From a virus, in the IMG/VR virus record IMGVR_UViG_3300010376_000033, positions 8,587 through 72,586 of that record: a stretch of 64,000 nucleotides of DNA; one strand, written 5' to 3'. Below are positions 1 through 64,000 of the stretch, in pieces. The translations under genes and the position numbers were made by a program. The notes under the pieces were generated by a model. The model made no database searches. It was not told the origin of the DNA and saw only the letters and a list, made by a program, of their open reading frames with translations. Numbering within the stretch: position 1 is the first letter of the stretch; every line of letters begins with the position of its first letter.

Positions 1-1
1 G

Positions 2-1666
2 GACCGTCCCAACTCCAAAATCACCAACTGCCTCACGGAAGTCTTCGGCATTGACTACGATCCCAGCCTGGGCCGTTATGAGGTGCATCCCACCGACGAC
101 GCCAAGGAGCGGGCCCGCAACTACCTGCGCTCCACGGGCGCCCAGGAGACGGCGCCCGATAAATTCCAAGCGGTCATCATCCACTACGAGGGCAATACCT
201 CGACCTGGAAGAAGAACCTGAAGCACTGGCAGGGGCAAGCGCTGGCGCAGAAGGCGCTCTTGTTGGGCCGCGTGCCCATTGTCCTCGACTGGGACGGCCG
301 CAGCCCGGTGCCCGACGACAAGACCATCTTTTGCCCGCGCCCGGGCAAGGAGGATGTCTGGGGCGGCTGGGGTTCCGGCGATGCCGGCGTCATCACGGCC
401 ATGATTGCGATGGCCGAAGCCTATGTGGGCATCGATTCGGGCCCGGGCAAGTGCGCCAGCGCCACCGACACGCCGACCCTGATCGTCTGGCGCGAGCATC
501 ACCCCGTGCAATTTCACGATCCCGCTCCCAATACCACCCACTTACTGCCGCATAACTGGCGGACCATCCCGCCGGCCGAGCGCTTGCCGATTGCCGACTT
601 CTTCCTCAAGCACTATCAGTATGTGGAATACGGCGGCGACTTCGGCCTGACCGACACGGCCACGGATTGGCTGGCCAGGGTCCTGGGCGGCCAAATGCCG
701 ATCTTGCGTCCGGGCAAACGGATTTTCGTCATCCCCAATGGCATCGGCGATGCTCTCTGGGTCCTGCACAAAATCAAAGGCGTGGCCCAGGACGGGCCCA
801 TTGATCTCATCCTGTCCGGCAATCCCGCCCGCGAATTGGACCATCGCGCCGAGCCCTTTCTCAAGCGCTTCCCGTTCATCCATTCGGCTACCCTTCTCGA
901 TGTGCCCGTGTTGCGCTCAGAGCGGGACTATGAGCGCAATGACGAAAAGGGCCGCTACCGCTACTGGCCCGACGGCGAGCGCTCGGGCTACCATTTCCTG
1001 ATTCCCAACGCCGTCCTGGAAAAAGGCGAGCGCCTGGAGACGTGGCTGCCGGAGGTTCCAGTTGACTGGTCCGTTGTCAATGATTTCTCCTGGGACAACA
1101 CGGACAAGGGCGATCTCCTGGGTCGTTCTCTGGGCGACTTCGTTGCTTTTTACTTGGGTCCCGAGGAGGGCAACGTGGACGAGGGGCACGGGCGCGGCTT
1201 TATCTGGGAGCCCAAGCAATGGCTCGAATTGGGCCAGCTGTTCCAGGAGCGCGGCCTGCGCATCGCTTTGGTCGGTGCGGCCTATGACCGTTCGTACTAC
1301 GACCGCTATGTCAAGGAGGCGGTCAAGAACGCCGGCTGGCGCTGGTTTGATTTCCTGGGCCAACTGGAGATCGGCGAGACCATGGCGCTTCTTAAGCGGG
1401 CGCGTCTCTTTGTTAGTTACCAGTGCGGCCTGGGCATTTTTGCCCATTACCTGGGACTCAAGGTGTGCATGTGGTGGCGGCCCGACGGCGACAGCATTCA
1501 CGGCAAACGATTGATTTCCTTTGACGAAAGAATGGCCACGGCCTGGACTAACCCCGCCTACGCCGACCGCTACCTGGGCCTGATCTACAAACGCTGTTCG
1601 CCTAGCAGCATCGTCGCGCAAATGCACGAGCGCGGCTGGCTTGACAAGATAGCACCATCGTCCTAA
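2..1666 (+). CDS. Tandem two-domain GT9-like (heptosyltransferase-like, GT-B) glycosyltransferase, 5'-truncated by the window edge
   Basis: Frame is open from base 2 (DRPNSKITNCLTEVFGIDYD...). GT9 C-terminal-type motifs AMAEAYVGIDSGPGKCASATDTPTLIVW and ALLKRARLFVSYQCGLGIFAHYLG; N-terminal-type PNGIGDALW at the start of the second domain. Confidence 0.7.
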   Translation, partial: DRPNSKITNCLTEVFGIDYDPSLGRYEVHPTDDAKERARNYLRSTGAQETAPDKFQAVIIHYEGNTSTWKKNLKHWQGQALAQKALLLGRVPIVLDWDGRSPVPDDKTIFCPRPGKEDVWGGWGSGDAGVITAMIAMAEAYVGIDSGPGKCASATDTPTLIVWREHHPVQFHDPAPNTTHLLPHNWRTIPPAERLPIADFFLKHYQYVEYGGDFGLTDTATDWLARVLGGQMPILRPGKRIFVIPNGIGDALWVLHKIKGVAQDGPIDLILSGNPARELDHRAEPFLKRFPFIHSATLLDVPVLRSERDYERNDEKGRYRYWPDGERSGYHFLIPNAVLEKGERLETWLPEVPVDWSVVNDFSWDNTDKGDLLGRSLGDFVAFYLGPEEGNVDEGHGRGFIWEPKQWLELGQLFQERGLRIALVGAAYDRSYYDRYVKEAVKNAGWRWFDFLGQLEIGETMALLKRARLFVSYQCGLGIFAHYLGLKVCMWWRPDGDSIHGKRLISFDERMATAWTNPAYADRYLGLIYKRCSPSSIVAQMHERGWLDKIAPSS

Positions 1667-1673
1667 AATAAAC

Positions 1674-1901
1674 ATGGCGGAAGCACACAATGTTTTCGAG
1701 CTGGTGGCCCGTTGTTTTAATGAGGGCTGCGATGCGCGCTGGCGCGGCGAGGCCATCGAGCAATGCCCCTATGAGGCCGGCGTCGGTCCCGAAGCCGCCT
1801 ACTGGAAATTGGGCTGGCGCGACATGCACTGGCACTGGGGCAGCCGCGTGCGCGGCCGCTGGCGGCACCAACCCCTAACACCCTTGGGATATTTTCGATG
1901 A
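1674..1901 (+). CDS. Small Rmf/CrpP-like protein
   Basis: EGCDARWRGEAIEQCPYEAGVGPEAAYWKLGW fits the G..A...G.....CPY...W..GW pattern of ribosome modulation factor. Confidence 0.55.
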   Translation: MAEAHNVFELVARCFNEGCDARWRGEAIEQCPYEAGVGPEAAYWKLGWRDMHWHWGSRVRGRWRHQPLTPLGYFR

Positions 1902-2977
1902 TGTACACGGCTCAGGCTGCGGACTGCATTGCCTTTCTGGATAGCTTGGAAGAAAATTCCGTCGATCTCATCCTGGGTAGTCCTCCCTATGCCGATGCCC
2001 GCACCTACGGGATCGACGCCGTGTACGGTTGCCAGGACTGGGTGGACTGGATGCTCCAGGTAACCAAGGCGGCCACGCGCGTCAGCAAGGGGCTGGTCCT
2101 GTGGGCTGTGGCCGGTGTGCAGCGTGAGCTGAATTATTGGCCCTGCTGCGAGGGGCTAGCCTGGGAGTGGTGGAAGCAGGGCGGCCAGCAGTGGCGGCCG
2201 TGTATCTGGTGGAAGGTCGATGAGGACGAGGGCGGCACGGGCATTCCCGGCTCGGGCGGCAAGCAATGGCTCCGCAACGACTGGGAGTACATCCTGGCCT
2301 TTAAGAAAGAGGGCTGGCTGCCGTGGGCGGACAATACGGTCATGGGTCACGCGCCCGTCTATGCCCAGGTCGGCGGCGAGATGAGCAACCGCACCGTGGA
2401 TGGACAGCGGAGTAACGCCCGCGTCGGCCATGGCGCCAAATCGCGCCGGGACAGATGGGCGGGCGAGCCGCCGGACACGGCCAGCCGGGGCGAACAGAGC
2501 TTGCTCGACGGCAGTGTGGAAGACATGCTGGATGACCCGTGGAATACGGCTAGCCGTGGCGGTCAGGGGATTGGCGGCCGCAAGCAAGACGGCCGGAAGA
2601 AGCAAGGCCCGATGCGCGTCGGCGCGAAAGATGCAAGTGGCAAGACGAAGAGGAAGCGCGGGGCGCCCATGCCCAAGCTGGCCAATCCGGGCAACTGTAT
2701 TATTGTCAAAGCGCGAGTAGGCGGCGGTCATATCGGCGCCCGCGTCGCCCATGAGAACGAAGCGCCCTATCCGGAGAAGCTGTGCGAATTTTTCATCCGT
2801 TCCTTTTGCCCGCCCGACGGCCTGGTCCTCGATCCCTTCTGCGGCTCGGGCACGACCCTGGCTGTTGCCGTTCGTCACGGCCGGCGGGCGCTGGGCTGCG
2901 ACTTGCGCGAGAGCCAGATCGCCTTGGCCTTAAAGCGCTGTAGCGAAGAAACCCGGCCGCTGTTCGGAGAACTATAA
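1898..2977 (+). CDS. DNA methyltransferase, beta class (N4-cytosine/N6-adenine), with long basic low-complexity insert
   Basis: Catalytic DLILGSPPY near the N-terminus; SAM-binding VLDPFCGSGTT near the C-terminus; HEAPYPEKL-like motif. Confidence 0.9.
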   Translation: MMYTAQAADCIAFLDSLEENSVDLILGSPPYADARTYGIDAVYGCQDWVDWMLQVTKAATRVSKGLVLWAVAGVQRELNYWPCCEGLAWEWWKQGGQQWRPCIWWKVDEDEGGTGIPGSGGKQWLRNDWEYILAFKKEGWLPWADNTVMGHAPVYAQVGGEMSNRTVDGQRSNARVGHGAKSRRDRWAGEPPDTASRGEQSLLDGSVEDMLDDPWNTASRGGQGIGGRKQDGRKKQGPMRVGAKDASGKTKRKRGAPMPKLANPGNCIIVKARVGGGHIGARVAHENEAPYPEKLCEFFIRSFCPPDGLVLDPFCGSGTTLAVAVRHGRRALGCDLRESQIALALKRCSEETRPLFGEL

Positions 2978-3648
2978 TGGCTACGCCCTTGGTGTCCATT
3001 TCTTACTGCGCCTGCCATACCAAGATGGATGTTGGCATCTCCGGCGAAGACCATGCCCAGTGGCTTCTCAACCAAGTCACCATGCTCCAGGCGCTGGTGG
3101 ACTGGCCCTTGATCGTCGCTTGCACCGGCTGGCCGGGCATTCTGTCCATCGAAAACACACCGACCTCGCGCGAGCGTGATGTCCTGTGGCAAGTCTTCAA
3201 GCGGACCCGGGCCATCGTCGGCATTCCCGAAAACCCCGGCCATCAATCGGGCGCTGCCCAGTGTATTCGCATTGCCCTGGAGACGGCCTGCAATTTGGAT
3301 TTTCCTTATCTCATCCACACCGCCGAGGACGTGGTGCCCCGCCGCGGTATCCTCCGGGAAATGTTCCTCGCCCTGGAAGAGGAGCATGATTATGCCGGCG
3401 AGTGGTGGTACAGCGAGCCGCCCGGACTCAACACGCAATTTTTCGGCTGCCGGCCCAGCGCCCTCATCAACTACTGGGACTCGGCGACCCTCTACAACCA
3501 TGTTCATATCGAGGGCTATATGCGGCACTTGATCCAGGACCATCACGCCGCCTGCTACCTGTTCAAGCACGAAACCATGTACTATACGACGCACCATCAT
3601 CATGCCTGGCGCGCCGCCGTCAAGAGCGAGCATGGTTTTCAATTTTAA
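2977..3648 (+). CDS. Hypothetical protein, possibly glycosyltransferase-like
   Basis: Overlapping TAATG stop/start with the upstream gene; YLIHTAEDVV resembles a DxD-type region; sits in a sugar cluster. Confidence 0.45.
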   Translation: MATPLVSISYCACHTKMDVGISGEDHAQWLLNQVTMLQALVDWPLIVACTGWPGILSIENTPTSRERDVLWQVFKRTRAIVGIPENPGHQSGAAQCIRIALETACNLDFPYLIHTAEDVVPRRGILREMFLALEEEHDYAGEWWYSEPPGLNTQFFGCRPSALINYWDSATLYNHVHIEGYMRHLIQDHHAACYLFKHETMYYTTHHHHAWRAAVKSEHGFQF

Positions 3649-3662
3649 GGAGCCGGCCAACA

Positions 3663-4319
3663 ATGCTCGAAGCCTTGTTACAACAGTGGTTGGCGGACGC
3701 CGAGAGACACCAGGATGCACGCCGCCACCTGACGCCTTATCCCGGGGCGACCGGGCCGGGCTACCTGGGCTACATGGCGACCCTGGCCTCCTTTGCCTGG
3801 CTGGCGCCCGGCCATATCGTCGAATGCGGCAGCTGTCTGGGGATCGGCACCTTGGCCTTGTGGTGGGGGCGGCATCTGAGTGGGGACACGATACGGCGCC
3901 TGTTGACCATCGACCAGGACGACGAGGCCCTGCGGGCGCTCCACGACCGCGCCGGACGCTTGAACCTTAACGACATTACCTACTGCCACGGCGATACCGC
4001 CGATCCGGCGCTGTTGCGCAACTTCGCCCATGATTTTGGCCCGATCGGTTTTCTCTACGCCGATGCCGACCACCGCTATGAGGGCTGTATCGCCGAGCTG
4101 GAGAATGCCGTGCCCCACATGGTGCCACACGGTAAAATCCTGGTCCATGATCTGGCGCCGCGCTGGGACAAGGAATTGTTCGACCGGCATCACAACGGCG
4201 TTACCGAAGCCGTGGAGAAATTTTTGCATCAAGAGCCGCTCTGGGCCGCCTTCTACCTGGGCGGCGGCTGGGCGCTTCTGTATCAACGAGAGTCAGACCT
4301 GGCATGCCACCACCTTTGA
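3663..4319 (+). CDS. Class I SAM-dependent methyltransferase (Methyltransf_24-like)
   Basis: IVECGSCLGIGT, FLYADADHRYEG, GKILVHD motifs; AAGGAG RBS upstream of ATG 3663. Confidence 0.8.
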   Translation: MLEALLQQWLADAERHQDARRHLTPYPGATGPGYLGYMATLASFAWLAPGHIVECGSCLGIGTLALWWGRHLSGDTIRRLLTIDQDDEALRALHDRAGRLNLNDITYCHGDTADPALLRNFAHDFGPIGFLYADADHRYEGCIAELENAVPHMVPHGKILVHDLAPRWDKELFDRHHNGVTEAVEKFLHQEPLWAAFYLGGGWALLYQRESDLACHHL

Positions 4320-5170
4320 CGGAATTGCAAATCGAGCTGGCCGGCGTCTGCAATATCGCGTGCGCGTACTGTACCTGGCGCCAGCGCGAGGTCGGCAAGC
4401 AGCTCATGGACACGGAGTTGGCCGTTACGCTCTTAGAGCAAGCGGCTCAGTTCGATCCCGTGCCCTTGGTAACTCTCCACGGCGTCGGCGAGGCCACGCT
4501 CCATCCCCATTTCCGGGCCCTGTTGACACTGGGGCATGGCCTGGGACTGCCGTTGCGGCTCTCGACCAATTGCCTGACGCTGGATACAGCCCGGATTGCC
4601 TGGCTGCGCCAGCTGACCAATTTAAATTTCATTCTGGCCTTGCACCAGGGCGTGCCCATCAAAACCAAGAAGAAGGCCCAGGATCAGGCTCTCGATTTTC
4701 TGGCCTCCGGGCCGCGTTGCCGGCAGGTGGAGGTCCTGCTGGTTTGCGATGACCAGGGCGCCAGTCAGGCCGGCCGCCTAGCGGGCACCTTCCTGCCGGT
4801 CCTCGAACGCGTGCCGCACAGCCGCTTGCATTTCAAGCAGCCGCAGACCTGGCCCAAGTCGCCGCCCGTGCGCGGCCATATTCCGACGGGAGCCTGGGAG
4901 CAGCATCCGCAAGTGCTTATCGACCGCGTGGCCACGCCGCGCTCGTTGGCCAGGGGTTGCTCCATGCCCGATTATTTGTTATCGGTCCAGGCCGATGGCA
5001 CGACGACCTTGTGCTGTGTCGGCGAAGAGGACTGGGGCCTGGCCAACGCCAAGCGGCAAACGTTGGCCGACATCTGGCAGTCGGCTGCCGCTCATTCCTG
5101 TCGCGACGCCTGGCGTGCGAGTAGTGACCGCCTGCCGTGTGGCCACTGTAAAAACCGAGGAGATTGCTAA
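4304..5170 (+). CDS. Radical SAM protein with C-terminal SPASM/twitch-like Cys cluster
   Basis: CNIACAYC (CxxxCxxC), LHGVGEATLHP, C-terminal C...CC...CGHC. Confidence 0.9.
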   Translation: MPPPLTELQIELAGVCNIACAYCTWRQREVGKQLMDTELAVTLLEQAAQFDPVPLVTLHGVGEATLHPHFRALLTLGHGLGLPLRLSTNCLTLDTARIAWLRQLTNLNFILALHQGVPIKTKKKAQDQALDFLASGPRCRQVEVLLVCDDQGASQAGRLAGTFLPVLERVPHSRLHFKQPQTWPKSPPVRGHIPTGAWEQHPQVLIDRVATPRSLARGCSMPDYLLSVQADGTTTLCCVGEEDWGLANAKRQTLADIWQSAAAHSCRDAWRASSDRLPCGHCKNRGDC

Positions 5171-5802
5171 TGGGCTTCGCCGATGTCAGCGCCTGGTTCG
5201 ACCACGACGACAATGCGCTCGTAGAGCATATCAACTGGATCACCTCGAACGCGGCCGAGAAACAGCTGGCCTTTATCCAGCCGCGCTTCGAGGCAGCCGC
5301 TCTCAAGAGCGCGGTGGAATTCGGCTCGGGCTCGGGCCGGCTGGCCTTCGCCTGGGCCAAGGCCAACCCCCAGCTCATTTACGACGGCATCGAAAAGTCG
5401 CAGAAGCTTTACGACCTCACGGTCGATCCGCACATCTCGGGACTGGAGGCGCCGTGGCTCAATTTCCACAAGGGCGATGTGCGCGACTCGGCGGTGTTGC
5501 CGACGGCGGATTGTGCCCTGGCCTTCGCCTTCATGAAGCATTTTTCCCTGGACGAGTGGAACGACATCCTGGCTCACGTCCTCATGAACGGGCGTTACGG
5601 CGCCTTCGATGTTCAGGTGGCGGGCCAGGATCATGACAACGGCACCCATTACCATCATGTTTATGTCAGCGAGACGCGCCTGCTCGAAGCCGTGCGCCTA
5701 GCTGGTCATGAAATCCTGGACCGCGCCACCTGGGAGGAATGCGACGTGGACGGCCTGGGCCGGATGCGCAACGCGGTTTTGTGGACCAAGAGGCGCTCAT
5801 GA
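5170..5802 (+). CDS. Class I SAM-dependent methyltransferase
   Basis: VEFGSGSGR motif I, YDGIEKS motif II, FHKGDVRD. Confidence 0.8.
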   Translation: MGFADVSAWFDHDDNALVEHINWITSNAAEKQLAFIQPRFEAAALKSAVEFGSGSGRLAFAWAKANPQLIYDGIEKSQKLYDLTVDPHISGLEAPWLNFHKGDVRDSAVLPTADCALAFAFMKHFSLDEWNDILAHVLMNGRYGAFDVQVAGQDHDNGTHYHHVYVSETRLLEAVRLAGHEILDRATWEECDVDGLGRMRNAVLWTKRRS

Positions 5803-5993
5803 ATTGCGACTTTGCGCTTCAAGTTGACGGCCAAGACATCGCCGACCCTACCGAGGATTATGTCTTGCGCGTGGACAACTGGAGCGCGCCCGTTTTGTAT
5901 TTCCAGGGACGGCGCGTCACGAAAACGTGGCAGGTAAGCTTGCGGGCTCACAGCGAGGAGGATACCCTTGGCCAATCCGCGAACACGACGTAA
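5799..5993 (+). CDS. Hypothetical protein
   Basis: ATGA overlap with the upstream stop; fills the operon gap. Confidence 0.5.
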   Translation: MNCDFALQVDGQDIADPTEDYVLRVDNWSAPVLYFQGRRVTKTWQVSLRAHSEEDTLGQSANTT

Positions 5994-6150
5994 GCGCTGT
6001 CAGGTCTGCGGCGGCGTCTTGCCGCGCCGCAACCGCCCGCGCCATCCGCTCTGTGAGCGCGTGCGCCGTCTGGAAAAAGAACAGGACGAGCTGATCCTCT
6101 ATAAGGAAGGAAACACGGTTTATGGATTTCGCCTCACTCTACGCTCGTGA
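5968..6150 (+). CDS. Small hypothetical protein, possible Zn-binding
   Basis: CQVCGG...HPLC; overlaps both neighbours. Confidence 0.4.
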   Translation: MANPRTRRKRCQVCGGVLPRRNRPRHPLCERVRRLEKEQDELILYKEGNTVYGFRLTLRS

Positions 6151-7537
6151 TCGGGACCAGCCCCAGCGCATCGCCGTGGTCGGCGATACCCTGCTCGACG
6201 ACTGGGTGGAAACCGCGCCCTTTTCGTGTCCCGACCTATGCCCAACCGGGAAAACCTTGGGCCATCATTCGTTGCCCGGCGGCGCCGCCAATGTGGCCCG
6301 CCAATTCGAGAATTGGCACAGCCGGGCGACGCTCTTGGGGCCGCTCTCGCGTCAGCTGGCGCAGGCTCTCAAGCGCTACGGCAAGAGCGTCGATCAGGAG
6401 CTAGCCTTTGAAGTCAAGGCCATGCCCGTGAAAAGGCGCTACCGCACGGCGGCGGGAAAACTCCTGTTTCGCGCCGACAGCGAGGCTCCCGACTATGACC
6501 TGGCCCCCAGCGAGCTGGAAGAAATTCGCAGCCTGACCGTGAAAGCCGTGCGCGAGTTGCCCTGGAATGCCATTCTGTTGGTGGACTACATGAAAGGGTT
6601 TGTGGATGAGCGCCTAGCGGAAAACATCATCCGCATAGCCCGGCACCGGGACATCCTGGTGATTGCCGATCCCAAACGGCCGCCGGAGGCGTTTGCAGGC
6701 GCGCTCCTGAAGACCAATGAGGACTACTTTTCCCAGCACGAGTCCAGTTTCAAGCGCTACGCCTGGCCGCGCGTCACCACCTACGGCGCCAGCCCCCCTT
6801 GGCTCCAGACCCTTGAGACCCAAGAGCCCTTTCGTGTCTTTCGCTGTGTGGATGAGGCCCTGGCTGGCGTGCCCTGTCGCAACCATGTCGGTGCCGGCGA
6901 CTGCTTCTTGGCCCATCTGTGTCTGGGCCTGCTACATGGCCTGGGCGGCCGGGACGCCGCCCGCTTCGCGCACCACGCCGGCCGCGTTTATGTGCAACAC
7001 CTGGACGCCAGGCCGCCCTCTCACTATGAGATCGTCAAGGACTATGACCCCATAGGGGGCAAGTGGCTCGAACGCCAGGCGCTGCCGTCATTGGCCGACA
7101 GCCTGCGCGGCAGGCAGGTGATTTTTACCAACGGCGTTTTCCGCCTGCCGCACGCCGGCCATGCCTGGTTTTTGGAGCAGGCGCGCAAGCGCGGCGATGT
7201 TCTCGTGGTGGGCATCAATGACGACAGCTCGGCAGCCAGGCAGCGTCCGGGCGCCACGATCTTGCCCTTGCGCGATCGTGTGCAAATGCTGGCCTCCTTT
7301 GCTTTCGTGGACTGGATCGTGCCTTTTGGTGAGGACACGCCCGAAGCCCTCCTGAAGGTGCTGGCAGCGCCCTTAGACGAACCCGTGATCCTGGCCAAAG
7401 GTGCCGAGTATGCGGGTACGATCGTGCCCGGACAGGACCTAGCCGTTGAAGTCGTGTTTATCGAAGCATCGCCGTTCCCGCAGCATGCCACCACCTTGAT
7501 CCAGGACTTCCAGCACAAATGTCCCACCTGCCCCTAG
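6122..7537 (+). CDS. hldE: Bifunctional heptose-7-phosphate kinase / heptose-1-phosphate nucleotidyltransferase (HldE/RfaE-like)
   Basis: PfkB domain (VVGDTLLD, PGGAANVA, LVDYMKG, IADPK, VGAGDCF) fused to a cytidylyltransferase-like domain (FTNGVF.LPHAGH, GDVLVVGINDDSS, VDWIVPFGEDTP, LAKGAEY). Confidence 0.92.
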   Translation: MDFASLYARDRDQPQRIAVVGDTLLDDWVETAPFSCPDLCPTGKTLGHHSLPGGAANVARQFENWHSRATLLGPLSRQLAQALKRYGKSVDQELAFEVKAMPVKRRYRTAAGKLLFRADSEAPDYDLAPSELEEIRSLTVKAVRELPWNAILLVDYMKGFVDERLAENIIRIARHRDILVIADPKRPPEAFAGALLKTNEDYFSQHESSFKRYAWPRVTTYGASPPWLQTLETQEPFRVFRCVDEALAGVPCRNHVGAGDCFLAHLCLGLLHGLGGRDAARFAHHAGRVYVQHLDARPPSHYEIVKDYDPIGGKWLERQALPSLADSLRGRQVIFTNGVFRLPHAGHAWFLEQARKRGDVLVVGINDDSSAARQRPGATILPLRDRVQMLASFAFVDWIVPFGEDTPEALLKVLAAPLDEPVILAKGAEYAGTIVPGQDLAVEVVFIEASPFPQHATTLIQDFQHKCPTCP

Positions 7538-7546
7538 GAGTACGTT

Positions 7547-7741
7547 ATGCGTGAGCGAAAACCCAACCGTTATATCCAGGCGGGTCCTTATACCTGGGTG
7601 GAGATCACGCCCGAGCTGCAAGAATTCATGGCCCAGGAAGACAAAAAATCGTTCACGCGCTTCCTGGTCTTGGGACTGTGGCTGCCCGCCGCCGTGGCCG
7701 GCATCATCCTGTTAACTTGCATTTTGCTACGCTGGTCTTAA
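7547..7741 (+). CDS. Small membrane protein
   Basis: AGGAG RBS; C-terminal hydrophobic helix FLVLGLWLPAAVAGIILLTCILL. Confidence 0.6.
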   Translation: MRERKPNRYIQAGPYTWVEITPELQEFMAQEDKKSFTRFLVLGLWLPAAVAGIILLTCILLRWS

Positions 7742-7750
7742 AATAAAACC

Positions 7751-7942
7751 ATGATAAACAAGAAAGACTACCTGACCGTGCCCGAGGTAGCGGCACTACA
7801 CGGCGTCCGCCGCCAGCTGGTCAACTGGTGGATCGAGCAGGGCTATCTGCCCTGCAAGCGGGTCGGCAAAAACACCCTTCTCGTGCCCTACCAGGCGGCG
7901 CTGCACTTTGTCCGCCCCAGCCAGCGGCACGCGCTGCCGTAG
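7751..7942 (+). CDS. Excisionase-like helix-turn-helix DNA-binding protein
   Basis: YLTVPEVAALHGVRRQLVNWWIEQGYLPCKRVG. Confidence 0.8.
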   Translation: MINKKDYLTVPEVAALHGVRRQLVNWWIEQGYLPCKRVGKNTLLVPYQAALHFVRPSQRHALP

Positions 7943-7966
7943 CCAGAATTTTCGCCTTTTTTTCTC

Positions 7967-7995
7967 TTGACAGAATAGGACCATTGTCTTATTAT
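7967..7995 (+). promoter_or_regulatory. Sigma70-type promoter
   Basis: TTGACA-N17-TATTAT in an AT-rich gap, preceded by a T-tract. Confidence 0.8.
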
Positions 7996-8046
7996 AAATA
8001 GAGGGGTGAAGGCGACCAACATCTCGGCCAACAAGGAGTCTGAATC

Positions 8047-8247
8047 ATGCGAAAGAACATAATCATTCAAGATTTGCGTATCTATGTCTGCGACGGGCAT
8101 AGGCCGGCGTATGATTCGCCGCCTCTATTTCGGGGCGAAGCCTTGACGGATCGTGAATATCACACATTAACCGGGATGATAGGCCGTTATCTGAAAAAAG
8201 TGCGAGTCCGCAACCTCCGCAGCAGCTATCGAGATCGAGTTCTTTAA
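8047..8247 (+). CDS. Hypothetical protein
   Basis: AAGGAG RBS; first gene after the promoter. Confidence 0.6.
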   Translation: MRKNIIIQDLRIYVCDGHRPAYDSPPLFRGEALTDREYHTLTGMIGRYLKKVRVRNLRSSYRDRVL

Positions 8248-8300
8248 CCACCTACGCCGGGGCGGCGCCCAACGCCTCACCTACTTTTACAGGAGTGACC

Positions 8301-9296
8301 ATGAAGAACGCAGCCTACGAACAGTTTTTGTCCAGCCAGGGCGTACCCTGGACCTACCTGCCCAACCTGGAGCTAGCGGCCATCGATAATCAGAAATCGC
8401 TGGCCAACCAGGCGCGGCTGGAGTTGGCCATCGATCCCGACAGAGTGGCTTTCTACCAGGCGCGGTATAAGGCCGGCGAAGAGAGTCCGCCTCTCATCGT
8501 CTATCGCCAGGGCAAGGGCAAATTCATCATTCTCGACGGCAACCAGCGCCGCCAGGCGTGTCAGCCGGATGGTCAATGGAGAGGACGCTTGTTTCTCGAC
8601 GCCTACCTGATCGAAACGCGCGACGAGCAAGTCCTCAACCGGATTGCTTGGACGGCCAACATCCGTTTGAACGGTAAGCCGCTGACGCCGGCCGAAGCGC
8701 AGGCCCATGCCTTGACCTTTGTCCGCAAGTACGGCTTTACCTGCCAGCAGGCCGGTGCGGAATTTGGGGTTAGCGAGCGCACCATGCATCGGCTGGCGGC
8801 CCTTGAGGACAACAAGGATCGCTTGCGCGAGCAGAAGGTCAAGCGCCTGCCCGCCGACGACGTGCTAATTCGGCTGGCCCCTCTCGCCCATCTGGGCGAC
8901 GACATCTACGCCAAGGCCGTCACGGCGGTTGTGGAGACGGGCGCTTCGACCAGCGATATCGACGCGCTCGCCAAGAGCGTGCGCCGGGCCAAAACGCACG
9001 CGAGCAAGCTAGCGTCCATTGGCGAATTCGAGTCCTCCGAACGGGCCCAGACGCGGCGGGCCCAGACCAAGGCCGGCACCATCCGGCCGCGCTATCCATT
9101 GCCGCGCGAGAAGCTGGACCGCCTCCTCAAGGAAACGCGCGGCCTGCTGGAAGAGCAGCGCATCAAGGAAGTCCTCCTACCAACCCAGAAAAGCGACCGC
9201 GCCAAGCTCGATGAGCTGGCCGCCGACGTGTGCCGGTTGCTGGCCAAGCTGTGCGGGCCACACGTTCTCATCGTGCCGCGCGAGGAGGCTGTATGA
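8301..9296 (+). CDS. ParB/Srx N-terminal domain protein with HTH
   Basis: PPLIVY...FIILDGNQRRQA; HTH-like TCQQAGAEFGVSERTMHR; AGGAG RBS. Confidence 0.7.
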   Translation: MKNAAYEQFLSSQGVPWTYLPNLELAAIDNQKSLANQARLELAIDPDRVAFYQARYKAGEESPPLIVYRQGKGKFIILDGNQRRQACQPDGQWRGRLFLDAYLIETRDEQVLNRIAWTANIRLNGKPLTPAEAQAHALTFVRKYGFTCQQAGAEFGVSERTMHRLAALEDNKDRLREQKVKRLPADDVLIRLAPLAHLGDDIYAKAVTAVVETGASTSDIDALAKSVRRAKTHASKLASIGEFESSERAQTRRAQTKAGTIRPRYPLPREKLDRLLKETRGLLEEQRIKEVLLPTQKSDRAKLDELAADVCRLLAKLCGPHVLIVPREEAV

Positions 9297-9589
9297 ACCT
9301 CGCAGCGCTGGTTCTGGCCGAATGCCTGCACCGCGGCGAAGTGACCGCGGCGCAGCTCCAGGGTATTATCGGCCGCCATATTCCTGCTGCCCAAGCCGCT
9401 ACGGCAGCGCGGCGGCTGATCCGGCATTGGAGGTCAACAAAGCCGGCCCACTACAAGCCGCTTTTGGACATCGGCAAGCGCCACTTGATTAGCAACGTCC
9501 TGTGTCACCTGCGGCGGCAGGGTAAGCTGCGCCGCCTACGCAGAGGCGTTTACGCTGTGCCCGCACCGAAATTGTTTCGATCTGCTTAA
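9293..9589 (+). CDS. Hypothetical protein, possibly winged-helix
   Basis: ATGA overlap; ISNVLCHLRRQGKLRRLRRGVY. Confidence 0.55.
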   Translation: MNLAALVLAECLHRGEVTAAQLQGIIGRHIPAAQAATAARRLIRHWRSTKPAHYKPLLDIGKRHLISNVLCHLRRQGKLRRLRRGVYAVPAPKLFRSA

Positions 9590-9641
9590 CGCCAGGAGTG
9601 TTTCTCTTGTACACCGAAGCCTTGAAAGACAAGGAGCCATC

Positions 9642-9920
9642 ATGAGTCGCCGCCAGGCCAGTGAGTCCGTCCTCCAGGCGCTTCCCGGCTATCTGCCTCC
9701 GGATCGACGCCGTTGTCGCCAGTGCAACATGGTCATGCGGCCCTCCATCGGCTGGCGGGAAACCAAACCGGCCTACCAGGACGCGCAGCAGCGCTACCAC
9801 AGCCCGGAGTTCGAGCCGACGCGGATCGAGTGGTACGGCTATGGTCGTGAGAACCTGTTCTGTACTCTGCGATGCGGCTATGCCTTTGCCTGCGACCTCA
9901 TCAAGAACCAGTCAGCCTAA
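9642..9920 (+). CDS. Hypothetical Zn-finger-like protein
   Basis: CRQC...FCTLRC; AAGGAG RBS. Confidence 0.6.
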   Translation: MSRRQASESVLQALPGYLPPDRRRCRQCNMVMRPSIGWRETKPAYQDAQQRYHSPEFEPTRIEWYGYGRENLFCTLRCGYAFACDLIKNQSA

Positions 9921-9940
9921 TTCCCAGGAGTGAGACCACC

Positions 9941-11110
9941 GTGTACACCGAAGCCTTGACTTTGTGCCTGCAAACGCCGGGCTGCCTGCCGCCCCTTATC
10001 TGGGGCGACTTCGGCATCGGCAAGACCACCATCACCCAGTCCCTAGCCGCGGCGCTGGATTGGGACGTGGAGATTCTCCGTCCCGCCGAGCGCGGCGAAG
10101 GTGCCTTGGGCGTGGTGCCGATCCCTTCCGAGGATCGTTCCGTCCTCCATTACCCCTTGCCCGACTGGGCAGCCCGGCTGCAAGGTTCCGCCAAGCCGGG
10201 CCTTATCTTCCTGGACGAGGTGTCGTCCACGCCGCCGGCCTTGCAGCCGGCCATCATGGGCCTGGCCCTGGACGGCGTTATCGCCGGCCAGCGCCTGCCC
10301 GGTCATATCAAGCGCTGTGCCGCCGCCAATCCGGTCGATCAGGCCGCCGGCGGCTGGGACCTGTCCCCGGCCCTGGCCAACCGCTTTGTGCATCTATCCT
10401 GGCCCTGCCCCAGCGCCCAGAATTGGGTGTCCTGGCTCATGGGACAGCCGGACAGCGGCCTGGCTCTGCGTCTGGACCTGGAGGGGTGGGAGAAGGAGTG
10501 GGGCGCGGCCAAAGCGCTGGGAGCCGCCTTCATTCGCTCTCACCCCGCCTGTTTGCATGAGGAGGTGCAAAAGGTCCTCGGGCGAACCCCGCCGGCATTC
10601 GCAACTCCGCGGAGCTGGGAAGCCGCCTTGCGTTTGCTCGCTTCGTGCCGTGCCGCGCAGCGCGAGGACCTCTACCCCATGCTGGCCCAGGGTTGCCTGG
10701 GTCCCGCCATCGCCCTGGAAGGCACAGAGGACAACCCCGGCGGCTCGTGGCTGGTGTGGTTGAAGCACAACGATCTGCCCGACCCCGAGGAGCTGCTCAA
10801 GGACCCGACGCTCTTTCAACACGATCCGCATCGTCCCGATCGGACATTCGCCATTCTCTACGCCGTGGCCGAGGCGGCCCTGGCCACGGTCAACGGCAAG
10901 AAGCTGACGGAGAAAGCGCGGGTCGAGCGCTGGCAGAAAGGCTGGTGCGTTCTCGACCGCGCCCTGGCCATGAAGCTGGGTAAAGACGTTGTTCTCCTGT
11001 CGGCGCAGATTCTCGTGGACCGCCAGCGCCGGCCCAAGGCCATGCCCGAAGCGGAGGGCAAACGCGTCGTCGAGTTGTTGTCACAATTCATTCCTCTGTT
11101 CCGGGAGTAA
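9941..11110 (+). CDS. MoxR-like AAA+ ATPase
   Basis: PLIWGDFGIGKTT (Walker A), IFLDEV (Walker B), AAANP, SPALANRFVH, ATPRSWE; GTG start after AGGAG. Confidence 0.9.
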   Translation: MYTEALTLCLQTPGCLPPLIWGDFGIGKTTITQSLAAALDWDVEILRPAERGEGALGVVPIPSEDRSVLHYPLPDWAARLQGSAKPGLIFLDEVSSTPPALQPAIMGLALDGVIAGQRLPGHIKRCAAANPVDQAAGGWDLSPALANRFVHLSWPCPSAQNWVSWLMGQPDSGLALRLDLEGWEKEWGAAKALGAAFIRSHPACLHEEVQKVLGRTPPAFATPRSWEAALRLLASCRAAQREDLYPMLAQGCLGPAIALEGTEDNPGGSWLVWLKHNDLPDPEELLKDPTLFQHDPHRPDRTFAILYAVAEAALATVNGKKLTEKARVERWQKGWCVLDRALAMKLGKDVVLLSAQILVDRQRRPKAMPEAEGKRVVELLSQFIPLFRE

Positions 11111-11113
11111 GCC

Positions 11114-11683
11114 ATGAGTATCACGATCGAGCCTCGGGGCGAGCGCGTCTATCTGTTGGGCCAAACCTTCGCCGTCAAGGAGCAGATCAAGCAGGCCGGC
11201 GGCCGCTGGGACGGCAAGGAGCGGGCCTGGTGGTTTCCGATCGACCAGGCAGAGAAGGTACATGCGCTGGCCCGCACCTTGTGCGTGTTGCCGGCAACCG
11301 CCGCTCCCGAGGCGGGTCAGAATGCCGACAAAATCTATCTGACCGGCAAGGGCACCTACAAGGGCCGCACGTATTTTTTGAGCAATGTCACCAAGGACGG
11401 CCAGCGCATCCGCTGCGTGACGCTGCCGGATGCTCAGGGCAAGTTCATCGACTTCTGGGTCGCTGCGAGCCAGGTGCAAATCGTGAAGACCTACCGCCAG
11501 AGCGGCCGGCTTTCCGGCGGGCCGATGACCCTGGGCAGCATGGCCCGCTTTGTCGGCCGCGAGAAGGACGCCACTGCGCGGGGCGCGGCGACCTGCGCCG
11601 CGTGTGGCCGCACGGGCGAGCTGGTCGTGGATCTGGAAGACGGCCAGCTCAAACATTACCGTTGTTGCGACATCCCTTCTTGA
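11114..11683 (+). CDS. Hypothetical protein
   Basis: N-terminal FAVKEQIKQAGGRWDGKERAWW resembles DUF5710-type domains; C-terminal CAAC...CC. Confidence 0.6.
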   Translation: MSITIEPRGERVYLLGQTFAVKEQIKQAGGRWDGKERAWWFPIDQAEKVHALARTLCVLPATAAPEAGQNADKIYLTGKGTYKGRTYFLSNVTKDGQRIRCVTLPDAQGKFIDFWVAASQVQIVKTYRQSGRLSGGPMTLGSMARFVGREKDATARGAATCAACGRTGELVVDLEDGQLKHYRCCDIPS

Positions 11684-11708
11684 TCTTTCGCCTTACAGGA
11701 GTGTGACC

Positions 11709-12248
11709 ATGCGTAGTGTCCTTTGTGTCTATGACATCGCCGATTCTTTGAAAATCGCCAACCCCTCGGCTAAGTTCCGCAAATGGGGGTTCCGCATCAA
11801 TCTGTCGTGCTGGGTCTTCCCCCAGCACTTGGTGCCCAGTGACGACATTGACACCTTGCGCCAGCAGGGTGCCACGGTGCATCTGGTCGAGTTTGCCGAG
11901 AAGGACCAGGAGAAAATCCTGGACCTGGCCCGCGCCGAGCTGCGCCGCCACATCGGCACGGTCGCCAAGGCGGTGAACGAGAAATGCGGCACCATCGAAG
12001 AGGCGCTGGCCGAGGCAGCGCAATTTGATCCCGACCAGGCCGAGGCGCATTACAAGAAGTGGCGCGCCGTCCTCAACAAGGGGCGGCGCGAGTTGCTGGC
12101 TGCCCAACAATGCACCCTGGGTTTCACGATCACGGGTGACGTCCAGGACGCGCTGGACGGCCTGGAATATGTCCTGCGTTCGGAGTTATCCTTTGCCCTG
12201 GCCTGGCGCGACCAGCAGAAACAGCAGAAAGGCTTGGTGACAGTATGA
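11709..12248 (+). CDS. Hypothetical protein
   Basis: AGGAG RBS, ATG 11709; codon usage typical of the genome. Confidence 0.65.
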   Translation: MRSVLCVYDIADSLKIANPSAKFRKWGFRINLSCWVFPQHLVPSDDIDTLRQQGATVHLVEFAEKDQEKILDLARAELRRHIGTVAKAVNEKCGTIEEALAEAAQFDPDQAEAHYKKWRAVLNKGRRELLAAQQCTLGFTITGDVQDALDGLEYVLRSELSFALAWRDQQKQQKGLVTV

Positions 12249-12463
12249 AGTACACCATGAGCGAAGACGGCATCGAACGCGCTACGATCATCGTCAAGGT
12301 GCGCTTGTCGCGGCGAGATATTGCCAACATCAAAGAAATGGCCAAGAAGGGCGGCGAAACCTGGCGTCAATGGATTGACGGTTACGCCAACCTGGGCATC
12401 GAAGAAGGCTTGCTGTCCGAAGACGGCAGCTGCGAGCAACGTTATGGCCGAGGAGGGGATTGA
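12245..12463 (+). CDS. Hypothetical protein
   Basis: ATGA overlap with the upstream stop. Confidence 0.55.
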   Translation: MKYTMSEDGIERATIIVKVRLSRRDIANIKEMAKKGGETWRQWIDGYANLGIEEGLLSEDGSCEQRYGRGGD

Positions 12464-12464
12464 T

Positions 12465-12884
12465 ATGAGCTTGTACAAGGAATCCTGGCAGCGCGTCTTC
12501 CACAAAGCGCTGGTGCCCCAACTGTCGGACAGCGCCCTGGCCGCTTTGCGCCAGGGCGTGGCCGGCGACGATCCGACGCTCATTCAAGGTGCAACCTCGA
12601 CACCGCCGCCCCTTCAGTGCGTGCAGGACTGGCCGGTCGAGGCGGCTTGCCTGATCGGCTACTGCGGCTGGAAAGGCGAAGGCTTAACCAAGGTCGTGGA
12701 CGTGGAGGAGTATTTCGCCAAGGCTTGCTACGCGATTGATATAGCCCTGGGCGAAGCGGCGGGCGTGCGCTACTTGCTTAATTGGTTTGACGAGACGCCG
12801 CGCCCGGAAATGCTGCGGGCGCTGTTGCCCGAGATCGACAAGGCTCTGGCCCGGCGGGAGGCGCTCCGTGCTACCCAAAGTTGA
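12465..12884 (+). CDS. Conserved hypothetical protein resembling a planctomycete family
   Basis: QGATSTPPPLQCVQDWPVEAAC...LNWFDETPR matches my recollection of Gemmataceae hypothetical proteins (unverified); GAGGAGG RBS. Confidence 0.65.
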   Translation: MSLYKESWQRVFHKALVPQLSDSALAALRQGVAGDDPTLIQGATSTPPPLQCVQDWPVEAACLIGYCGWKGEGLTKVVDVEEYFAKACYAIDIALGEAAGVRYLLNWFDETPRPEMLRALLPEIDKALARREALRATQS

Positions 12885-13212
12885 CTACCTGCGCAAGCTG
12901 GGGCTGGGCTGCCAGATCGCTCGGGACGGCATCACCATAAGGAGCCAGGCGTTTGGGGTGTGTTTTGTGGTCCGCGAATACCGGCCTTACCAGCGCAAGG
13001 ACGGGCGCTTTATTTGGCGCAAATATCGCGACCTGACGGGCCCTTTGACGTTTACCCAGCTCTTGCTTTCGCCTTATAGGCCAATGGCGGGACAGAGCCA
13101 AAGCCACACGCAGCGGCGCGTGTGCCGCAGTTGGCACAATGCGCCCTTGACGAGCCAAGAAGAAATCATGGCGCTGGGCGAGCAGATCGCCAGCGCTCGC
13201 GATCAGGAATAA
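12868..13212 (+). CDS. Hypothetical protein
   Basis: GTG start overlapping the upstream gene end; fills the operon. Confidence 0.5.
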   Translation: MLPKVDYLRKLGLGCQIARDGITIRSQAFGVCFVVREYRPYQRKDGRFIWRKYRDLTGPLTFTQLLLSPYRPMAGQSQSHTQRRVCRSWHNAPLTSQEEIMALGEQIASARDQE

Positions 13213-13222
13213 AGAAGGCGCG

Positions 13223-13420
13223 ATGACGCATGTTGCTTGGCTGGTCGTGTGCTGGGACGAGGACGGCGAAGGTGAGGGAACCGCCGAGCGGCCCTACACC
13301 AGCCGTCTGTATCGTGCTGAGGCGGATGCGTTACGCCAACAGAAACGGTTTAAACGCGACGGCTGGCAAAACGCGGTTATTGTCCCCGTGCGCTATGAAA
13401 CGAAGGAGGTTGACGAATGA
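13223..13420 (+). CDS. Hypothetical protein
   Basis: GAAGG RBS; ATGA overlap with the next gene. Confidence 0.55.
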   Translation: MTHVAWLVVCWDEDGEGEGTAERPYTSRLYRAEADALRQQKRFKRDGWQNAVIVPVRYETKEVDE

Positions 13421-14760
13421 CTTTGACGGCAGCGGACATCGTGGCGGCGGCGCGGATGGCGGTTCATCGTCGCCATCCGTACCTGTCGCACGTCCTCTTC
13501 GCCTTGCGTCCCCATCCCGCGCCCGGCCTGGGTACGATGGCGGTTGACGAAGGCTGGCGGCTCTATTACGATCCAGTGACCGTGCTGCGCTGGCACGACG
13601 AGTCCTGGCAAGCAAAGATGAATGCGCTGGAGGACCCGCATCAGGTCGCGCATGACGGCGTGGCTGGCGTGGTCTTTCACGAAATCAGCCATGTCCTACG
13701 GCGGCATTTCGAGCGCCGCGGCGGCCGCGACCCGAAGCTGTGGAACCGTGCCTGTGACCGCGAGATCAACGATGACGTTCTCGAAGCGAAGTGGAAGCTT
13801 CCCGGCCAACCGCTGTTGCCCGAGCATATCGGCATGGCCAACGGCCTGTGTGCCGAACAGTATTACCTGGTAACCCAGTGCGATGAGGGTCACGCGGCCG
13901 TGCCCGGCTGCGGCGGCAGCTGCGGCGGTGCGGTGGGCAACCCGACGGCCTGGGAGCAAGAAAATTCAGGCGCTGGTGTCGGACCTCGTGGTCTAGACAC
14001 TCCTGGGGAAGCGGGAGACCCGTCCTTGCACGAGGCGGGCTCCCCTTCCTTTCTTCCCGATCCCGCCTCGGAGCTGGAGCAGCAAATCGTCCTGCGCCGG
14101 ACAGCGCTGGACACCCTCGACCACTTAAAAACGCGCTGTCGCGGCCTGGTTCCCGCCGGCCTGCAAGCCTGGGCCAAGGCCGCCTTGACGCCGCCCAAGA
14201 TCGACTGGCGCCGGCGCCTGGCCGGTCTGTGCCGGCGCGCCCTGGCCACGACGGCGGGAGCGTGCGATTTCACCTGGCGGCGGACGGGACGGCGGACGCT
14301 CCATAGCGCCGGCCGGGCCGGCTGGCCGATTGCACCGGCGCTACACCAGCCCATTCCCAAGGTCGCGGTCGTTCTCGATACGTCGGGATCGATGGGTTGT
14401 AGCCACGGCGAGCGCAGCCGTTTGGACGCGGCCCTCTCCGAGGTCCTGGGCCTGGTCCAGGCAGCCGGCGGCAACCTCTGGGGCGTGGCCTGCGATGCTC
14501 AGGCGCAGGCCATCACCCCTGTCAGCAATCAACGGGACCTGACGCGCTTGAACAAGGGCGGCGGCGGCACGGACATGCGCCCGGGGTTCCAGGCAGCCAT
14601 GAAGCTGCGTCCCGATGTCGTGATTATTCTGACCGATGGCCAGGTCGGCGACGGCTGGCCGAGCCAGGAAGATTGTCACAGGGTTCGCGTCCTGGCCGGT
14701 GTGGTTGGCGACGCCAAGCAGGTGCCCGTTTACATCCCCAGTGTGGAGATCGATGCATGA
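13417..14760 (+). CDS. vWA-domain predicted metallopeptidase (DUF2201-like), usual MoxR partner
   Basis: GTMAVD, FHEISHVLRRH (HExxH), WNRACDREIN, CGGSCGG, vWA MIDAS VLDTSGSM, GGGGTDM, ILTDG. Confidence 0.88.
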   Translation: MTLTAADIVAAARMAVHRRHPYLSHVLFALRPHPAPGLGTMAVDEGWRLYYDPVTVLRWHDESWQAKMNALEDPHQVAHDGVAGVVFHEISHVLRRHFERRGGRDPKLWNRACDREINDDVLEAKWKLPGQPLLPEHIGMANGLCAEQYYLVTQCDEGHAAVPGCGGSCGGAVGNPTAWEQENSGAGVGPRGLDTPGEAGDPSLHEAGSPSFLPDPASELEQQIVLRRTALDTLDHLKTRCRGLVPAGLQAWAKAALTPPKIDWRRRLAGLCRRALATTAGACDFTWRRTGRRTLHSAGRAGWPIAPALHQPIPKVAVVLDTSGSMGCSHGERSRLDAALSEVLGLVQAAGGNLWGVACDAQAQAITPVSNQRDLTRLNKGGGGTDMRPGFQAAMKLRPDVVIILTDGQVGDGWPSQEDCHRVRVLAGVVGDAKQVPVYIPSVEIDA

Positions 14761-14993
14761 GGAAACAGGACGAAATGGCCGACCGGGCCAGCTGTTTGAA
14801 TAAGGCCGAGGACGACGAATGGATTTTCGTGCTGCTGGGCCGCGACCGGGCGGCCTGCAAGGCGGTTGAAGCCTGGATCAAGGAACGCGTCCGACTCGGG
14901 CTCAACCGCCAAACAGATCCGCAAATCCGCAGCGCTGAGGAGTGGGTTAATACCGTCTACGCCCAGCAAGTGAAGGAGGCGCGCCTGTGCTAA
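14757..14993 (+). CDS. Conserved phage hypothetical protein
   Basis: SCLNKAEDDEWIFVLLGRD motif; ATGA overlap. Confidence 0.65.
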   Translation: MRKQDEMADRASCLNKAEDDEWIFVLLGRDRAACKAVEAWIKERVRLGLNRQTDPQIRSAEEWVNTVYAQQVKEARLC

Positions 14994-15472
14994 AGGAGCA
15001 ACGCATTTGCACCGATGACGGCCGCCTGGGCACGCACCGGGAGAAGCCGTCGCGGCGGCTGAGCAAGGCGGTCGTGGAGGACAAGCCGACGATAGTGCCC
15101 GGCATGCCGCCGTTTTACGAATGGGAAAACGACCTCTACTTCGGCAGCTTGCGTCGCTATGACACGGGCGCGCCTCTGGGCTGGGGCGGTGCCTATGCCT
15201 GTATCGGCATCTACGCCCGGGCCAACGACGCCCGGCATGACTGGCGCGAATACCAGCAGATCAAGAATGACTTGGTGGGTCCGGAATGGGAAGCGGTGGA
15301 GCTGTATCCGGCCGAGTCCAGGCTGGTCGATCCGTCCAACGCCTTTTATCTGTGGTGCTTTCCGCCGGGCGTCTTGAAAGACCTGGGGCTGCCCATTCCA
15401 GGCCGCCGCGTCGTGGGACCCCAGGACAAGGGACCGCCGCAGCGGCCGTTTCCCGAAGAAGATACGAAGTGA
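14987..15472 (+). CDS. Conserved phage hypothetical protein
   Basis: HDWREYQQIKNDLVGPEWEAVELYPAESRLVD..N.FYLW, a pattern recurrent in phage hypotheticals. Confidence 0.7.
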   Translation: MLKEQRICTDDGRLGTHREKPSRRLSKAVVEDKPTIVPGMPPFYEWENDLYFGSLRRYDTGAPLGWGGAYACIGIYARANDARHDWREYQQIKNDLVGPEWEAVELYPAESRLVDPSNAFYLWCFPPGVLKDLGLPIPGRRVVGPQDKGPPQRPFPEEDTK

Positions 15473-15521
15473 CGTGTGGAGCGTGTGTTGTTTTCTTTTA
15501 CCACGAACGAAGGGGTTTTCA

Positions 15522-16223
15522 ATGAAGAAGCTCGCGTGTTTCTTGATTTTGGCCTGGGCCTCCTGGGCTCAGGCCGGACCCATCGATCCAGCCACGTTGC
15601 AGATCGGTCCAGGCAACACCCTGGACCCGGTGCAACTAGCGGATAACGGTGTGGTCAATGTGCTGCAAAATTCCGGTGGTGCCGGCACCATCGGTCTGAA
15701 TTGGTTTCTGATCCTGGGCATCCCCAACACCACGACGACAAGCGCCGACATTCTCAAGGTCAACGGCACGTCGGTTGGACCGCTCTTGTCGGACAAAGCC
15801 GGCCAGGCCGATGCGACCTTGAGTGCTGGGCAGGAAGCCTATGCCCAACTGGGTCTGTCCGGGCCCGGCGTGGATGCCTCGAACAACTTCGTCAATTGGT
15901 CCGGTGCCGACTTGAAGGATGACGGCATCACGGCGACTTCGTTTGGTCTGTTTATCTTTGACGTGCCAGCGCTCCTGGCTGCCAAACAGACCGACCAGGA
16001 GTTGTTCGGCAACTTGCCCGTGGGCACGTTTGTTATCGCCTACGGCGTCGGTGCCGACGGCAAGGTTTATGTCACGCCGTTCACCGAGGCGGGGCTCATT
16101 ACGCCCTTTAGTACGCCACCGACCTCGACGCCCGCACCGGCAAGCGCCACCCTGGCACTGCTGGGTGCCAGCGGCCTGGGACTGTTCCTGCGGCAGCGCA
16201 GGACCAGGGCCTTGGTTGTCTGA
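15522..16223 (+). CDS. Exported protein with PEP-CTERM-like exosortase sorting signal
   Basis: Signal peptide MKKLACFLILAWASWAQA; C-terminal TPAPASATLALLGASGLGLFLRQRR (Pro motif, TM helix, basic tail). Confidence 0.75.
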   Translation: MKKLACFLILAWASWAQAGPIDPATLQIGPGNTLDPVQLADNGVVNVLQNSGGAGTIGLNWFLILGIPNTTTTSADILKVNGTSVGPLLSDKAGQADATLSAGQEAYAQLGLSGPGVDASNNFVNWSGADLKDDGITATSFGLFIFDVPALLAAKQTDQELFGNLPVGTFVIAYGVGADGKVYVTPFTEAGLITPFSTPPTSTPAPASATLALLGASGLGLFLRQRRTRALVV

Positions 16224-16246
16224 CACAAAAAGGACGCTTCACACCG

Positions 16247-16280
16247 GCGCCGCAGCGCCTTCCGCTGCGGCGCCTCTTCT
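16247..16280 (+). terminator. Probable intrinsic terminator
   Basis: 11-bp stem GCGCCGCAGCG/CGCTGCGGCGC, 5-nt loop, weak pyrimidine tail CTCTTCT. Confidence 0.55.
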
Positions 16281-16291
16281 CAGGAGAGACC

Positions 16292-16555
16292 ATGACAACG
16301 TTGTGGGTCAAATGGCGCATGATCTGGGCCATTTTGTGCGGTCGTCCGGTGGGTTATCGGATCAGCAGCAGCAGCCAGATTTCCCTGCGCGGCGAGAAAG
16401 GGCTGCTGGTCAAATGCGTGGTCGTCCGCGACGAGCCGACCAGCGCTTGCTTTGTCCTGGAGGCACCGGGCCAGTGCGCCATCGACTGTATCGCCATCGG
16501 CTTTCAGGCCGAGGACCATGCCTTTATCACCAGCCGCTTTCACGGTGACAATTGA
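16292..16555 (+). CDS. Hypothetical protein
   Basis: AGGAG RBS. Confidence 0.55.
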   Translation: MTTLWVKWRMIWAILCGRPVGYRISSSSQISLRGEKGLLVKCVVVRDEPTSACFVLEAPGQCAIDCIAIGFQAEDHAFITSRFHGDN

Positions 16556-16830
16556 AAGAACGCACCCTGGTCCAGAACATCAAACAGGCCATCAAGACGA
16601 CCTGGCCGCGCGCCTTCGTGGTCAAGCTGGCCGACCGCTTCACGCGCGGCCTGCCCGACTTGCTCGTGTTATTGCCCGGCGTGGTCGTGTTCCTGGAAGC
16701 CAAGACGCCCAGCGGCCGGCTATCGGCTATCCAGCGCAGTGTCCACGAAGAAATCGAGCGGGCCGGCGGCTTGGTTGCCGTGGTAACCTCCGTTGAGGAC
16801 GCTCTCTCTTATATAAGGAATATGCTCTAA
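16552..16830 (+). CDS. VRR-NUC domain nuclease
   Basis: ERTLVQNI...GLPDLLVL...VVFLEAKTPSGRLSAIQ (PD-(D/E)xK); upstream of SNF2 as is usual. Confidence 0.9.
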   Translation: MKERTLVQNIKQAIKTTWPRAFVVKLADRFTRGLPDLLVLLPGVVVFLEAKTPSGRLSAIQRSVHEEIERAGGLVAVVTSVEDALSYIRNML

Positions 16831-18456
16831 GTGAAAACAGAACTAAGCCTGCGCGGCAAGCGTGTCCATGTCAAAACCCATTATGCGCCGGTTCTGGTCG
16901 AGCGCTTCCGGGCCATTCCCGGCCGGCTCTGGCATGCCGAGGACAAAACCTGGTCGTTTCCCCTGGTCCGGGATGTCCTGTGCATGGTCTGCGACGTGCT
17001 GGGGCTGCTGCCCCTGTTCTTGCCCGCTGAATTGCGCGCTGTAATGGGACCATCGCCTCAATCAATGCTGCGCCGGATCGAGAGCGATGGGGTCTCGGTG
17101 GACAACTGGCACTTCCGCACCCAGCCGTACGCGCATCAGCGTCGCAACCTGGAAACCTTGCTCAATTACCGGCGCTGGCTCTTGGCCGATGAGATGGGCA
17201 CCGGCAAGTCCTTCGTCATCGCCTGCCGTCTAACTAGCTGCTTTGGGCCAGCCTTGATCCTCTGCCCCAAGAGTGTCATGCCGGGTTGGCTGGACCAGCT
17301 GTACCGGCATGCCGGGATCGTCGGCTACCTGGACAAGGATGTCAAACTCCATGAGACGTATTCGCCCTTGATCGTCAACTACGAGAAGATTCGCGATTGC
17401 ACGGATCTCAATAGCTTGCATTTTCGCACCGTGGTTTTCGATGAGATTCACCGGCTCAAGAGCTTCACCAGCAAGACCGCCAAGGTGTGCCGCTTTCTGT
17501 CCGAGCGCGCCGAGTGGGTCTATGGCCTGTCGGGGACGCCGGCGCCCAACGGTCTGGAAGACTGGTTCGGCGTCTTGTCGGCCCTCGATCCGCACCTCTT
17601 GCCCGTCAAGACCAAAGGCGACTTTGAAAGCCGCTATTGCCTGATGGGCACCTTGCCGGACTCGAACATCCGCGTCGTTCGCGGCTACCGCAACGTCGAA
17701 GAATTGCACGGCTATATCAACGCGGTGACCTCGCGCGTGACCAAGGCGGAATGTCTCGATCTGCCCGATAAGGTAATCAGCCCGCGCTATGTCTCTCTGC
17801 ACGGCGAGCAGGCGCGCGTCTATTACGGCATCCGCAAGGAAGCGGTGGCCACCATCCGGTCGTTGCGTGCCGAGGGCAAGCTGACCGTCAAGAACGCCTT
17901 GACGGAAGGACTGCGGCTGGCCCAGATCACGGGCGGTTTCGTTCCCGACGACACGGGGGCCATGCATGCCTTGCCCGAGAAGGCCAAGGCGGAGGCGCTG
18001 TGGGAGATCCTCGAAGACCTGGAGGGCAAGCAAGTGGTTATCTGGTGTGCCTTTGTTGCCGAAGTCCACTGGATCGCCGAACAATTGCGGACTATGTTGC
18101 CGCCGCGCACGGTGAGCGTGTTGACGGGGAGCGTGCTGTCGGCCCAAGAGCGCCAAGAGCAAATCGAGCGCTTCACGACGGGGCAAGCGCAATACTTCAT
18201 CGGCACAGCGGCGACCGGCGGCGTCGGCATCAACGGCCTGGAGGTTTGCGATACGGAGGTCTACTACTCCCGTACCTGGTCGCTGACCGACTGGTTACAA
18301 TCGCAGGACCGCTTGCACCGGATTGGTCAGAAAAACAAGGTCACGATCATCCCGATCATCGCCACGAACACCATTGACGAGCGCATCGACCTGGCGCTCG
18401 AACGCAAACAAGACTTGCAAGAGATGATGCTGACTCGACCCGAACTCATTTTTTAA
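16831..18456 (+). CDS. SNF2-family helicase
   Basis: LADEMGTGKS, VVFDEIH, LSGTPAPN, GGVGINGL, QSQDRLHRIGQ. Confidence 0.95.
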   Translation: MKTELSLRGKRVHVKTHYAPVLVERFRAIPGRLWHAEDKTWSFPLVRDVLCMVCDVLGLLPLFLPAELRAVMGPSPQSMLRRIESDGVSVDNWHFRTQPYAHQRRNLETLLNYRRWLLADEMGTGKSFVIACRLTSCFGPALILCPKSVMPGWLDQLYRHAGIVGYLDKDVKLHETYSPLIVNYEKIRDCTDLNSLHFRTVVFDEIHRLKSFTSKTAKVCRFLSERAEWVYGLSGTPAPNGLEDWFGVLSALDPHLLPVKTKGDFESRYCLMGTLPDSNIRVVRGYRNVEELHGYINAVTSRVTKAECLDLPDKVISPRYVSLHGEQARVYYGIRKEAVATIRSLRAEGKLTVKNALTEGLRLAQITGGFVPDDTGAMHALPEKAKAEALWEILEDLEGKQVVIWCAFVAEVHWIAEQLRTMLPPRTVSVLTGSVLSAQERQEQIERFTTGQAQYFIGTAATGGVGINGLEVCDTEVYYSRTWSLTDWLQSQDRLHRIGQKNKVTIIPIIATNTIDERIDLALERKQDLQEMMLTRPELIF

Positions 18457-18477
18457 CCCCTACGCAAGGAGACGATC

Positions 18478-19263
18478 ATGGCCGATGCCAAAGACGACGC
18501 CAACATCCAGGAAGTGTCCAGCCTGGAAGTGCAGAGCCGCTACTCGAAAGCCGCCGAGCTATTCGACAAGCGCGTGTCCGGACCGCGCGAGAGCCCGCAG
18601 AAATTGGCTTTTATCAAAATCAACCATCGGGAGGCGAAATTCATCCTGCCGACCGGCGAGCAGGTGGAGGAGGTCTGCGGTTTTCCGATCTATTACTTCC
18701 GCACCCGCCGCTACTACAAGAAGCCGCCCATGCCGGGCGCCAAGGGGCAGCCCCCGGATTGCTGTTCCCAGGACATGATCGTCCCCCATGATTCGTCCAT
18801 TGAAAAGCAGGCCGAGCGCTGCGAGATTTGCCCGATGGCGCAATTCGGCACCGGCCGCGACGGCCGCAGCCCGGCCTGCGGCACGTTTACCTGGCTGTTT
18901 TTGGCCAACACGGCCTTCAAGCCGCTGCCGGTGGCCGCCCTCCAGGCACCGCCGTCAAGTCTGCGTGTCCTCCTGGGCACACGCTTTCAACAGGGCTATC
19001 TCGGCATGCTCGAAGCACGCTTCAAGTATTATGAGATCGCCTGGACCAAGTTCCGCTTAAAGGCCCAGGGCGGCAGCGATCCCAACGGCGTCCAGTATTG
19101 CACGCTCGATCCCCAGCTAGTCCGCGCCCTGGCGGACTCGGACAAAGACCTGGACGTGGCCGAGCGCCTGACCGACCTGCGCGACCAATTCATAGCTAAG
19201 ATGAACGAGATTCGCCTGCGGCCAATGGTCGAAGAAGAGGAAGAGGAAAGTGTCAGCCCATGA
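18478..19263 (+). CDS. Putative ssDNA-binding or recombination protein
   Basis: PDCCS...CEICPMAQFGTG...ACG Zn motif and acidic C-terminal tail EEEEEE; replication context. Confidence 0.5.
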   Translation: MADAKDDANIQEVSSLEVQSRYSKAAELFDKRVSGPRESPQKLAFIKINHREAKFILPTGEQVEEVCGFPIYYFRTRRYYKKPPMPGAKGQPPDCCSQDMIVPHDSSIEKQAERCEICPMAQFGTGRDGRSPACGTFTWLFLANTAFKPLPVAALQAPPSSLRVLLGTRFQQGYLGMLEARFKYYEIAWTKFRLKAQGGSDPNGVQYCTLDPQLVRALADSDKDLDVAERLTDLRDQFIAKMNEIRLRPMVEEEEEESVSP

Positions 19264-19712
19264 CCACGAAAAGACGGTCTCTGGACGCCCTGTTTGGCCG
19301 GAGACCCGCTTGTCCACCAGAAGTCCTGCTGGCAGCGCAATCGTTCCTGCGCTGCCAGAAGGACCAGCAGGCCGCCAGGGCAGCCTTGACGGTTGCCAAC
19401 ACGTCCCTGCGTCGTGCCGAGGAGGAGCTATTACGCCAGCTCGATCAAGCGGGCCAGAAGACCGTCACGGTCGAAGGCGTGGAGTTGACCGCAGCGCAGA
19501 TAAGCCATTACCGGCTGGTGGCCAATGCCCTGGACGACAGGGAGGTCATGACCTGGCTATTGCGCCAGGGCGGCCATGATCTGGTGAAGCATACCGTTGA
19601 CGTCCATCTGTTTTCAGGCTTCTGCCGCCAGCTGGTCCTGGCCGGCAAGCCGATCCTCAACAAGGTGCGCCGGGTCATCCGGCGCTACATCCGCACCGGA
19701 GATGCGCTATGA
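19260..19712 (+). CDS. Hypothetical phage replication-module protein
   Basis: Coiled N-terminus then TVTVEGVELT...WLLRQGGHDLVKHTV; ATGA overlaps on both sides. Confidence 0.6.
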   Translation: MTTKRRSLDALFGRRPACPPEVLLAAQSFLRCQKDQQAARAALTVANTSLRRAEEELLRQLDQAGQKTVTVEGVELTAAQISHYRLVANALDDREVMTWLLRQGGHDLVKHTVDVHLFSGFCRQLVLAGKPILNKVRRVIRRYIRTGDAL

Positions 19713-20614
19713 GTCGGATCATCCGCATTGGCAATCTGGGGGCCGGCGTGCAAAGCACGACCCTCTACTTACTGGAGAAGGAAGGCAAGATCGAACCGTG
19801 CGAAGCCTGGATATTTGCCGACACGCAGGAAGAACCCAAGGCGGTTTACGATCATCTAGCGTGGCTAGAGGCCCAGGGCGGCACGCGCATTATCCGCACC
19901 GGGCGCAAGGTCTCTTTGGGCGACAATTTGTCCCGTGGCATGTATGCCAGAGGACAGCGGTTTGTCTCCGTTCCTGCTTACACTTCGGATACAGACCATA
20001 TCGAGCGCCAAGGCGAGCCGGCGGCGGGATGCAACTATGGCCAAGTGAGGCGGCAATGCACCAAGGAATACAAGATCGAGATGATCGAGAAGGCGATCCG
20101 CCAAGAAATCCTGGGCCTGAAACCGCGCCAGCGTTTCCCTCAGGACATTTCGGTTGTGCAGCTTTTCGGGTTGTCCGACGATGAGCCGCGTCGTATCCGG
20201 CGTGTCAAGGAGAATTTCCAAACACATCCCTGGGCACGACCGGCTTTCCCCTTGGCCGAAAGGGGCTGGACGCGCGCCATGTGCCAACGGTTCCTCGGCA
20301 AGCGCGTGCCGCATGAAGTGCCGCGCTCGGCCTGCACGTTTTGCCCCTATCGCTCCGCCATCGAATGGGAACATTTACAGCGCACCGATCCCGAGGGCTG
20401 GCAGCGCGCTGTCCAGATCGACAAAGCCTTGCGTATGCCTGGCAATGTCGTGAATCGCAAAATGGAGCAAAAAATGTATCTGCACCGTTCGTGCTTGCCC
20501 CTGGAGGTAATCGACTTCGCACGCTTGGCGGAGCTAGAGCGGCGCAAGAAGAAGGAACCCGATTTGTTCGATGCAAATGGTGGAGCTTGTGTAGACGGCA
20601 TGTGTGGTGTTTAG
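19709..20614 (+). CDS. PAPS-reductase-like adenine nucleotide alpha-hydrolase
   Basis: PP-loop-like NLGAGVQST, IFADTQEEP, CTKEYKI, PRSACTFCPY, C-terminal C.DGMCGV. Confidence 0.75.
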   Translation: MSRIIRIGNLGAGVQSTTLYLLEKEGKIEPCEAWIFADTQEEPKAVYDHLAWLEAQGGTRIIRTGRKVSLGDNLSRGMYARGQRFVSVPAYTSDTDHIERQGEPAAGCNYGQVRRQCTKEYKIEMIEKAIRQEILGLKPRQRFPQDISVVQLFGLSDDEPRRIRRVKENFQTHPWARPAFPLAERGWTRAMCQRFLGKRVPHEVPRSACTFCPYRSAIEWEHLQRTDPEGWQRAVQIDKALRMPGNVVNRKMEQKMYLHRSCLPLEVIDFARLAELERRKKKEPDLFDANGGACVDGMCGV

Positions 20615-20656
20615 CCGCACCACGGGTCCGCGTGTTACCTAGAGAGGAGATGCACC

Positions 20657-20851
20657 ATGAGCCGGATCATCATTGATTTAGTAAAGCGCACGGTCCAGGT
20701 CGAGAACCAGGGCCAGGTTCATACGGCGACTCTGATCGATGGCAAGTTGTTGCAAAAAGCGGAGCAGCTGCTCCGCGAGATCAACAACGACCCGTGGATG
20801 GGTTTTGCTCCCGACGACTCCGATCTTGACCGCAAGGAAGAAAAGAAGTAG
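20657..20851 (+). CDS. Hypothetical protein
   Basis: GAGGAG RBS. Confidence 0.55.
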   Translation: MSRIIIDLVKRTVQVENQGQVHTATLIDGKLLQKAEQLLREINNDPWMGFAPDDSDLDRKEEKK

Positions 20852-21052
20852 AAGAATCCTCCGCCCTGTCTCTTTGGCCGGAACAGCGCGGGGGCAGCAA
20901 CACGAAGATCGACGCTCAACGTGCGCTTTCTGGGGCCGTTTGTGGTCCCCGTGTCCTCTTGCTTTCTCGATCGGGCAAGGTGGACGGCCAACGGGGACTA
21001 CAAACGGCCTTGCTTTTTCCTCGCCGCCTTCTCTGGCGACGCAGAGGCGATC

Positions 21053-23032
21053 ATGACGAACGCGGAGATCGTTCCTGTCTACCGGGCTGCTTTGGAATAC
21101 GTCCAGGGAGGGCTCAGCGTCTTGCCCATCCGCTGCGACGGCTCGAAGGCACCGGCCTTGACGGCCTGGGACTTCTTGAAGACGCGGTTACCGAGCCGGC
21201 AGGAGTTACACAGCTGGTTTAGCCCCAATGGCGTGGGCATTGCCGTTGTCGCCGGCACGGCCAGTGGTAAGCTGGCCATAATGGATATTGAATATCCGGA
21301 CTTCGCCGCCCTGTGGTGCGAGCTAGTGGAGACCGAATGCCCCGGACTCATTGACCAATTACCGCAGGTGTTGACGCCCGGCAAATCCGGCCAGCCCGGC
21401 AAGCATTTTTATTTTCGAGCGCCCGAGACTGTCAGCACGCAGAAATTGGCCAAGCTGTCTGCCCTTGAAGCGGACAAACGGACAGGCGATAAAAACAAGA
21501 CAACGGCCATCGAGGTCAAGGGCGAGGGCGGTTATTGCCTGGCGCCGGGCTGTCCGGAAAAATGCCATGAATCCGGTCGCAAATACGTCCACGTCGGCGG
21601 TCCTTTTCTGGAGGAAACGCCGGTCCTGTCCGCCGATCAGGTGGCGGTCCTGTTGTCCTGCGCGCGGGCGCTTGACAACACCGAGCCGCAGCGGACGGAA
21701 GATTATGTGGGCCGCGACCGCTGTGCTAGTGATGTAGACCGCCCGGGCGATGTTTTTAACCGCCGCGGGGACTGGCTCGACATTCTCGGGCCGCACGGCT
21801 GGGTCGTGGCCCGGAGCCGGGGCAACGTCCTCTACCTGCGCCGGCCCGGCAAGGACAAAGGCATCAGTGCCACGGTGGGCTACTGTATAAGTGACAAGGC
21901 CGGTGATCTACTCTGTGTGTTTTCGACCAACGCCGAACCTTTAGGGATCGCCGACGGTCGGGACCATCAGTGTTACTCGAAGTTCGCTGCCTACGCGCTC
22001 CTGGAGCATGACGGCAACTTCCGGGCGGCGGCCAAGCAGCTGGCCGAGAAGGGCTACGGCTTCGACATCGGCCTGTCGGCGGCCGAGCGCTTCGCCATCG
22101 AGCAAGCCGAGGACATCAAGGACGTGAACGATGCGACGGCTTGGGAGGATTTGCGTCAGAAGGTGGCCCGGCGCTCCGTCGATAAGGCTTGGGACCTCCA
22201 GGGCGATGAGATCGATCTTGTGGTAGAAGCGGCCAAAAAGAATCGCGTTACAACCGATCCGAAGTTGTTGGCCGAGGAGGCGCACCGGGACATCGACGTG
22301 TCGTTTGGCACGCCCGAAGAACCGCCGGCGGCGACCAACGCCAGCGCCGCGACGAAAATGAAGCCGTGGAAACTGATCGTGATTGAGAGCGTGCCGCCGG
22401 AGTATCTGTTGCGCGCTCCGTACTGGTCGGCGCAGCCCAAGGTCCAAACCCAGGGCGGGTTTATCCGGTTAACCGTGAAGCAGTTAGCGGTCTGGACCGG
22501 ACTGCGCGATCAGGCGTTGGCTCAGGCGGACGTGCGCTTGCCCGACAAGATTCACGGCTGGGCCCGGATTCTGCAACGTCTACTCGACCGCGCTGACCAT
22601 CAGGTGGCACCGGCCGACACACGGCGACCGCATGCGGTTTTGGAATTTCTCTGGGAGAAGCTGCGCAGTGCCCATGACATCCGCGTCGATGAAAATGGTA
22701 AATTTCGCTTTGGACCGGGCTCGCCTTTACGGCTGCCGGATGGTAGAATAACGGTGAAGCTCACTTGGCTATTGCAACGAGGACTAGAACATCCCGATGT
22801 TTTCGACAAGAAAGAGCTTGTGGAAGCAATGGAATCCGTGGGCATGCAAGTTCAAGTGCATGGACCCAAGGATAAGCGCGTCCGTTTATGGACGGCAACC
22901 GCCGTGGACTTCGCCAACTTGCAAGCCACGCTTCTCGATCATTTACCCCATCATGACCTCGATCCGGCACCTTCTGAGCCAACGGACGATCTGGACGACT
23001 GTTCAGATGTCGAAAGCTCAGACTCATCGTAA
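21053..23032 (+). CDS. Bifunctional DNA primase/polymerase (Prim-Pol) domain replication protein
   Basis: LSVLPIRCDGSKAP, GIAVVAG...LAIMDIE, TPGK..GKHFYF, GEGGYCLAPG. Confidence 0.88.
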   Translation: MTNAEIVPVYRAALEYVQGGLSVLPIRCDGSKAPALTAWDFLKTRLPSRQELHSWFSPNGVGIAVVAGTASGKLAIMDIEYPDFAALWCELVETECPGLIDQLPQVLTPGKSGQPGKHFYFRAPETVSTQKLAKLSALEADKRTGDKNKTTAIEVKGEGGYCLAPGCPEKCHESGRKYVHVGGPFLEETPVLSADQVAVLLSCARALDNTEPQRTEDYVGRDRCASDVDRPGDVFNRRGDWLDILGPHGWVVARSRGNVLYLRRPGKDKGISATVGYCISDKAGDLLCVFSTNAEPLGIADGRDHQCYSKFAAYALLEHDGNFRAAAKQLAEKGYGFDIGLSAAERFAIEQAEDIKDVNDATAWEDLRQKVARRSVDKAWDLQGDEIDLVVEAAKKNRVTTDPKLLAEEAHRDIDVSFGTPEEPPAATNASAATKMKPWKLIVIESVPPEYLLRAPYWSAQPKVQTQGGFIRLTVKQLAVWTGLRDQALAQADVRLPDKIHGWARILQRLLDRADHQVAPADTRRPHAVLEFLWEKLRSAHDIRVDENGKFRFGPGSPLRLPDGRITVKLTWLLQRGLEHPDVFDKKELVEAMESVGMQVQVHGPKDKRVRLWTATAVDFANLQATLLDHLPHHDLDPAPSEPTDDLDDCSDVESSDSS

Positions 23033-23033
23033 G

Positions 23034-23283
23034 GTGTGCGCGGTGTGCGCGAGTGTGCGCGCGATTTTTGCCGACGCGCACACCGGCATCTCTTTACTGC
23101 AATTCGACTTACGTTAAAAGTGTGCGCGTGTGCGCGTGGTCAACAACATTTTTTTGAAATGAAAAATGAAATTGAAAAGCGCGCACACGCGCACACAGTC
23201 GCCATAAGTCCTTGCTGTATATAGTATAGCTGGTGTGCGCGGAGGCCAAAAAAGCGCGCACGCGCGGCGCACACCGCGCACAC
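23034..23283. repeat. Array of 11 GTGTGCGC octamers as nested inverted repeats around an AT-rich core; candidate replication origin
   Basis: Forward copies at 23034, 23043, 23053, 23120, 23128, 23233; reverse copies at 23076, 23181, 23189, 23267, 23276. Confidence 0.8.
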
Positions 23284-23333
23284 TTTTTATACCAAATTAG
23301 TATCTTGTCGGGCTTTTTGCACGAGGAGGACGG

Positions 23334-25001
23334 ATGACTCAGGCAGCGCGAATTATTGGCATTCCGGGAGCAGGGAAGACGACGCGGGCGATCGATATTA
23401 TCGCCAAGGTACGCGATCGCGGCTTCTCCCTCCAGGAGGTCGGCTTTTGCAGTTTTACCCGGGCCGCCCGCCGCGAAGCCGCGCAGCGGGCCTGTGAAAC
23501 GTTTGGCGTGCCCCTAGAATCGCTCGAACGCGAAGGATGGTTCCGTACTATCCATTCGGCCTGTGCGCGTCTCCTGCGCCTTCCTAGGGGCTGTATCGTC
23601 AATTTCGATCTCGACTGGCTGCGCGACGCTCTGCACGACCGCGACTTGGATGTCGTTCACGATGAAGAGGAAGACGATCTCTGGGTCAGCGCCTGGAAAG
23701 GGAAAGGGCCAACACGGCTCGCCTTGACGCTCTGGGACGTGGCCCGCAATCGGCTCTGCCCCCTGTTACCCGTTTACGAAGAAGCGCAGAGCCAGCTTAT
23801 CAAGGGAGCCTGGGACTTTCCGGATTACGATGAGGTCCTTCAGGTCATCCGCGATTACGAATGGGCCAAGAAGCGTGACGACCGTCTCGACTTTAGTGAT
23901 ATTCTGCTGCGCTATGCCGGCCTGGCGATGACGGCAGAAGGTCCCGACAAGACCGACCCGCAGGGCGAAATCCCGCCCGTGCCAGTGTGGATTTTCGACG
24001 AAGCCCAGGACACCTCGCCCTTATTGGATAAGGCCGCACGCCGCCTTAGCGACGGCTGTTACTGGCTCTATTTGTTTGGCGACCGTGAACAAGGGATTTA
24101 TGGCTTTGGCGGAGCGAACCCCAATTCCTTCATGACTTGGCCGGTGGCGCACGAAGAATACCTTTATAAGACATGGCGCTGCGCCCGCGCCATCATTGAT
24201 TTGGGTTTGGAGCTGATTTTGCGCTCGGACGATCTAACCAAGGAGCTGCGCCAGCTGGCTGTTGAGGCACGCTGTCCGGGCGGCACGATCAAAGATGACC
24301 ACGAAGAGAGCCTTTGTGAGCATGTCGATGACGCTGCCAAATCAACGCTGATTATGGCCAGGACCAATGCGCAGCTCAAGGAGATTCACGGCCGCTTAAC
24401 GGACGAGCGTATTCCCTGGCGCTCGGTCAAAACGGGTGCGCGCTGGCCCCTGTTAACGACCCTCAAGCTGGCCCAGGCCCTGGCGAATCTCCAAGAAGGC
24501 AAAAGCATCGACGGCGAGGCGTTCCGCCGCATCGTCCACGGCATTCCTGCGCAATGGCTGGACCGTGGCACCAAGCAGTTTTATAAGCGGGCCGAATCCG
24601 TTCTCGAGGTGAAAGATTGCTGCCTGGCCAGCGCCGTGGCCCACGGCTGCACACCAGCCTTGGTGACTCGGATCGCGACGGGAGCTTGGGCGCGCCCCGA
24701 GACGGGCGTTATCAAGCAGGAGACCGCGGAGGCGTACCAAGCGCAAAAGCGCTGGGGAACAGCGGTTGTCGCCAATCCGCCGGTGCAGGTGTCTACCATT
24801 CATGGCTCCAAGGGGCTCCAGGCGGATAAAGTCGTCCTCTTGACACGGATCAATGAGACCATTCGCCGCCATCTGCTCAGTGACGAAGGCGGCAATGAAG
24901 AGCGCCGCGTCTGGTATGTCGGGGCCACACGAGCCCGCGATGAATTGGTTCTGCTGGCCGGTCGCCGGCCCAACTATGAGGAAATCTATGACTGCCTTTA
25001 A
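23334..25001 (+). CDS. UvrD/Rep-like superfamily 1 helicase
   Basis: GIPGAGKT, IFDEAQD, FGDREQGIYGF, STIHGSKGLQAD, EERRVWYVGATRAR. Confidence 0.93.
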   Translation: MTQAARIIGIPGAGKTTRAIDIIAKVRDRGFSLQEVGFCSFTRAARREAAQRACETFGVPLESLEREGWFRTIHSACARLLRLPRGCIVNFDLDWLRDALHDRDLDVVHDEEEDDLWVSAWKGKGPTRLALTLWDVARNRLCPLLPVYEEAQSQLIKGAWDFPDYDEVLQVIRDYEWAKKRDDRLDFSDILLRYAGLAMTAEGPDKTDPQGEIPPVPVWIFDEAQDTSPLLDKAARRLSDGCYWLYLFGDREQGIYGFGGANPNSFMTWPVAHEEYLYKTWRCARAIIDLGLELILRSDDLTKELRQLAVEARCPGGTIKDDHEESLCEHVDDAAKSTLIMARTNAQLKEIHGRLTDERIPWRSVKTGARWPLLTTLKLAQALANLQEGKSIDGEAFRRIVHGIPAQWLDRGTKQFYKRAESVLEVKDCCLASAVAHGCTPALVTRIATGAWARPETGVIKQETAEAYQAQKRWGTAVVANPPVQVSTIHGSKGLQADKVVLLTRINETIRRHLLSDEGGNEERRVWYVGATRARDELVLLAGRRPNYEEIYDCL

Positions 25002-25464
25002 CCCGGAAAAATGCTGCTTCTGCCCGCAGGCTTTTGCCAACTGGGACGCCCTGGTCGAGCATCTGCGCCAGCACCATGCGCGGAGCCGGAAAGAAGCCAG
25101 AGCCAAGCAAGGCTTAGCCTTTTATGTCGTGAAAGGTCGCAGCCTGGTCGTCTGCGTCTGTGGGCAGTCCTTCACGCGCGATGAGTCCTGCTTGCCCATC
25201 CAGAAACATACCAACGACTGGAAGGCCCATGTCCGCCGCGAGGGCGGCCTGGTGGCGCACTTCGACAAGCTACGCTGGCAGCAGCTTTTAGACTTCTTGC
25301 AGGCGGACAAGAACGCGCAGAGCGCGGACGACTGGCTCGATGCCCTGGCCACGGTCGGGCTGGTCACGCCCAAGCGGGATAGTCTCTATCGGCTAATCCA
25401 ACAAGCGGCCTGGGACATCAAACTCGACCAGCTTGATGTGGACGGAATCTGCCTGCCTGAGTAG
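24988..25464 (+). CDS. Hypothetical protein with C2H2-like Zn finger
   Basis: CCFCPQAFANWDALVEHLRQHH; CVCG...H. Confidence 0.6.
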   Translation: MTAFNPEKCCFCPQAFANWDALVEHLRQHHARSRKEARAKQGLAFYVVKGRSLVVCVCGQSFTRDESCLPIQKHTNDWKAHVRREGGLVAHFDKLRWQQLLDFLQADKNAQSADDWLDALATVGLVTPKRDSLYRLIQQAAWDIKLDQLDVDGICLPE

Positions 25465-25506
25465 ACTTGAGCCGATTCGCCGACTTCGGGCTCAAGGGAA
25501 GAACGC

Positions 25507-26550
25507 GTGGCGCTCGAGTATTGGGATGGCTTTGACGATTACTTGGCGACGCAGATCGTGCGCTATTTCACTGCCGTCTACACGGGTGTCGGCTCGACCG
25601 TGCAGACCTCGGCCAATAACGTTAGCAACGTCGCGGGGGCCTATGGCGGCCAGGCCATCCTGACCAGCTCGGGAGCGCCCGGCCTAGCACCCAAGGGCGG
25701 CAACCAGGTGACGCGCACGGTCGGCGCCCGCTACCAGACCACGGGCGTCATTAGCTCCAGCGTCGGCCTGACTACCTGGGTCGATGGCACCACCATTCAG
25801 GTCAGCATCGTCGTCAATGCCAACGGCACGATCTCCTGCTACAAGGGCTCGACCTTCGGCACGTTGTTGGGAACCAGCGCGCAGGTGCTGTCGGCCGGGG
25901 CCTGGTACTACATCGAGACGAGCGTTACCATCAATAGCTCGACCGGCAGCATCAAGGTCAATGTCGCCGGTGCCAATTGGCTCAACATCACGGGCGTCAA
26001 CACCAATAACTCCGGCAATAACTGGACGAACCTCGTGTGCTTGGGCTCGATGGGCGCCGGCGGCAATATTATCATCGACGACCTTTACATCCGCTCCGAC
26101 GGCACCCTGATGGGCGATCAGCGCGTTCAGACCATCTATCCCAACGGCGTCGGGGCCATGGCGCAATTCACCCGCGGCGGCTCGACCATCAATGCGCAAA
26201 ACTACCAGCAGGTCAACGAAGCCACACCCGACGACGATACGACCTACGTGTATACGCCCGTTGCCGGAATCGGCAACGTGGACACCTACACCTATCCCGC
26301 CATCGCCACCACGACGGGCACGGTCGCCGGCGTCATGGTCTGCCCGATGATGAAAAACGACGCCGGCGGCGTGGTCAGCGGCCAGGCCGTGTACCGGATC
26401 GGCACGACCAATTACTTCGGGGCCACCAGCTCCCTGGGCGCCAGCTACCTGGGCTATCCCGACCTGTCCACCGTGAACCCGGCCACGTCCCTGGCCTGGA
26501 CGATTAGCGATGTCAACAGTGCGCAGTTTGGCATTACGCGGACTGCCTGA
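25507..26550 (+). CDS. Putative virion structural protein (beta-rich, lectin/fibre-like)
   Basis: T/G/N/S/V-rich; WYYIET...GSIKVNV...IDDLYIR resembles a concanavalin-like beta sandwich. Confidence 0.55.
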   Translation: MALEYWDGFDDYLATQIVRYFTAVYTGVGSTVQTSANNVSNVAGAYGGQAILTSSGAPGLAPKGGNQVTRTVGARYQTTGVISSSVGLTTWVDGTTIQVSIVVNANGTISCYKGSTFGTLLGTSAQVLSAGAWYYIETSVTINSSTGSIKVNVAGANWLNITGVNTNNSGNNWTNLVCLGSMGAGGNIIIDDLYIRSDGTLMGDQRVQTIYPNGVGAMAQFTRGGSTINAQNYQQVNEATPDDDTTYVYTPVAGIGNVDTYTYPAIATTTGTVAGVMVCPMMKNDAGGVVSGQAVYRIGTTNYFGATSSLGASYLGYPDLSTVNPATSLAWTISDVNSAQFGITRTA

Positions 26551-26564
26551 GAGGAGAGGGGCCA

Positions 26565-27035
26565 ATGGCCATTACGCGCAAATGGGTTTATCAGGCCAGC
26601 GCCATCACGGTGGCCAGCACGGAATTGAACGGCCTGGCTGCCGGCGGCCTAAACGTAGCGTCCACGAACCAGAACAACACCCAGGGGCAAGCCAACCTGG
26701 ATGGCTATACTCGCGCCCTATTTCTCATGAACTTGGCCTTGACCACGGGCAACTATGCTGCCAATTCCACCCTGGACGTGTGGCTGCTGCGTGAGGTGCC
26801 CATGACCTCAGGCACCTTTGAAGATGGCTCGTCGTCGGTAACACCAGCCCGGCCGCCGGACTTTAGCTTTGCCCTCCAGGCGTCCTCGGCGGCGCAAAAA
26901 CAGGCCCAAGATGTCCGCCTGCCGCCCGGCACCTTCGGCATCCTCTTCCGCAACAACCAAAGCACGGGCACGCAGGCGCTGGCCGCCACCGGCAACACCA
27001 TTACGATGGTCGCCTATACCGACTCTGGCGTTTAG
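26565..27035 (+). CDS. Putative structural protein
   Basis: GGAGAGG RBS; T/A/N-rich beta-type composition. Confidence 0.5.
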   Translation: MAITRKWVYQASAITVASTELNGLAAGGLNVASTNQNNTQGQANLDGYTRALFLMNLALTTGNYAANSTLDVWLLREVPMTSGTFEDGSSSVTPARPPDFSFALQASSAAQKQAQDVRLPPGTFGILFRNNQSTGTQALAATGNTITMVAYTDSGV

Positions 27036-27059
27036 TGAGACCACTGAGGAGAGAACTTC

Positions 27060-27434
27060 ATGGCAGACTCCAAACAAGACCGGGCGCTGGCCTCGGCCAA
27101 TAGCGCCATGGCCATCAGCCAACAGCTGTCCGCCCTGCGCGCCAGCATCAACCAGTACATGACCCAGTTTTCGTCGGAGCAATACGCCGACATCTGGGAG
27201 CAGCTGCAAACCGTACCGCTCAATGCCGACGGCTCGCTGGGCACCAACCCGGACACCACGCCCAATAATAATAACCCCATCAACGCCCCCCACTATCCGG
27301 GCCTCAACCGCGCCGTAACGCCGCAAAATCTGGTGGATGCGGTCAATATGTTCGTGCAGCTACAGAACTTCTTTACCAACCAGGCCGTGACCTCCGGGAA
27401 TTACAACACCGTCATTGACCACCTGACAGCCTGA
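27060..27434 (+). CDS. Hypothetical protein
   Basis: GAGGAG RBS; TGATG overlap with the next gene. Confidence 0.65.
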   Translation: MADSKQDRALASANSAMAISQQLSALRASINQYMTQFSSEQYADIWEQLQTVPLNADGSLGTNPDTTPNNNNPINAPHYPGLNRAVTPQNLVDAVNMFVQLQNFFTNQAVTSGNYNTVIDHLTA

Positions 27435-28792
27435 TGGCAATTGCTTGGCCAGATCTGGACGTCGCCCAACCTATCAACAAAAACCAGCCGCTCAACTTAA
27501 ATAGGACGGCCTGGTGGCTGGGCATCCCGCAGCGCGCCGGCGGGCCGGCCTGGTATGACCTCGTGCAGGGCCGCCCTGCCACCCTGTCGGGGTTTACGAG
27601 CGGCTTCGGCTGGTCCACGCGCAGCAATCTCCAGGGCGGAACCAGCATCTTGTTCTCAACCGCCGCCAGCAACCAGGTGACAGCGGCGACGAAATCACTC
27701 GTTTCCGGCGCGGCCAATTATACCTGGTTTGCCTGGGTCAAACCGACAACTTCCATCACCGCCAACCGCTACATCTGGGGCGAGCGGCCGGTGACGGGCA
27801 ACTGGATGAGCCGCCTGTCGCTCATCAGTACCGCCTCCGGCGTCACCACCTCCTTTCCTTTTGGCTCGGTGGTGGGCGGGCTGATCTTTACCGTCCGCGA
27901 TGACGCCGGCAACCTGACACAATTCGGCTCGACAGACGCTTTGAACGATGGCAACTGGCACTTCGTGGCCGGCGTGCGCAACAACACCCAGGCGGCGGTG
28001 TACTGGTCCCTGGGCCAGGCCCTAAAGGGTTCGGGCTACGGCAATTTCATAGCCGCCACGGGCACGACGACCAGTAGCGCCGCGATTTTGTCACTGGGCT
28101 ATGACGCTGCCAACGCCGGCATTACCTTCGACGGGGCCATCAGCGAGGCCGGCCTGTTCTTGCAGGCGCTGTCCTCAGACCAGATCCTCGCCCTATTCCT
28201 GGAATCCCAGCAGGGCTATCCGAACTTGCTCAACTGGCGCGAGCTGGAGACGGTCCAGAACCTCGTGCCGGCCAACCTGAGAATGACGCAGGAAGCCGTC
28301 CGCGTCCTGGTCCAGCCCACGGACATGAACTTGCGCCTGACGCAGCTGGCCATCCGCTTGCTGGTCGCCAATCCGCCGGCACCGTCGTTTTCCAGCACGG
28401 TTTTTTCCAGCACCACCTTGTCCAGCACCCTGGGGCCTAGTTATGCCTCGTCGCCGGCGCCCAGCCCGACCAGTCCGGCCGCCAGCCCAGCCCCTTCCGT
28501 GCCCAGCGGGCCCAGCCAGCCGTCGGCGGCGCCGTCGCCGTCGAAGGCGTCCCAAGCCTTGCCCTCCCCGGGCGTGCCGGGCCTCTTTCGGATCAAGCTG
28601 TTTACCGAAAATGGCGCCTTCGTCGATCGCGTCGATGTGCCCTGGCCCATTCCGCCCTTGCTCCTTTATAAGGGGGTCTACTATGTGTACTCGGAATGGA
28701 TTTACTCGCGCTATGTGCGCGCGACTCCCTTGCAAGTCTTCGACGATAGCGGCCAGGCGCCGCTTTCCCATGTGACGTTTCCAGAGTTTTAA
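27434..28792 (+). CDS. LamG/concanavalin-A-like domain protein with Ser/Pro linker and a duplicated C-terminal domain
   Basis: YTWFAWVKPT, LNDGNWHFVAGVR, FDGAISEAGLFLQALS; Ser/Pro tract; last 69 aa paralogous to 45520..45768. Confidence 0.75.
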   Translation: MAIAWPDLDVAQPINKNQPLNLNRTAWWLGIPQRAGGPAWYDLVQGRPATLSGFTSGFGWSTRSNLQGGTSILFSTAASNQVTAATKSLVSGAANYTWFAWVKPTTSITANRYIWGERPVTGNWMSRLSLISTASGVTTSFPFGSVVGGLIFTVRDDAGNLTQFGSTDALNDGNWHFVAGVRNNTQAAVYWSLGQALKGSGYGNFIAATGTTTSSAAILSLGYDAANAGITFDGAISEAGLFLQALSSDQILALFLESQQGYPNLLNWRELETVQNLVPANLRMTQEAVRVLVQPTDMNLRLTQLAIRLLVANPPAPSFSSTVFSSTTLSSTLGPSYASSPAPSPTSPAASPAPSVPSGPSQPSAAPSPSKASQALPSPGVPGLFRIKLFTENGAFVDRVDVPWPIPPLLLYKGVYYVYSEWIYSRYVRATPLQVFDDSGQAPLSHVTFPEF

Positions 28793-28809
28793 CAACAAGG
28801 ACCACACGA

Positions 28810-29016
28810 ATGACTAGCCAACCCGAAGCCCGCATTATTGCTCGCCAAACCGCCGACGGCCGCACGGAGATTTCCGTCTACGAGCCCGAGCGTAGCCGCG
28901 AACACCGTACCGGCTGGACCGAAGGCCAGGCCACGGCAGAGGCCAAAATCCGCGAGCTAAAAGATAAGTTAGAGAGCCGCGGCCATCATGTGACCGTCAC
29001 CGAGATCAGCCGCTAG
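28810..29016 (+). CDS. Hypothetical protein
   Basis: AAGGA RBS. Confidence 0.55.
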   Translation: MTSQPEARIIARQTADGRTEISVYEPERSREHRTGWTEGQATAEAKIRELKDKLESRGHHVTVTEISR

Positions 29017-29024
29017 GAGTTGTG

Positions 29025-30029
29025 ATGGCTACCGAGCTGTTCGCCAACAACTTCACGACGACCCTGACCGCCACCATCAGCAGCGGCCAAACGTCCGTGG
29101 TGCTGGCCAGCCCGGTGCCCAGCGGCCTGCGCATGGCCGGCCAATGGCGGCTCCAGATCGACAGTGAATTGCTGCTGGTGACGGCCGTGGCCGGCGACTT
29201 CGTTACTTGCACCGTGACGCGCGGCAGCGAGGGCACAACGGCGGCGGCTCATAATGCCGGCGCTCCTTGCACGCATATCTTGACGGCCGGCGCTATAACG
29301 AACCTAACGGCTGGTGCCGGCGGCAGCATCAGCGCGGGCGCTTACCTGGGCCGGCCCAGTGCCGGCAGCGCCGGCCGGCTTTATGTGTGTAGCGACATCC
29401 CCGTGCAATTCCTGGACAACGGCACGACCTGGGACGCCCAGGTCAAGGGCCAGTTCGTGGCCAGCGCCACCATCCCGACCCAGAGCGGCTGGACGTGGAA
29501 CAATCAGCAGGCCACGACCTGGGCCACGACCAAGGCGGGCTTATGGATTCAGGGTGATACCACCTATCACGGTCTGAACGCCGTGGCCTGGCCCTGGGCA
29601 GTCAACAAGACCTTGTTGGCCTTGGCCTGCTTTACGCCGCAAAACCGAGGCAACCACAACGGCTGGCTGGGCGGCATTTATCTGGGCAATACCACAGCGC
29701 CGGGAGCCGCTTACTGTTTGGGCATGTACAATTTGCCGCCGCCCAATATCACGGGGGCGTATTTTTCTACGATCACCGGCGGCTGGGCCAACAACTTGAA
29801 TAATAACGATGCCACGGTGTGGCCGGTCGGCGATTATGTGTGGATCAAGTGCTGGGACAGTGCCGGCTTCTTTAATATGGCCACCTCGCGCAATGGCTTC
29901 GATTGGGAGTTGATCTATAATGTCGGCGACACCTTCGGCAACGCCTGGGGCACGGGTGTCACGCCCAACCAAATCGGCGTGGGCGTGGCCCAGGTCAATT
30001 GCCATCTGTTATCCTGGCAAGTGTTCTAG
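29025..30029 (+). CDS. Putative structural / fibre-like protein
   Basis: TTTLTATISS...IDSELLLVTAV...VTRGSEGTTAAAHNAGA is a recurrent phage tail-protein pattern; beta-rich C-terminus. Confidence 0.6.
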   Translation: MATELFANNFTTTLTATISSGQTSVVLASPVPSGLRMAGQWRLQIDSELLLVTAVAGDFVTCTVTRGSEGTTAAAHNAGAPCTHILTAGAITNLTAGAGGSISAGAYLGRPSAGSAGRLYVCSDIPVQFLDNGTTWDAQVKGQFVASATIPTQSGWTWNNQQATTWATTKAGLWIQGDTTYHGLNAVAWPWAVNKTLLALACFTPQNRGNHNGWLGGIYLGNTTAPGAAYCLGMYNLPPPNITGAYFSTITGGWANNLNNNDATVWPVGDYVWIKCWDSAGFFNMATSRNGFDWELIYNVGDTFGNAWGTGVTPNQIGVGVAQVNCHLLSWQVF

Positions 30030-30034
30030 GAGCA

Positions 30035-30217
30035 ATGAGCATGTTCACGGGCAGCCTGGGCACGACCAAAAGTCAGCCGGGCAACATCATCCTGGCTTAC
30101 CTGCCGCCGCCGCCCCTGGGACTGAGCAGCGAAACCATCGTCGATGTGGTCGCTATTGGCGACGCCTGGGATAGTCCGGGCCTGGACGATCCTGTCGATC
30201 TCATCAGCGAGGGCTAA
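30035..30217 (+). CDS. Hypothetical protein
   Basis: AGGAG RBS; TAAATG junction to the next gene. Confidence 0.45.
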   Translation: MSMFTGSLGTTKSQPGNIILAYLPPPPLGLSSETIVDVVAIGDAWDSPGLDDPVDLISEG

Positions 30218-30547
30218 ATGGCCGTGCCCATCGTGTACAACAACGGCTTCGCCACCACCGGGCTGGCGACCTACGCGCTGGGCTCCCAGGTCAACTTTCT
30301 GATCCGGCCGCTCTTGAATGGCCTGCCCTGGGACCTAACGGGCGGCTCGGCCAGTCTCTATCTAGCCGATCCCGACGGCCAGATCACCACCTTGACGGCC
30401 CAGATACTGGGCATGGCCGCCCAGGTGACGTGGCTGGCGGCGGGCACGCCGGGCACCTGGACCAGGGCCTGGCTCCTGGGCGACAAGAATAATATTTCCA
30501 AAAAGACCTTGCCGATTGGCTTTGGTTTGCTATTATCACCTAGGTAG
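30218..30547 (+). CDS. Putative structural protein (BppU-like Ig-type)
   Basis: NGLPWDLTGGSASLYLADPDG...GTWTRAW pattern. Confidence 0.45.
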   Translation: MAVPIVYNNGFATTGLATYALGSQVNFLIRPLLNGLPWDLTGGSASLYLADPDGQITTLTAQILGMAAQVTWLAAGTPGTWTRAWLLGDKNNISKKTLPIGFGLLLSPR

Positions 30548-30550
30548 ACA

Positions 30551-30565
30551 CTTGACCGCTCAAGC
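30551..30565. promoter_or_regulatory. Operator-like site upstream of the KGG gene
   Basis: CTTGACCGCTCAAGC, one mismatch to the palindrome at 30745. Confidence 0.55.
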
Positions 30566-30578
30566 AAAGGAGAGCGCC

Positions 30579-30743
30579 ATGGCCCGCAACGTCAAATCCA
30601 GCCTGGCGGCCGCCGCCAAGCTACTGGGCAAAAAGGGCGGCAAGAAAGGCGGCCCGGCTCGGGCCCGCGTCTTGACCCAGGTGCAGCGCAGCCGCATCGC
30701 CAGCCTGGGCGGGCAGGCCAAGGCGGCCAAAAAGGGTGCTTGA
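30579..30743 (+). CDS. Small basic KGG-type protein
   Basis: AAAKLLGKKGGKKGGPARARVLTQVQRSRIASLGGQA; AAGGAG RBS. Confidence 0.7.
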   Translation: MARNVKSSLAAAAKLLGKKGGKKGGPARARVLTQVQRSRIASLGGQAKAAKKGA

Positions 30744-30744
30744 C

Positions 30745-30760
30745 GCTTGAGCGCTCAAGC
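30745..30760. promoter_or_regulatory. Perfect 16-bp palindrome, operator-like
   Basis: GCTTGAGCGCTCAAGC just after the KGG gene stop. Confidence 0.6.
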
Positions 30761-30893
30761 ACAAAGCGCTGCCGCCCAGGGCCGCCTGCCCCGCTCAGGA
30801 ATGAACGACCGTACATATCAAAATCCCTGACACACCGGCACCCTTGGATATGACGATACGTTTGGACATAGGGCGAGAGTAAAGGCAAGAGCG

Positions 30894-31118
30894 ATGGGTT
30901 ATAGCAATGTCCAGGTTGGGAGCGGAACGTTCGGCAAGGTCCTCGCTCGCCTGCGTTTTGAGCGCGGCTTAACCTTAATCCAGCTAGGCGAAGTCAGTGG
31001 TCTATCGTGGTCGATGATTAGCCGGATTGAACGCGGACAGCGTGAACCCTCTTTCGCCGTTGCTTGCGCTCTAGCCGATGGACTCGGGGTTCCCCTGGAC
31101 ACGTTCCGCTCCCAGTGA
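30894..31118 (+). CDS. XRE/Cro-C1 helix-turn-helix regulator
   Basis: FGKVLARLRFERGLTLIQLGEVSGLSWSMISRIERGQREPS...LADGLGV. Confidence 0.93.
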   Translation: MGYSNVQVGSGTFGKVLARLRFERGLTLIQLGEVSGLSWSMISRIERGQREPSFAVACALADGLGVPLDTFRSQ

Positions 31119-31163
31119 AGTCTGCCTTCACTGTCCCTTCGCGATTTCCTACCTTCCTTATCT

Positions 31164-31213
31164 CTAGAGTGGTAAATGATTGGCCAATTGGCCAATTACT
31201 TACCACCCTCTAG
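31164..31213. repeat. About 50-bp near-perfect loopless palindrome
   Basis: Perfect 18-bp core ATTGGCCAATTGGCCAAT (31179-31196), extended by GTGGTAA/TTACCAC and CTAGA/TCTAG. Confidence 0.8.
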
Positions 31214-31467
31214 GCAACTTTTTTGCCATATTGTCTACCCTTTAAGTCTCATATAGGCCGATTGTTAAGGAAAGCAAGCGCGGTTAACGCTCCGGCGTTA
31301 AGCGTTGTTGCTTGCCGTTAACACGGCGGCCGCTCTAGCTCCCTTATCCACGCGAGATAGGCGTTTTCCGCAGAGAAAACGCACTAGATTGGACACTTGG
31401 CACAATGGTTGCATAAGAGAATGACCCCGCAACGGGGATGACGAAAACCACAAATAGGAGTAGGACC

Positions 31468-31992
31468 ATGAACCAGACTCAACCCATTGTGACTCTTGAA
31501 CCCACCAAGAACGGCAAGCGTCCGCGCTTGGCCAAGCGCGCCCTTGTCCAAGCTATCAACACGAAGACCGCTAAGAGGACCGCAAGCCGGAAGCTGACGC
31601 ATCGCCAGCGCGTTGCTACGGCTATCGGTCTCGTTGCAACGGCCGTCCTCGCTCTCTCGCTCTGGCATTGTACGGAGGCTTTGTCGGTCCTCACCGGAAC
31701 CCATCTTGCCCTTGCCGCACTACTGGCAATCGGCATCGACGCGGGTTTAGTGGCTTGTGAGCTAGGAACCATCGTCGGCGATGGAGACGGACGGATATGG
31801 GCCCAAACCTACGTCTACCTTGCCGTCCTTCTCTCCATCGGTCTGAACGCCTACGGTACTGCCATTCACGCACCACAAGGCTTAGCATGGTTCGCATCCC
31901 TTGCTGGCGGAGTTATCCCCGTCCTCATCTATCTCGGCTTTCGCGCCGCTGGCCATTTATGGCGCGATAAGCCTCTTGCCGTTGCAAGCTAA
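31468..31992 (+). CDS. Multi-pass membrane protein (DUF2637-like)
   Basis: Basic N-terminus then four hydrophobic helices with AIGIDAG and SIGLNA. Confidence 0.7.
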   Translation: MNQTQPIVTLEPTKNGKRPRLAKRALVQAINTKTAKRTASRKLTHRQRVATAIGLVATAVLALSLWHCTEALSVLTGTHLALAALLAIGIDAGLVACELGTIVGDGDGRIWAQTYVYLAVLLSIGLNAYGTAIHAPQGLAWFASLAGGVIPVLIYLGFRAAGHLWRDKPLAVAS

Positions 31993-32008
31993 CATCCGGC
32001 TTCCACAT

Positions 32009-32039
32009 ACCCGGTCCTGTCCCTGAGAGAGGACCGGGT
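32009..32039 (+). terminator. Intergenic hairpin (terminator or processing site)
   Basis: ACCCGGTCCT/AGGACCGGGT 10-bp stem. Confidence 0.5.
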
Positions 32040-32067
32040 TTCAACCCTTTTCTAGGAGTGTCTTGCC

Positions 32068-32253
32068 GTGACCGACTCTGTTGTTCGCTTAGATGTCCTT
32101 GCTGCATTCCTTAACCAGCACGATGGCGGTTTCGCCTACGTCGATGGCGATGCCGTTTGCGTGCAAACCGAATGCATCATCAATGGTGAATTCGTCCGGC
32201 GGATCGATACGGTTCGCACCTGGACAGAAGCAAAGATCCTACTCGGCTACTAA
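32068..32253 (+). CDS. Hypothetical protein
   Basis: AGGAG RBS, GTG start. Confidence 0.55.
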   Translation: MTDSVVRLDVLAAFLNQHDGGFAYVDGDAVCVQTECIINGEFVRRIDTVRTWTEAKILLGY

Positions 32254-32289
32254 CCTTTCCAACCCTTCGCCCAAACGGGAGTGTTCCCC

Positions 32290-34089
32290 ATGACCAATAC
32301 TGCATTGTGGACCCTGGAAGCCAGCGCGGACAACGCCAGAGGCATACTGGGGGCCTACACGCAAAACGAGTGTTCCGAATGGCCTACTTGTGTACGCCAT
32401 TACCTGTGCGCCAAGCAATCCCTTATCAACGCTCTAGACAGCACAACCGGACGGCGTGTCTTACCGGTCACCTACCATCCCGACGGAGACCAGATCGCGG
32501 ATGCTTGGCGCCATGCCCTGGACAGTGGCGCCCTTGCTGGCGCCATGGAGGACCTCAACCGCGCGGAACTAAATCACGTCAACAACCCGACGGCCGAAAG
32601 CGCAACGGCGCTAACCAAAAAGCAACAAGCCTATGCTCGCCTTGTCCAGGCGCAAGCTGCCCTGATCGAATTCCGCTCGAATGTGACCTGCGCTGATTTG
32701 AGCGCGGGAAAACTATCCGCCAACTATGATGGCTGGTATCCGCCACTTGCCAAGATCGTCCGCGCTGGCATGAGCATTTCCCGCGCCCTGGGTGCCTTAC
32801 TCCGCCATCGGGGTATGTCGGCCGACGAAGCTAGCGCCGTGGTCGATGCCGTCCAGACCGCGGCGGCGCCGAAGCCTACGCAAGGGTTCCTTGTCCTGTC
32901 CGCCAACATTCTCGACTTCCTCTTGGTCTCCGAAAGCGCCTGTTACACCACTTGCCACGGTCTAGACGGTAGCTATCGCGCTGGGGTCCTCCAATACCTG
33001 TATGACTCTTGCTCCCTCATCGCCTATTACTATGAGACGGAGCGCGCTTGTCTCCTTGGAGCGCGCGGACACAAACTGACGCACAACTTGCCCTTCAAAC
33101 TCTGGCGCCAAATGGTCTATGTTGACACGGACCATAGCGCCGCCGCGCTACAACGCCACTACCCCCATTGCCGCGCTATTCCCGAATCCCTCCATACAAC
33201 CGTGCGCCGCGAAGTGGCCAAGCTGCTACTTCGTCTCCAGGGCAAGCCGGACGATTCCTGTAAGTGGAAGCTAGCCACGAACGCCGAAGATGCACACATC
33301 GCTCGCGGCGCGCAGCTAGGCTATCTCGATCATACCGAACATTACGTGAGTCTGGACAGCGAACGACCGCGCATTCAACTCGCTCCGCGCGTCTACTGTC
33401 CGGCATGCGCAGGCAAGCTCTGCGAAAGCTCACAACTTCTCTGCGATCATTGCCTTTGCCCTCATCGGTGTGATGCGTGCAACGCGGCGCTAGATGAAGA
33501 GGATTGCTATAACGTCGATGATTCGACTTATTGCTCCTCATGCTTCTACGAACATTATCAGACCTGCGTGCATTGTTGCGACGACACACCGATCGATGAT
33601 GTGGTTTACTGCGGTCCGCGCCATCGTCCCTACTGCTCCGATTGCGCCGATCAATTTTTCCCCGAGTGCAATGAGTGTTCCGAGCGCTATGCAGAGGACG
33701 CACTAGACGAAGATGGTCATTGTCCCGAATGCACGCACTACCAGAGTTGCGAAGGGTGCAACGAGCGCACGCACCAAGAAGACTTGGATAGCAACGGCTA
33801 TTGTCCCGCCTGCGCGCAATGCGAGGAATGCTGCGAGGTTATCAACCGCTCCGATCTGTGCGACGGATCGATTCCCGATACCAACGGTTCGTGCCAATCT
33901 TGCGCCGAACAACAAGCCCTCCGTCTCCGTCTCGCTATGCGCCTCATCCGCTCTCCCCTCTACCAACGTACGCCCCTCCACGCGCAACAACGCTGGCTAG
34001 AGCAAAAGTCTACAAACACAAACCCTACCTACCTGCCAACCCTCTTGACTCTCGCCCAAACCGCCCTCACCAACGGCCAAACCTACTAA
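32290..34089 (+). CDS. Large hypothetical protein with C-terminal poly-CxxC Zn-ribbon array
   Basis: More than ten CxxC motifs (CPAC, CDHC, CDAC, CSSC, CVHC, CSDC, CNEC, CPEC, CEGC, CPAC, CEEC, CQSC); GGAG RBS. Confidence 0.75.
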   Translation: MTNTALWTLEASADNARGILGAYTQNECSEWPTCVRHYLCAKQSLINALDSTTGRRVLPVTYHPDGDQIADAWRHALDSGALAGAMEDLNRAELNHVNNPTAESATALTKKQQAYARLVQAQAALIEFRSNVTCADLSAGKLSANYDGWYPPLAKIVRAGMSISRALGALLRHRGMSADEASAVVDAVQTAAAPKPTQGFLVLSANILDFLLVSESACYTTCHGLDGSYRAGVLQYLYDSCSLIAYYYETERACLLGARGHKLTHNLPFKLWRQMVYVDTDHSAAALQRHYPHCRAIPESLHTTVRREVAKLLLRLQGKPDDSCKWKLATNAEDAHIARGAQLGYLDHTEHYVSLDSERPRIQLAPRVYCPACAGKLCESSQLLCDHCLCPHRCDACNAALDEEDCYNVDDSTYCSSCFYEHYQTCVHCCDDTPIDDVVYCGPRHRPYCSDCADQFFPECNECSERYAEDALDEDGHCPECTHYQSCEGCNERTHQEDLDSNGYCPACAQCEECCEVINRSDLCDGSIPDTNGSCQSCAEQQALRLRLAMRLIRSPLYQRTPLHAQQRWLEQKSTNTNPTYLPTLLTLAQTALTNGQTY

Positions 34090-34112
34090 CCCCCCAAACC
34101 GGAGCGTCTACC

Positions 34113-34892
34113 ATGAACCTTGAACTTACCCCCCTGTTCCAAGAAATCTTCGCAGCAAGCAACGACGACGCGCAAAACCTCGCTGCCGATCTTCTCCAGC
34201 GCCATCACTACGCCGTTCAGCGTGGTCAATCCTACGTCTACGGCGAAGGAACCATTCCCATCCTCCTTGTTGCCCATACGGACATTATCCATCGCCAAGC
34301 GCCAACAACCCTTTACCATGACCCCGCCAAACACGTCGTCTGGTCCCCCACCGGACTAGGCGCCGACGATCGCGCCGGTGTCTATGCCATCGCCCTTCTC
34401 CTTGCTCAAGGCTATCGACCGCACATTCTCTTCCCCGACGAAGAGGAAACCGGCGGACACGGCGCACGCGAAGCCGCTGACTCGCTCCGTCCGGCCAACG
34501 TCCATTGCCTTCTTGAGCTAGACCGCATGAACCACAACGACGCCGTAACCTACCACTGTGACAACCCCGATTGGAACGACTGGCTTACACGACGCCACTT
34601 CCACCTCGCATGGGGGTCCTACACCGATATTTCCTCCCTTATGGCACCCTGGAACCTAGCCGGAGCAAACCTCTCCGTCGGCTACTATCGGCAACACACC
34701 TGCGGAGAATACCTCCGCCTAGATCAACTCGCCAAAACCGTCTCCCGTGTCGCACGCATCCTGCGCAACCCGCCCAAACAACCCTTTCCCTATATCCCTG
34801 AGGACATCTACCCCCAACAATCCCTTGCCCTGGAAGACTACGACGAAAACTACTTCCGTCGTCTCGACTGGCGAACCTCACGCTGGCACTAA
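34113..34892 (+). CDS. M28/M20-clan zinc peptidase
   Basis: LLVAHTD, LGADDRAG, FPDEEETGG, LELDR, YTDIS, NLSVGYY.QHT..EY. Confidence 0.85.
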   Translation: MNLELTPLFQEIFAASNDDAQNLAADLLQRHHYAVQRGQSYVYGEGTIPILLVAHTDIIHRQAPTTLYHDPAKHVVWSPTGLGADDRAGVYAIALLLAQGYRPHILFPDEEETGGHGAREAADSLRPANVHCLLELDRMNHNDAVTYHCDNPDWNDWLTRRHFHLAWGSYTDISSLMAPWNLAGANLSVGYYRQHTCGEYLRLDQLAKTVSRVARILRNPPKQPFPYIPEDIYPQQSLALEDYDENYFRRLDWRTSRWH

Positions 34893-34899
34893 CCCCCAC

Positions 34900-34929
34900 G
34901 GACCGCACAGAATCCCCTCTGTGCGGTCC
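34900..34929 (+). terminator. Intergenic hairpin
   Basis: GGACCGCACAGA/TCTGTGCGGTCC 12-bp stem, 6-nt loop. Confidence 0.55.
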
Positions 34930-34952
34930 TCTTTCCCGAAAGGACCCAAACC

Positions 34953-35252
34953 ATGTCCAGAAACGACCAACGCACCCTGGATGATCGTAGAACCCCCCAA
35001 GAGCGCTCCCAAACCATCCTCTACGCCGTTGCTACGGATTCCTTCCTCTCCGGTTGGGGCAATGCCCCCCTCCGCTCCCTCTATGCCGTCGCTTGCCCTA
35101 CCTATCCCATCGTCCTGGACATCCTCGCGCGCATGCGCCGGCGGACCGACTTCCAACGAGTCCGTCTTAACCTCTATCCGCCGACTGTCCGACCTGGAGA
35201 CCATTTAGCCATCGTCTGGTATACCGAATTCACCTACCATCCCGGAGTCTAA
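34953..35252 (+). CDS. Phage hypothetical protein
   Basis: AVATDSFLSGWGNA motif; AAGGA RBS. Confidence 0.6.
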   Translation: MSRNDQRTLDDRRTPQERSQTILYAVATDSFLSGWGNAPLRSLYAVACPTYPIVLDILARMRRRTDFQRVRLNLYPPTVRPGDHLAIVWYTEFTYHPGV

Positions 35253-35255
35253 CCT

Positions 35256-35465
35256 ATGTCCATGTCCGTCTTCATCCTCACCGATCCAACCGCAACCTAT
35301 TGGTGGTTGCGACAAGGCGGTTTCTCGCCCGTCTCCTACGGCAAACAACCCCTCGCTTTCGCGGACCGGTCCCAAGCGATGGAATACGCTGCCCTACTCC
35401 AACAACGCCTCCATGTCAAAGCACAACCCCTACGCCTCTCCCTTCCCGGAGAACGGAAACGCTAA
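35256..35465 (+). CDS. Hypothetical protein
   Basis: GGAG RBS. Confidence 0.5.
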   Translation: MSMSVFILTDPTATYWWLRQGGFSPVSYGKQPLAFADRSQAMEYAALLQQRLHVKAQPLRLSLPGERKR

Positions 35466-35503
35466 AAACGGCCCTACCGACGGCCGCTTGTGCCCCAGGC
35501 GCG

Positions 35504-35540
35504 AACCTCGCAAGGGTCTCTCCCCTGCGAGGTTTCTTTA
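35504..35540 (+). terminator. Intrinsic terminator ending the putative early region
   Basis: AACCTCGCA/TGCGAGGTT stem followed by TCTTTATTT. Confidence 0.6.
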
Positions 35541-35562
35541 TTTAATCAGAAAACGGACTACC

Positions 35563-35661
35563 CTCGACTGGGGAACCAGAGGCATGATAGCCAGTCTTGA
35601 CAGGGGAACGCGAAACGTGATACCCGCTCTTGACAGGGGAACGCGAGACGTGGTAGCATCG
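35563..35661 (+). promoter_or_regulatory. Three tandem 33-bp promoter-like repeats
   Basis: Copies at 35563, 35596, 35629; copies 2 and 3 begin CTTGACAGGGGAACGCGA; copy 3 has TG-n-TAGCAT 18 nt after TTGACA. Confidence 0.7.
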
Positions 35662-35669
35662 CGCTCACC

Positions 35670-36227
35670 ATGCCATACCGACTCGATAAGCGCGATGGGA
35701 TAACAGGGCTGGTTCTCCAGCAACCAAACCGTCTGGAAAATGGCCTCCAAGAAGCGCATACCGCGCTCGCGAGAGGATGGAAACTTAACGATAAGCAGCG
35801 TAAGAGGATAGTGCAAATTGCCTATCGTTTAGCCAACGACACGTCAGCCCGGTGGAAAGACCGCGTTCAGGCAATGCGTATCCTACTCATGGCCGATTCC
35901 CTGGACATCCGTAGGGAACGCAACGACCAAGATGCATCCCACCAAGAGGATTCTACCCAAGTAGCCCGCATGAGGGCAATACTAGATTCCACAGACCCCA
36001 CCATTCGCGCTGCCCTGGAGGCACTACGCCACAAACTCACAACCGAAAACCTCAACTCAAACTCTCCTTTGAGTACCGTACTGATTAATCCGTTGTCAAG
36101 AGCAATTTCTCCACCTACCACACAACAAAGCAATAATCCCTCTAATGACAATACTCTCATATCCACATATCCCGATACCCAACCCCCTGCGCTCCCAGGA
36201 CAACCCGACCAGGACCTGGGGGCTTAG
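35670..36227 (+). CDS. Putative terminase small subunit
   Basis: Position directly upstream of terL, helical N-terminal part, low-complexity tail; no diagnostic motif. Confidence 0.45.
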   Translation: MPYRLDKRDGITGLVLQQPNRLENGLQEAHTALARGWKLNDKQRKRIVQIAYRLANDTSARWKDRVQAMRILLMADSLDIRRERNDQDASHQEDSTQVARMRAILDSTDPTIRAALEALRHKLTTENLNSNSPLSTVLINPLSRAISPPTTQQSNNPSNDNTLISTYPDTQPPALPGQPDQDLGA

Positions 36228-36245
36228 TCCTCTCCTGTGTACACG

Positions 36246-36369
36246 ATTTTTTGGCTTTCGTCTGCCAGAGTGACAGGGTAAATCTCCTTCCGCGTAGTTA
36301 ATTTTTTGGGTTTTGTCTGCCAGAGTGACAGGGTAAATCTCCTTCCGGGTACAGGATTTTTTGGTTTTC
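36246..36369 (+). repeat. 55-bp period direct repeat, candidate packaging site
   Basis: ATTTTTTGG at 36246, 36301, 36356; exact 33-mer GTCTGCCAGAGTGACAGGGTAAATCTCCTTCCG at 36260 and 36315. Confidence 0.8.
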
Positions 36370-36410
36370 TCCTGTCATTTTGTCAGGCTGCTAGCGGAAA
36401 GCGGCTGGTT

Positions 36411-37916
36411 ATGTTGGATTTTTTCTTATCGCATCCGGAGTTGGTGAGTCCGGCGTCTTTGGGGAAGGCGACGGAGAGTTGGTGGCAGACGCCGCCGCAC
36501 ATGCAGGTGACGGATGCGGCTTTGCTGCGGGTTTTTCGTGGGGACTGTAAGCGGCTGATGATTAACGAGCCGTACCAGCATGGCAAGAGTGAGCATGTGA
36601 CCAAGAAGTTTCCTTGCTGGTATCTGTTGCTCAATCCGGAGGCCAGGATTGTGATTATTGGCCATGAGTACAATTTTGCCGTGACGCAGTACGGCTTGCA
36701 TATTCAAGATTTGTTTAATCGTTGGGGTCCGCCGTTGGGGTTGGAGATACGTGAGGATGTCCGGGCTAAGGGAACGTGGCAGGTGGCGGGGCATCGCGGC
36801 AGTGTGATCTGCCGGGGTTGGCAGGGTGGTGTGGCGGGTTTGCCGGCGGATTTGTTTATTATTGACGATTTGGTCAAGAATGCCGAGCAGGCCATGAGTG
36901 AGGCGATTTCCGAGGCGCACTGGCGTTTTTTTATGACCGTGGTGTTTGGCCGTGTCCAGCGCACGGAGTCCAGGCTGGTGGTGGTGGGGACGCGTTGGAC
37001 CAAGCGCGACCTCTTTGGCCGGCTCTTGGACATGGCCCGGCGGACGGGGGAACAATGGGAGCATTTGAAGTTTAAGGCGTTGGCGACGCCCAATGACAAC
37101 CTGGGGCGTCAGGAGGGCCAGCCGCTGTGGCCGGAGCAGGTGTCGCTCGATAAGCTGTTGGCGGCCAAGCAGGAGATGGGCCGCTGGTGGCAGGCTGGCT
37201 GGCAGCAGGAGCCAACCGACGAGGAAGGGGCGTTCTTTAAGCCCAGCAAGTGGCCCAGCTTTGGCGATGTCGGCGGGGCCTTTACGCTCTTACAGCCCGG
37301 CGGCGGCCGGCAGCTGTTGGGCTATCAGGATACCTTGCGTTTTGTCTGCGTCGATTGGGCCACCTCAGAGCGGAAACACGCCGATTTCACGGCCATTGGT
37401 GTCTTCGCTCTGTGCCCCGATGGCCGCTTGCTGGTTTTATCCATGACCAATGAGCGCATTGCCCTGGAGCAGGTCGTGGCCACGCTGGCTGGGGTCTGCC
37501 GCACCTGGCAGCCGGCCTTCACCGTGGTCGAGAGCGGCGGCTTCCAGACCGCCCTGGCCATCGAATGCCGGCGTTATCTAGACATTCCCGAATGCCGCCA
37601 GGTCAAGGCCCAGGGCCGCTCCAAGCTCCAGCGCGCCCTGCCGGCCATCGTTATGGCCGAAAATGGTCGCATCCTCCTGCCCGATCCGGTCCACTGTGCG
37701 CCCGTGGGGCTCATCCAGGATAGCGGCTGGCTCGATTCCTATAGAATTCAGATGACCGAATTCACGGGCCTGGACGATGGCGGCCATGACGATATGGTCG
37801 ATGTCACCGCCTACGCCGCCCAGCAGGCCCAACTCCTGCGCGGCGGCTCGCTGCCCCTGTTGGCCGGCAACGAGCCGTGCCTCTTGACCGCAGGCAAGGA
37901 CACGGGAGGTTGGTGA
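36411..37916 (+). CDS. terL: Terminase large subunit
   Basis: LMINEPYQHGKS (Walker A), LFIIDDLVK (Walker B), VVGTRWTKRDL, CVDWAT, HDDMVD nuclease motifs. Confidence 0.93.
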   Translation: MLDFFLSHPELVSPASLGKATESWWQTPPHMQVTDAALLRVFRGDCKRLMINEPYQHGKSEHVTKKFPCWYLLLNPEARIVIIGHEYNFAVTQYGLHIQDLFNRWGPPLGLEIREDVRAKGTWQVAGHRGSVICRGWQGGVAGLPADLFIIDDLVKNAEQAMSEAISEAHWRFFMTVVFGRVQRTESRLVVVGTRWTKRDLFGRLLDMARRTGEQWEHLKFKALATPNDNLGRQEGQPLWPEQVSLDKLLAAKQEMGRWWQAGWQQEPTDEEGAFFKPSKWPSFGDVGGAFTLLQPGGGRQLLGYQDTLRFVCVDWATSERKHADFTAIGVFALCPDGRLLVLSMTNERIALEQVVATLAGVCRTWQPAFTVVESGGFQTALAIECRRYLDIPECRQVKAQGRSKLQRALPAIVMAENGRILLPDPVHCAPVGLIQDSGWLDSYRIQMTEFTGLDDGGHDDMVDVTAYAAQQAQLLRGGSLPLLAGNEPCLLTAGKDTGGW

Positions 37917-37917
37917 C

Positions 37918-38142
37918 ATGGACGCCGGAGACGACCAGCGCCTGCCAGAGCGCCTCTTGACGGATGTGGAGTCCCGGCACAATGAGATCATCAATTTGGC
38001 CCGGCGCAGCTGTTTTCATGAGCCGTTTTATGAGCCGGGGACGGGCGTGCGCTGCCTGAAATGTGGCGGCTTGTTTATCCTGGTACTCTTGCCGGTCCTG
38101 TCCCAGGGCCGTCTCCGTCTTGAGGATGACGACGATGGCTAA
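37918..38142 (+). CDS. Hypothetical protein
   Basis: GGAGG RBS; CLKC. Confidence 0.5.
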   Translation: MDAGDDQRLPERLLTDVESRHNEIINLARRSCFHEPFYEPGTGVRCLKCGGLFILVLLPVLSQGRLRLEDDDDG

Positions 38143-38428
38143 GCCGGTCGTGCCTTTTCGGGTCGAAATCAAGGACGTGCGCGGCCATCCGGCCGTCTTC
38201 CTGCACTACACCTGTACCTTCCCCGGCGGCAAAACCGGCCAAGGAGTCTTGCACGTCGGGCCTCCTTTAGAGCAAAATGACGCTCCTTACTACCGTGACC
38301 CGCTGGGGGTCGCCATCTTGCAGCTGCTTCGCCAGAGCGAGCGCTGGCAAGAAGAAAACCAGGCGCTGGCCCAGCGCCTGGACGAGATGATCGCCGCCCC
38401 GACGGCGCCGGTCAGTAAACGCAAGTAG
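38135..38428 (+). CDS. Hypothetical protein
   Basis: GAGG RBS; overlaps the upstream gene end. Confidence 0.5.
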   Translation: MAKPVVPFRVEIKDVRGHPAVFLHYTCTFPGGKTGQGVLHVGPPLEQNDAPYYRDPLGVAILQLLRQSERWQEENQALAQRLDEMIAAPTAPVSKRK

Positions 38429-38438
38429 GGAGCTTCCC

Positions 38439-39758
38439 GTGGCCAATGTCCAATGGACCGGCAACGGCAAAACCATCGCCCAGGTGGACACCATCACCAT
38501 CTCCATTGTGCCGGCCGGCGGCGGCGGCCTCTTGATGGCAACGATTTCCAACAAGCAGCTCAACTACATCACCCAGATCGGCGATACCCCCGCTACAGCC
38601 GCCCAGAACTGGTTTGCCCTCCTGTCCAGCAACCAGGCGCCCCTGGAATTCCAGGACATCGTTTGGACCATCCAGAACAACGTCATCACCGCCACGGCCG
38701 CTAGCCCGGGCACGCCCTTTACTCTCTCCGCCACGGCCACCAATAGCGCCGTCATCAACCAGGCCCATACCCAGGCCAACGTCTCACCCTCCGATGTCGC
38801 TAACCCCAACAACTGGCTCCGCAACAACAACAACGTCGTACCCCAGACCGGCGATGTCCTGATCCTGGCCAATTCGACCATCCCCCTCCTGTGGAACTTG
38901 GATTACTTCGCCGGCACCGTCTTTTCCGGATTGACCCGCTACCAGTCCTTTCAGCCAACCCTGGGCGTCGGCCTGCCCGACCGGAATCCGGCCGGCTACC
39001 TGGAGTACCGCCCTACCTACTTCCAGTTTGCCAGCCCCCAACCCTACGGCTTGCCCCAGCTCATCCTGGGACTGGGCGCCACGGGACGCGGCCCCGGTCG
39101 CGAGCGCTACTACATCACGGGCGGCCCGGCCTTTATCCACGTTCTGGCCTCCGGACAAGCCCTTGATGACTATGCCATCCGCCTGTTGCTCGATAACTCC
39201 GGCTCCCAGCTGCTCCAGTCCGGCTCGTCGGTCGGCCTGGCCACGGGGATCGGCGAATCGTCGGGCCTGGCCACGGCAACCGTCGATGGCGGCGGCCTGT
39301 TGGCCCTGGGAGCCGGCGTCCTCTACGGCATCGTGCCGCCACCCGCCGGCACCTCGTCGTCCAGTCCCAGCCTGCAAAATATCGGTATCTTGGACATCAT
39401 CGGCTCGACCCTGCTCTGCGCCAGCGCCCCGGGCACGCTCATCGCCGAACAAGGCAGCACCATCCTGCTCAGCTCGGTCGCCGAAATTTACTGGAAAATC
39501 ATCGCCGAAGGCGGCTCTTTGGTGCGCGGCCAACGCCTGGGCGGCCGCATCGACAGCATCACCTTGCTGTCCGGCTCGATTCTTGATAAATCCGGCGATG
39601 TCTTGACGTGCGTTATCAACAATGCGGGCATTGCCGCCGATTGCCAGGTTCTCGATCCCAACAATGCCATCGTCTGGAACAATCCCGTGGCCGTCCAGGG
39701 CGCCATCACCTCGGGAATCTTTGTCACCGGCTTTGGCCGCATGGTGCAAGTAATATGA
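38439..39758 (+). CDS. Putative structural protein (beta-rich)
   Basis: T/N/G/I-rich with glycine beta-helix-like C-terminal repeats and a short SSSSPS tract; lies between terL and the protease. Confidence 0.55.
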   Translation: MANVQWTGNGKTIAQVDTITISIVPAGGGGLLMATISNKQLNYITQIGDTPATAAQNWFALLSSNQAPLEFQDIVWTIQNNVITATAASPGTPFTLSATATNSAVINQAHTQANVSPSDVANPNNWLRNNNNVVPQTGDVLILANSTIPLLWNLDYFAGTVFSGLTRYQSFQPTLGVGLPDRNPAGYLEYRPTYFQFASPQPYGLPQLILGLGATGRGPGRERYYITGGPAFIHVLASGQALDDYAIRLLLDNSGSQLLQSGSSVGLATGIGESSGLATATVDGGGLLALGAGVLYGIVPPPAGTSSSSPSLQNIGILDIIGSTLLCASAPGTLIAEQGSTILLSSVAEIYWKIIAEGGSLVRGQRLGGRIDSITLLSGSILDKSGDVLTCVINNAGIAADCQVLDPNNAIVWNNPVAVQGAITSGIFVTGFGRMVQVI

Positions 39759-39964
39759 TCCAGGTCACCCTCATGCCGGCCCCGGTCGGCCAGGCCGCTA
39801 CCATCATCCCGGTCGGCGATGTCGAGGTCGTCCTCGACACCGTGTGCCCGCACTGTAACGGCAAGGGCACGAAATGCGAACCCTGTAAGGGCAAGGGCGC
39901 TATCCCAACGCCCGCCGGCCGCCGCCTCTTGGCCTTCTGGAAACGCCACGGAGACATACCATGA
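39755..39964 (+). CDS. Small DnaJ-like Zn-finger protein
   Basis: CPHCNGKG..CEPCKGKG. Confidence 0.6.
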   Translation: MIQVTLMPAPVGQAATIIPVGDVEVVLDTVCPHCNGKGTKCEPCKGKGAIPTPAGRRLLAFWKRHGDIP

Positions 39965-40197
39965 GCAACAACAACGGCCCGCCGCCCGACGGCGAAATTG
40001 TCTTTGTCATCCGCTATGATCCCGCCACCCGCGGCGTCAGCTGGCGCTGTACGCCCGGCTTTCCCCACGACGCTCTGGTCAACGGCCTGGGCCTAGCCCA
40101 GCTCATGTTCCAGAGCTTGCAACTTCAAGCCGTTACCCAGGGCCAGCCGCCGCCCCGGCTAACCTTCCCCGACGGCACGCCCTTTACGCCCGGCTAA
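39961..40197 (+). CDS. Hypothetical protein
   Basis: GGAG RBS; ATGA overlap. Confidence 0.55.
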   Translation: MSNNNGPPPDGEIVFVIRYDPATRGVSWRCTPGFPHDALVNGLGLAQLMFQSLQLQAVTQGQPPPRLTFPDGTPFTPG

Positions 40198-40269
40198 GGT
40201 CCTTTAGGAAATTGGCTTGCAGGCGGAGTCCCTGACTCTGTAAACTGTGCGAAAATTAAGGGGCCTCTC

Positions 40270-41772
40270 ATGCGAATTGAAAAGGAAGTAATCCGGCCCG
40301 GCACCTACTGGTACGACGACCCCCTGACGCACACACCGCGCAAGGCCGTCCTGAGCGCCGAGTCGGTGCGCTATCTCTACGACCAGGGCAAGGCCATGCT
40401 GGCGGCCGGACTGTCGATCCCCGTGCCCCTGGAGCATCAAAAACTCCAGGCCATGACCGCCGCCGAGAAGGCCGCCGCCAATTTGCAAAACAACGCCGGC
40501 TGGGTCCACGACTTTAAATTGAAGACCATTAAGGACGAGGCCAGCGGCCAAGAGGTCGAAGCGCTGTTCTCGGATACCGACATCCTGGACGCCAAGATCG
40601 CCGCCAAGCTGCCCAAGACCATCCGCTGGACCAGCCCCTATATCTCGTCCTTCACCGACGGCAACGGCAAGACCTGGAACGGCGTCATTTCCCATCTGGC
40701 CCTGACAACCCGGCCGCGCATCATCAAGCAGCAGCCCTTCCCCTCCCTGGCCGCCGCCATGTCCCTGGCCGAGCAGCTCCAGGACAGCCCGCCGCCCCAG
40801 AGCCCGGGCGCCGCTATCCCCGGCATCCTCCTGTCCCGGGCCGGCCTGCTCAAGAAAATCAAGGACAAGCTGGCACCGGCCTTTCCGGTCGCCTTCTCCT
40901 TGTGGTCGGGCATCGGCCTGGCGGCGGATTTTCCCAAAGACAAAAAAGAGGGGAAAAAGGACAAAAAGGACGAAGGCTCAAAGCCGCACGAGGGTGAAGG
41001 TGAGGGCAAGGGCGAGCCCACGATTCCCGAGGAGACCCGGGAAGAGCTGGAAGAGTCCCTGATCGACGAGGACGGCGACATCTCCATCTACGCCGTCACG
41101 GCCGACCTGCTGGACGCCATCGGCATTCCGATGGAAGCCTCGACGGCTGAAAATTTTCTACAAAACCTCTACAACGCCGTGATGGCGCAGATCAAGGGAG
41201 AAGGGGGCACCATGCCGGAACCGACCAAAACAGCAGCGAACGACCAAGGCCAGGGCGGCAAAGCCCCGGTCATCCAGGAGCAGCCGCCTCTCTATATGTC
41301 CCTGGACCACGTGCAAACCATTGCCGACCCAACCCTGCGCTCCATCGCCCTATCCAATCTCAAGCTTCAGGAACAAATTACCGCTCTGGGCAAGCGCCAT
41401 GAGTGCCTGGAAAAGAACGCCCTGGATAGCGCCAAGGCCCGGCGGCAGGCCCGCATCGATCGCCTCTTGAGTAAATTGTCACCCAAGGCCAAGGAGCGTC
41501 TGGCCGCCGAGGCCCAGAGCGCCGCCTTCGCGCTCGGCGACGACGGCCTGGTCAAGGATGCGCTCGAAACGACCCTGACGCTTTTAGAAGAGAGCGTGCC
41601 GGATTTGCCCGACCTGCTTATCAAAGACCCGCGCCTGTTCTCCGTGCAGGCCCATCCCAAGGAGTTTCAGGGCGAGATGAGCGAGGAACGCCGCCAGCAG
41701 GTCGTTGCCGAAGCCTGCAAAAACGGCCGCGTCCGCACACCCGCCGACCTCGTGATGCCGGCCAAGAAGTAA
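40270..41772 (+). CDS. Head maturation protease / scaffold (Mu gpI-like)
   Basis: VIRPGTY...IPVPLEH...NAGWV...RWTSP...ISHLALTTRP N-terminal protease pattern, then acidic and coiled scaffold-like region. Confidence 0.75.
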   Translation: MRIEKEVIRPGTYWYDDPLTHTPRKAVLSAESVRYLYDQGKAMLAAGLSIPVPLEHQKLQAMTAAEKAAANLQNNAGWVHDFKLKTIKDEASGQEVEALFSDTDILDAKIAAKLPKTIRWTSPYISSFTDGNGKTWNGVISHLALTTRPRIIKQQPFPSLAAAMSLAEQLQDSPPPQSPGAAIPGILLSRAGLLKKIKDKLAPAFPVAFSLWSGIGLAADFPKDKKEGKKDKKDEGSKPHEGEGEGKGEPTIPEETREELEESLIDEDGDISIYAVTADLLDAIGIPMEASTAENFLQNLYNAVMAQIKGEGGTMPEPTKTAANDQGQGGKAPVIQEQPPLYMSLDHVQTIADPTLRSIALSNLKLQEQITALGKRHECLEKNALDSAKARRQARIDRLLSKLSPKAKERLAAEAQSAAFALGDDGLVKDALETTLTLLEESVPDLPDLLIKDPRLFSVQAHPKEFQGEMSEERRQQVVAEACKNGRVRTPADLVMPAKK

Positions 41773-41800
41773 CCTCCTTTTATCCCAGGGAGGCTAGGCG

Positions 41801-42364
41801 ATGAGTTGGGTAGAGGAGCTGGCACGACAAAATGGCACCAAAGCGGCAGCATCCGCCGCCAACGTCGAGGTGCCGTCACCTCCTCCCGTGCCGCCTCTGC
41901 CCACTCCGCCTCCAGTCGCCGCGCCGCGCCGCGTCTGCCTGGGCCGGCGTCAAGATGTCAGTAATCCAGGCATTTCCTTTACCGCGCTCGAGCCGGTGTG
42001 CGGCCAACCGCTCCGCCACCTCCTGGGCGACCAGATCACCTTCGAGAAAGAGCTGGTCAGTTGTCCGCGCTGCTTGGAGGCCGCCCTGGCAGCCCCGGCC
42101 CTGGCCGCCGCGACCAACGTGGCGCCAGCGGCCGCGACCAGCGTGGACCTGCCGCAGCCGGGGCCCAGGCCGGCTGGGACGGTCTTCCCCGTCCCTGACG
42201 GCAACGTCAAAGATTTTCTGGACTCCTTACTTGATGTTCCCGCGCTGGAGGGCAAGTTGGTAGAGTTGGAAGGCGAAGCGGAGGCTGTCCGGGTGTTACT
42301 CCAGGCGGCCTTGGCACGGGAAGCCAAAAAACAGGCAATGTCCGAACCAGGGGCCGCGCGCTAA
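41801..42364 (+). CDS. Hypothetical protein with Pro-rich linkers and a Zn motif
   Basis: GGAGG RBS; PVCG...VSCPRC. Confidence 0.6.
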   Translation: MSWVEELARQNGTKAAASAANVEVPSPPPVPPLPTPPPVAAPRRVCLGRRQDVSNPGISFTALEPVCGQPLRHLLGDQITFEKELVSCPRCLEAALAAPALAAATNVAPAAATSVDLPQPGPRPAGTVFPVPDGNVKDFLDSLLDVPALEGKLVELEGEAEAVRVLLQAALAREAKKQAMSEPGAAR

Positions 42365-42436
42365 CACGCGGTCACAGGTCGGCCTGAACCGGAGTAATTA
42401 CCCGGAAGAGGCCAATATCCTCGCTGGCTCATATTG

Positions 42437-42476
42437 GGGGCCGCGTGCGCTAGACGCTGCGGCCCCTCTTTTTTTT
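42437..42476 (+). terminator. Strong intrinsic terminator upstream of the capsid genes
   Basis: GGGGCCGC/GCGGCCCC stem followed by TC and eight T. Confidence 0.8.
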
Positions 42477-42491
42477 GCCAGGGGGTGTTCC

Positions 42492-43265
42492 TTGTTCCGC
42501 ACCGATGTCTATGGCTTGCCGCCTGGCCTTACCGCGGCGGTAGAAACCTACGAGAACGCCTTCCGCTGGGGACCGGCCGGCTTGGGGCTCATTACTTCCG
42601 GCTATATCAACGCCGCCGCCAGCGATCCCGGCAACGGCGCCACCACCTTCGAGCTGCGCCCCGGCCTGGTCATGGCCCAGAAGTCCGACGGCACCTGGAT
42701 GAATTACAGCCCGACGGCCACCGACGGCAGCCAGGTCGCTACGGGCGTCAATATCACCGGCATCCGTATGACCGATATCCTGACCCAGCAGGGCCAGGCA
42801 CGCTTCTACGGCATCCTGGTCGGCGGCCCCGTCCAGGCCGCCAAGCTCATCGGCTTAGACCTCAACGCCCGGCAGACAATGGACAAGTTCGCCTTCGATG
42901 ACGCCTTCAACTATCCCGGCAGCCATTGGTTTCCCTTTCGCAACTTCCAGACCAAGACGGCCAACTACCAGATTGTCGCCGCCGACAACTTCACCCTCTT
43001 CGACAATCTCGGCGCCAGCGGCGAGGTCGATTTGACCCTGCCGCCTATCGCCAACGGTTACTATTTCGCCCTCAAAGCCTCGGTCGGCCAGGTCTTCAAG
43101 TTCATTTCCAGCGAAGGCGGTAACATCCAGGGCGATACGGCGACGCGCTCGGCCGTGTCGATCACGGCCATCGGCGGCGGTCTCGAGGTGTTCACCAATC
43201 CCGCCGCGACCAAGTGGTACGTCGGCAACATTTCCACAGGTGCCCAGGTCGTGTCTTATAGCTAA
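42492..43265 (+). CDS. Head decoration protein (lambda gpD-like) with C-terminal extension
   Basis: ELRPGLVMAQKSDGTWMNYSPTATDGSQVATGV; directly upstream of the capsid gene. Confidence 0.7.
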   Translation: MFRTDVYGLPPGLTAAVETYENAFRWGPAGLGLITSGYINAAASDPGNGATTFELRPGLVMAQKSDGTWMNYSPTATDGSQVATGVNITGIRMTDILTQQGQARFYGILVGGPVQAAKLIGLDLNARQTMDKFAFDDAFNYPGSHWFPFRNFQTKTANYQIVAADNFTLFDNLGASGEVDLTLPPIANGYYFALKASVGQVFKFISSEGGNIQGDTATRSAVSITAIGGGLEVFTNPAATKWYVGNISTGAQVVSYS

Positions 43266-43277
43266 GGAACCTTACCC

Positions 43278-44483
43278 ATGCCAGCATCACTGCACGAACT
43301 CCTCCAGCCGCAGGTTATCCTGGATGTGGTCAGCCGCATCCGCGAGCGGCAGACACGCCTGGGCCGCTGGATGGGTTTTCAGCCCAACCGCTACGACCCC
43401 GATACCGTGTCCCTGGCCGGGCCCAACACGGTCAGCGGTATGACTCGTTATGCTACCTTCCGGCTCTTTGATTTCACGCGCGTTATCAGCAAGATGCGCG
43501 CTCCCAACACGGGACCGGCGACGGTCGCCCCCAATCCGGTGGGCGATGTACGTATCTCCTGTGCTAGGTTTCACGAGAAAATCCCTTTGTCCTACGAGGA
43601 GCTGGGCAACCTGTCGCCCATCGTCGGCCCCAACAGCCAGATCGACCCGGGCGGCCAGGACTATATCCAGCGCCAGACCAAGCACATTGCCCGGCAATTC
43701 AACGCCACCGTGGAACTCTTGACCACGGGCATGATCCAGGACAACCTCTATTTCCAGCAAAATGGCGACAACTGGGTCGGCTTTATCGGCAACCCCGGCG
43801 GCATCGCCTTCCAAATTCCTTTCCAGGTTCCCGCCGGCAACAAGGCCCAACTCAACATGCTGGGGGCGGGCAATATCATCCTGATTTCCTGGGACAACCA
43901 GGGCGCACCCATCTTTAGCAATATCTCCTCCATCAAGGCGGCTTTTGCCCAGCTGTCCGGCTATCCCCTCTGTCATGGCTGGTGCAACAGCCTCATGTGG
44001 TACAACCTGGTCACCAACACCGAAATCCGCAATCTGGCCGGCACCTCGGTCTCGCCCTTCGCCGAGTACGATCACATCGAGGAGCGCGGCGCCGACGGCA
44101 TCCCCACCGAAGGCTATGCGGCCGTCTTGCGCGCCGATCCGACCATCCAGTGGCATATCACCGATGAGGTCGTCATCACCGGCAATACCGATGTGGACCC
44201 GTCCTGGTCCACCGCACCGGCCTCGTCGGTTATCCAGAAGACCGTGCCCGATAAGATGGTCTTTTTCTTGACCGAGCCCACCGGGGAATGGTCGAAAATG
44301 TACCACGGCGGCGAATATGTGGTGGAAAATCCGGGCATGCCCGGGGCGCCGCGCTCGGGCTATTACTTCTGGCACGAGTACGTGACGCAACCTTCGGCCA
44401 TCGACCTGATCGGCCTTCTCAACTGTGTGCCCCTTCTCTACATTCCCAAGGTAGTGGCCCCGGCGCAAGTTGTTTTCCCCTGA
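43278..44483 (+). CDS. Major capsid protein
   Basis: 401 aa after protease and decoration genes; lambda gpE-like layout; AAGGA RBS. Confidence 0.8.
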   Translation: MPASLHELLQPQVILDVVSRIRERQTRLGRWMGFQPNRYDPDTVSLAGPNTVSGMTRYATFRLFDFTRVISKMRAPNTGPATVAPNPVGDVRISCARFHEKIPLSYEELGNLSPIVGPNSQIDPGGQDYIQRQTKHIARQFNATVELLTTGMIQDNLYFQQNGDNWVGFIGNPGGIAFQIPFQVPAGNKAQLNMLGAGNIILISWDNQGAPIFSNISSIKAAFAQLSGYPLCHGWCNSLMWYNLVTNTEIRNLAGTSVSPFAEYDHIEERGADGIPTEGYAAVLRADPTIQWHITDEVVITGNTDVDPSWSTAPASSVIQKTVPDKMVFFLTEPTGEWSKMYHGGEYVVENPGMPGAPRSGYYFWHEYVTQPSAIDLIGLLNCVPLLYIPKVVAPAQVVFP

Positions 44484-44492
44484 GAAGCTGCC

Positions 44493-44741
44493 ATGTCTCC
44501 CGATGTTCCCCTCGATGACCACACCCGCGTCCGCCGCCGCATCCTGCTCTGGGCCCGCAGCGAGCGCCAGCGCCATGGCGATTTGAGCGTGGCCGGTATC
44601 GTACAGATGGCCATGAACGCCATCGGCGGTCCGCTGACCGCCTCCTCGGCCACCGTCTATCGCTTTGGCCAGTCCGTCGAATCGTTGCGCCAGGAGCTGG
44701 AAGAAATGCTGCACAAGGGCGCACGGGAGGGTTGGCTCTGA
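44493..44741 (+). CDS. Hypothetical protein
   Basis: TGATG overlap with the next gene. Confidence 0.55.
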   Translation: MSPDVPLDDHTRVRRRILLWARSERQRHGDLSVAGIVQMAMNAIGGPLTASSATVYRFGQSVESLRQELEEMLHKGAREGWL

Positions 44742-45505
44742 TGGGCCTGCAATTAAACCTGTACTGCAAACCGAACGATGTTTACGATCTGGTCGGCACC
44801 ATCGGCGGCCAACTCTTCCAGGACGATAGCCATCAGGCCAGCGGTCAAAAAATCCAAGTCGCCCAGGCCGGCAACGCCGGCGACCTGATTCTGAATATCG
44901 TGCCCCTGCTCCAGCCGCTCTTGGCCGGCACGGTCCTGGAATTTGCCAGCGCTGGCTTGATGGCGGTTACCGAAGTCACCTTGACCGCCACGGCGCAGCG
45001 CGGTGCCCTAACCCTGGCCGTGTCGCCTCTAAGCGCCGCCCTGCCGCAATTGGCCGAGGCGTTCGATAACGGGGTCAACCTGGCCTTCGCCCAGCGCCTG
45101 GTCAAAGCCTGCCAGTACGGCACCAGCCAGGTGAAGCTCTATTGCTCGTCGCGCTATGAGGACGTGGACCTCCAGCTCAATGCCGGCGAAAACGGCTCCG
45201 TCAATCGCTGGTCCAGCACCCTAGCCGCCAAGTGGCTGTGTAGCCGCCGCCTGCAAGCCGTGCCCAAGGGCCTGGACGCACTCGTCAAGGAGACACTCGA
45301 CGAATTGAAAAAAGTCAACGTCGGCTCGCTCCAGATCGAGGACATCGGCACGCGCACCTCGGGCTGGCCGTTTCTTTCCAATGTCACTCTTGATGTGGGT
45401 TATGATTACAGAAAAGTCCGCGTCGAAACTCCTCTGTCCGAAGGCACGCCGACTTATTATCCTCAAGCGGTTGATTGGAACAGCGCCCTGTGGGTCGAGC
45501 TTTGA
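44741..45505 (+). CDS. Head-tail adaptor (Mu gp36-like)
   Basis: YCKPNDV...TSQVKLYCSSRY...TLAAKWLCSRR...ETLDELKKVNVGSLQI pattern. Confidence 0.6.
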   Translation: MGLQLNLYCKPNDVYDLVGTIGGQLFQDDSHQASGQKIQVAQAGNAGDLILNIVPLLQPLLAGTVLEFASAGLMAVTEVTLTATAQRGALTLAVSPLSAALPQLAEAFDNGVNLAFAQRLVKACQYGTSQVKLYCSSRYEDVDLQLNAGENGSVNRWSSTLAAKWLCSRRLQAVPKGLDALVKETLDELKKVNVGSLQIEDIGTRTSGWPFLSNVTLDVGYDYRKVRVETPLSEGTPTYYPQAVDWNSALWVEL

Positions 45506-45519
45506 CCGGGAGGTGACTT

Positions 45520-45768
45520 ATGGCGGTTTCGGTGTCCTCGTCGTCCCTGGCGGCCCAGTTGTTCGCGATCAAACTTTATGATGCGACCGGCCACTTCGTC
45601 GCCACGGTCGATGTGCCCTCCCCGGTGCCGCCGCTTTTGTTGTACAAGGGCAATTATTACGTGTACTCGTCGTGGATTTATTCTCGTTATGTCCAGGCGG
45701 TGCCGTATACGACGCCGACCGATCTGGGCGCGCCGCCCTTGTCGGTTGTCGCCTTTCCGGAATTTTGA
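45520..45768 (+). CDS. Stand-alone paralog of the C-terminal domain of 27434..28792
   Basis: 45 of 69 residues identical in an ungapped manual alignment; GGAGG RBS. Confidence 0.8.
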   Translation: MAVSVSSSSLAAQLFAIKLYDATGHFVATVDVPSPVPPLLLYKGNYYVYSSWIYSRYVQAVPYTTPTDLGAPPLSVVAFPEF

Positions 45769-45859
45769 TAGGCTCTCTTTGTTTTCTGCCTCACAACGGG
45801 CAAGGACGTTCGGTTCCAGGGGTTGCCGGTGGCGGCGGTGAGAGGCTGCCACCGGCTTA

Positions 45860-45928
45860 TCCGGGTAGTGCGGTGAATCTCCGAGGCTCATAACCCTGGG
45901 GCGGCCGGTTCGACTCCGGCACCCGGAA
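45860..45928 (+). tRNA. tRNA-Met(CAT)-like element with degenerate D-arm, possibly a pseudo-tRNA
   Basis: Acceptor TCCGGGT/ACCCGGA, anticodon loop CTCATAA, T-arm GCCGG-TTCGACT-CCGGC; D-arm short and unpaired; no encoded CCA. Confidence 0.6.
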
Positions 45929-45930
45929 TT

Positions 45931-46377
45931 ATGGTGACACAGGCCAATATCAACGTTTCCTCCACCAACGGCGTACCCTATTGCAAGACGGCGCCGGTGG
46001 GGACCACCGAGGCCGACCTGGGCACTCCGGTCACCGTGACCTGGTTTGAAGCCATTCTGGCTTCGGTGGTTTTCACCTTCACCGGCACGCCCACGGGACC
46101 GTCGTATATCGTCCTGCAAATCGACCTGGGCGATAGCAACTGGATCGATATTGCCTGGCTAACGACGGCGACGACGGCGGGCACCTTGGTCTTTGTGCTG
46201 GCAGCCGGCAGCGCGGGCGGGGCCGCGGCGCAGCAAACCCGCGTGGTCGGCACGGCGCCGGCCTCGAGCGCTTTTATCCAGATGCCTCTGGGCGGGCGCT
46301 TCCGCTTTGTCGGCAAGACCGGCGCCGCCAACACCCTGACAGCGACCATCACGTACCGCACGCTGCCCCAGCGCTAA
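45931..46377 (+). CDS. Putative structural protein
   Basis: T/G/V-rich beta-sandwich-like composition. Confidence 0.5.
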   Translation: MVTQANINVSSTNGVPYCKTAPVGTTEADLGTPVTVTWFEAILASVVFTFTGTPTGPSYIVLQIDLGDSNWIDIAWLTTATTAGTLVFVLAAGSAGGAAAQQTRVVGTAPASSAFIQMPLGGRFRFVGKTGAANTLTATITYRTLPQR

Positions 46378-46387
46378 GGAGCAAGCT

Positions 46388-46555
46388 ATGCCCTTAAAAA
46401 AAGGCAAGGGCCAAGGCACGATCAGCAAGAATATCCAGGAGATGCTGCGCTCCTACAAGGAAACTGGCAAAATTGGCAACACCACGCCCAAAAACAAGAA
46501 GCACGCGGCCAAGATCGCCGCCGCGGCGGCCTACCGCAAGTCCCGTGGAGACTAA
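46388..46555 (+). CDS. Small basic phage protein (55 aa, missing from the ORF track)
   Basis: AAGGAG RBS; MPLKKGKGQGTISKNIQEM...AAKIAAAAAYRKSRGD. Confidence 0.7.
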   Translation: MPLKKGKGQGTISKNIQEMLRSYKETGKIGNTTPKNKKHAAKIAAAAAYRKSRGD

Positions 46556-46557
46556 CC

Positions 46558-47136
46558 GTGGCTGTGTCAACGGTCACCCTTGAGGTCCGCGCTAATAAAG
46601 CGGAAGTCCGCGCATTATTGCGCTCCTTGCCAGCAGCCCTGACCGGCAAAGGCCCCTTCGCGCCGCCGGTGCAAAAATTCCTGACGCGCCTGGGCCTGAC
46701 CGTGCTGGGGCTTATTCACGACAGCTTCTTGCGCCGGGCTCGCGGCGGTACGGCGGCCGGCTATCGCTGGAAGAAGCTGGCAGCCGCTACGATTCGCAAG
46801 AAGCGCCACACGGCACCCGTCAACGCCTACCTCATTCTGCGTGAGTTCGATGATCTCCAGTTTAGCCTAATGCCTACCTTGCGCCCGGCCGATGCCACCG
46901 TCCTGCCACCTACTCGTCCCTTGCAAATCTTTTTTCACCAACCCGGACGCGTTATCCTTGGCACGTCCCGGCGTTGGGCCGGTCGCCACCACCAGGGCGT
47001 GCCCGGCGAGCTGCCGCGCCGCCCCTTGTGGCCCCCGCCGCGCGACTGGCAGGCTTCCTGGTGGCGACGGTTGCTCCAGGAAGCTCAAAAAGGGGCGGTC
47101 CCGATGATCGCGGAAATGTTAAGGAGCAGGCCATGA
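46558..47136 (+). CDS. Virion morphogenesis / tail completion protein (Mu gpG-like)
   Basis: WKKLAAATIRKK...ILRE..L..SL...VILGT...HHQG...LPRRP. Confidence 0.7.
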   Translation: MAVSTVTLEVRANKAEVRALLRSLPAALTGKGPFAPPVQKFLTRLGLTVLGLIHDSFLRRARGGTAAGYRWKKLAAATIRKKRHTAPVNAYLILREFDDLQFSLMPTLRPADATVLPPTRPLQIFFHQPGRVILGTSRRWAGRHHQGVPGELPRRPLWPPPRDWQASWWRRLLQEAQKGAVPMIAEMLRSRP

Positions 47137-47510
47137 GCGCAGCCAACGGCAAGCGCAAGATTGTTCTCGGCGGCAAGATCGGCACGCGCGTCTTTCAATT
47201 TGCCGACACGGCTCCCGAGGTGACCCTGGATGTCATCCATATCTCCAACTTATGGTTCGAGATCGACCAGCAGTTTCGCCTGCCCGACGGCAAAGTCGAT
47301 GAGAGCAAACTCAAGGAGCGCGCCCAGGAAGCTATCCGTTTTGCGGCGGAATTACTGCAAGTGGACTTACGCGACATGGATCTGGCCAGCGCCTTTCATT
47401 TTATCAAGGTGGTCGATGATGAAGTGGAGGAACTCAAGCCTTTTTTCGTGCCCAGGTCCGCCGCAAAGCCATCCTCTCCCGCGAGTACGGATGTGATCTT
47501 TTCGACGTAG
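47133..47510 (+). CDS. Tail assembly chaperone (short form)
   Basis: AAGGAG RBS; contains the slippery T TTT TTC at 47441-47447. Confidence 0.65.
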   Translation: MSAANGKRKIVLGGKIGTRVFQFADTAPEVTLDVIHISNLWFEIDQQFRLPDGKVDESKLKERAQEAIRFAAELLQVDLRDMDLASAFHFIKVVDDEVEELKPFFVPRSAAKPSSPASTDVIFST

Positions 47511-47713
47511 ACCTGTTCACGGAAGAAGTCCTATTCCAAGCCCTGCAAGAGGCGATGGCCTGGCGCGATTTGCATGATCCTCATATCGGCGGCGTCCTTG
47601 ATGCCGATGATTTTTACCAGCTAGCCGAGGCGGCTGGCCTGGGCAAAGCCGAAATCGAGCGCTTGGTCAAGGAGCGGGCCTGGCAGCGCATGAAAAAGGA
47701 GTTGCCACCCTGA
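47133..47713 (+). CDS. Tail assembly chaperone, long form via -1 frameshift
   Basis: -1 frame is open from 47441 to TGA 47711-47713 (FFRAQVRRKAILSREYGCDLFDVDLFTEE...KKELPP); first in-frame ATG is far downstream. Confidence 0.7.
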
Positions 47714-47994
47714 GCGACCAATTTGGCTCTTTTGATGGCAAGGACAACCGCAAGGCCATTTTCGACCTCCTCAAGCGGCTCGGCGGCCATGCTCCCGAAG
47801 CGCACAAAATGCAAGCACGGTCGCGCTTTTTGAAACGCCTCTTGTGTCTTTCCGGCAACGGCTTCGCCGCCGCCCCGGTGCGCCTGGAAGCGCCAACCCT
47901 TCTGGATGCCTATTTTGCCTTCACGGCCCTGACGGGCGTTCTCGGTGTGCCCATTGACCAAGCCGCCCAGCTCTTGGAGAGGGAAGTACGATGA
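47710..47994 (+). CDS. Hypothetical protein, probable CTG start
   Basis: AGGAG 8 nt upstream of CTG 47710; CTGA overlap with the upstream stop; frame open to 47994. Confidence 0.5.
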   Translation: MSDQFGSFDGKDNRKAIFDLLKRLGGHAPEAHKMQARSRFLKRLLCLSGNGFAAAPVRLEAPTLLDAYFAFTALTGVLGVPIDQAAQLLEREVR

Positions 47995-48167
47995 CGGACG
48001 AGGATCTATGCCATCTGGCGGAATTGGAACACCTGGAGTCGCGCCTGCTGGGCGTCCGTGATGAGCTGGCAGCCATCGCCCGGCAATTGCGCGACTGGCG
48101 CCAGCGCCACCAGCCCGCCCTGCGTCCCGAGCGCGACCTGTTCCCAAAACCGAGCCAACGCCCATGA
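47991..48167 (+). CDS. Small coiled-coil protein (58 aa, missing from the ORF track)
   Basis: ATGA overlaps at both ends. Confidence 0.55.
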   Translation: MTDEDLCHLAELEHLESRLLGVRDELAAIARQLRDWRQRHQPALRPERDLFPKPSQRP

Positions 48168-48760
48168 TCGATGCCCTGCTTTTTGGCGTCAAGCATCATG
48201 TCCTGGTCGCGGCCTGGGGCTATGGGCCTAACTCCGTGGACATCCGCGTCGATGGCCGGCCGCCACCCTCCGCTGGCGACTTCTTTCTGGCCATTCATGA
48301 AACCGGCTCCCAGAGCCTCATGGACAACGCGCTCGATGAATACTTCGCCTTCGACCTGACCCTGACACAGCGCGTGACCGTTCCCCTGGACCGCCTGGGC
48401 GATCAGGAGCTGGCCAAAAAACTGGCGCGGCAGCCCGGCCCCCAGGGCCAGCCATCGTTCAATGCCCGTCTGGAACAATTGCGGGCGCACTTTCACATGA
48501 ATTGGATGCTGCTCCAGACCGCCAACAATCTGATTAGCGACTGGACGCCCAGCCAGGGCGGGGTGGCGCTACAATACCAGCCTAGCGCCACGCCCGTTTA
48601 TGGCTTCTGCGAGCCGCCGCGCTATCGCGGTCTGGAACGGCCGCACTTTGAGTCGGGAACCTGGTTTGCCGCCGACCCCGAAGCCGAGGAGGTCGGCCTG
48701 GTCGGGTCGTTGCATTTTGACGATTGCCGCCGCTTGCAAGCTCTCCAAACGTTTGTGTGA
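48164..48760 (+). CDS. Putative tail terminator / completion protein
   Basis: Position before the tail tube; DIRVDGRPPP...FDLTLTQRV. Confidence 0.45.
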   Translation: MIDALLFGVKHHVLVAAWGYGPNSVDIRVDGRPPPSAGDFFLAIHETGSQSLMDNALDEYFAFDLTLTQRVTVPLDRLGDQELAKKLARQPGPQGQPSFNARLEQLRAHFHMNWMLLQTANNLISDWTPSQGGVALQYQPSATPVYGFCEPPRYRGLERPHFESGTWFAADPEAEEVGLVGSLHFDDCRRLQALQTFV

Positions 48761-48763
48761 CCC

Positions 48764-49066
48764 ATGTATGAGAACTACGCCATCAACGAAGAAGGAAAGC
48801 AGTATATCTGCATCCATTTTGTCTGTTATATTCCCGACGATCCCCTGGCGCCCAATTTGCCTTCGCCGCACGAGGTGCCCCGGTCGGAATGGCGCCTGGC
48901 CTGCGCGCCCAATAAAGACCTTAATGCGCCGACACTGGGCCTCTATGCCCTCCAGCGGACGGACGATCCGCGCGCGGTGACGTGTCCGTCCTGCCTGCGC
49001 ACGCCGCGTTACGCGATGGCAATTGCCGCGCTCCAAGCCTGTCACGGAAAGGTGTCCGAACGATGA
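48764..49066 (+). CDS. Small Zn-finger protein, paralog A
   Basis: IHF...LAC...TDDPRAVTCPSCL. Confidence 0.65.
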   Translation: MYENYAINEEGKQYICIHFVCYIPDDPLAPNLPSPHEVPRSEWRLACAPNKDLNAPTLGLYALQRTDDPRAVTCPSCLRTPRYAMAIAALQACHGKVSER

Positions 49067-49404
49067 CGACGATTATCCGTTTTCTTCCCGATGGTTCGGG
49101 CCGCGTTCGCATCCACTGGTTCCGCCGCGATCCGGCGGGCCCTATCCAGAATCCCGAACACATCACCCTGACCAGCCTGGGCATTTTGCGACTGGGCGGC
49201 GGTAAGGGGCAAATTGCCTGCATGCCCGAGCAGGTGCATCTCCTGGAAGCTTTGCCTAGCGGCCAATCGCAGCTCAGTTTATACTCGGACGATCCGCGGG
49301 CCGCGACCTGTCCGGAATGTTTGCAGACGGAAGCGCACCAGCAGGCGTTGGCCCTGCTCAAAGATTTGACCGACCCGCGCGAAGCGCTGGCCGCCACCCG
49401 TTAG
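49063..49404 (+). CDS. Small Zn-finger protein, paralog B
   Basis: IHW...IAC...SDDPRAATCPECL. Confidence 0.65.
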   Translation: MTTIIRFLPDGSGRVRIHWFRRDPAGPIQNPEHITLTSLGILRLGGGKGQIACMPEQVHLLEALPSGQSQLSLYSDDPRAATCPECLQTEAHQQALALLKDLTDPREALAATR

Positions 49405-49414
49405 GAGAAGGATC

Positions 49415-49942
49415 ATGCCTGCCGCCATTGTTGTGCCGATCTCGGGCCCTTACATCGGCGTCTGGAACGCTTTACCCCTGGGCACGCTCTCCGATGACGG
49501 CTATGAGATTTCCTGCGGCCTAGCCGGCCAGGAAGTCAACGAGACGGACGCTTTCGGCATGACCCTGACGGAGGCTATTTTTCGCGGCCAGAACTGGCGC
49601 TGCCGTCTGCGCGGCCTGGAATGGAAGTCCGGCTTGACGGCCATCTTGCAAGCCTTTGGCACCTTGGGCGTTTTGGGCGATGGCAACTTGACGCCCCTCA
49701 TGGTTAATATTGGCGACCGCTGGTCCAAGTTCAACCAGACTCTCCTGCTCACCGCCATTTTGGGCAGCCCGCCCACCGTGCCGCGCACCTTGACCGCCAA
49801 TTCCGCCGGCTTTGCTCCCAATACCCAGAGCCTCTTTATCATGACCTCCAAGGTCCGCGAGTTGCCGCTGGAGCTGGTCCTGTTACCCTACACGATCACC
49901 ATTGGCTCCATAACCGCGATCGTTCCCTTTACTACCACTTAG
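49415..49942 (+). CDS. Putative major tail tube protein
   Basis: 175 aa, beta-rich, directly upstream of the tape-measure-like gene; AGGAG RBS. Confidence 0.55.
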   Translation: MPAAIVVPISGPYIGVWNALPLGTLSDDGYEISCGLAGQEVNETDAFGMTLTEAIFRGQNWRCRLRGLEWKSGLTAILQAFGTLGVLGDGNLTPLMVNIGDRWSKFNQTLLLTAILGSPPTVPRTLTANSAGFAPNTQSLFIMTSKVRELPLELVLLPYTITIGSITAIVPFTTT

Positions 49943-49952
49943 ACGGTGAGAC

Positions 49953-51275
49953 ATGGCCGACCAGGCGCGGCTGGTTATCCAGCTCATCGAAGGCAAGGGC
50001 GGCGTGCCAACCTCCGGTCAGGCCGCCGGCACGCCTCGTCCCCGCGAGGAGGCAGAGCCTCCGCAGGTATTGGCGCGGGCGATGGATGCCCTGCGCCAGG
50101 TCCTTAGTAATATCGGCGTTGGCCGGAACCTAAGCGCTGGGTTAATCAACCGGGCCGCCGCCGTAGTGCAGCCCTATGTGGGCGTGCCGGCCTTACCGCC
50201 CTCGGCACCCGCTACGGCCGCGGCGGCGACGACGGCGCCGGCCGCTACGGCCGCCGCAGCCATAGCACCCGTCCAGAGCGCCGAGGCTCAGGCGCCGGCC
50301 CAGGGCGCCGCCGGGCCGGCGCGGCCGTCGTTACTGTCCCGTCTTTTTGGCTTTCTGGGCGGCGCGGCTAGTAGCGTCGTACAGAAATCGATGCTCCTGC
50401 TGAGTCAGGCAACGACCTTGGCGACGCAAGGGATAACCGCGCTGCATGCGGCCTTGACCAAGCCTCATAGTCCGCCCATCGCGGAAGCCATTGTCCTGTT
50501 GGCCAAAGGTGCAGTTGTGGCCAACGAGGCAGTCATGAATTTCGCCGTGGCAGTCACCGATTCACGTAGCTCGATTCTGGGCGCCGTGAATGGGATTGGC
50601 CAATCCTTTGAATCAGCCGGCAAAAAGGTCTTGCTAGTCGGTGCTGGTGTCGTCGCCTTTGGGGCCGCGGTGGCGCTCGTCTTCCCGCCCCTGGGTGCCA
50701 TCCTTATGGCAGCGGGCGCTACCATTGCCGTCCTGGGAGCCAGCGCCGCCATCGCCGGCAAGGCCCTGCAAGCCTTTGCCAAGGTCGTGGATAATCTGAC
50801 CGAGATTTCAGCGCGCTATGCCGGCGTCAACGCGCAGATCGCTATTGCCGAGGCCCAGGGCGATATTCGTCTCCTCCTGGGTGACATCCGCCGTGGCCGG
50901 GAGTTGGCTGGACCTTTATCCGGTTTCGTCGAGGCACGCACGGCGCTCGTGCAAAAACAAGAGGACATCAAGGCGGCCTTTATCAAGCGTATTGCCCCGG
51001 TCGCCGAGGCCGGTTTGCGCATCCTGGAAGCACTCTTGCCCTCGGCCGAGACGGTGGAAGTGATGCTCAAAATTCTGGATGCACAGCTGGAAATTGCCAA
51101 GGCTACGCCGGTTGGGTACGTGGCCAACAAAATCCTGGACCATCTCAAAGAAGAAGCGCGCAAGCGCGACTTGGCAGGTCAAGAGTCAGCCACAGACCTT
51201 ATCTTCCAGAACCCCAATCCCCTTGACGTTTTCCAAGGCTTGCCGCGTCCAGGCGACCCGCCCCCGGGAGTTTAA
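49953..51275 (+). CDS. Short tape-measure-like protein
   Basis: Ala-rich helical sequence with a central hydrophobic stretch; position after the tube gene. Confidence 0.6.
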   Translation: MADQARLVIQLIEGKGGVPTSGQAAGTPRPREEAEPPQVLARAMDALRQVLSNIGVGRNLSAGLINRAAAVVQPYVGVPALPPSAPATAAAATTAPAATAAAAIAPVQSAEAQAPAQGAAGPARPSLLSRLFGFLGGAASSVVQKSMLLLSQATTLATQGITALHAALTKPHSPPIAEAIVLLAKGAVVANEAVMNFAVAVTDSRSSILGAVNGIGQSFESAGKKVLLVGAGVVAFGAAVALVFPPLGAILMAAGATIAVLGASAAIAGKALQAFAKVVDNLTEISARYAGVNAQIAIAEAQGDIRLLLGDIRRGRELAGPLSGFVEARTALVQKQEDIKAAFIKRIAPVAEAGLRILEALLPSAETVEVMLKILDAQLEIAKATPVGYVANKILDHLKEEARKRDLAGQESATDLIFQNPNPLDVFQGLPRPGDPPPGV

Positions 51276-51277
51276 CG

Positions 51278-52720
51278 ATGGCGCTGCCTCCCATCGAAAG
51301 CATGACCGGCGATGTCAATTTGCCGGATATTGGCCAGCTCTCCTACAATGGCGTCATCTTCTCTTATATGTTCAAGAGCCGCATTACAGGCCGCGTCCAG
51401 GCCGATGAGGCCCAACGCGTCACCAAGTTCATCGGCTACACGCTCGCCGTCGAAGGCGTGGTCACGGCCGACGATAGCGGCAACAGCGATAACATCATGG
51501 ACGATCTGCGCGATGCCCTGACGGTGCAGGGCGGCATCCTCAACTATACCCTACGCGGCTTCGGCACCTTTACCGTCAGCTCGGCGCCCTTGCGCGGCAG
51601 CCAGCCCGATGTGGCCTGGGGTCCGGTGCCGCATCTCCTGGAATTCTCGCCTTTGGGCAGTGGCCGCTCGGCCTTTGTCCGCTGGGAAGTGGAGGTCCAT
51701 TACACGCAGGTCAAGCCGGCCTCGGGCGGCATTCTCCGCTCGCTCGGCCAGGGCAACCTCAATCTGGGGCCGGTCTTGCAATTCAACTGGGAGTACAGTC
51801 TCCGTTATGACGAAGACCATTATTTGTCCTACCGCGTCGAGGGCACGCTGGAAATTCCGTTGACGTTTTCCGTTGCCGACGATCGCGCCGTCTTGGCCAC
51901 GGTCGATGATTTTCGTAGCCGCTGGTTGGATATGAGCGTGGACCTGGAACGCTTTCGCGTTACCGACCGCACCTTTACCGTGGCCCGCGACAAGCGCATC
52001 TGCACCTGGAGCTTCGCCTGCGAGCAGCTCAAGCCGGGCGGCATTCCGCCCGGCTGTTCGACGGCGCGCGGCACCTTCTCGTGCCGGAATTCCCTGGGCT
52101 CCATCGGCGGCCGCTCCAACGGTAAGCTGTCCTTCATCTCCTGGCAATGCTCCCTCCGTGTCACCTACAGCGTGCGCAATGACCAGGATCAGCGCGTGGC
52201 TTTTCTGGCCTTTTATTCGCTCCTGTGGTGGCGCATGCAGCAAAGCCGTTTTGGCAGCGAGCCGGTTCTCGATCCCAAGTCCGCCACCGCTGCCGATATT
52301 GCCGGTGCCACGGCGGCGGCCCAGCTACTCAAAAACCTGCGCCCGCCGGCCGGCGCCGCCGCGGCGGGCGACAACGCCGTGGCCCTGTGGGACAAGATTT
52401 ATGATGCGGCCCAGATCGTCGGCAAAAGCCGGGCGCCCAAAAGCATTATCCTGACGGACTTTGGCTTTGACGAAGGGCTCTATCTCGATAGCGACAAGCA
52501 CACCTTTCATGCCACCTGGATTCTGTTCACCAATTTTCAATCACTCTTGGCCGCCACCGGCTTTACCCAGTTTCAACCGGGCAGCGCCGGCACACGCGGC
52601 AATTTGTGGCGACAGAGCATGGTCAATGTGGTAGGCTGGCGCGGCCCCTTGGCGGGCCGCTTGAACTCCAACACGGACGTAATCGTAGACATCGGCGGCG
52701 GCACGCCGTGGAATTCCTAG
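51278..52720 (+). CDS. Putative tail tip / distal tail protein
   Basis: Follows the tape measure; GQLSYNGVIF N-terminal pattern. Confidence 0.5.
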   Translation: MALPPIESMTGDVNLPDIGQLSYNGVIFSYMFKSRITGRVQADEAQRVTKFIGYTLAVEGVVTADDSGNSDNIMDDLRDALTVQGGILNYTLRGFGTFTVSSAPLRGSQPDVAWGPVPHLLEFSPLGSGRSAFVRWEVEVHYTQVKPASGGILRSLGQGNLNLGPVLQFNWEYSLRYDEDHYLSYRVEGTLEIPLTFSVADDRAVLATVDDFRSRWLDMSVDLERFRVTDRTFTVARDKRICTWSFACEQLKPGGIPPGCSTARGTFSCRNSLGSIGGRSNGKLSFISWQCSLRVTYSVRNDQDQRVAFLAFYSLLWWRMQQSRFGSEPVLDPKSATAADIAGATAAAQLLKNLRPPAGAAAAGDNAVALWDKIYDAAQIVGKSRAPKSIILTDFGFDEGLYLDSDKHTFHATWILFTNFQSLLAATGFTQFQPGSAGTRGNLWRQSMVNVVGWRGPLAGRLNSNTDVIVDIGGGTPWNS

Positions 52721-52731
52721 CGAGGCTTCTC

Positions 52732-53472
52732 ATGCCGGCTATCGTGGCCACCCCGTACCGCGACCCGCTCCTCAAGGAAGCTCCGGCTGTCCAGGGTTAT
52801 TCCACGACCCAGCCCGAGACCAAGACGCCCTTGCCCTGGGGCATCGATCCGGGCTCTTCCTATCTGGATTACCGCTGCTGGACGGAAACCGAGCTGGACC
52901 CCGGTCTGTGCTTGCACAAGCCGTTGCCGCAGAGCAACCCCCAGCCGGATACCCTGGGCCTAATTGATTGCCAGGCCGATAACCTGGATAAATTCACGCC
53001 CCCGCCCAGCGGCGGCGTCAATCTGGCGTCGCGTTCCTTGGCGGTTGATGTCATCCAGCGCATGGCCACCAGCACCTACCGCTTCGTTTTGCGCGGCCAT
53101 GCCCTGCGCGTCGGCTGGCAGATACCCATTCCCAGTCTGGTCGCGGTGGGCGAGATTACGCCCGTGCCCGTGTGGCCCCAGCGCGCTACCAATGTCATCG
53201 TCGGCAATTTTTGCGGCATCCCCATCTTCCACGCAGTCTGGGAGCTGCACTATATCGTCCAGCAGACGCCAAGCTCGGGCAGTCAGGCCGGCGTGCCCGT
53301 GCCCTATAACCCGTACTTGCAAATGCGTCCCGACCAGCAATTGCCCGACACCATCCAGGCGCCGGTATCCATGAAAGACATGGAGCATCAAAATCCCGTT
53401 ATTCCCCCCGGCGGCGGCATTATCCGGCCGGCACCGCTGCCCGAGCCGGGCCAGGGCGTCATCCATCCATAA
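52732..53472 (+). CDS. Putative tail protein
   Basis: GAGG RBS; tail module context. Confidence 0.5.
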   Translation: MPAIVATPYRDPLLKEAPAVQGYSTTQPETKTPLPWGIDPGSSYLDYRCWTETELDPGLCLHKPLPQSNPQPDTLGLIDCQADNLDKFTPPPSGGVNLASRSLAVDVIQRMATSTYRFVLRGHALRVGWQIPIPSLVAVGEITPVPVWPQRATNVIVGNFCGIPIFHAVWELHYIVQQTPSSGSQAGVPVPYNPYLQMRPDQQLPDTIQAPVSMKDMEHQNPVIPPGGGIIRPAPLPEPGQGVIHP

Positions 53473-53492
53473 ACCAGGCAAGGACGGCGAAT

Positions 53493-55001
53493 ATGGCTAT
53501 TCCTGTTGACACCCTGAACAAGATTCCAACCAACGGGCATTTTCCGCGTGACCGCCAGGAGATCCAAAATCTCCTTACCGAGGAGCCGTTGACCCTGGGC
53601 TATCGCCCGACCTTGCCCCTGTGGGCACTGTTTACCTCGGACACCGTGCCGCAGTTTTATCTGCTCCGCGATGTCGAACTCATGATGATCCATCCCATCG
53701 TCCGCAGCGCGCTCGAATATTACAAGGGCGGCATCGCCGGAGCGGAATTCTGGGGCGGTCCCAACCCGACCAATCCCAAGGACGAACAGGGGTTGCCGGT
53801 GTGCCCCGCCAATCCCGACGTGACCGCTTTCGTCCTTCAGCAATGCCAGCGCTTCTGGGATCGCGGCGTGCCCCTGCTCCAGGCCGGCTATGAATATGGC
53901 TGGATCGCCGGCGAGAATCTTTATGCCGGCGAAGGCGGGCAGCTGCTCTGGGACAGCCTGCTCCAATTCAGTCCGCGTGATGTTTACTTGTTGACCGAGC
54001 AGACCAAGATGGTCGGCGTTCGCGTCAAGCAGATCGCTGCCAATCGCGAGCAGCAAACCGGCAATGCGACTTCGACGGGCATGGTCGATTTGTGGCTGGC
54101 GTCGCGGGATGTGCCCGGCAAGGCCCTGTGGTACGCGCACAATCCGCGTTACAACCAGTTTTATGGCCAGAGCCAGCTGTTGGGGGCGTGGAAGCCGTGG
54201 CGGCGGCTGGCCTGGAAGGATGGGGCCGAGTCCAATATCGACCTCGGCTTTTATCGGCACTGGTGCCGCGGGCCTATTGTCAAGTACCCCAATGAGGACT
54301 TTCAGGTCGGCGTCAACGCCCCCGCCGTGGCCACCTCCTATGATTCCCAGGGCCGGCCGCGGCGCACGGCCCGCGATGTAGCCCGGCAGATCGCCGAATG
54401 GTACAAGGCCGGCGCCGGCGTCGGCTTCCCCAGCGATAAGTACCCTCCCGATATGGGCGGCGGCGATAAGTGGGACCTGGACTTGCCCGATTCGACCCTC
54501 GATGTCACAGGCGGCCTGACCTACGCCAAGCATCTCTGGGATCAAATCCGCTATGGCATCGGTGTCGCCCCGGAATTAATGGAAGCCGCCGAGTCCGGCG
54601 GCGGCTTCAATGGCCGCATGGTCCCCTTGTATGCCTTCCTGGAGCAGCAGCAGCGCATTGCCGACGCCTTACTGCTGCTGTTCGTCAAGCAAGTCTTGAA
54701 TCCGCTGGTGCGCTGGAATTTCGGCGCCGTGCCCTGGTCGGTGCAAGTAAAACCGTTGCTTATGACCCGCTTTCGGGGCCAAAAGGGCGAAGCATCGCAG
54801 CCGGCCAGCCCGACCGGCCAGCCGGCTACGGGACCGCGCGGCGGCGAGCGGGCTACGCCGGACTTTCCTGCCTTGCCCGGGCCGATCGGCGAGGAGCGCA
54901 TGCCCCAGGTCGCCGGCTATTCGCTCAGCCTATTGGACGACCGCGTGGCGTTGGCACGGGAAATTGTCCGCCGCATTCTTCAAGCAGGGCAAGCCGCATG
55001 A
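53493..55001 (+). CDS. Portal protein (Mu gp29 / DUF935-like)
   Basis: MIHPIVRSAL, EYGWIAGENLY, HNPRYNQFYGQSQLLGAWKPW, GPIVKYP, VKQVLNPLVRWNFG follow the Mu-type portal layout; no other portal candidate seen. Confidence 0.75.
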   Translation: MAIPVDTLNKIPTNGHFPRDRQEIQNLLTEEPLTLGYRPTLPLWALFTSDTVPQFYLLRDVELMMIHPIVRSALEYYKGGIAGAEFWGGPNPTNPKDEQGLPVCPANPDVTAFVLQQCQRFWDRGVPLLQAGYEYGWIAGENLYAGEGGQLLWDSLLQFSPRDVYLLTEQTKMVGVRVKQIAANREQQTGNATSTGMVDLWLASRDVPGKALWYAHNPRYNQFYGQSQLLGAWKPWRRLAWKDGAESNIDLGFYRHWCRGPIVKYPNEDFQVGVNAPAVATSYDSQGRPRRTARDVARQIAEWYKAGAGVGFPSDKYPPDMGGGDKWDLDLPDSTLDVTGGLTYAKHLWDQIRYGIGVAPELMEAAESGGGFNGRMVPLYAFLEQQQRIADALLLLFVKQVLNPLVRWNFGAVPWSVQVKPLLMTRFRGQKGEASQPASPTGQPATGPRGGERATPDFPALPGPIGEERMPQVAGYSLSLLDDRVALAREIVRRILQAGQAA

Positions 55002-55426
55002 GTGGACTGTGGTACGCAACGCTCCTTGACCGGGCCTTCCAGGAAACCGACGATATTGCCGTGGCGCTGGCGGCGGCGGACTTGGCCTACCGGGAATGCC
55101 CCGAGCCGCCGGACGGCATCGTGCTAGGCAGGGTCGATGAAGCGGCCCAGGCGGAGAGTCTTGCGCCAGAGGGGGCATCCAGGGCGGCGCCTCCTCGTGG
55201 GCAGGCGTCGCCTCGCGCTGGTGTGGATAATCTGGCGCAAGACTCCCCGCCTGGGCCGCCCGAGCCGGACGATCCGACCATTATCTTTGCCGGCGAGGGC
55301 GGCGGCCCAGCCACGGGCGATTTCGCACCCGAGCCCAAGGACAAGGCCAGGAAGCACGCCCCGACGCGCAAAAAGGCCCGCCGCCTCTCCAATAAGAGGA
55401 AGAGCAAGAAGACACGGAGGCTATAA
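54998..55426 (+). CDS. Hypothetical low-complexity protein with basic tail
   Basis: ATGA and TAATG overlaps. Confidence 0.5.
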   Translation: MSGLWYATLLDRAFQETDDIAVALAAADLAYRECPEPPDGIVLGRVDEAAQAESLAPEGASRAAPPRGQASPRAGVDNLAQDSPPGPPEPDDPTIIFAGEGGGPATGDFAPEPKDKARKHAPTRKKARRLSNKRKSKKTRRL

Positions 55427-56979
55427 TGGCCCGGGACGAACGCTTCGGCACCGAGCCGCCCGGTCCTGGCTGGACTTATAAGGGCGAGTTGCGCTGGATT
55501 CGTGGGGACGTGGCCATGACCGATAATCCCAAGGTGCCCGAGCGTGGCCCGCGCCTGGCTATTGTCGGTGGCGGCCCGGCCGGTCTGTTCACGGCCTATC
55601 TCCTTAATAAGCTCTTTCCCGCCGCCGAAGTAACGCTCTTTGAAGCCACGGACTTCCTGGGCGGCAAACTCCATACCGACCGCTTTGACGACGGCACCTT
55701 GTTCGAGGCCGGCGTCGCGGAGTTATATGAATACCTGGGGCCCGGCGGCCGGGATGCGCTGCGGCAATTGATCGAAGAAGACCTGGGGCTGCCCACCGTC
55801 AATATGAAGGGCGGCGCCGTCATCTTAGACGAGAAGTTGGTGCGCACGGTCGATGAAGTCGAAGGCGCCTTCGCGCGCGCTACGGCGGAGAACATTAGAA
55901 AATTTCATGATCGCGTGGCCGAGTTGATGCCCCTGGCCAAGTACGCCCGCCGCTGGCAGCCGGATAACAGCCATCCCTGGGCCGACAAAACCTTCCATGA
56001 GTGCATCCGCCAGGAAATTCCGGACGATCCGGTTGCCGTCTGCTACATCGAGACCGCCGTTCACACCGACCTGGCCACCGAGCCACATACCTGCAATGGA
56101 CTCAATGGCATCAAGAATGTCCTTATGGATAATGACAAGTACATGCAGCTCTATCATATACGGGGCGGCCTGGATCGCATTGTCTGTGAATTGAAACTTA
56201 AGATCGACGCCTATTATCGTCTGCATGCCGTGGTCACCCGTATCGTGTCCAGCGGCCATTCTTTTACCTTGCACTATGTGCATGGCACGGAAAAAGAGCA
56301 GGAAGAGTTCGAGGCCGTCATCGTGGCCATTCCCAATCACTGGCTCAGTCAAATTCGTTTTGACAATCCGTCCTTGGCCCAGGCGATTCATACTGTCATC
56401 GCCCACTATGATTTGCCGGCCCATTATTTGCGCGTCTCGCTCCTTTTTGATGAGCCATTCTGGGACAAGCACCGGATTCCGGGTGATTTTTGGATGATGG
56501 ACCTTTATAACGGCTGCTGTGTTTATAACGAGTCCTACCGCTGGGTCAGCACGCGCGGCCATGTGCTATCGTTCTTGATCCCCGGCCAGGACGCGCTCTT
56601 GCAAGCCTCGGAGAACCAGGACACCGTTGAGATTGTCGAGCGTCTGGTCAACCGGCTGCCTGACCTCCTGCGCGATGACGCCCGCCGCCATCTCAGGGAC
56701 GCGCAGATTGACAGCTACCTGGGCTCGGTCAATGCCCAGCCGGGCGGCTGGCCGGCGGAGGAATTGCGCCAGGAACATTATCCCGACCCCCAGAATAATC
56801 CCGGCTTTTTCCTGGTCGGCGATTACTTTTTTGATTCGACCCTGAACGCCTGCTTGATCTCCGCACATACGGCAGTCGAGTATGTCCTGGACTATTTCGA
56901 CGCCCCCGAGCCCAAGCGCGAGGGTTTCTTGAAGAACCTCTATTCTGCGGGCAAGTCCTTGTCCCTGACCGCGAGCTAG
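55426..56979 (+). CDS. FAD-dependent oxidoreductase (flavin amine oxidase family)
   Basis: LAIVGGGPAGLFTAYLL...VTLFEATDFLGGKL, FEAGVAEL, C-terminal FFLVGDY...TLNACLISA. Confidence 0.88.
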   Translation: MARDERFGTEPPGPGWTYKGELRWIRGDVAMTDNPKVPERGPRLAIVGGGPAGLFTAYLLNKLFPAAEVTLFEATDFLGGKLHTDRFDDGTLFEAGVAELYEYLGPGGRDALRQLIEEDLGLPTVNMKGGAVILDEKLVRTVDEVEGAFARATAENIRKFHDRVAELMPLAKYARRWQPDNSHPWADKTFHECIRQEIPDDPVAVCYIETAVHTDLATEPHTCNGLNGIKNVLMDNDKYMQLYHIRGGLDRIVCELKLKIDAYYRLHAVVTRIVSSGHSFTLHYVHGTEKEQEEFEAVIVAIPNHWLSQIRFDNPSLAQAIHTVIAHYDLPAHYLRVSLLFDEPFWDKHRIPGDFWMMDLYNGCCVYNESYRWVSTRGHVLSFLIPGQDALLQASENQDTVEIVERLVNRLPDLLRDDARRHLRDAQIDSYLGSVNAQPGGWPAEELRQEHYPDPQNNPGFFLVGDYFFDSTLNACLISAHTAVEYVLDYFDAPEPKREGFLKNLYSAGKSLSLTAS

Positions 56980-56984
56980 CCGCC

Positions 56985-58271
56985 ATGCCAAACGCCATCA
57001 TCGCGCCGGCGCTTCAGGCTCCTTCGCAGGCGTCGGGCGTGCCGGGCAGCTCGCTGCCCACGGGGCCAGTAAGCCTTCTTTTGGAAGACCCACGTTTTGC
57101 CCGGGCACCGCGCTTGCAGTTTACGCGCGAGGATATTCCGGAATTGCGCCTAGCGGGCACTTTCTTTCTGCCGTCGGGACGCTGGCCAGCCCGGGGTTGG
57201 TTTCTGGTCAAGCGCGGCGACTTGGACTTGCTCCAGAACAAGTTTCGTACCGACCTCCAACTCGCCCTCGACGATTTTTTGGGCGGGGCCGTCACTTATA
57301 AGAATCTGTGCCTGGTGCAAGCACGCAATGTGACGGCGGGCGTCTTGGGCGATCCCAACGCGCTCTATCTGGTTGAATTGACCGATGCCCGTGGCATTCT
57401 GTGGAACCCGTGGGCGTCGTTCCCGACCAACACGCAGTACAACGTCCGCGCCCCGGCTTATGCGGGCGGTTTTTATGAATTATCCGCGCCCCTGGCTTTG
57501 TGGAGCTGGGACACATTGGTCGGCGATTTGTGGGACCAGATGGGCGCCTTCCTGGGCCCTTATCCCGGCCTGCCCGTTACACCGCACGGCACGCCGGAGA
57601 ATTATATTTTCCCGGGCGTATCGGCGTGGTTGGCTCTCAATCAAATTCTCGAACTCTGCGGCCTGACGGTGGCCGTTGATTTGACTCAGGACAACCCCTA
57701 CACGATTGTTCCTTTGGGTGCGGCGGATGCCGATTACGACCGCATTGTGGCGCTGGCCCAGGGCCGCCTGGAGGATGATTGGGATTACATCGATCTGGGC
57801 TCAGGCCGTGTGCCCAAGCAGGTGACGGTGTATTTTCATCGCCGCAATCAATATTACGGCACCGAGGAGACGGTGCGCGGCGACCGCTTCCAGTGGTCGT
57901 CTACGCCCTTATACGCCGTTACGGTGCCGGCCCCGCCGCAATTCATGCAGGCCGCCGGCACGGCCTTTCTCTGGGATGATTTCACGGTCCAGTTTGACGT
58001 GGACAACAACCCCCTGGCCGGTGACGTCGCCGCCGCCGCTGATATTGCCCAGGATCGAGCCACGCAGTATTATAACCGGATTTACCGGGGGACGCTGGGC
58101 TATCAGCGCCGCCTGTACGCCGGACTCTTGCCCTTTACGCCGGGAGCGCAAGTGGACGGCGTGCGCTTGTTTATGGACTTTCGCCGAGGCTCTCTGGGGT
58201 GGTCCACCGAGACGGTGCGCGGTCCGGACCCGCCCTGGCCCGAAGTGCGTGTGCGGGAGATGGGTTCTTGA
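56985..58271 (+). CDS. Putative baseplate hub / tail protein
   Basis: Tail context; VELTDARG.L and ENY.FPGVSAW.AL..IL patterns. Confidence 0.5.
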   Translation: MPNAIIAPALQAPSQASGVPGSSLPTGPVSLLLEDPRFARAPRLQFTREDIPELRLAGTFFLPSGRWPARGWFLVKRGDLDLLQNKFRTDLQLALDDFLGGAVTYKNLCLVQARNVTAGVLGDPNALYLVELTDARGILWNPWASFPTNTQYNVRAPAYAGGFYELSAPLALWSWDTLVGDLWDQMGAFLGPYPGLPVTPHGTPENYIFPGVSAWLALNQILELCGLTVAVDLTQDNPYTIVPLGAADADYDRIVALAQGRLEDDWDYIDLGSGRVPKQVTVYFHRRNQYYGTEETVRGDRFQWSSTPLYAVTVPAPPQFMQAAGTAFLWDDFTVQFDVDNNPLAGDVAAAADIAQDRATQYYNRIYRGTLGYQRRLYAGLLPFTPGAQVDGVRLFMDFRRGSLGWSTETVRGPDPPWPEVRVREMGS

Positions 58272-58927
58272 TTATTTATCTGATCCGGCATGGCCAAAGG
58301 ACGCCCAACCGTTCCGAACGGCAAGAGATCGTCAAGCTCACGACGAAGGGCGTGGAACAAGCGCACGCCGTCGGCCGCTTTCTCCGGGAGCATCCCGTCG
58401 ATCTGGCCCTGGCCTCGCCCAAATGGCGGACGATCGATACGGCGATCTGCGCCACGCCCTTGCACCTGCGGCCGATCCAGGTTTGGCCGTGCCTGGTGGA
58501 ATACGATCTTTATGGCCCGATGGATTATGTGCCGGAATCGTTGACGCCGGCCTGCCAGTTTGAGCCGTTGCGCTCCTTGCCCGAGCATACACCCGGCGAG
58601 AAGAGCAAGGACTGTCCGGAGTCGTTCCCCGAGGCGTTTCGCCGTGCCCATTTCGCCTTGCAATGCCTGAAACACCTGCGCCTCAAGCGGCTGGCGGTCT
58701 TTTCCCACAAGGTCTTCAACTCGCTGCTTATCTGGTCCTGGCTGGGCGCGTATGGCCTGCGCGAGAAGGACTGCTATCCCCAAGAGGATGGCTGCATCAA
58801 CATACTGGAGACCGGCAAGCCGCCGGTTATCAACTTCACTGGCCATCTTGGCGATGGCCAGCCGCATAATGTGGACCTGGACTTGGATTTGATCGCGGCG
58901 GTGCTGTTGCAGACTTTGAGCGTCTAA
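58268..58927 (+). CDS. Histidine phosphatase (phosphoglycerate mutase superfamily)
   Basis: IYLIRHGQ, ASPKWRTIDTA, LVEYD, FSH; TTG start overlapping the upstream TGA. Confidence 0.85.
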   Translation: MIIYLIRHGQRTPNRSERQEIVKLTTKGVEQAHAVGRFLREHPVDLALASPKWRTIDTAICATPLHLRPIQVWPCLVEYDLYGPMDYVPESLTPACQFEPLRSLPEHTPGEKSKDCPESFPEAFRRAHFALQCLKHLRLKRLAVFSHKVFNSLLIWSWLGAYGLREKDCYPQEDGCINILETGKPPVINFTGHLGDGQPHNVDLDLDLIAAVLLQTLSV

Positions 58928-59256
58928 TGGATTCGACCAATCACGAGCCGCCGTTTTTCGGCCCCGAGCATGCCGTCTATCCGGCCCTTGACCATATCGT
59001 CCGCGTCGTCGGCCTGGCCGTGGACGCCAGCGGCCGTCCCCTGGGCACGAACGTCTACAACGGCTTTATTCAGCAGTGGAACCCCACGCTCCGCCTGCGT
59101 GACCGCGAGGCGGTCTACGTCTGGGAACCGAATGGCAATCTGCTCTTGCCGGGTTATTACGACGCCCGCCTGGTCGGCCCTTTTAACCAATTGCCCTTGC
59201 TCGTGACCTGGTGTTGCGGCCGACCGGCTTCTTCTTCCTCGTCCTCGTCGTCCTGA
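58927..59256 (+). CDS. Short paralog of the N-terminal domain of the mucin-like protein, ending in poly-Ser
   Basis: RLRDREAVYVWEPN / RLRDRAAVYVWEPN, ARLVG and CC shared; C-terminal SSSSSSSS. Confidence 0.75.
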   Translation: MDSTNHEPPFFGPEHAVYPALDHIVRVVGLAVDASGRPLGTNVYNGFIQQWNPTLRLRDREAVYVWEPNGNLLLPGYYDARLVGPFNQLPLLVTWCCGRPASSSSSSSS

Positions 59257-61106
59257 TGAACTCAACCAACGACCAAGAGCCATTTCTGGGGCCGCGCCAT
59301 GCGATCTGGCCGCAGATCATGGAGGTGGTGCGGGTCACGCCCCAGATCGATCTGCCCTTTGTTTATGTCGCCTATCTCCAGCAGCAAGACGCACCCAACC
59401 AGCGCTTGCGCGACCGGGCGGCGGTCTATGTCTGGGAGCCCAACAATATCACCATTCCGCCGGCCTTTTATAAGGCCAGGCTGGTGGGCAGTTATGACGG
59501 CCTCTTTGGCCGCCTGCCTCTTTACGCCTTGTCGCTCTTGTGCTGCGCTCCGGCGGGCTCGCGTAGCGCCGTGCCCTCTCCTTCTAGCTCCTTGTCGTCG
59601 CCGTCCTTCTTGTTGCCCAGCAGCCTGTCGCCGTCGGTGTCGTCGCCGAGCTTGCCGTCGTTCCGCGTGCCGTCCGTGTCCGTGTCGCCGTCGTCTTTGA
59701 GCGTGTCGCCCTCGGCCGTGCGTTTGCCGTTCTTGCCCTCCGTGTCCGTGTCGCCGTCCTCGGTTTCCTCCTCGCTGTCGGCACCGTCGTTTCCCTTGCC
59801 CAGCGCCCCGGTGTCCGTGTCGCCGTCGCCCTCTTCGGTATCGCCCTTTCCCTTACCGTCCTTTTTGTTCCCGTCGCCATCGCCGTCTTCGCTTTCGCCC
59901 TTTCCCTTGCCCTTGTTTTTGTTGCCGTCCGTATCCGTGTCGCCGTCGTCTTTGAGCGTGTCGTCGTCTGTATCGTCCGCCGTTTCCGTATCGTTATCGC
60001 CGTCGTCGGTCCGTATTTCCTCACCGTCCGTGTCCCTGTCATCGCCCGTGCTGCCCTCCTTGGTGTCGCCCTCGGTCTCGCCTAGCTCGCCCTCCTTGTC
60101 GTCGCTGTCGTTGGCACCCGTGTCGTTGCCGTCGTTCGTGTCGCCGTCTCCTCTCTCCGTGTCGCCGTCCTTGTCGTCCGCCGTTTCCCTGTCCTTATCT
60201 CCTTCGTCCGTTAGTATTTCCTCACCTAGCGCCGTCAGTCCTTCTTCGTTAAGTGTGTCGGCGGTTAGCCCCTCTTCCTTGAGTGTGTCGGCGGTCAGCC
60301 CCTCTTCCTTGAGTGTGTCGGCGGTCAGTCCTTCTTCCTTGAGCGTGTCGGCGCTTAGCTCGCCCTCCCCGTCCTCGTCGTCGTCTTCGTCGTCGTTCGA
60401 CATCGCGGTGTACTGGTGCATCGACTGTTCCGAATCCGGCGGGCCAGCGCGGCAATGCTTTTTCGGCACGGTGACCGACCTGGGCAACCTGCGCGGCCGC
60501 TGCAAGCTGGTCAGCGGCCCTTATCTGGACGTGCATAGCTGCGAGCGCTTTTGCTTCCCCTCGTCGGTGTCGGCTTCGCTGTCGGCCTCTTCGCTCAGCG
60601 TGCCCTCGCTCAGCTCGGTGGCCCCCTCGCGCGCTGCCGAGTCGCCGGCGCCATCGTCGTCGTCCTCGTCGCGCGTGGGCGAGGTTTCTCAGCCCAGCCA
60701 GCCCCCGACCAGGCCGTGCCGCTGTTGCACAAGCGGCTTTGGTCCTTTGCAGGTGATGGTGACGTTCTCGGGCGTTACCCCGACGCAGCCCGTTGGCAGC
60801 CAGTGCGATCAGTTTAACAACACGTTCATCCTGACCTGGCTGACCTACGGCGGCCAGGTGCCGAGATCGTGTCTATGGGCGGTTGGCTTCGAGCCGACCA
60901 TCCAGGGCTCGATCGGCTTTTGCCTCCAGTGCATCGACTTCTGGGAGTTTTCCCTCGATTGCTTTACAACAAGCAATGTGCCCTTTGATTATCAGGGGCC
61001 GGTGCTATGGGACTGTGCCAGCGCCATGACCCTGGTGTATCAGGGCAACGCCATCAACCTGGGCTGCAAGAATTGGCCGGCCACCATCCAGATTATTCCT
61101 GTCTAA
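59256..61106 (+). CDS. Ser/Pro-rich mucin-like protein with Cys-rich C-terminal domains, putative fibre or appendage
   Basis: About 280 aa of S/P/V/L only (about 59560-60398) between a conserved N-domain and two Cys-rich domains. Confidence 0.75.
   Translation: MNSTNDQEPFLGPRHAIWPQIMEVVRVTPQIDLPFVYVAYLQQQDAPNQRLRDRAAVYVWEPNNITIPPAFYKARLVGSYDGLFGRLPLYALSLLCCAPAGSRSAVPSPSSSLSSPSFLLPSSLSPSVSSPSLPSFRVPSVSVSPSSLSVSPSAVRLPFLPSVSVSPSSVSSSLSAPSFPLPSAPVSVSPSPSSVSPFPLPSFLFPSPSPSSLSPFPLPLFLLPSVSVSPSSLSVSSSVSSAVSVSLSPSSVRISSPSVSLSSPVLPSLVSPSVSPSSPSLSSLSLAPVSLPSFVSPSPLSVSPSLSSAVSLSLSPSSVSISSPSAVSPSSLSVSAVSPSSLSVSAVSPSSLSVSAVSPSSLSVSALSSPSPSSSSSSSSFDIAVYWCIDCSESGGPARQCFFGTVTDLGNLRGRCKLVSGPYLDVHSCERFCFPSSVSASLSASSLSVPSLSSVAPSRAAESPAPSSSSSSRVGEVSQPSQPPTRPCRCCTSGFGPLQVMVTFSGVTPTQPVGSQCDQFNNTFILTWLTYGGQVPRSCLWAVGFEPTIQGSIGFCLQCIDFWEFSLDCFTTSNVPFDYQGPVLWDCASAMTLVYQGNAINLGCKNWPATIQIIPV
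60231..60350 (+). repeat. Four tandem 30-nt repeats encoding AVSPSSLSVS
   Basis: GC(C/G)GT(C/T)AG(T/C)CC(T/C)TCTTC(G/C)TT(A/G)AG(T/C)GTGTCG x4. Confidence 0.9.
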
Positions 61107-61115
61107 GGTGCCGAC

Positions 61116-61367
61116 ATGCTGGATTGCGTCTATCTGGGCAAGCGCGGCACGCTGGCCGGCAACCGGCAGTGCCACCATCCCCAGATCACGGCCGGGCCGG
61201 CGGGCGTGCCTGAGCGCTTCTGCCGGGCCTGCCCGCACCGGCAGCCCCACGGCTCGCCCAAGGTGCCGCCGCGGACCCGAGCCGTGAGCGAGCGCTGCCC
61301 GCAGCTAAAAAGGCGGGCCCGGGATGAGCAGGGCAAGATCAAGAAGCGCTCCTGTCCGGTCGGCTGA
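61116..61367 (+). CDS. Small Cys-rich protein
   Basis: CVYLG...CHHP...CRACPH. Confidence 0.55.
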   Translation: MLDCVYLGKRGTLAGNRQCHHPQITAGPAGVPERFCRACPHRQPHGSPKVPPRTRAVSERCPQLKRRARDEQGKIKKRSCPVG

Positions 61368-61376
61368 GGCGGCCAT

Positions 61377-62423
61377 GTGAAAGAGCTGGACGTGTTCCAG
61401 TGTGGCCATAGCTCGACGGCGGATGAGATCACCTTGCTCGACTGTGTTGCTTGCGCTTACAAGCCGAGATATGTTATGCCGGAAGTCAAAAAACTGATCT
61501 TCAAGAACTTCCTGTCCCCGGGAGATGTCCTGTGCATGACGGCGGCCCTGTACTCCTTGCATCGTGCTTTTCCCGGTGCCTACAAGACTGCCGTGGACAC
61601 TTCCTGCCAGGCCCTTTGGGAGCATAATCCCGACGTATCGCCTCTGGCAGAAGCGCAAGCAGAGGGCGACTGGCAGGTCTTGCCCATGCAGTACAACGTC
61701 GTCAACCAGTCGAACCAGCGCGCTATCCATGTCCTCGACGGCTATTGCCAGGATTTGGAGAACCATCTGGGCGTCCATGTGCCGCTCTTTACCAACAAGC
61801 CGCTGCTCTTTCTGTCGGCCCAGGAACGGAGCTGGCTGAACCAGGTCGCCCAGGAGACGGGGCGGCAAGTCAAGTTTTGGGTCGTCAACGCCGGCTTCAA
61901 GAATTGCTTCACGGCCAAATACTGGCCCTTTTATCAAGAAGTGGTGGACCGGCTGCAAGGCAAGGTGCAATTCGTGCAGGTGGGCAAGAAGGAGCATAAC
62001 CACCAACCCTTGCGCGGCGTTATCGACCTGCTCGACAAGACCGACGATCGCCAGTTGATTCGCTTGATCTCTCACGCCGAGGGCGTCTTGTGCGGCCTGA
62101 CCTTCACCATGCACTTAGCGGCGGCGTTCCAGAAGCCGGCGGTCATCCTGGCCGGCGGCCGCGAGCCCAAGCAATGGAACACGTATGCCAATCAGATTTT
62201 ACTGAACAATGTCGGCCAGTTGCCCTGTTGCAAGACCGAAGCGTGCTGGAAAAGCCGCACCGTCCGCCTGGGCGACGGGGCCGAGGCGGACGCTCCGGAC
62301 AAACTTTGCGCCTGCCCCGTCATGACGCCCATCCCGTCGCCGCGCTGTATGGCGCTCATCGCGCCCGACGAGGTTGTCCGGGCCATTCTGAGTTACTACG
62401 AGGGTGGCGTGTTAAATTTCTAA
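61377..62423 (+). CDS. GT9-like (ADP-heptose-type) glycosyltransferase
   Basis: SPGDVLCMTAALYSL, FVQVG, RQLIRLISHAEGVLCGLTFTMHLAAAFQKPAVIL, Cys-rich tail; start may be ATG 61476. Confidence 0.8.
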   Translation: MKELDVFQCGHSSTADEITLLDCVACAYKPRYVMPEVKKLIFKNFLSPGDVLCMTAALYSLHRAFPGAYKTAVDTSCQALWEHNPDVSPLAEAQAEGDWQVLPMQYNVVNQSNQRAIHVLDGYCQDLENHLGVHVPLFTNKPLLFLSAQERSWLNQVAQETGRQVKFWVVNAGFKNCFTAKYWPFYQEVVDRLQGKVQFVQVGKKEHNHQPLRGVIDLLDKTDDRQLIRLISHAEGVLCGLTFTMHLAAAFQKPAVILAGGREPKQWNTYANQILLNNVGQLPCCKTEACWKSRTVRLGDGAEADAPDKLCACPVMTPIPSPRCMALIAPDEVVRAILSYYEGGVLNF

Positions 62424-62430
62424 AAACTTC

Positions 62431-62458
62431 TTGACAGCGGAAAATTACCTGATACCTT
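62431..62458 (+). promoter_or_regulatory. Possible sigma70 promoter
   Basis: TTGACA-N16-TACCTT in an AT-rich gap. Confidence 0.55.
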
Positions 62459-62465
62459 AGATGGC

Positions 62466-62648
62466 ATGAAGAAGCTAGGTAAAAGAGTCACGATGAGCGT
62501 GCGGCTGCTGCCTGAGCAGCGGCGGGTTGTGGAGCTGCTGAGCGCGCATTACACGGTCGAGCTGGGCCGGCACTGCACGATGGCCGAGGTCCTGCACCGG
62601 GCCATCGAGCTGTTGGCCAAGGAAGAGGGAGTCACGGCGAAGAGGTGA
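62466..62648 (+). CDS. Small ribbon-helix-helix-like DNA-binding protein
   Basis: RVTMSVRLLPE...MAEVLHRAIELL. Confidence 0.6.
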   Translation: MKKLGKRVTMSVRLLPEQRRVVELLSAHYTVELGRHCTMAEVLHRAIELLAKEEGVTAKR

Positions 62649-62651
62649 AAT

Positions 62652-63680
62652 ATGAAAGTCCATCCCTACGCCAACTTGTTCCCGCTGCTCCCGGAAAAGG
62701 AACTGCAACGCCTCGCTGACGACATCGCGGCGCATGGCCAGGTTCACGAGATCATCACCGACCAGCAGGATCGGCTTGTCGATGGCCGCAACCGCTTGCT
62801 TGCTTGCGAGCGCGCCAAGGTTGAGCCGAAGATCGAGAAGAAGGAATTCGCTGATGACCAGGCCGTGCTGGCGTTCATTCGCTCTGTTAACGACATCCGC
62901 CGCCACCTCAACACCTCGCAGCGCGCCCTGATCGCGGCCAAGCTGGCCAACATCAAGCACGGCAGCAATCGATTTGAGACAAAGAAGGGAGTAGAGGGAC
63001 AAAATTATCCCTCTACTCCCGGCGTCAGCCTCGGCGAAGCTGCTGACATGATGGATGTCAGTAGGCCGACCGTGAAGCTCGCCAAGAAGATTCTCGGCAA
63101 GCCGCGCTTAGAGCAAGCGGTCGAGAACGGCATTCTAACCGTAGCCAAAGCCGCTAGCATGACCAAACTTCCCCAAGAAAAACAGGATCAAATCGTGGCA
63201 CAGATCGAAGCGAAGCAGGCGGCGAAGCACGAAACGAATGGAGCCGCGCATAGAACGACGAAGAAGAAGGCCAAAAAAACCAAGAGCAGCCGTGACGACA
63301 CCAAGACGGTCAAAATGCTAGCGTGGGCCAGTCGCAAAGATGTTATCACGGATGAGGAAGCTGCGAGGCATCTGGACACGTTCGCCAAAGAAGACGAGCG
63401 GCCAACCCATCCTAAAACCATGCAGCGCGTGCTGGACGATCTGAGAAGAGGCACCGGCTTTATTGTTACCAAGGCGATCGAAGGCTACCGCGTCCGCCGA
63501 GCAGTCCACTTCGCGCGCAGCGACGATCAGCTTTTGAGTAACAGTATGGAAGTTCTCCAGGAAATACGGGTGCAGATGAAGGAAATTGTCCGCCGCGATC
63601 AGCGCGACGATTTCTCCAAAGATCAGCGCTTTAAAGCTTTATTAAAGCTTCATGGCCTTATTGAAGGTCTTTTTGTTTAG
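62652..63680 (+). CDS. ParB N-terminal domain protein
   Basis: VHPYANLFPLL..ELQRLADDIAAHG...LVDGRNRLLAC...RRHLNTSQRA. Confidence 0.85.
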   Translation: MKVHPYANLFPLLPEKELQRLADDIAAHGQVHEIITDQQDRLVDGRNRLLACERAKVEPKIEKKEFADDQAVLAFIRSVNDIRRHLNTSQRALIAAKLANIKHGSNRFETKKGVEGQNYPSTPGVSLGEAADMMDVSRPTVKLAKKILGKPRLEQAVENGILTVAKAASMTKLPQEKQDQIVAQIEAKQAAKHETNGAAHRTTKKKAKKTKSSRDDTKTVKMLAWASRKDVITDEEAARHLDTFAKEDERPTHPKTMQRVLDDLRRGTGFIVTKAIEGYRVRRAVHFARSDDQLLSNSMEVLQEIRVQMKEIVRRDQRDDFSKDQRFKALLKLHGLIEGLFV

Positions 63681-63752
63681 CCCTTTGTTCGGCTAAGGCC
63701 AACGGCAGCACGTTGCAGCCAACGCTACAGCCGATTGTTTGGAGGGCCAATT

Positions 63753-64000
63753 ATGGCTCTTATTTTGGTGTCGCGGGAGGTCGTACCCATTACCCTAAGC
63801 CTGGCCAAGCGTTTCCGCGATATGGAAGCCTTGAAGAATGAGCGCGCGCTCAAAGCTCCGCGCGCCAAACGCCAGGCGCATCTACTGGAAGACGGTGATT
63901 TTTTCACCGCCCTGTGGGGGGAATGCCTTTACCAAGGAAATACCCTCCGCGGCAATGGCAACCACACGTCAAACCTCATTACTGCCTGCTTCCAGGCACA
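63753..64000 (+). CDS. ParB/DGQHR-like protein, 3'-truncated
   Basis: GGAGG RBS; MALILVSREVVPIT...NERALK...LRGNGNHTS; open to the window end. Confidence 0.5.
   Translation, partial: MALILVSREVVPITLSLAKRFRDMEALKNERALKAPRAKRQAHLLEDGDFFTALWGECLYQGNTLRGNGNHTSNLITACFQA

Follow-up and report, generated by a model that had tools for sequence, protein, structure and literature searches.

A putative virion-protein glycosylation system with HldE-like and GT9-fold enzymes in an uncultured phage

Why would a phage carry genes that resemble those for the synthesis and transfer of ADP-heptose, and on what would their products act? The 64-kb stretch of DNA analysed here (the window) is part of a 75.5-kb IMG/VR virus record from an uncultured phage of about 75 kb, whose hosts are likely planctomycete bacteria; a terminase large subunit, a major head protein, helicases and a primase-polymerase identify the record as a phage. 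On the plus strand, an operon encodes a tandem glycosyltransferase (GT9x2), a GT-A-like protein, two class I SAM methyltransferases, a radical SAM/SPASM enzyme and a divergent HldE-like kinase/nucleotidyltransferase, and it also carries a DNA methylase followed by a ParB-like gene (Table 1). The initial annotation had located the HldE-like gene, the two-domain GT9 gene, the two methyltransferases and the radical SAM gene correctly, and its third GT9-like domain is the single-unit enzyme GT9s, but its list of the operon missed the DNA methyltransferase and the GT-A-like protein.

Table 1. Features of the putative glycosylation system and of the neighbouring tail genes in the 64-kb window
Feature	Position (nt)	Strand	Evidence or remark
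GT9x2, tandem glycosyltransferase, 635 aa (P0123)	1..1666	+	start codon 241 nt upstream of window
N6/N4 DNA methyltransferase	1898..2977	+	Pfam N6_N4_Mtase E 1.9e-23; phrog_67
GT-A-like candidate glycosyltransferase, 223 aa	2977..3648	+	Atlas feature and structure matches
Class I SAM methyltransferase, Methyltransf_24, CmcI-like, 218 aa	3663..4319	+	Pfam E 2.6e-10
Radical SAM protein with SPASM/twitch-type C-terminal Cys cluster, 288 aa	4304..5170	+	Pfam
Class I SAM methyltransferase, Methyltransf_12/25, 212 aa	5164..5802	+	Pfam
HldE-like bifunctional sugar-phosphate kinase/nucleotidyltransferase, 471 aa	6122..7537	+	NF008454 E 3e-40
Tail baseplate-hub (gpD/VgrG-like) protein	56985..58271	+	Atlas structure TM 0.56-0.60
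Anchor-domain protein, 109 aa, C-terminus CC-GRPA-SSSSSSSS	58927..59256	+	
Ser-rich tail-tip protein, 26% Ser	59256..61106	+	translation
GT9s, single-unit GT9 enzyme	61116..62423 (catalytic part 61377-62423)	+	Pfam GT9 E 1e-9

Transferases, sugar supply and tailoring enzymes

GT9x2 matches Pfam GT9 in two stretches (E 8.7e-12) and is composed of unit 1 (residues 1-311 approximately) and unit 2 (approximately 319-632). In its AF2 model (pLDDT 93), unit 1 has VIA Z values of 22.7 (3tov), 20.8 (WaaF), 18.8 (WaaC) and 17.3 (TibC), with the next fold at about 12; in the model of GT9s (pLDDT 96) the values are 24.1 (3tov), 21.5 (WaaF), 20.6 (TibC) and 19.9 (WaaC), with the next fold at 11. By these models, GT9s and unit 1 are GT9 folds, roughly 8-13 Z above the next fold class, a margin of 6-13 if the GT9-like subunits of plant NDH are included. 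Unit 2 has a GT-B fold (Z 11-12) and contains the best Pfam GT9 stretch. The top 20 Swiss-Prot fold matches of GT9s are without exception heptosyltransferases, Aah, TibC and BimC among them. The G-D at the end of beta1 is kept in all three units (D17 in alignment A3, D14 and D331 in A2); the donor-site Asp of the WaaC/WaaF motif D-T/S-G is present in unit 1 only, and absent from GT9s and unit 2. The sequence profile of GT9s reaches WaaF (E 0.001) and WaaC, not TibC; GT9s lacks the TibC beta-barrel and has no BAHT or TibC sequence match. In NCBIfam equivalog scoring, GT9s reaches 26 bits against a cut-off of 185, and the GT9 units at most 26 bits against 135-185; on such scores GT9s is classed as GT9-fold, not as an orthologue of the LPS enzymes.

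The N-terminal Cys-rich extension of GT9s (61116-61364) is joined to the catalytic part via an in-frame TGA (61365-61367). This TGA is conserved, with a hairpin downstream, and may encode selenocysteine.

The HldE-like protein has PfkB and CTP_transf_like domains, and NF008454 matches both rfaE domains, at 138 bits against an equivalog cut-off of 521; judged by this score it is HldE-like, not an orthologue of the LPS-pathway enzyme. The profile of its clade matches HldC (5x9q, E 3.5e-39) and HldA (4e84, E 2e-24), the next families being at 1e-21 and 1e-9, and each domain is nearer to these solved heptose enzymes than to other families, with a margin of over 15 orders of magnitude. Three clade-invariant basic residues (K104, R106, R117) align with K/R/R of HldA. 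The phage clade comprises about 60 relatives with 33-50% identity; cellular HldE is about 30% identical. The suggestion that the phage has its own ADP-heptose supply holds in part, as the HldE steps are encoded, but searches of this phage and of two complete relatives turned up neither GmhA nor GmhB. Genes like those for GmhA and GmhB are present in the likely host lineage.

The case for heptose as the donor is one of likeness. As neither the HldE-like protein nor the GT9 units come near the equivalog cut-offs, a sugar other than heptose could be the donor, in an otherwise identical system with the same poly-Ser targets and with GT9 units of changed donor specificity. The missing donor-site Asp in GT9s and unit 2, the low identity of the phage clade to cellular HldE, the lack of phage GmhA or GmhB, and an NTP_transferase gene and an epimerase/dehydratase gene near the HldE-like gene of a relative (L005) all favour a different sugar; this is nevertheless unlikely in view of the margin by which the HldA and HldC matches exceed other families, the shared K/R/R residues, the heptosyltransferases that make up all top reviewed fold matches, and the Gmh-like genes of the likely host lineage.

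The remaining operon genes, apart from that of the DNA methyltransferase, encode candidate extension and tailoring enzymes. The GT-A-like protein has no Pfam match but resembles a viral "putative glycosyltransferase" cluster (Atlas feature 0.97, structure TM 0.74), with GT2 and RgpF clusters as lower-ranked Atlas matches, and two of five related phages (G002 and G003) have homologues. The ATG of the Methyltransf_24 gene at 3663 is preceded by AAGGAG, and its product has a weak CmcI/rhamnosyl-O-MT match (RMNT_CmcI E 0.005). In planctomycete proteins (P0198; L108) a Methyltransf_24 domain sits fused between two GT9 units, and such fusions in cellular cassette proteins tie the methyltransferases to the transferases. 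Homologues of the Methyltransf_12 protein (32-38% identity) are found in three relatives (G001, G002 and G003) and also beside an HldE-like gene in L004. The radical SAM protein (Pfam SPASM E 3e-9, Radical_SAM E 2.5e-5) has a CX3CX2C motif at residues 16-23 (CNIACAYC) and is 43% identical to the product of the radical SAM gene in the cellular cassette L108. The DNA methyltransferase has no homologue in the five related phages; it is an insertion into the operon, outside the sugar cassette.

Linkage to virion genes and poly-Ser proteins

The baseplate-hub protein matches Phage_GPD/baseplate hub clusters (Atlas structure) and is 47-51% identical in all five relatives; because its gene precedes the Ser-tract genes, these are placed at the tail tip, and by gene position the Ser-rich protein is taken to be a virion component. 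GT9s lies directly 3' of the Ser-tract genes and adjoins such tail-tip genes in relatives too; in G003 the genes of the Ser-rich protein, the Ser-tract protein, GT9s and GT9x2 are contiguous in this order. The Ser-rich protein, whose ORF is open from a GTG at 59211, has a conserved N-terminal anchor of about 100 aa ending in CC, an S/P/V/L linker of about 280 aa and a Cys-rich, variable C-terminal domain; the anchor alone is conserved among relatives, and the homologues in G003 and G005 have the same layout. The 109-aa anchor-domain protein is a paralogue of this N-terminus, with homologues in all five relatives, and in G000, G001, G002, G003 and G005 the anchor-domain protein has CC followed by a Ser tract.

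Common to this phage and its five relatives are only the virion module, GT9x2, GT9s, the HldE-like gene and one methyltransferase, apart from three further non-structural genes (an ATPase, an HNH endonuclease and a 187-aa ORF) shared with G003 alone. GT9x2 is 54-60% identical in four relatives and present in G005 as a shorter, 436-aa version (42%); GT9s is 49-52% identical and was not found in G004, an incomplete genome; the HldE-like protein is 35-41% identical. The five relatives lack homologues of the helicases, of the primase and of most other replication genes. On this comparison of genomes, inheritance of the glycosylation genes follows the virion module rather than the replication genes.

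A poly-Ser ORF (S of at least 6) is present within 10 kb of the GT9s homologue in 45 of 80 viral loci, compared with 2 of 73 control loci, which are viral loci with HldE only (Fisher 2.5e-14). After de-replication, 30 of 57 GT9s loci have a poly-Ser ORF and 27 have none within 10 kb. The density of poly-Ser ORFs is 0.083 per kb within 3 kb of GT9s and 0.028 per kb at 3-10 kb, and 38 of 46 are encoded on the GT9s strand. The contrast with the controls is kept in three GC bins, the high-GC control loci being few. Partner proteins can be as long as 3,076 aa, with 90 Ser runs.

The same enzymes, some of them as fusions, are encoded in chromosomes of Gemmataceae. In one 12-Mb MAG of this family, poly-Ser RHS/DUF6531 proteins are encoded directly downstream of the GT9 cassette at 6 of 6 loci, many of which are paralogous copies rather than independent events, compared with 1 of 20 background regions. 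The cassettes are flanked by ordinary chromosomal genes and share operons with RHS proteins, not with LPS or DNA-metabolism genes. In L108 the order is a fusion of GT9s, unit 1 and FkbM, a fusion of FkbM, MT24 and unit 2, radical SAM, HldE-like and a poly-Ser RHS protein.

A candidate mechanism and other possible targets

Co-inheritance with the virion module, the adjacency of GT9s and the poly-Ser linkage in both phages and Gemmataceae strengthen the target that had been favoured from the outset, the Ser-rich virion proteins. We judge it rather likelier to be right than wrong that the phage encodes a cytoplasmic O-glycosylation of its own poly-Ser tail-tip/fibre proteins (the anchor-domain and Ser-rich proteins of Table 1), the glycan probably being methylated heptose. 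From the observed gene content, folds, conservation and genomic linkage we infer the donor, the acceptor and the following order of steps. The HldE-like enzyme would phosphorylate host-made heptose 7-phosphate and, after the action of host GmhB, adenylylate heptose 1-phosphate to ADP-heptose. GT9s, which accompanies poly-Ser genes in phages and bacteria alike, would place the first sugar on Ser hydroxyls; both GT-B units of GT9x2 and the GT-A-like protein would extend the glycan, the two SAM methyltransferases would O-methylate it, and the radical SAM/SPASM enzyme would perform one further tailoring step. Such a glycan might serve in linker stiffening or protection, or in masking.

The enzymes might instead alter a glycan of the host envelope, be it the LPS core or some other glycolipid, in the course of infection or in lysogeny, blocking superinfection or masking receptors, with the Ser-rich genes nearby by chance. 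By sequence profile, the closest enzymes to the GT9 units are WaaF and WaaC, which are LPS heptosyltransferases; phage-encoded LPS-modifying transferases are a known kind; and more than 475 viral contigs carry an HldE-like gene, most of them with no GT9s in the vicinity. We consider this somewhat less probable still than a different donor, since the linkage of GT9s to poly-Ser genes is strong and repeated in phages and chromosomes, co-inheritance with the virion module is at MCP-like conservation, and the cellular cassettes accompany RHS proteins. A captured host system, carried as a moron and directed at host poly-Ser proteins such as RHS/DUF6531, would account for the chromosomal counterpart, where the same enzymes adjoin such proteins, but is improbable, as the phages' own poly-Ser proteins are directly beside GT9s at the tail-tip position and conservation is clade-wide like that of structural genes, not patchy like that of morons. 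Glycosylation of phage DNA, as a hypermodified base made by a DNA-modification island, was among the initial proposals and recalls both the DNA methyltransferase and ParB-like genes here and the GT-B enzymes that glycosylate DNA in T-even phages, but is now very improbable, the methylase being missing from all five relatives, replication genes not being co-inherited with the transferases, cellular cassettes accompanying proteins, and no thymidylate-synthase-family hydroxymethylase being found in this phage or two complete relatives.

Comparison with known systems

No paper was found on this kind of virus decoration, the sugar-coating of poly-Ser tail tips. Mycobacteriophages, which infect Actinobacteria, reportedly encode glycosyltransferases that act in the cytoplasm and O-glycosylate structural proteins of the phages themselves (Freeman et al. 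2023, Cell Host Microbe); some of these phages are said to have methyltransferases too, and the C-termini of capsid and tail-tube proteins to be modified. That system is similar in its phage-encoded transferases, in some phages with methyltransferases, acting on structural proteins; it reportedly uses other glycosyltransferase families, and GT9, HldE and poly-Ser tracts are not reported for it. WaaC/WaaF and HldE of E. coli (PDB 2H1H, 1PSW) match best in both sequence and fold (Z 19-22) and share the G-D motif and the two-domain HldE architecture, but the phage proteins score far below the equivalog cut-offs, the phage encodes the HldE steps only, and both phage and cellular cassettes are near protein genes, with no LPS genes nearby.

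Within the same phylum, the S-layer protein of Kuenenia stuttgartiensis carries O-linked oligo-heptose chains, with methylated sugars too, although this is a cellular and not a viral protein; its enzymes were not identified, the authors favoured a GDP-heptose route, and neither a consensus site nor a poly-Ser tract is described for it (bioRxiv 10.1101/2020.12.03.409086). Another close parallel is with the bacterial autotransporter heptosyltransferases (BAHT: TibC, Aah, BimC; PDB 4RAP/4RB4). TibC and Aah heptosylate autotransporter serines in the cytoplasm, as soluble enzymes using HldE-made ADP-heptose (PMC4358343). Like the phage enzymes they have a GT9-type GT-B fold (GT9s Z 20.6, unit 1 Z 17.3) and a Cys cluster in the C-lobe, and they place many sugars on serines of one dedicated substrate protein encoded alongside. 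Unlike them, the phage enzymes lack the N-terminal beta-barrel, some copies having a Cys-rich extension instead, and the substrates on the phage side would be low-complexity poly-Ser tracts (phage tail, RHS proteins) rather than beta-helix repeats. The phage system is also virus-encoded and adds two GT-B units, a GT-A-like protein, methyltransferases and a radical SAM enzyme, extra enzymes that suggest a tailored oligosaccharide rather than single heptoses.

Gene content and conservation of the phage cassette

The source record is a linear IMG/VR virus sequence of 75.5 kb with an estimated completeness of 77%, and the window covers its positions 8587-72586. Every gene named in the initial annotation was recovered on the plus strand by coordinates and domain searches, and the genes of the sugar cassette, all on that strand, overlap or nearly abut at their ends. 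A blastn comparison of positions 1-8000 with GenBank phages revealed no cultured relative, the sole match being 90 nt of the DNA methylase gene in Gordonia phages.

Features of the phage genome in window coordinates, with identity to five related IMG/VR phages
Feature	Position	Strand	Identity to relatives
GT9x2, tandem GT9 glycosyltransferase, 635 aa (P0123)	1-1666 (start 241 nt upstream of the window)	+	42-60% (54-60% in four relatives; shorter version in G005)
N6/N4 DNA methyltransferase	1898-2977	+	
223-aa protein, no Pfam match	2977-3648	+	
Methyltransf_24 enzyme	3663-4319	+	
Radical SAM/SPASM enzyme with CX3CX2C	4304-5170	+	
Methyltransf_12 enzyme	5164-5802	+	32-38%, three relatives
HldE-like protein (PfkB + cytidylyltransferase; HldE is best match)	6122-7537	+	35-41%
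ParB-like genes (two)	8295-9296; 62652-63680		
PAPS-reductase-like gene	19709-20614		
Two helicases and one primase-polymerase	in the window		
Terminase large subunit (TerL)	36306-37916		38-47%
Major head protein	43278-44483		49-67%
FAD amine-oxidase-family protein	55426-56979		55-56%, three relatives
Baseplate hub, gpD/VgrG-like, end of tail module	56985-58271		47-51%
Paralogue of Ser-rich protein N-terminal domain	58927-59256		
Ser-rich protein	59256-61106		
GT9s, third GT9 gene	61377-62423	+	49-52%, four relatives; not found in incomplete G004

The phage was compared gene by gene with five related IMG/VR genomes, of which two are complete. No homologue of the helicases, the primase-polymerase, the DNA methylase or most other non-structural genes was found in the five relatives, and G003 alone has three of the non-structural genes (an ATPase, an HNH endonuclease and a 187-aa ORF). 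The glycosyltransferase genes are kept in relatives that lack the replication genes, which is the behaviour of virion-module genes. In G003 the Ser-rich protein, a Ser-tract protein, GT9s and GT9x2 are encoded in contiguous order, onward to the HldE-like gene; in the window the only breaks in this order are a few inserted genes and the ends of the linear record, which are arbitrary, and in a close relative GT9s lies approximately 6 kb upstream of GT9x2. More widely, relatives of GT9x2 at 50-66% identity number more than 100, and those of GT9s about 1,500.

The N6/N4 DNA methyltransferase gene interrupts the sugar operon midway, with overlaps of the ATGA type, and is missing from the five relatives; one relative has a similar methylase directly after its GT9s gene instead. 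The amine-oxidase-family protein (Pfam Amino_oxidase, E 3e-27) is encoded within the tail module, and in a close relative its gene adjoins an ADP-ribosyltransferase-toxin-like gene. The PAPS-reductase-like gene, located among the replication genes, has no counterpart in the relatives, nor was either of the ParB-like genes found there.

Probable sugar donor, putative tailoring enzymes and glycosyltransferase fold

The HldE-like protein contains the domains PF00294 and PF01467 and matches TIGR02198 (E 8.8e-20) and TIGR02199 (E 1.2e-26), with a score of 138.2 bits against NF008454, below the equivalog cut-off of 521. The solved structures nearest to the profile of its phage clade are HldC (5x9q, E 3.5e-39) and HldA (4e84, E 2.1e-24), the next families scoring 1e-21 for nucleotidyltransferase and 1e-9 for kinase. 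A scan of viral contigs with the single protein as query gave no match, whereas an alignment-based scan did. The protein has approximately 60 relatives at 33-50% identity, many on contigs of 71-78 kb, and identity then falls sharply to about 30% for cellular HldE. Neither GmhA nor GmhB was found in the phage or in two complete relatives, and a Gemmataceae genome encodes candidates for both. Because of the family likeness of the HldE-like and GT9 proteins and the missing GmhA and GmhB, the most likely donor, judged by likeness only, would be ADP-heptose made from host intermediates. That the transferases use another donor sugar, a reading for which the score below the equivalog cut-off leaves room and against which the HldC and HldA matches argue, is unlikely.

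The putative tailoring enzymes include, besides the two methyltransferases, a radical SAM/SPASM enzyme with the motif C16-X3-C20-X2-C23 and seven C-terminal cysteines, of which the SPASM domain scores 37.4 bits (cut-off 21.5) and the Radical_SAM domain a sub-threshold 24.9 bits (cut-off 29.5). The 223-aa protein is placed by the ESM Atlas with a viral "putative glycosyltransferase" and GT2/RgpF-like folds (TM 0.74), which makes it a candidate fourth transferase.

Both GT9x2 (45.3 bits) and GT9s (38.6 bits) exceed the cut-off of 22 for the GT9 family PF01075. Fold comparison was needed since phmmer searches of the PDB returned nothing for GT9x2 and a best E of 0.3 for GT9s. AlphaFold2 models built from the family alignments reached pLDDT 93 (GT9x2) and 96 (GT9s). 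The fold of GT9s matches 3tov (Z 24.1), WaaF (21.5), TibC (20.6) and WaaC (19.9), against 11 for the next fold class, and unit 1 of GT9x2 matches solved GT9 enzymes with Z from 22.7 to 17.3, against 12 for the next. Unit 2 has a GT-B fold with generic structural matches only (Z 11-12) and holds the best Pfam GT9 stretch, in its C-lobe. A G-D pair at the end of beta1 is invariant or nearly so in all three units (D17 of the GT9s alignment, D14 and D331 of the GT9x2 alignment), and it aligned with the "MGDV" of WaaC only in a non-significant HMMER stretch. In TibC, D110 is the conserved Asp after beta1 and the catalytic base, and the D110A mutant is inactive (PMC4358343).

Among reviewed AlphaFold-DB models, the best 20 matches of GT9s are all heptosyltransferases, LPS type first, followed by Aah, TibC and BimC. 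Against the models for LPS heptosyltransferases I, II and III (TIGR02193, TIGR02195, TIGR02201) no unit attains the equivalog cut-off; the highest scores are 26.2 bits (cut-off 185.3) and 18.8 bits (cut-off 134.6). Remodelling of a host glycolipid, to which the LPS-type structural matches would point and from which the linkage to serine tracts described below leads away, is slightly less probable again than another donor sugar.

In GT9s an open reading frame beginning with the ATG at 61116 runs through a Cys-rich N-terminal extension, an in-frame TGA (61365-61367) and on into the catalytic domain. TGA occupies the same codon in two further phages, G003 (L155) and L150:1001, and in five homologues the codon is for a Cys within a C-x-x-C-G-G knuckle. 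A CTGGA-N5-TCCAG hairpin lies 15-18 nt downstream in all three TGA versions and in none of the five Cys versions. Gene callers cut GT9s short, at 307-315 aa; elsewhere TGA is the most frequent stop codon in this phage. Around the TGA no Rfam family, SECIS included, gave a match, and the predicted hairpins have no extra stability compared with shuffled sequences (z about -0.6), a comparison in which the sequence folded for G003 lay off target. SelA and SelB were found above cut-offs in a Gemmataceae genome. The in-frame TGA is a candidate selenocysteine codon, and GT9s a candidate phage selenoprotein.

Serine-tract proteins beside GT9 genes in phages and planctomycetes

The Ser-rich protein (26% Ser) begins with an N-terminal domain of about 100 aa ending in CC, which is followed by about 280 residues that are almost solely S, P, V and L, and then by a Cys-rich C-terminal domain. 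The paralogue of its N-terminal domain encoded next to it ends in CC-GRPA-S8. In relatives, the N-terminal domain, the CC motif and the Ser tract after it are kept and the C-terminal parts vary, a layout that, as far as sequence can tell, is that of an anchored, exchangeable tail-tip or fibre protein. The initial annotation had counted five structural proteins with Ser tracts, of which only those at 58927 and 59211 pass at 7 Ser in 12 residues. The 109-aa anchor protein encoded at 58927-59256 had no usable Atlas match from which a PAAR-like or other identity could be drawn, and a complex prediction of GT9s with this poly-Ser protein scored 0.02, the partner being too poorly folded for the score to weigh in either direction.

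An alignment-based scan yielded 104 viral loci with GT9s homologues, of which 80 were kept. A poly-Ser ORF, defined as having at least six consecutive Ser, was present within 10 kb in 45 of the 80 GT9s loci versus 2 of 73 viral loci with an HldE-like gene and no GT9s (Fisher 2.5e-14), and with near-duplicates removed in 30 of 57 GT9s loci. Poly-Ser ORFs are three times as dense less than 3 kb from GT9s as at 3-10 kb, and 38 of 46 are on the GT9s strand, mostly just upstream. The contrast with the controls persists in each of three GC bins (low, middle, high), the high-GC controls being few.

Extreme poly-Ser proteins are encoded beside GT9s homologues in other phages (L217:2-9229, L201:7781-9886, L221 and L225). 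The product of L217:2-9229 has 3,076 aa, 43% Ser and 90 Ser runs, with globular domains of about 200 aa alternating with Ser/Phe/Cys linkers of 70-80 aa; another protein beside a GT9s homologue, of 702 aa and 61% Ser, is a series of (S8[RK]) repeats flanked by Cys-rich ends.

Among 185,579 species genomes, the cellular relatives of GT9x2 are all from Planctomycetota, mostly Gemmataceae, except for one Hyphomicrobiales MAG contig. A phage gene upstream of both the operon and the window (L002:6379-7569) encodes a planctomycete cytochrome c domain (PSCyt1, E 2e-8), a clue to host range and a possible auxiliary gene. Together, these cellular relatives and the PSCyt1 domain point to a planctomycete host.

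One planctomycete locus (L108) encodes, in order, a fusion of GT9s, unit 1 and FkbM, a fusion of FkbM, Methyltransf_24 and unit 2, a radical SAM enzyme 43% identical to that of the phage, an HldE-like protein and an RHS protein in which Ser runs reach 16 residues. The fusion of transferases with methyltransferases in planctomycete proteins indicates that they act on one product. Six loci of a 12.2-Mb Gemmataceae MAG combine GT9s, unit 1 and a stand-alone HldC-like nucleotidyltransferase, with ordinary chromosomal genes on their flanks. DUF6531/RHS proteins with Ser runs follow in all six, compared with such a Ser-run ORF in 1 of 20 background regions of 20 kb; the six are not independent events because the copies are paralogous.

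The same MAG has at least 10 copies of the stand-alone HldC-like nucleotidyltransferase (L140-L148), at least six of them in full cassettes with the GT9s-unit 1-FkbM fusion and poly-Ser DUF6531/RHS proteins; one cassette also has a sulfotransferase, and one is beside a reverse transcriptase gene.

Such Ser-run proteins in cellular genomes would speak for host poly-Ser proteins as the targets of the phage enzymes, and the Ser-tract proteins of the phage itself speak against it; this reading is improbable.

Proposed serine-tract glycosylation and comparison with known systems

In the proposed O-glycosylation of the phage's own serine tracts, the HldE-like enzyme would raise the supply of ADP-heptose; GT9s, as its genomic linkage suggests, would begin O-glycosylation of the tracts in the cytoplasm, ahead of tail assembly; GT9x2 and the 223-aa protein, which is GT-A-like, would lengthen the glycan; and the methyltransferases and the radical SAM enzyme would tailor it. 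DNA glycosylation, a use to which a phage-encoded sugar pathway might also be put, is very improbable and is weakened by the absence of any thymidylate-synthase-type gene from this phage and two complete relatives. That absence and the co-inheritance of the cassette with virion genes are why DNA hypermodification was set aside as the leading explanation.

Glycosylated virions are, to our knowledge, known from few phages only, and we know of protein O-heptosylation solely in proteobacterial autotransporter adhesins. Literature searches yielded no account of GT9 enzymes paired with poly-Ser proteins, of a phage-encoded heptose pathway (ADP-heptose, HldE, heptosyltransferases) for virion decoration, or of such a system for planctomycete GT9 glycoproteins or phage poly-serine. 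We tentatively propose, as somewhat short of probable, that GT9s-type enzymes perform a widespread, undescribed poly-Ser-specific protein O-glycosylation of tail fibres in phages of several lineages and of planctomycete RHS-type proteins, here with a methylated, radical-SAM-tailored heptose oligosaccharide, the initiating enzyme being a selenoprotein in a subclade. If so, a dedicated, mobile enzyme set would recognise poly-serine tracts, which would account for the puzzling poly-Ser proteins of many phages and planctomycetes, and a Ser run beside GT9s would be a sequence tag from which glycoproteins could be predicted from genomes alone. Such decoration would matter for the stability of phages, their binding to receptors and their recognition by immune or defence systems. 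Because E. coli is itself a producer of ADP-heptose, the enzymes could be put to use there in the glyco-engineering of proteins with Ser tags.

No NCBIfam match to the BAHT family model was found at E<=0.01, and the GT9s family profile searched against the PDB (E<=10) found WaaF and WaaC and not TibC. The N-terminal beta-barrel of TibC (residues 1-97) is absent from GT9s, the model of which aligns to residues 91-393 of TibC only; in its place, phage GT9s copies have a Cys-rich extension or nothing. TibC has a four-Cys iron finger inserted in the C-lobe (C339, C342, C358, C370), and the C-lobe of GT9s has five invariant or nearly invariant cysteines (C251, C252, C257, C278, C291 of the GT9s alignment), which may be counterparts. 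TibC and Aah add heptose to serines of a substrate encoded next to them (PMC4358343), and a planctomycete S-layer protein carries an O-linked oligo-heptose (bioRxiv 10.1101/2020.12.03.409086); both are precedents for the mechanism proposed here.

Follow-up and report, generated by a model that had tools for sequence, protein, structure and literature searches.

What is the function of a 250-bp block of repeated sites that lies between a primase-polymerase (Prim-Pol) gene and a helicase gene of an uncultured phage, and could it be the place where replication starts? The block was studied within a 64-kb window, the whole stretch of DNA that was analysed, which comprises bases 8587-72586 of a linear 75,554-bp IMG/VR viral contig (GC content ~61%; essentially all long ORFs on the + strand). 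A preliminary description of the window had reported 11 copies of GTGTGCGC in 250 bp, an outer 17-bp and an inner 16-bp inverted repeat and a 45-bp AT-rich core with T7 and A tracts, and had read the block as a candidate origin bound by the Prim-Pol protein, with unwinding at the core or priming from a cruciform or single-stranded hairpin. These structural features were all recovered, and the origin reading is supported at the comparative level by a related locus (L007), by a survey of Prim-Pol loci and by a predicted winged helix in the Prim-Pol protein. We consider it likely, from comparison of sequences, that the 250-bp array is a replication origin of the phage, of the type that combines iterons with an AT-rich core.

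Architecture of the array and its genomic setting

The replication module runs in the order SNF2 helicase, two small conserved proteins, PAPS-reductase-like protein, Prim-Pol, array and UvrD-like helicase (Table 1). The placement between a primase and a helicase, as given in the preliminary description, agrees with the domain assignments of the two flanking genes (PF09250 Prim-Pol at 21053-23032 and UvrD-like helicase at 23334-25001), the second of which also matched PHROG 1967 (DNA helicase, E 5e-54). The first iteron begins 2 bp past the Prim-Pol stop codon (TAA), and the UvrD-like helicase gene, which has its own RBS (GAGGAGG), starts 50 bp 3' of the last iteron. An ORF at 24853-25464 overlaps the 3' end of the helicase gene and matched C2H2 zinc fingers at a level under the Pfam cut-off (E 2.4e-4); it may encode a small nucleic-acid-binding protein of the replication module.

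Table 1. Coordinates of the array and of associated features of the replication module (window numbering).
Feature	Position	Strand	Details
SNF2 helicase	16831-18456		Replication module
Prim-Pol gene	21053-23032	+	659 aa, P0001; PF09250 E 1e-15; PHROG 19930 DNA polymerase/primase
Predicted winged-helix module, P0001 residues ~518-640	22604-22972	+	AF2 model, pLDDT 89
Left outer set: three direct iterons GTGTGCGC(G)	23034-23060	+	Starts 23034, 23043, 23053; spacing 9, 10 bp
T5-containing spacer, then one inverted iteron (23076-23083)	23061-23083
Left inner tandem iteron pair beside core	23120-23135	+	8-bp period
AT-rich core	23136-23180		45 bp, 27% GC; T7, A5, A4 tracts; symmetry centre ~23158
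Right inner tandem iteron pair	23181-23196	-	Mirror of 23120-23135
+ iteron 23233-23240, A6 spacer, degenerate iteron 23255-23263	23233-23263		Mirrors 23053-23083
Right outer iteron pair	23267-23283	-	Perfect mirror of 23034-23050
UvrD/Rep-like SF1 helicase gene	23334-25001	+	PF00580 E 5e-18, PF13361 E 3e-14

When both strands of the 64-kb window were searched, all 11 exact copies of GTGTGCGC fell inside 23034-23283; shuffles of the whole window held 4.31 copies on average and never reached 11, and the rest of the 75.5-kb contig added zero copies. The sequence is the most clustered 8-mer of the contig, 10 of its 11 copies extend to the 9-mer GTGTGCGCG, and GTG(TG) is present in every iteron of the array. 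With a degenerate twelfth site (CGCGCACGC, 23255-23263) the sites form a 6+6 mirror arrangement, in which the site centres relative to 23158.5 are -121, -112, -102, -79, -35 and -27 in the left arm (orientations + + + - + +) and +26, +34, +78, +101, +112 and +121 in the right arm (- - + - - -), so that the distances match. The arms are complementary in their spacers too (84/108 aligned columns; 78%). Both inverted repeats are perfect, the outer one (23034-23050 / 23267-23283) over 17 bp, with 95% identity over 20 nt, and the inner one (23120-23135 / 23181-23196) over 16 bp. The lowest-GC 30-bp window of the contig (13% GC) starts at 23149, within the core (23136-23180), which is a candidate DNA-unwinding element. 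Taken as single-stranded DNA (top strand), the element folds into one long hairpin (-100 kcal/mol, z = -12.8). Locus-specific repeats in non-coding DNA, arrayed beside an AT core, fit the anatomy of iteron-type origins.

Other signals of origin position were also considered. The cumulative GC skew has its global maximum at 25,560, at the end of the replication module, with no minimum at the array, and the skew is clearly negative from ~26 kb on with the coding strand unchanged. Because all genes are co-directional, this maximum is probably set by the boundary between the early and structural modules; GC skew therefore gives no support to the array as an origin and is uninformative rather than contradictory. 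There are no DnaA boxes at the array (the window has 15 matches with one mismatch, all of them outside it), and a sigma-70-type promoter scan of 22500-23800 returned nothing, with a consensus that may not be that of the host. Since the contig is estimated to be only ~77% complete, another origin may lie elsewhere.

The contig contains further repeats and a gene pair of separate interest. It opens with a CRISPR-like array (G000:C1:1-430, ~8.2-8.6 kb upstream of window base 1) of at least 6 copies of a ~35-bp repeat (GGGGACGTTGTTCTGAATCAGGATGAAGTCGCGAC) with unique spacers of roughly 26-42 bp, which could be either phage-borne or part of host DNA that adjoins a prophage or lies at the edge of the contig. 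At G000:C1:4558-4620, also outside the window, a palindromic block of ATTGATG heptamers (three direct, then inverted copies) directly follows a stop codon; no other stretch of 45-100 bp in the contig is as AT-rich, and the block could represent a terminator or a further repeat/hairpin element. An ATPase gene at 9872-11110 (phrog_1297, E 2e-31) follows a ParB-like gene at 8295-9296, and the two could be a partition-like or DNA-modification pair.

Related arrays at other Prim-Pol loci

DNA-level comparison with the same primase architecture was performed with one relative, L007, a metagenome contig that encodes a full-length primase homologue (43% identical), is syntenic in two upstream genes as well and ends inside its array. 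At the end of its primase gene are three direct sites, a T-run, an inverted site, a spacer, a tandem pair, a core (38 bp, almost pure A/T) and an inverted tandem pair. The orientation pattern (+ + + - + + core - -) is identical in the two loci, the successive site spacings are 9, 10, 22, 46, 8, 46 and 8 bp in L007 vs 9, 10, 23, 44, 8, 53 and 8 in the window, and the converging pair with a T-run between its sites (the 23053-23083 region of the window) is also present in L007, where the run is T7. Conservation in relatives, the absence of which had been set beforehand as evidence against the origin reading, is thus seen in site order, orientation, spacing and AT-rich core. The site itself is GGTGCGCC in L007 vs GTGTGCGCG in the window, and the two primases share 37% identity in their C-terminal domains, which differ in the predicted wing by an indel of 4 residues. 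To judge from these two loci, a geometry that is kept while the word changes is the behaviour of protein-binding sites that co-evolve with their binder, and such pairs of site and protein (GTGTGCGCG vs GGTGCGCC, with the 4-residue difference in the predicted wing) could be used to study recognition specificity.

The L007 primase ORF reads through the first four iterons (9836-9920; stop codon 9918-9920), so that the left arm of the putative origin overlaps the 3' coding end of the primase there, and in the window the stop codon precedes the first iteron by 2 bp. The comparison with L007 also bore on two other candidate explanations, both of which were rejected. A Z-DNA property was suggested by the tandem GTGTGCGCGTGTGCGCG, which is perfectly alternating purine-pyrimidine, but the L007 site GGTGCGCC is not, and the property is therefore not conserved. 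For a MITE or other insertion there is no target-site duplication, and the L007 array lies at the same position.

Similar arrays after homologous primases, which the preliminary description had proposed to look for, were sought in 378,647 bp of sequence from 33 other Prim-Pol loci, in each of which the primase ORF is complete and followed by 400 bp or more. A 7-mer counted as an array when a 300-bp stretch held five or more copies, in both orientations, and when no less than 60% of its copies in the locus fell inside the cluster. The survey returned 17 mixed-orientation arrays, of which 12 lie within -300 to +400 bp of the end of the primase ORF, compared with a chance expectation of about 1 (binomial P about 1e-11); after a rough, hand-estimated dereplication, 9/13 arrays were at the primase end (P about 7e-9). 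Placement next to the end of the primase ORF, as in the window, was thus seen in 12 of the 33 loci. An annotation rule follows from the survey, namely that the 3' end of a Prim-Pol gene is where such an array is to be expected, with a site sequence particular to each locus. Several of the arrays share the plan of the window array; those of L006 and L005, for instance, are built as a tandem pair, an extreme AT core (13-20% GC, ~95 bp) and an inverted tandem pair, and start 2 bp (L006) and 173 bp (L005) after the primase stop codon; the primases of these loci are Prim-Pol proteins fused to SF3-type helicase domains (VapE, D5_N/DUF5906 or DUF3631). The L021 and L029 arrays have the pattern + + + ... 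+ + + ... - - - and are not full palindromes. A different arrangement from the downstream mirror arrays was observed in L008, whose Prim-Pol N-terminal domain is 47% identical to that of the window: nine CCGACAC copies in one orientation lie at 6627-6765, 1.2 kb upstream of the Prim-Pol gene.

When 2.9 M viral contigs of IMG/VR were scanned with a protein-blind DNA pattern based on the shared GTGCGC core, five loci were returned. In two of these, L045 and L046, the CAGTGCGC arrays lie where ORFs that encode Prim-Pol+AAA_25 have their 3' end, and the Prim-Pol of L045 is 32% identical to that of the window. On these 43-kb IMG/VR contigs, about 14-15 copies of (C)AGTGCGC in both orientations lie at L045:2933-3220 and L046:5384-5651, inside or at the 3' end of open frames of 931 and 884 aa; they are probably origins that overlap the coding end of the replicase. 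The other matches were set aside, with no relation to Prim-Pol arrays found: L044 and L047 hold GT/GC microsatellite-like tandem arrays, and L048 holds a single palindrome. The L044 and L047 contigs are related, and their arrays (2500-2690 and 5400-5580, respectively) are ~170-bp microsatellite-like runs of GTGTGCAC/GTGTGCGC units.

GTG is part of the conserved core in 8 of the 14 different iteron families that follow Prim-Pol genes, and partly so in 3 more; the arrays with GTG include the window array (23034-23283), L004-L006, L028, L039 and L040. In most GTG-bearing arrays, the arm nearest the primase carries GTG on the strand that codes for the primase. The enrichment (about 5-6 of 12 independent arrays vs ~20% expected, in loci that are not independent) is suggestive only.

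The Prim-Pol protein and its candidate origin-binding domain

From its N-terminus to its C-terminus, the window Prim-Pol (P0001) has an AEP primase-polymerase domain, a middle domain, a helical region and a domain specific to its family. The PF09250 match scored 59 bits against a cut-off of 22.8 bits. Foldseek placed the N-terminal domain closest to pRN1 ORF904 (1rni, E 1e-8; also 3m1m, E 1.5e-7), which was likewise matched in a profile-to-PDB search (E 4e-6). Residues D78, E80, D83, H118 and D146 are invariant in a 10-sequence alignment and are candidates for the acidic and His residues of the catalytic motifs. No ATPase or helicase domain was detected in the 659-aa protein with Pfam or PHROGs, and there is no Walker A motif; across 41 family members, Prim-Pol/PriCT were the only matching domain families.

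Full-length homologues in protein databases number nine (39-53% identity). The C-terminal domain of ~200 residues has 68 detectable relatives among 1.8 billion representatives, nearly all of them C-termini of 500-640-aa Prim-Pol/PriCT proteins. INPHARED phages include no close relative by DNA and none by tblastn of the C-terminal half of Prim-Pol, and searches of IMG/VR with the single Prim-Pol protein and with alignments gave distant N-terminal relatives only, or none. Gemmataceae and other Planctomycetota MAGs hold N-terminal relatives of the window primase; the C-terminal domain had no match in 401 Planctomycetota genomes and 4 MAGs, which thus give no evidence for prophage copies.

The C-terminal domain was modelled alone with AF2, and structural comparison of residues ~518-640 gave the PadR-family protein Rv3488 (5zhc) as the best match (VIA-align Z 8.6, rmsd 3.1 A, 95 residues); almost all of the best 50 VIA-align rows are winged-helix DNA binders, with a predominance of PadR, MarR, forkhead and RTP types. 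SaPIbov1 Rep (8tch) was matched weakly by Foldseek (prob 0.57). The model indicates that residues ~518-640 are probably a winged helix, an assignment that is probable and not certain because a Z of 8.6 is middling. The helix that would normally serve for recognition is acidic (KKELVEAMES) and the predicted wing is basic (GPKDKRVR); therefore the wing would do the reading if the domain binds DNA, and GPKDKRVR is the more likely reading element in the model. A basic wing has been reported as the reading element in PriRep5 of SaPI5 (bioRxiv 10.64898/2026.10.17.759575), and winged helices are the usual origin-binding modules of SaPI Rep, P4 alpha and pRN1 ORF904 (PMC9371898, PMC2777425). We accordingly regard the predicted C-terminal winged helix of Prim-Pol as a candidate origin-binding domain, with somewhat less confidence than we have in the origin itself.

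Alternatives, proposed initiation and known systems

The same DNA could be read in other ways, the nearest of which is itself a variant of the origin reading: the element would act as a single-strand initiation signal, as a cruciform or ssDNA hairpin, with the repeats serving as GTG primase start sites that the Prim-Pol/helix-bundle domains read on ssDNA, as RepB' does on ssiA/ssiB of RSF1010. The hairpin potential of the whole element and the 78% complementarity of its arms, spacers included, speak for it, as do the GTG(TG) in all iterons and the recurrence of GTG in arrays after Prim-Pol genes (8/14, with a partial occurrence in 3 more). A template GTG is needed by pRN1 ORF904, which among solved structures is the closest one (PMC2777425), RepB' starts within a GTG beside its hairpin (PMC8567376), and L045, which shares only the Prim-Pol domain, also has the GTGCGC core, in a locus that was found by searching for that core. 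However, several related arrays, those of L021 and L029 among them, are not full palindromes, so hairpin formation is not the shared feature; the GTG enrichment is no more than suggestive at the counts given above; the GTG-carrying strand is reversed relative to the core in L005 and L006; and the conserved C-terminal domain with its predicted winged helix is left unexplained. Set beside the RSF1010-type signals, the array has strong ssDNA hairpin potential and GTG in every repeat, and no sequence or size resemblance to the 40-nt hairpins of ssiA/ssiB. We consider this variant unlikely. The cruciform or hairpin of the preliminary description is possible in the window phage, because the element is a near-complete palindrome, but it is not the conserved feature across related arrays.

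Lower still do we place a role in RNA, in which a long transcript hairpin would act as a terminator, an attenuator or an RNase III processing site. Both flanking genes are on the + strand and the region is probably transcribed, TTTTT follows the base of the long hairpin, and a consensus scan found 10 terminator-like sites (hairpin + T-run) vs 1.7 expected in shuffles. These matches occur on both strands, however, as by-products of tandem or inverted copies of one self-complementary, alternating purine-pyrimidine motif, and an RNA hairpin needs neither 12 copies of one 8-mer nor the changed 8-mer of L007 at kept spacing. T-runs are not conserved after related arrays (that of L006 is followed by an A-run, and L021 has a separate canonical terminator before its array), and Rfam gave no family match, the sole hit being a chance one to mir-466 (29.6 bits vs a threshold of 85 bits). 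Slightly less probable again is an array for another DNA-binding protein, whether an operator cluster of a phage regulator or a parS-like centromere for the product of the ParB-like gene (8295-9296). Operators and centromeres, too, can contain repeated sites that face both ways, and the ParB-like match (phrog_1033, E 1e-6) is followed by the ATPase gene (phrog_1297); that match is weak and without Pfam support, the gene is 14 kb upstream of an array that lies 2 bp from the Prim-Pol stop codon, and it is with Prim-Pol genes that arrays are statistically associated across loci. Furthermore, a central AT-rich core at the GC minimum of the genome is a feature of origins rather than operators, and the genes, which all run in one direction, show neither a repressor-like nor a divergent promoter arrangement. 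Phage ends can also be marked by non-coding DNA that is palindromic and rich in repeats, but a packaging (pac/cos) site or genome terminus is the least probable of the alternatives and very improbable in itself, given that the array sits in the replication module and that the arrays of relatives adjoin primases, not terminases.

For an iteron-type origin, the C-terminal domain of Prim-Pol, with its predicted winged helix, would bind the sites as double-stranded DNA, with several protomers per arm, because the 8-10-bp period sets successive sites close together along the helix. A symmetric nucleoprotein complex would form on both sides of the core, and the core would then melt, possibly aided by the T/A runs between the converging sites of each arm. 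As Prim-Pol is without a motor domain, a separately encoded helicase would extend the bubble, for which the UvrD-like SF1 helicase encoded 50 bp downstream would be the obvious candidate, the choice being a guess. The Prim-Pol domain would prime both strands, and the GTG triplets in the iterons may be template start signals. A more specific proposal, which we put forward tentatively and hold to be rather doubtful as a whole, is that a helicase-less Prim-Pol initiator marks a fully palindromic origin via its family-specific C-terminal domain (a new small subdomain plus the winged helix), that the iterons first dock the protein as duplex DNA and, once melted, provide the primase with GTG starts, and that unwinding is passed to the SF1 UvrD-type helicase encoded across the origin. 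If true, the primase itself would be the initiator, in a system unlike those of SaPIs, P4 and pRN1, whose initiators are self-loading SF3/MCM helicases. The locus offers a concrete, testable candidate origin for an uncultured phage lineage; the layout of iterons 3' of an initiator gene around an AT core appears to extend to motor-less Prim-Pol proteins, and such an origin raises the question of how an SF1 helicase gets loaded.

Among known systems, the Rep of ColE2-type plasmids is, as in the present proposal, one helicase-less protein that both recognises a specific origin sequence and synthesises the primer; its origin comprises one site of ~30 bp, unlike a symmetric array of iterons around an AT-rich core. 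P4 has a primase of a different class and requires a second cis site (crr) for replication, and the iterons of RSF1010 are direct 20-mers. At RSF1010 oriV, the helicase-less AEP-fold primase RepB' works with a separate helicase (RepA), inverted-repeat signals lie on opposite strands and priming starts at GTG, all of which resemble the window; the differences are a dedicated iteron-binding initiator (RepC), recognition by RepB' of two 40-nt ssDNA hairpins instead of a 12-site duplex array, and a description of RepB' as catalytic and helix-bundle domains in which a winged-helix tail is unmentioned (PMC8567376). P4 alpha (ori/crr type I iterons) and pRN1 ORF904 are primase-containing initiators with a C-terminal winged-helix origin-binding domain, and the pRN1 origin region is likewise downstream of the replicase gene, whereas the SF3 helicase that both carry between primase and winged helix is absent from the window Prim-Pol (PMC2777425).

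The closest likeness is to the pri-rep-ori modules of SaPI/PICI elements, the pathogenicity islands of Staphylococcus aureus, with Rep1, Rep2 or a fused PriRep5 (PMC9371898; bioRxiv 10.64898/2026.10.17.759575; Ubeda et al. 2007, cited in PMC7581432). SaPI origins, the design of which has been experimentally characterised, have 6-12 iterons directly 3' of the initiator gene, divided equally between the two sides of a central AT-rich region in opposed orientation, with some inverted iterons in the arms and A/T runs between them, and are bound by the C-terminal winged helix of the initiator (PMC9371898; bioRxiv 10.64898/2026.10.17.759575; PMC7581432). The window array is similarly directly 3' of the Prim-Pol ORF, its 6+6 opposed sites flank a central AT-rich core, its arms hold inverted iterons with an A/T run between converging sites and a tandem period of 8-9 bp, and its Prim-Pol has a predicted C-terminal winged helix. 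In contrast, SaPIs use as initiator a hexameric helicase of SF3 or MCM-like type that loads itself, and the window Prim-Pol has no ATPase domain, the phage encoding its SF1 UvrD-like helicase separately, after the putative origin. The window iterons are 8-9 bp long and GC-rich in a ~61% GC genome, the spacers are palindromic too, and the genome that carries the element is that of a large tailed phage (>75 kb) and not of a satellite. The array would therefore work like a SaPI origin but outside that module type, because its Prim-Pol is not a self-loading helicase. What is distinctive here is the combination of a helicase-less Prim-Pol as the putative initiator, a separately encoded SF1 helicase and a near-complete palindrome of 250 bp.
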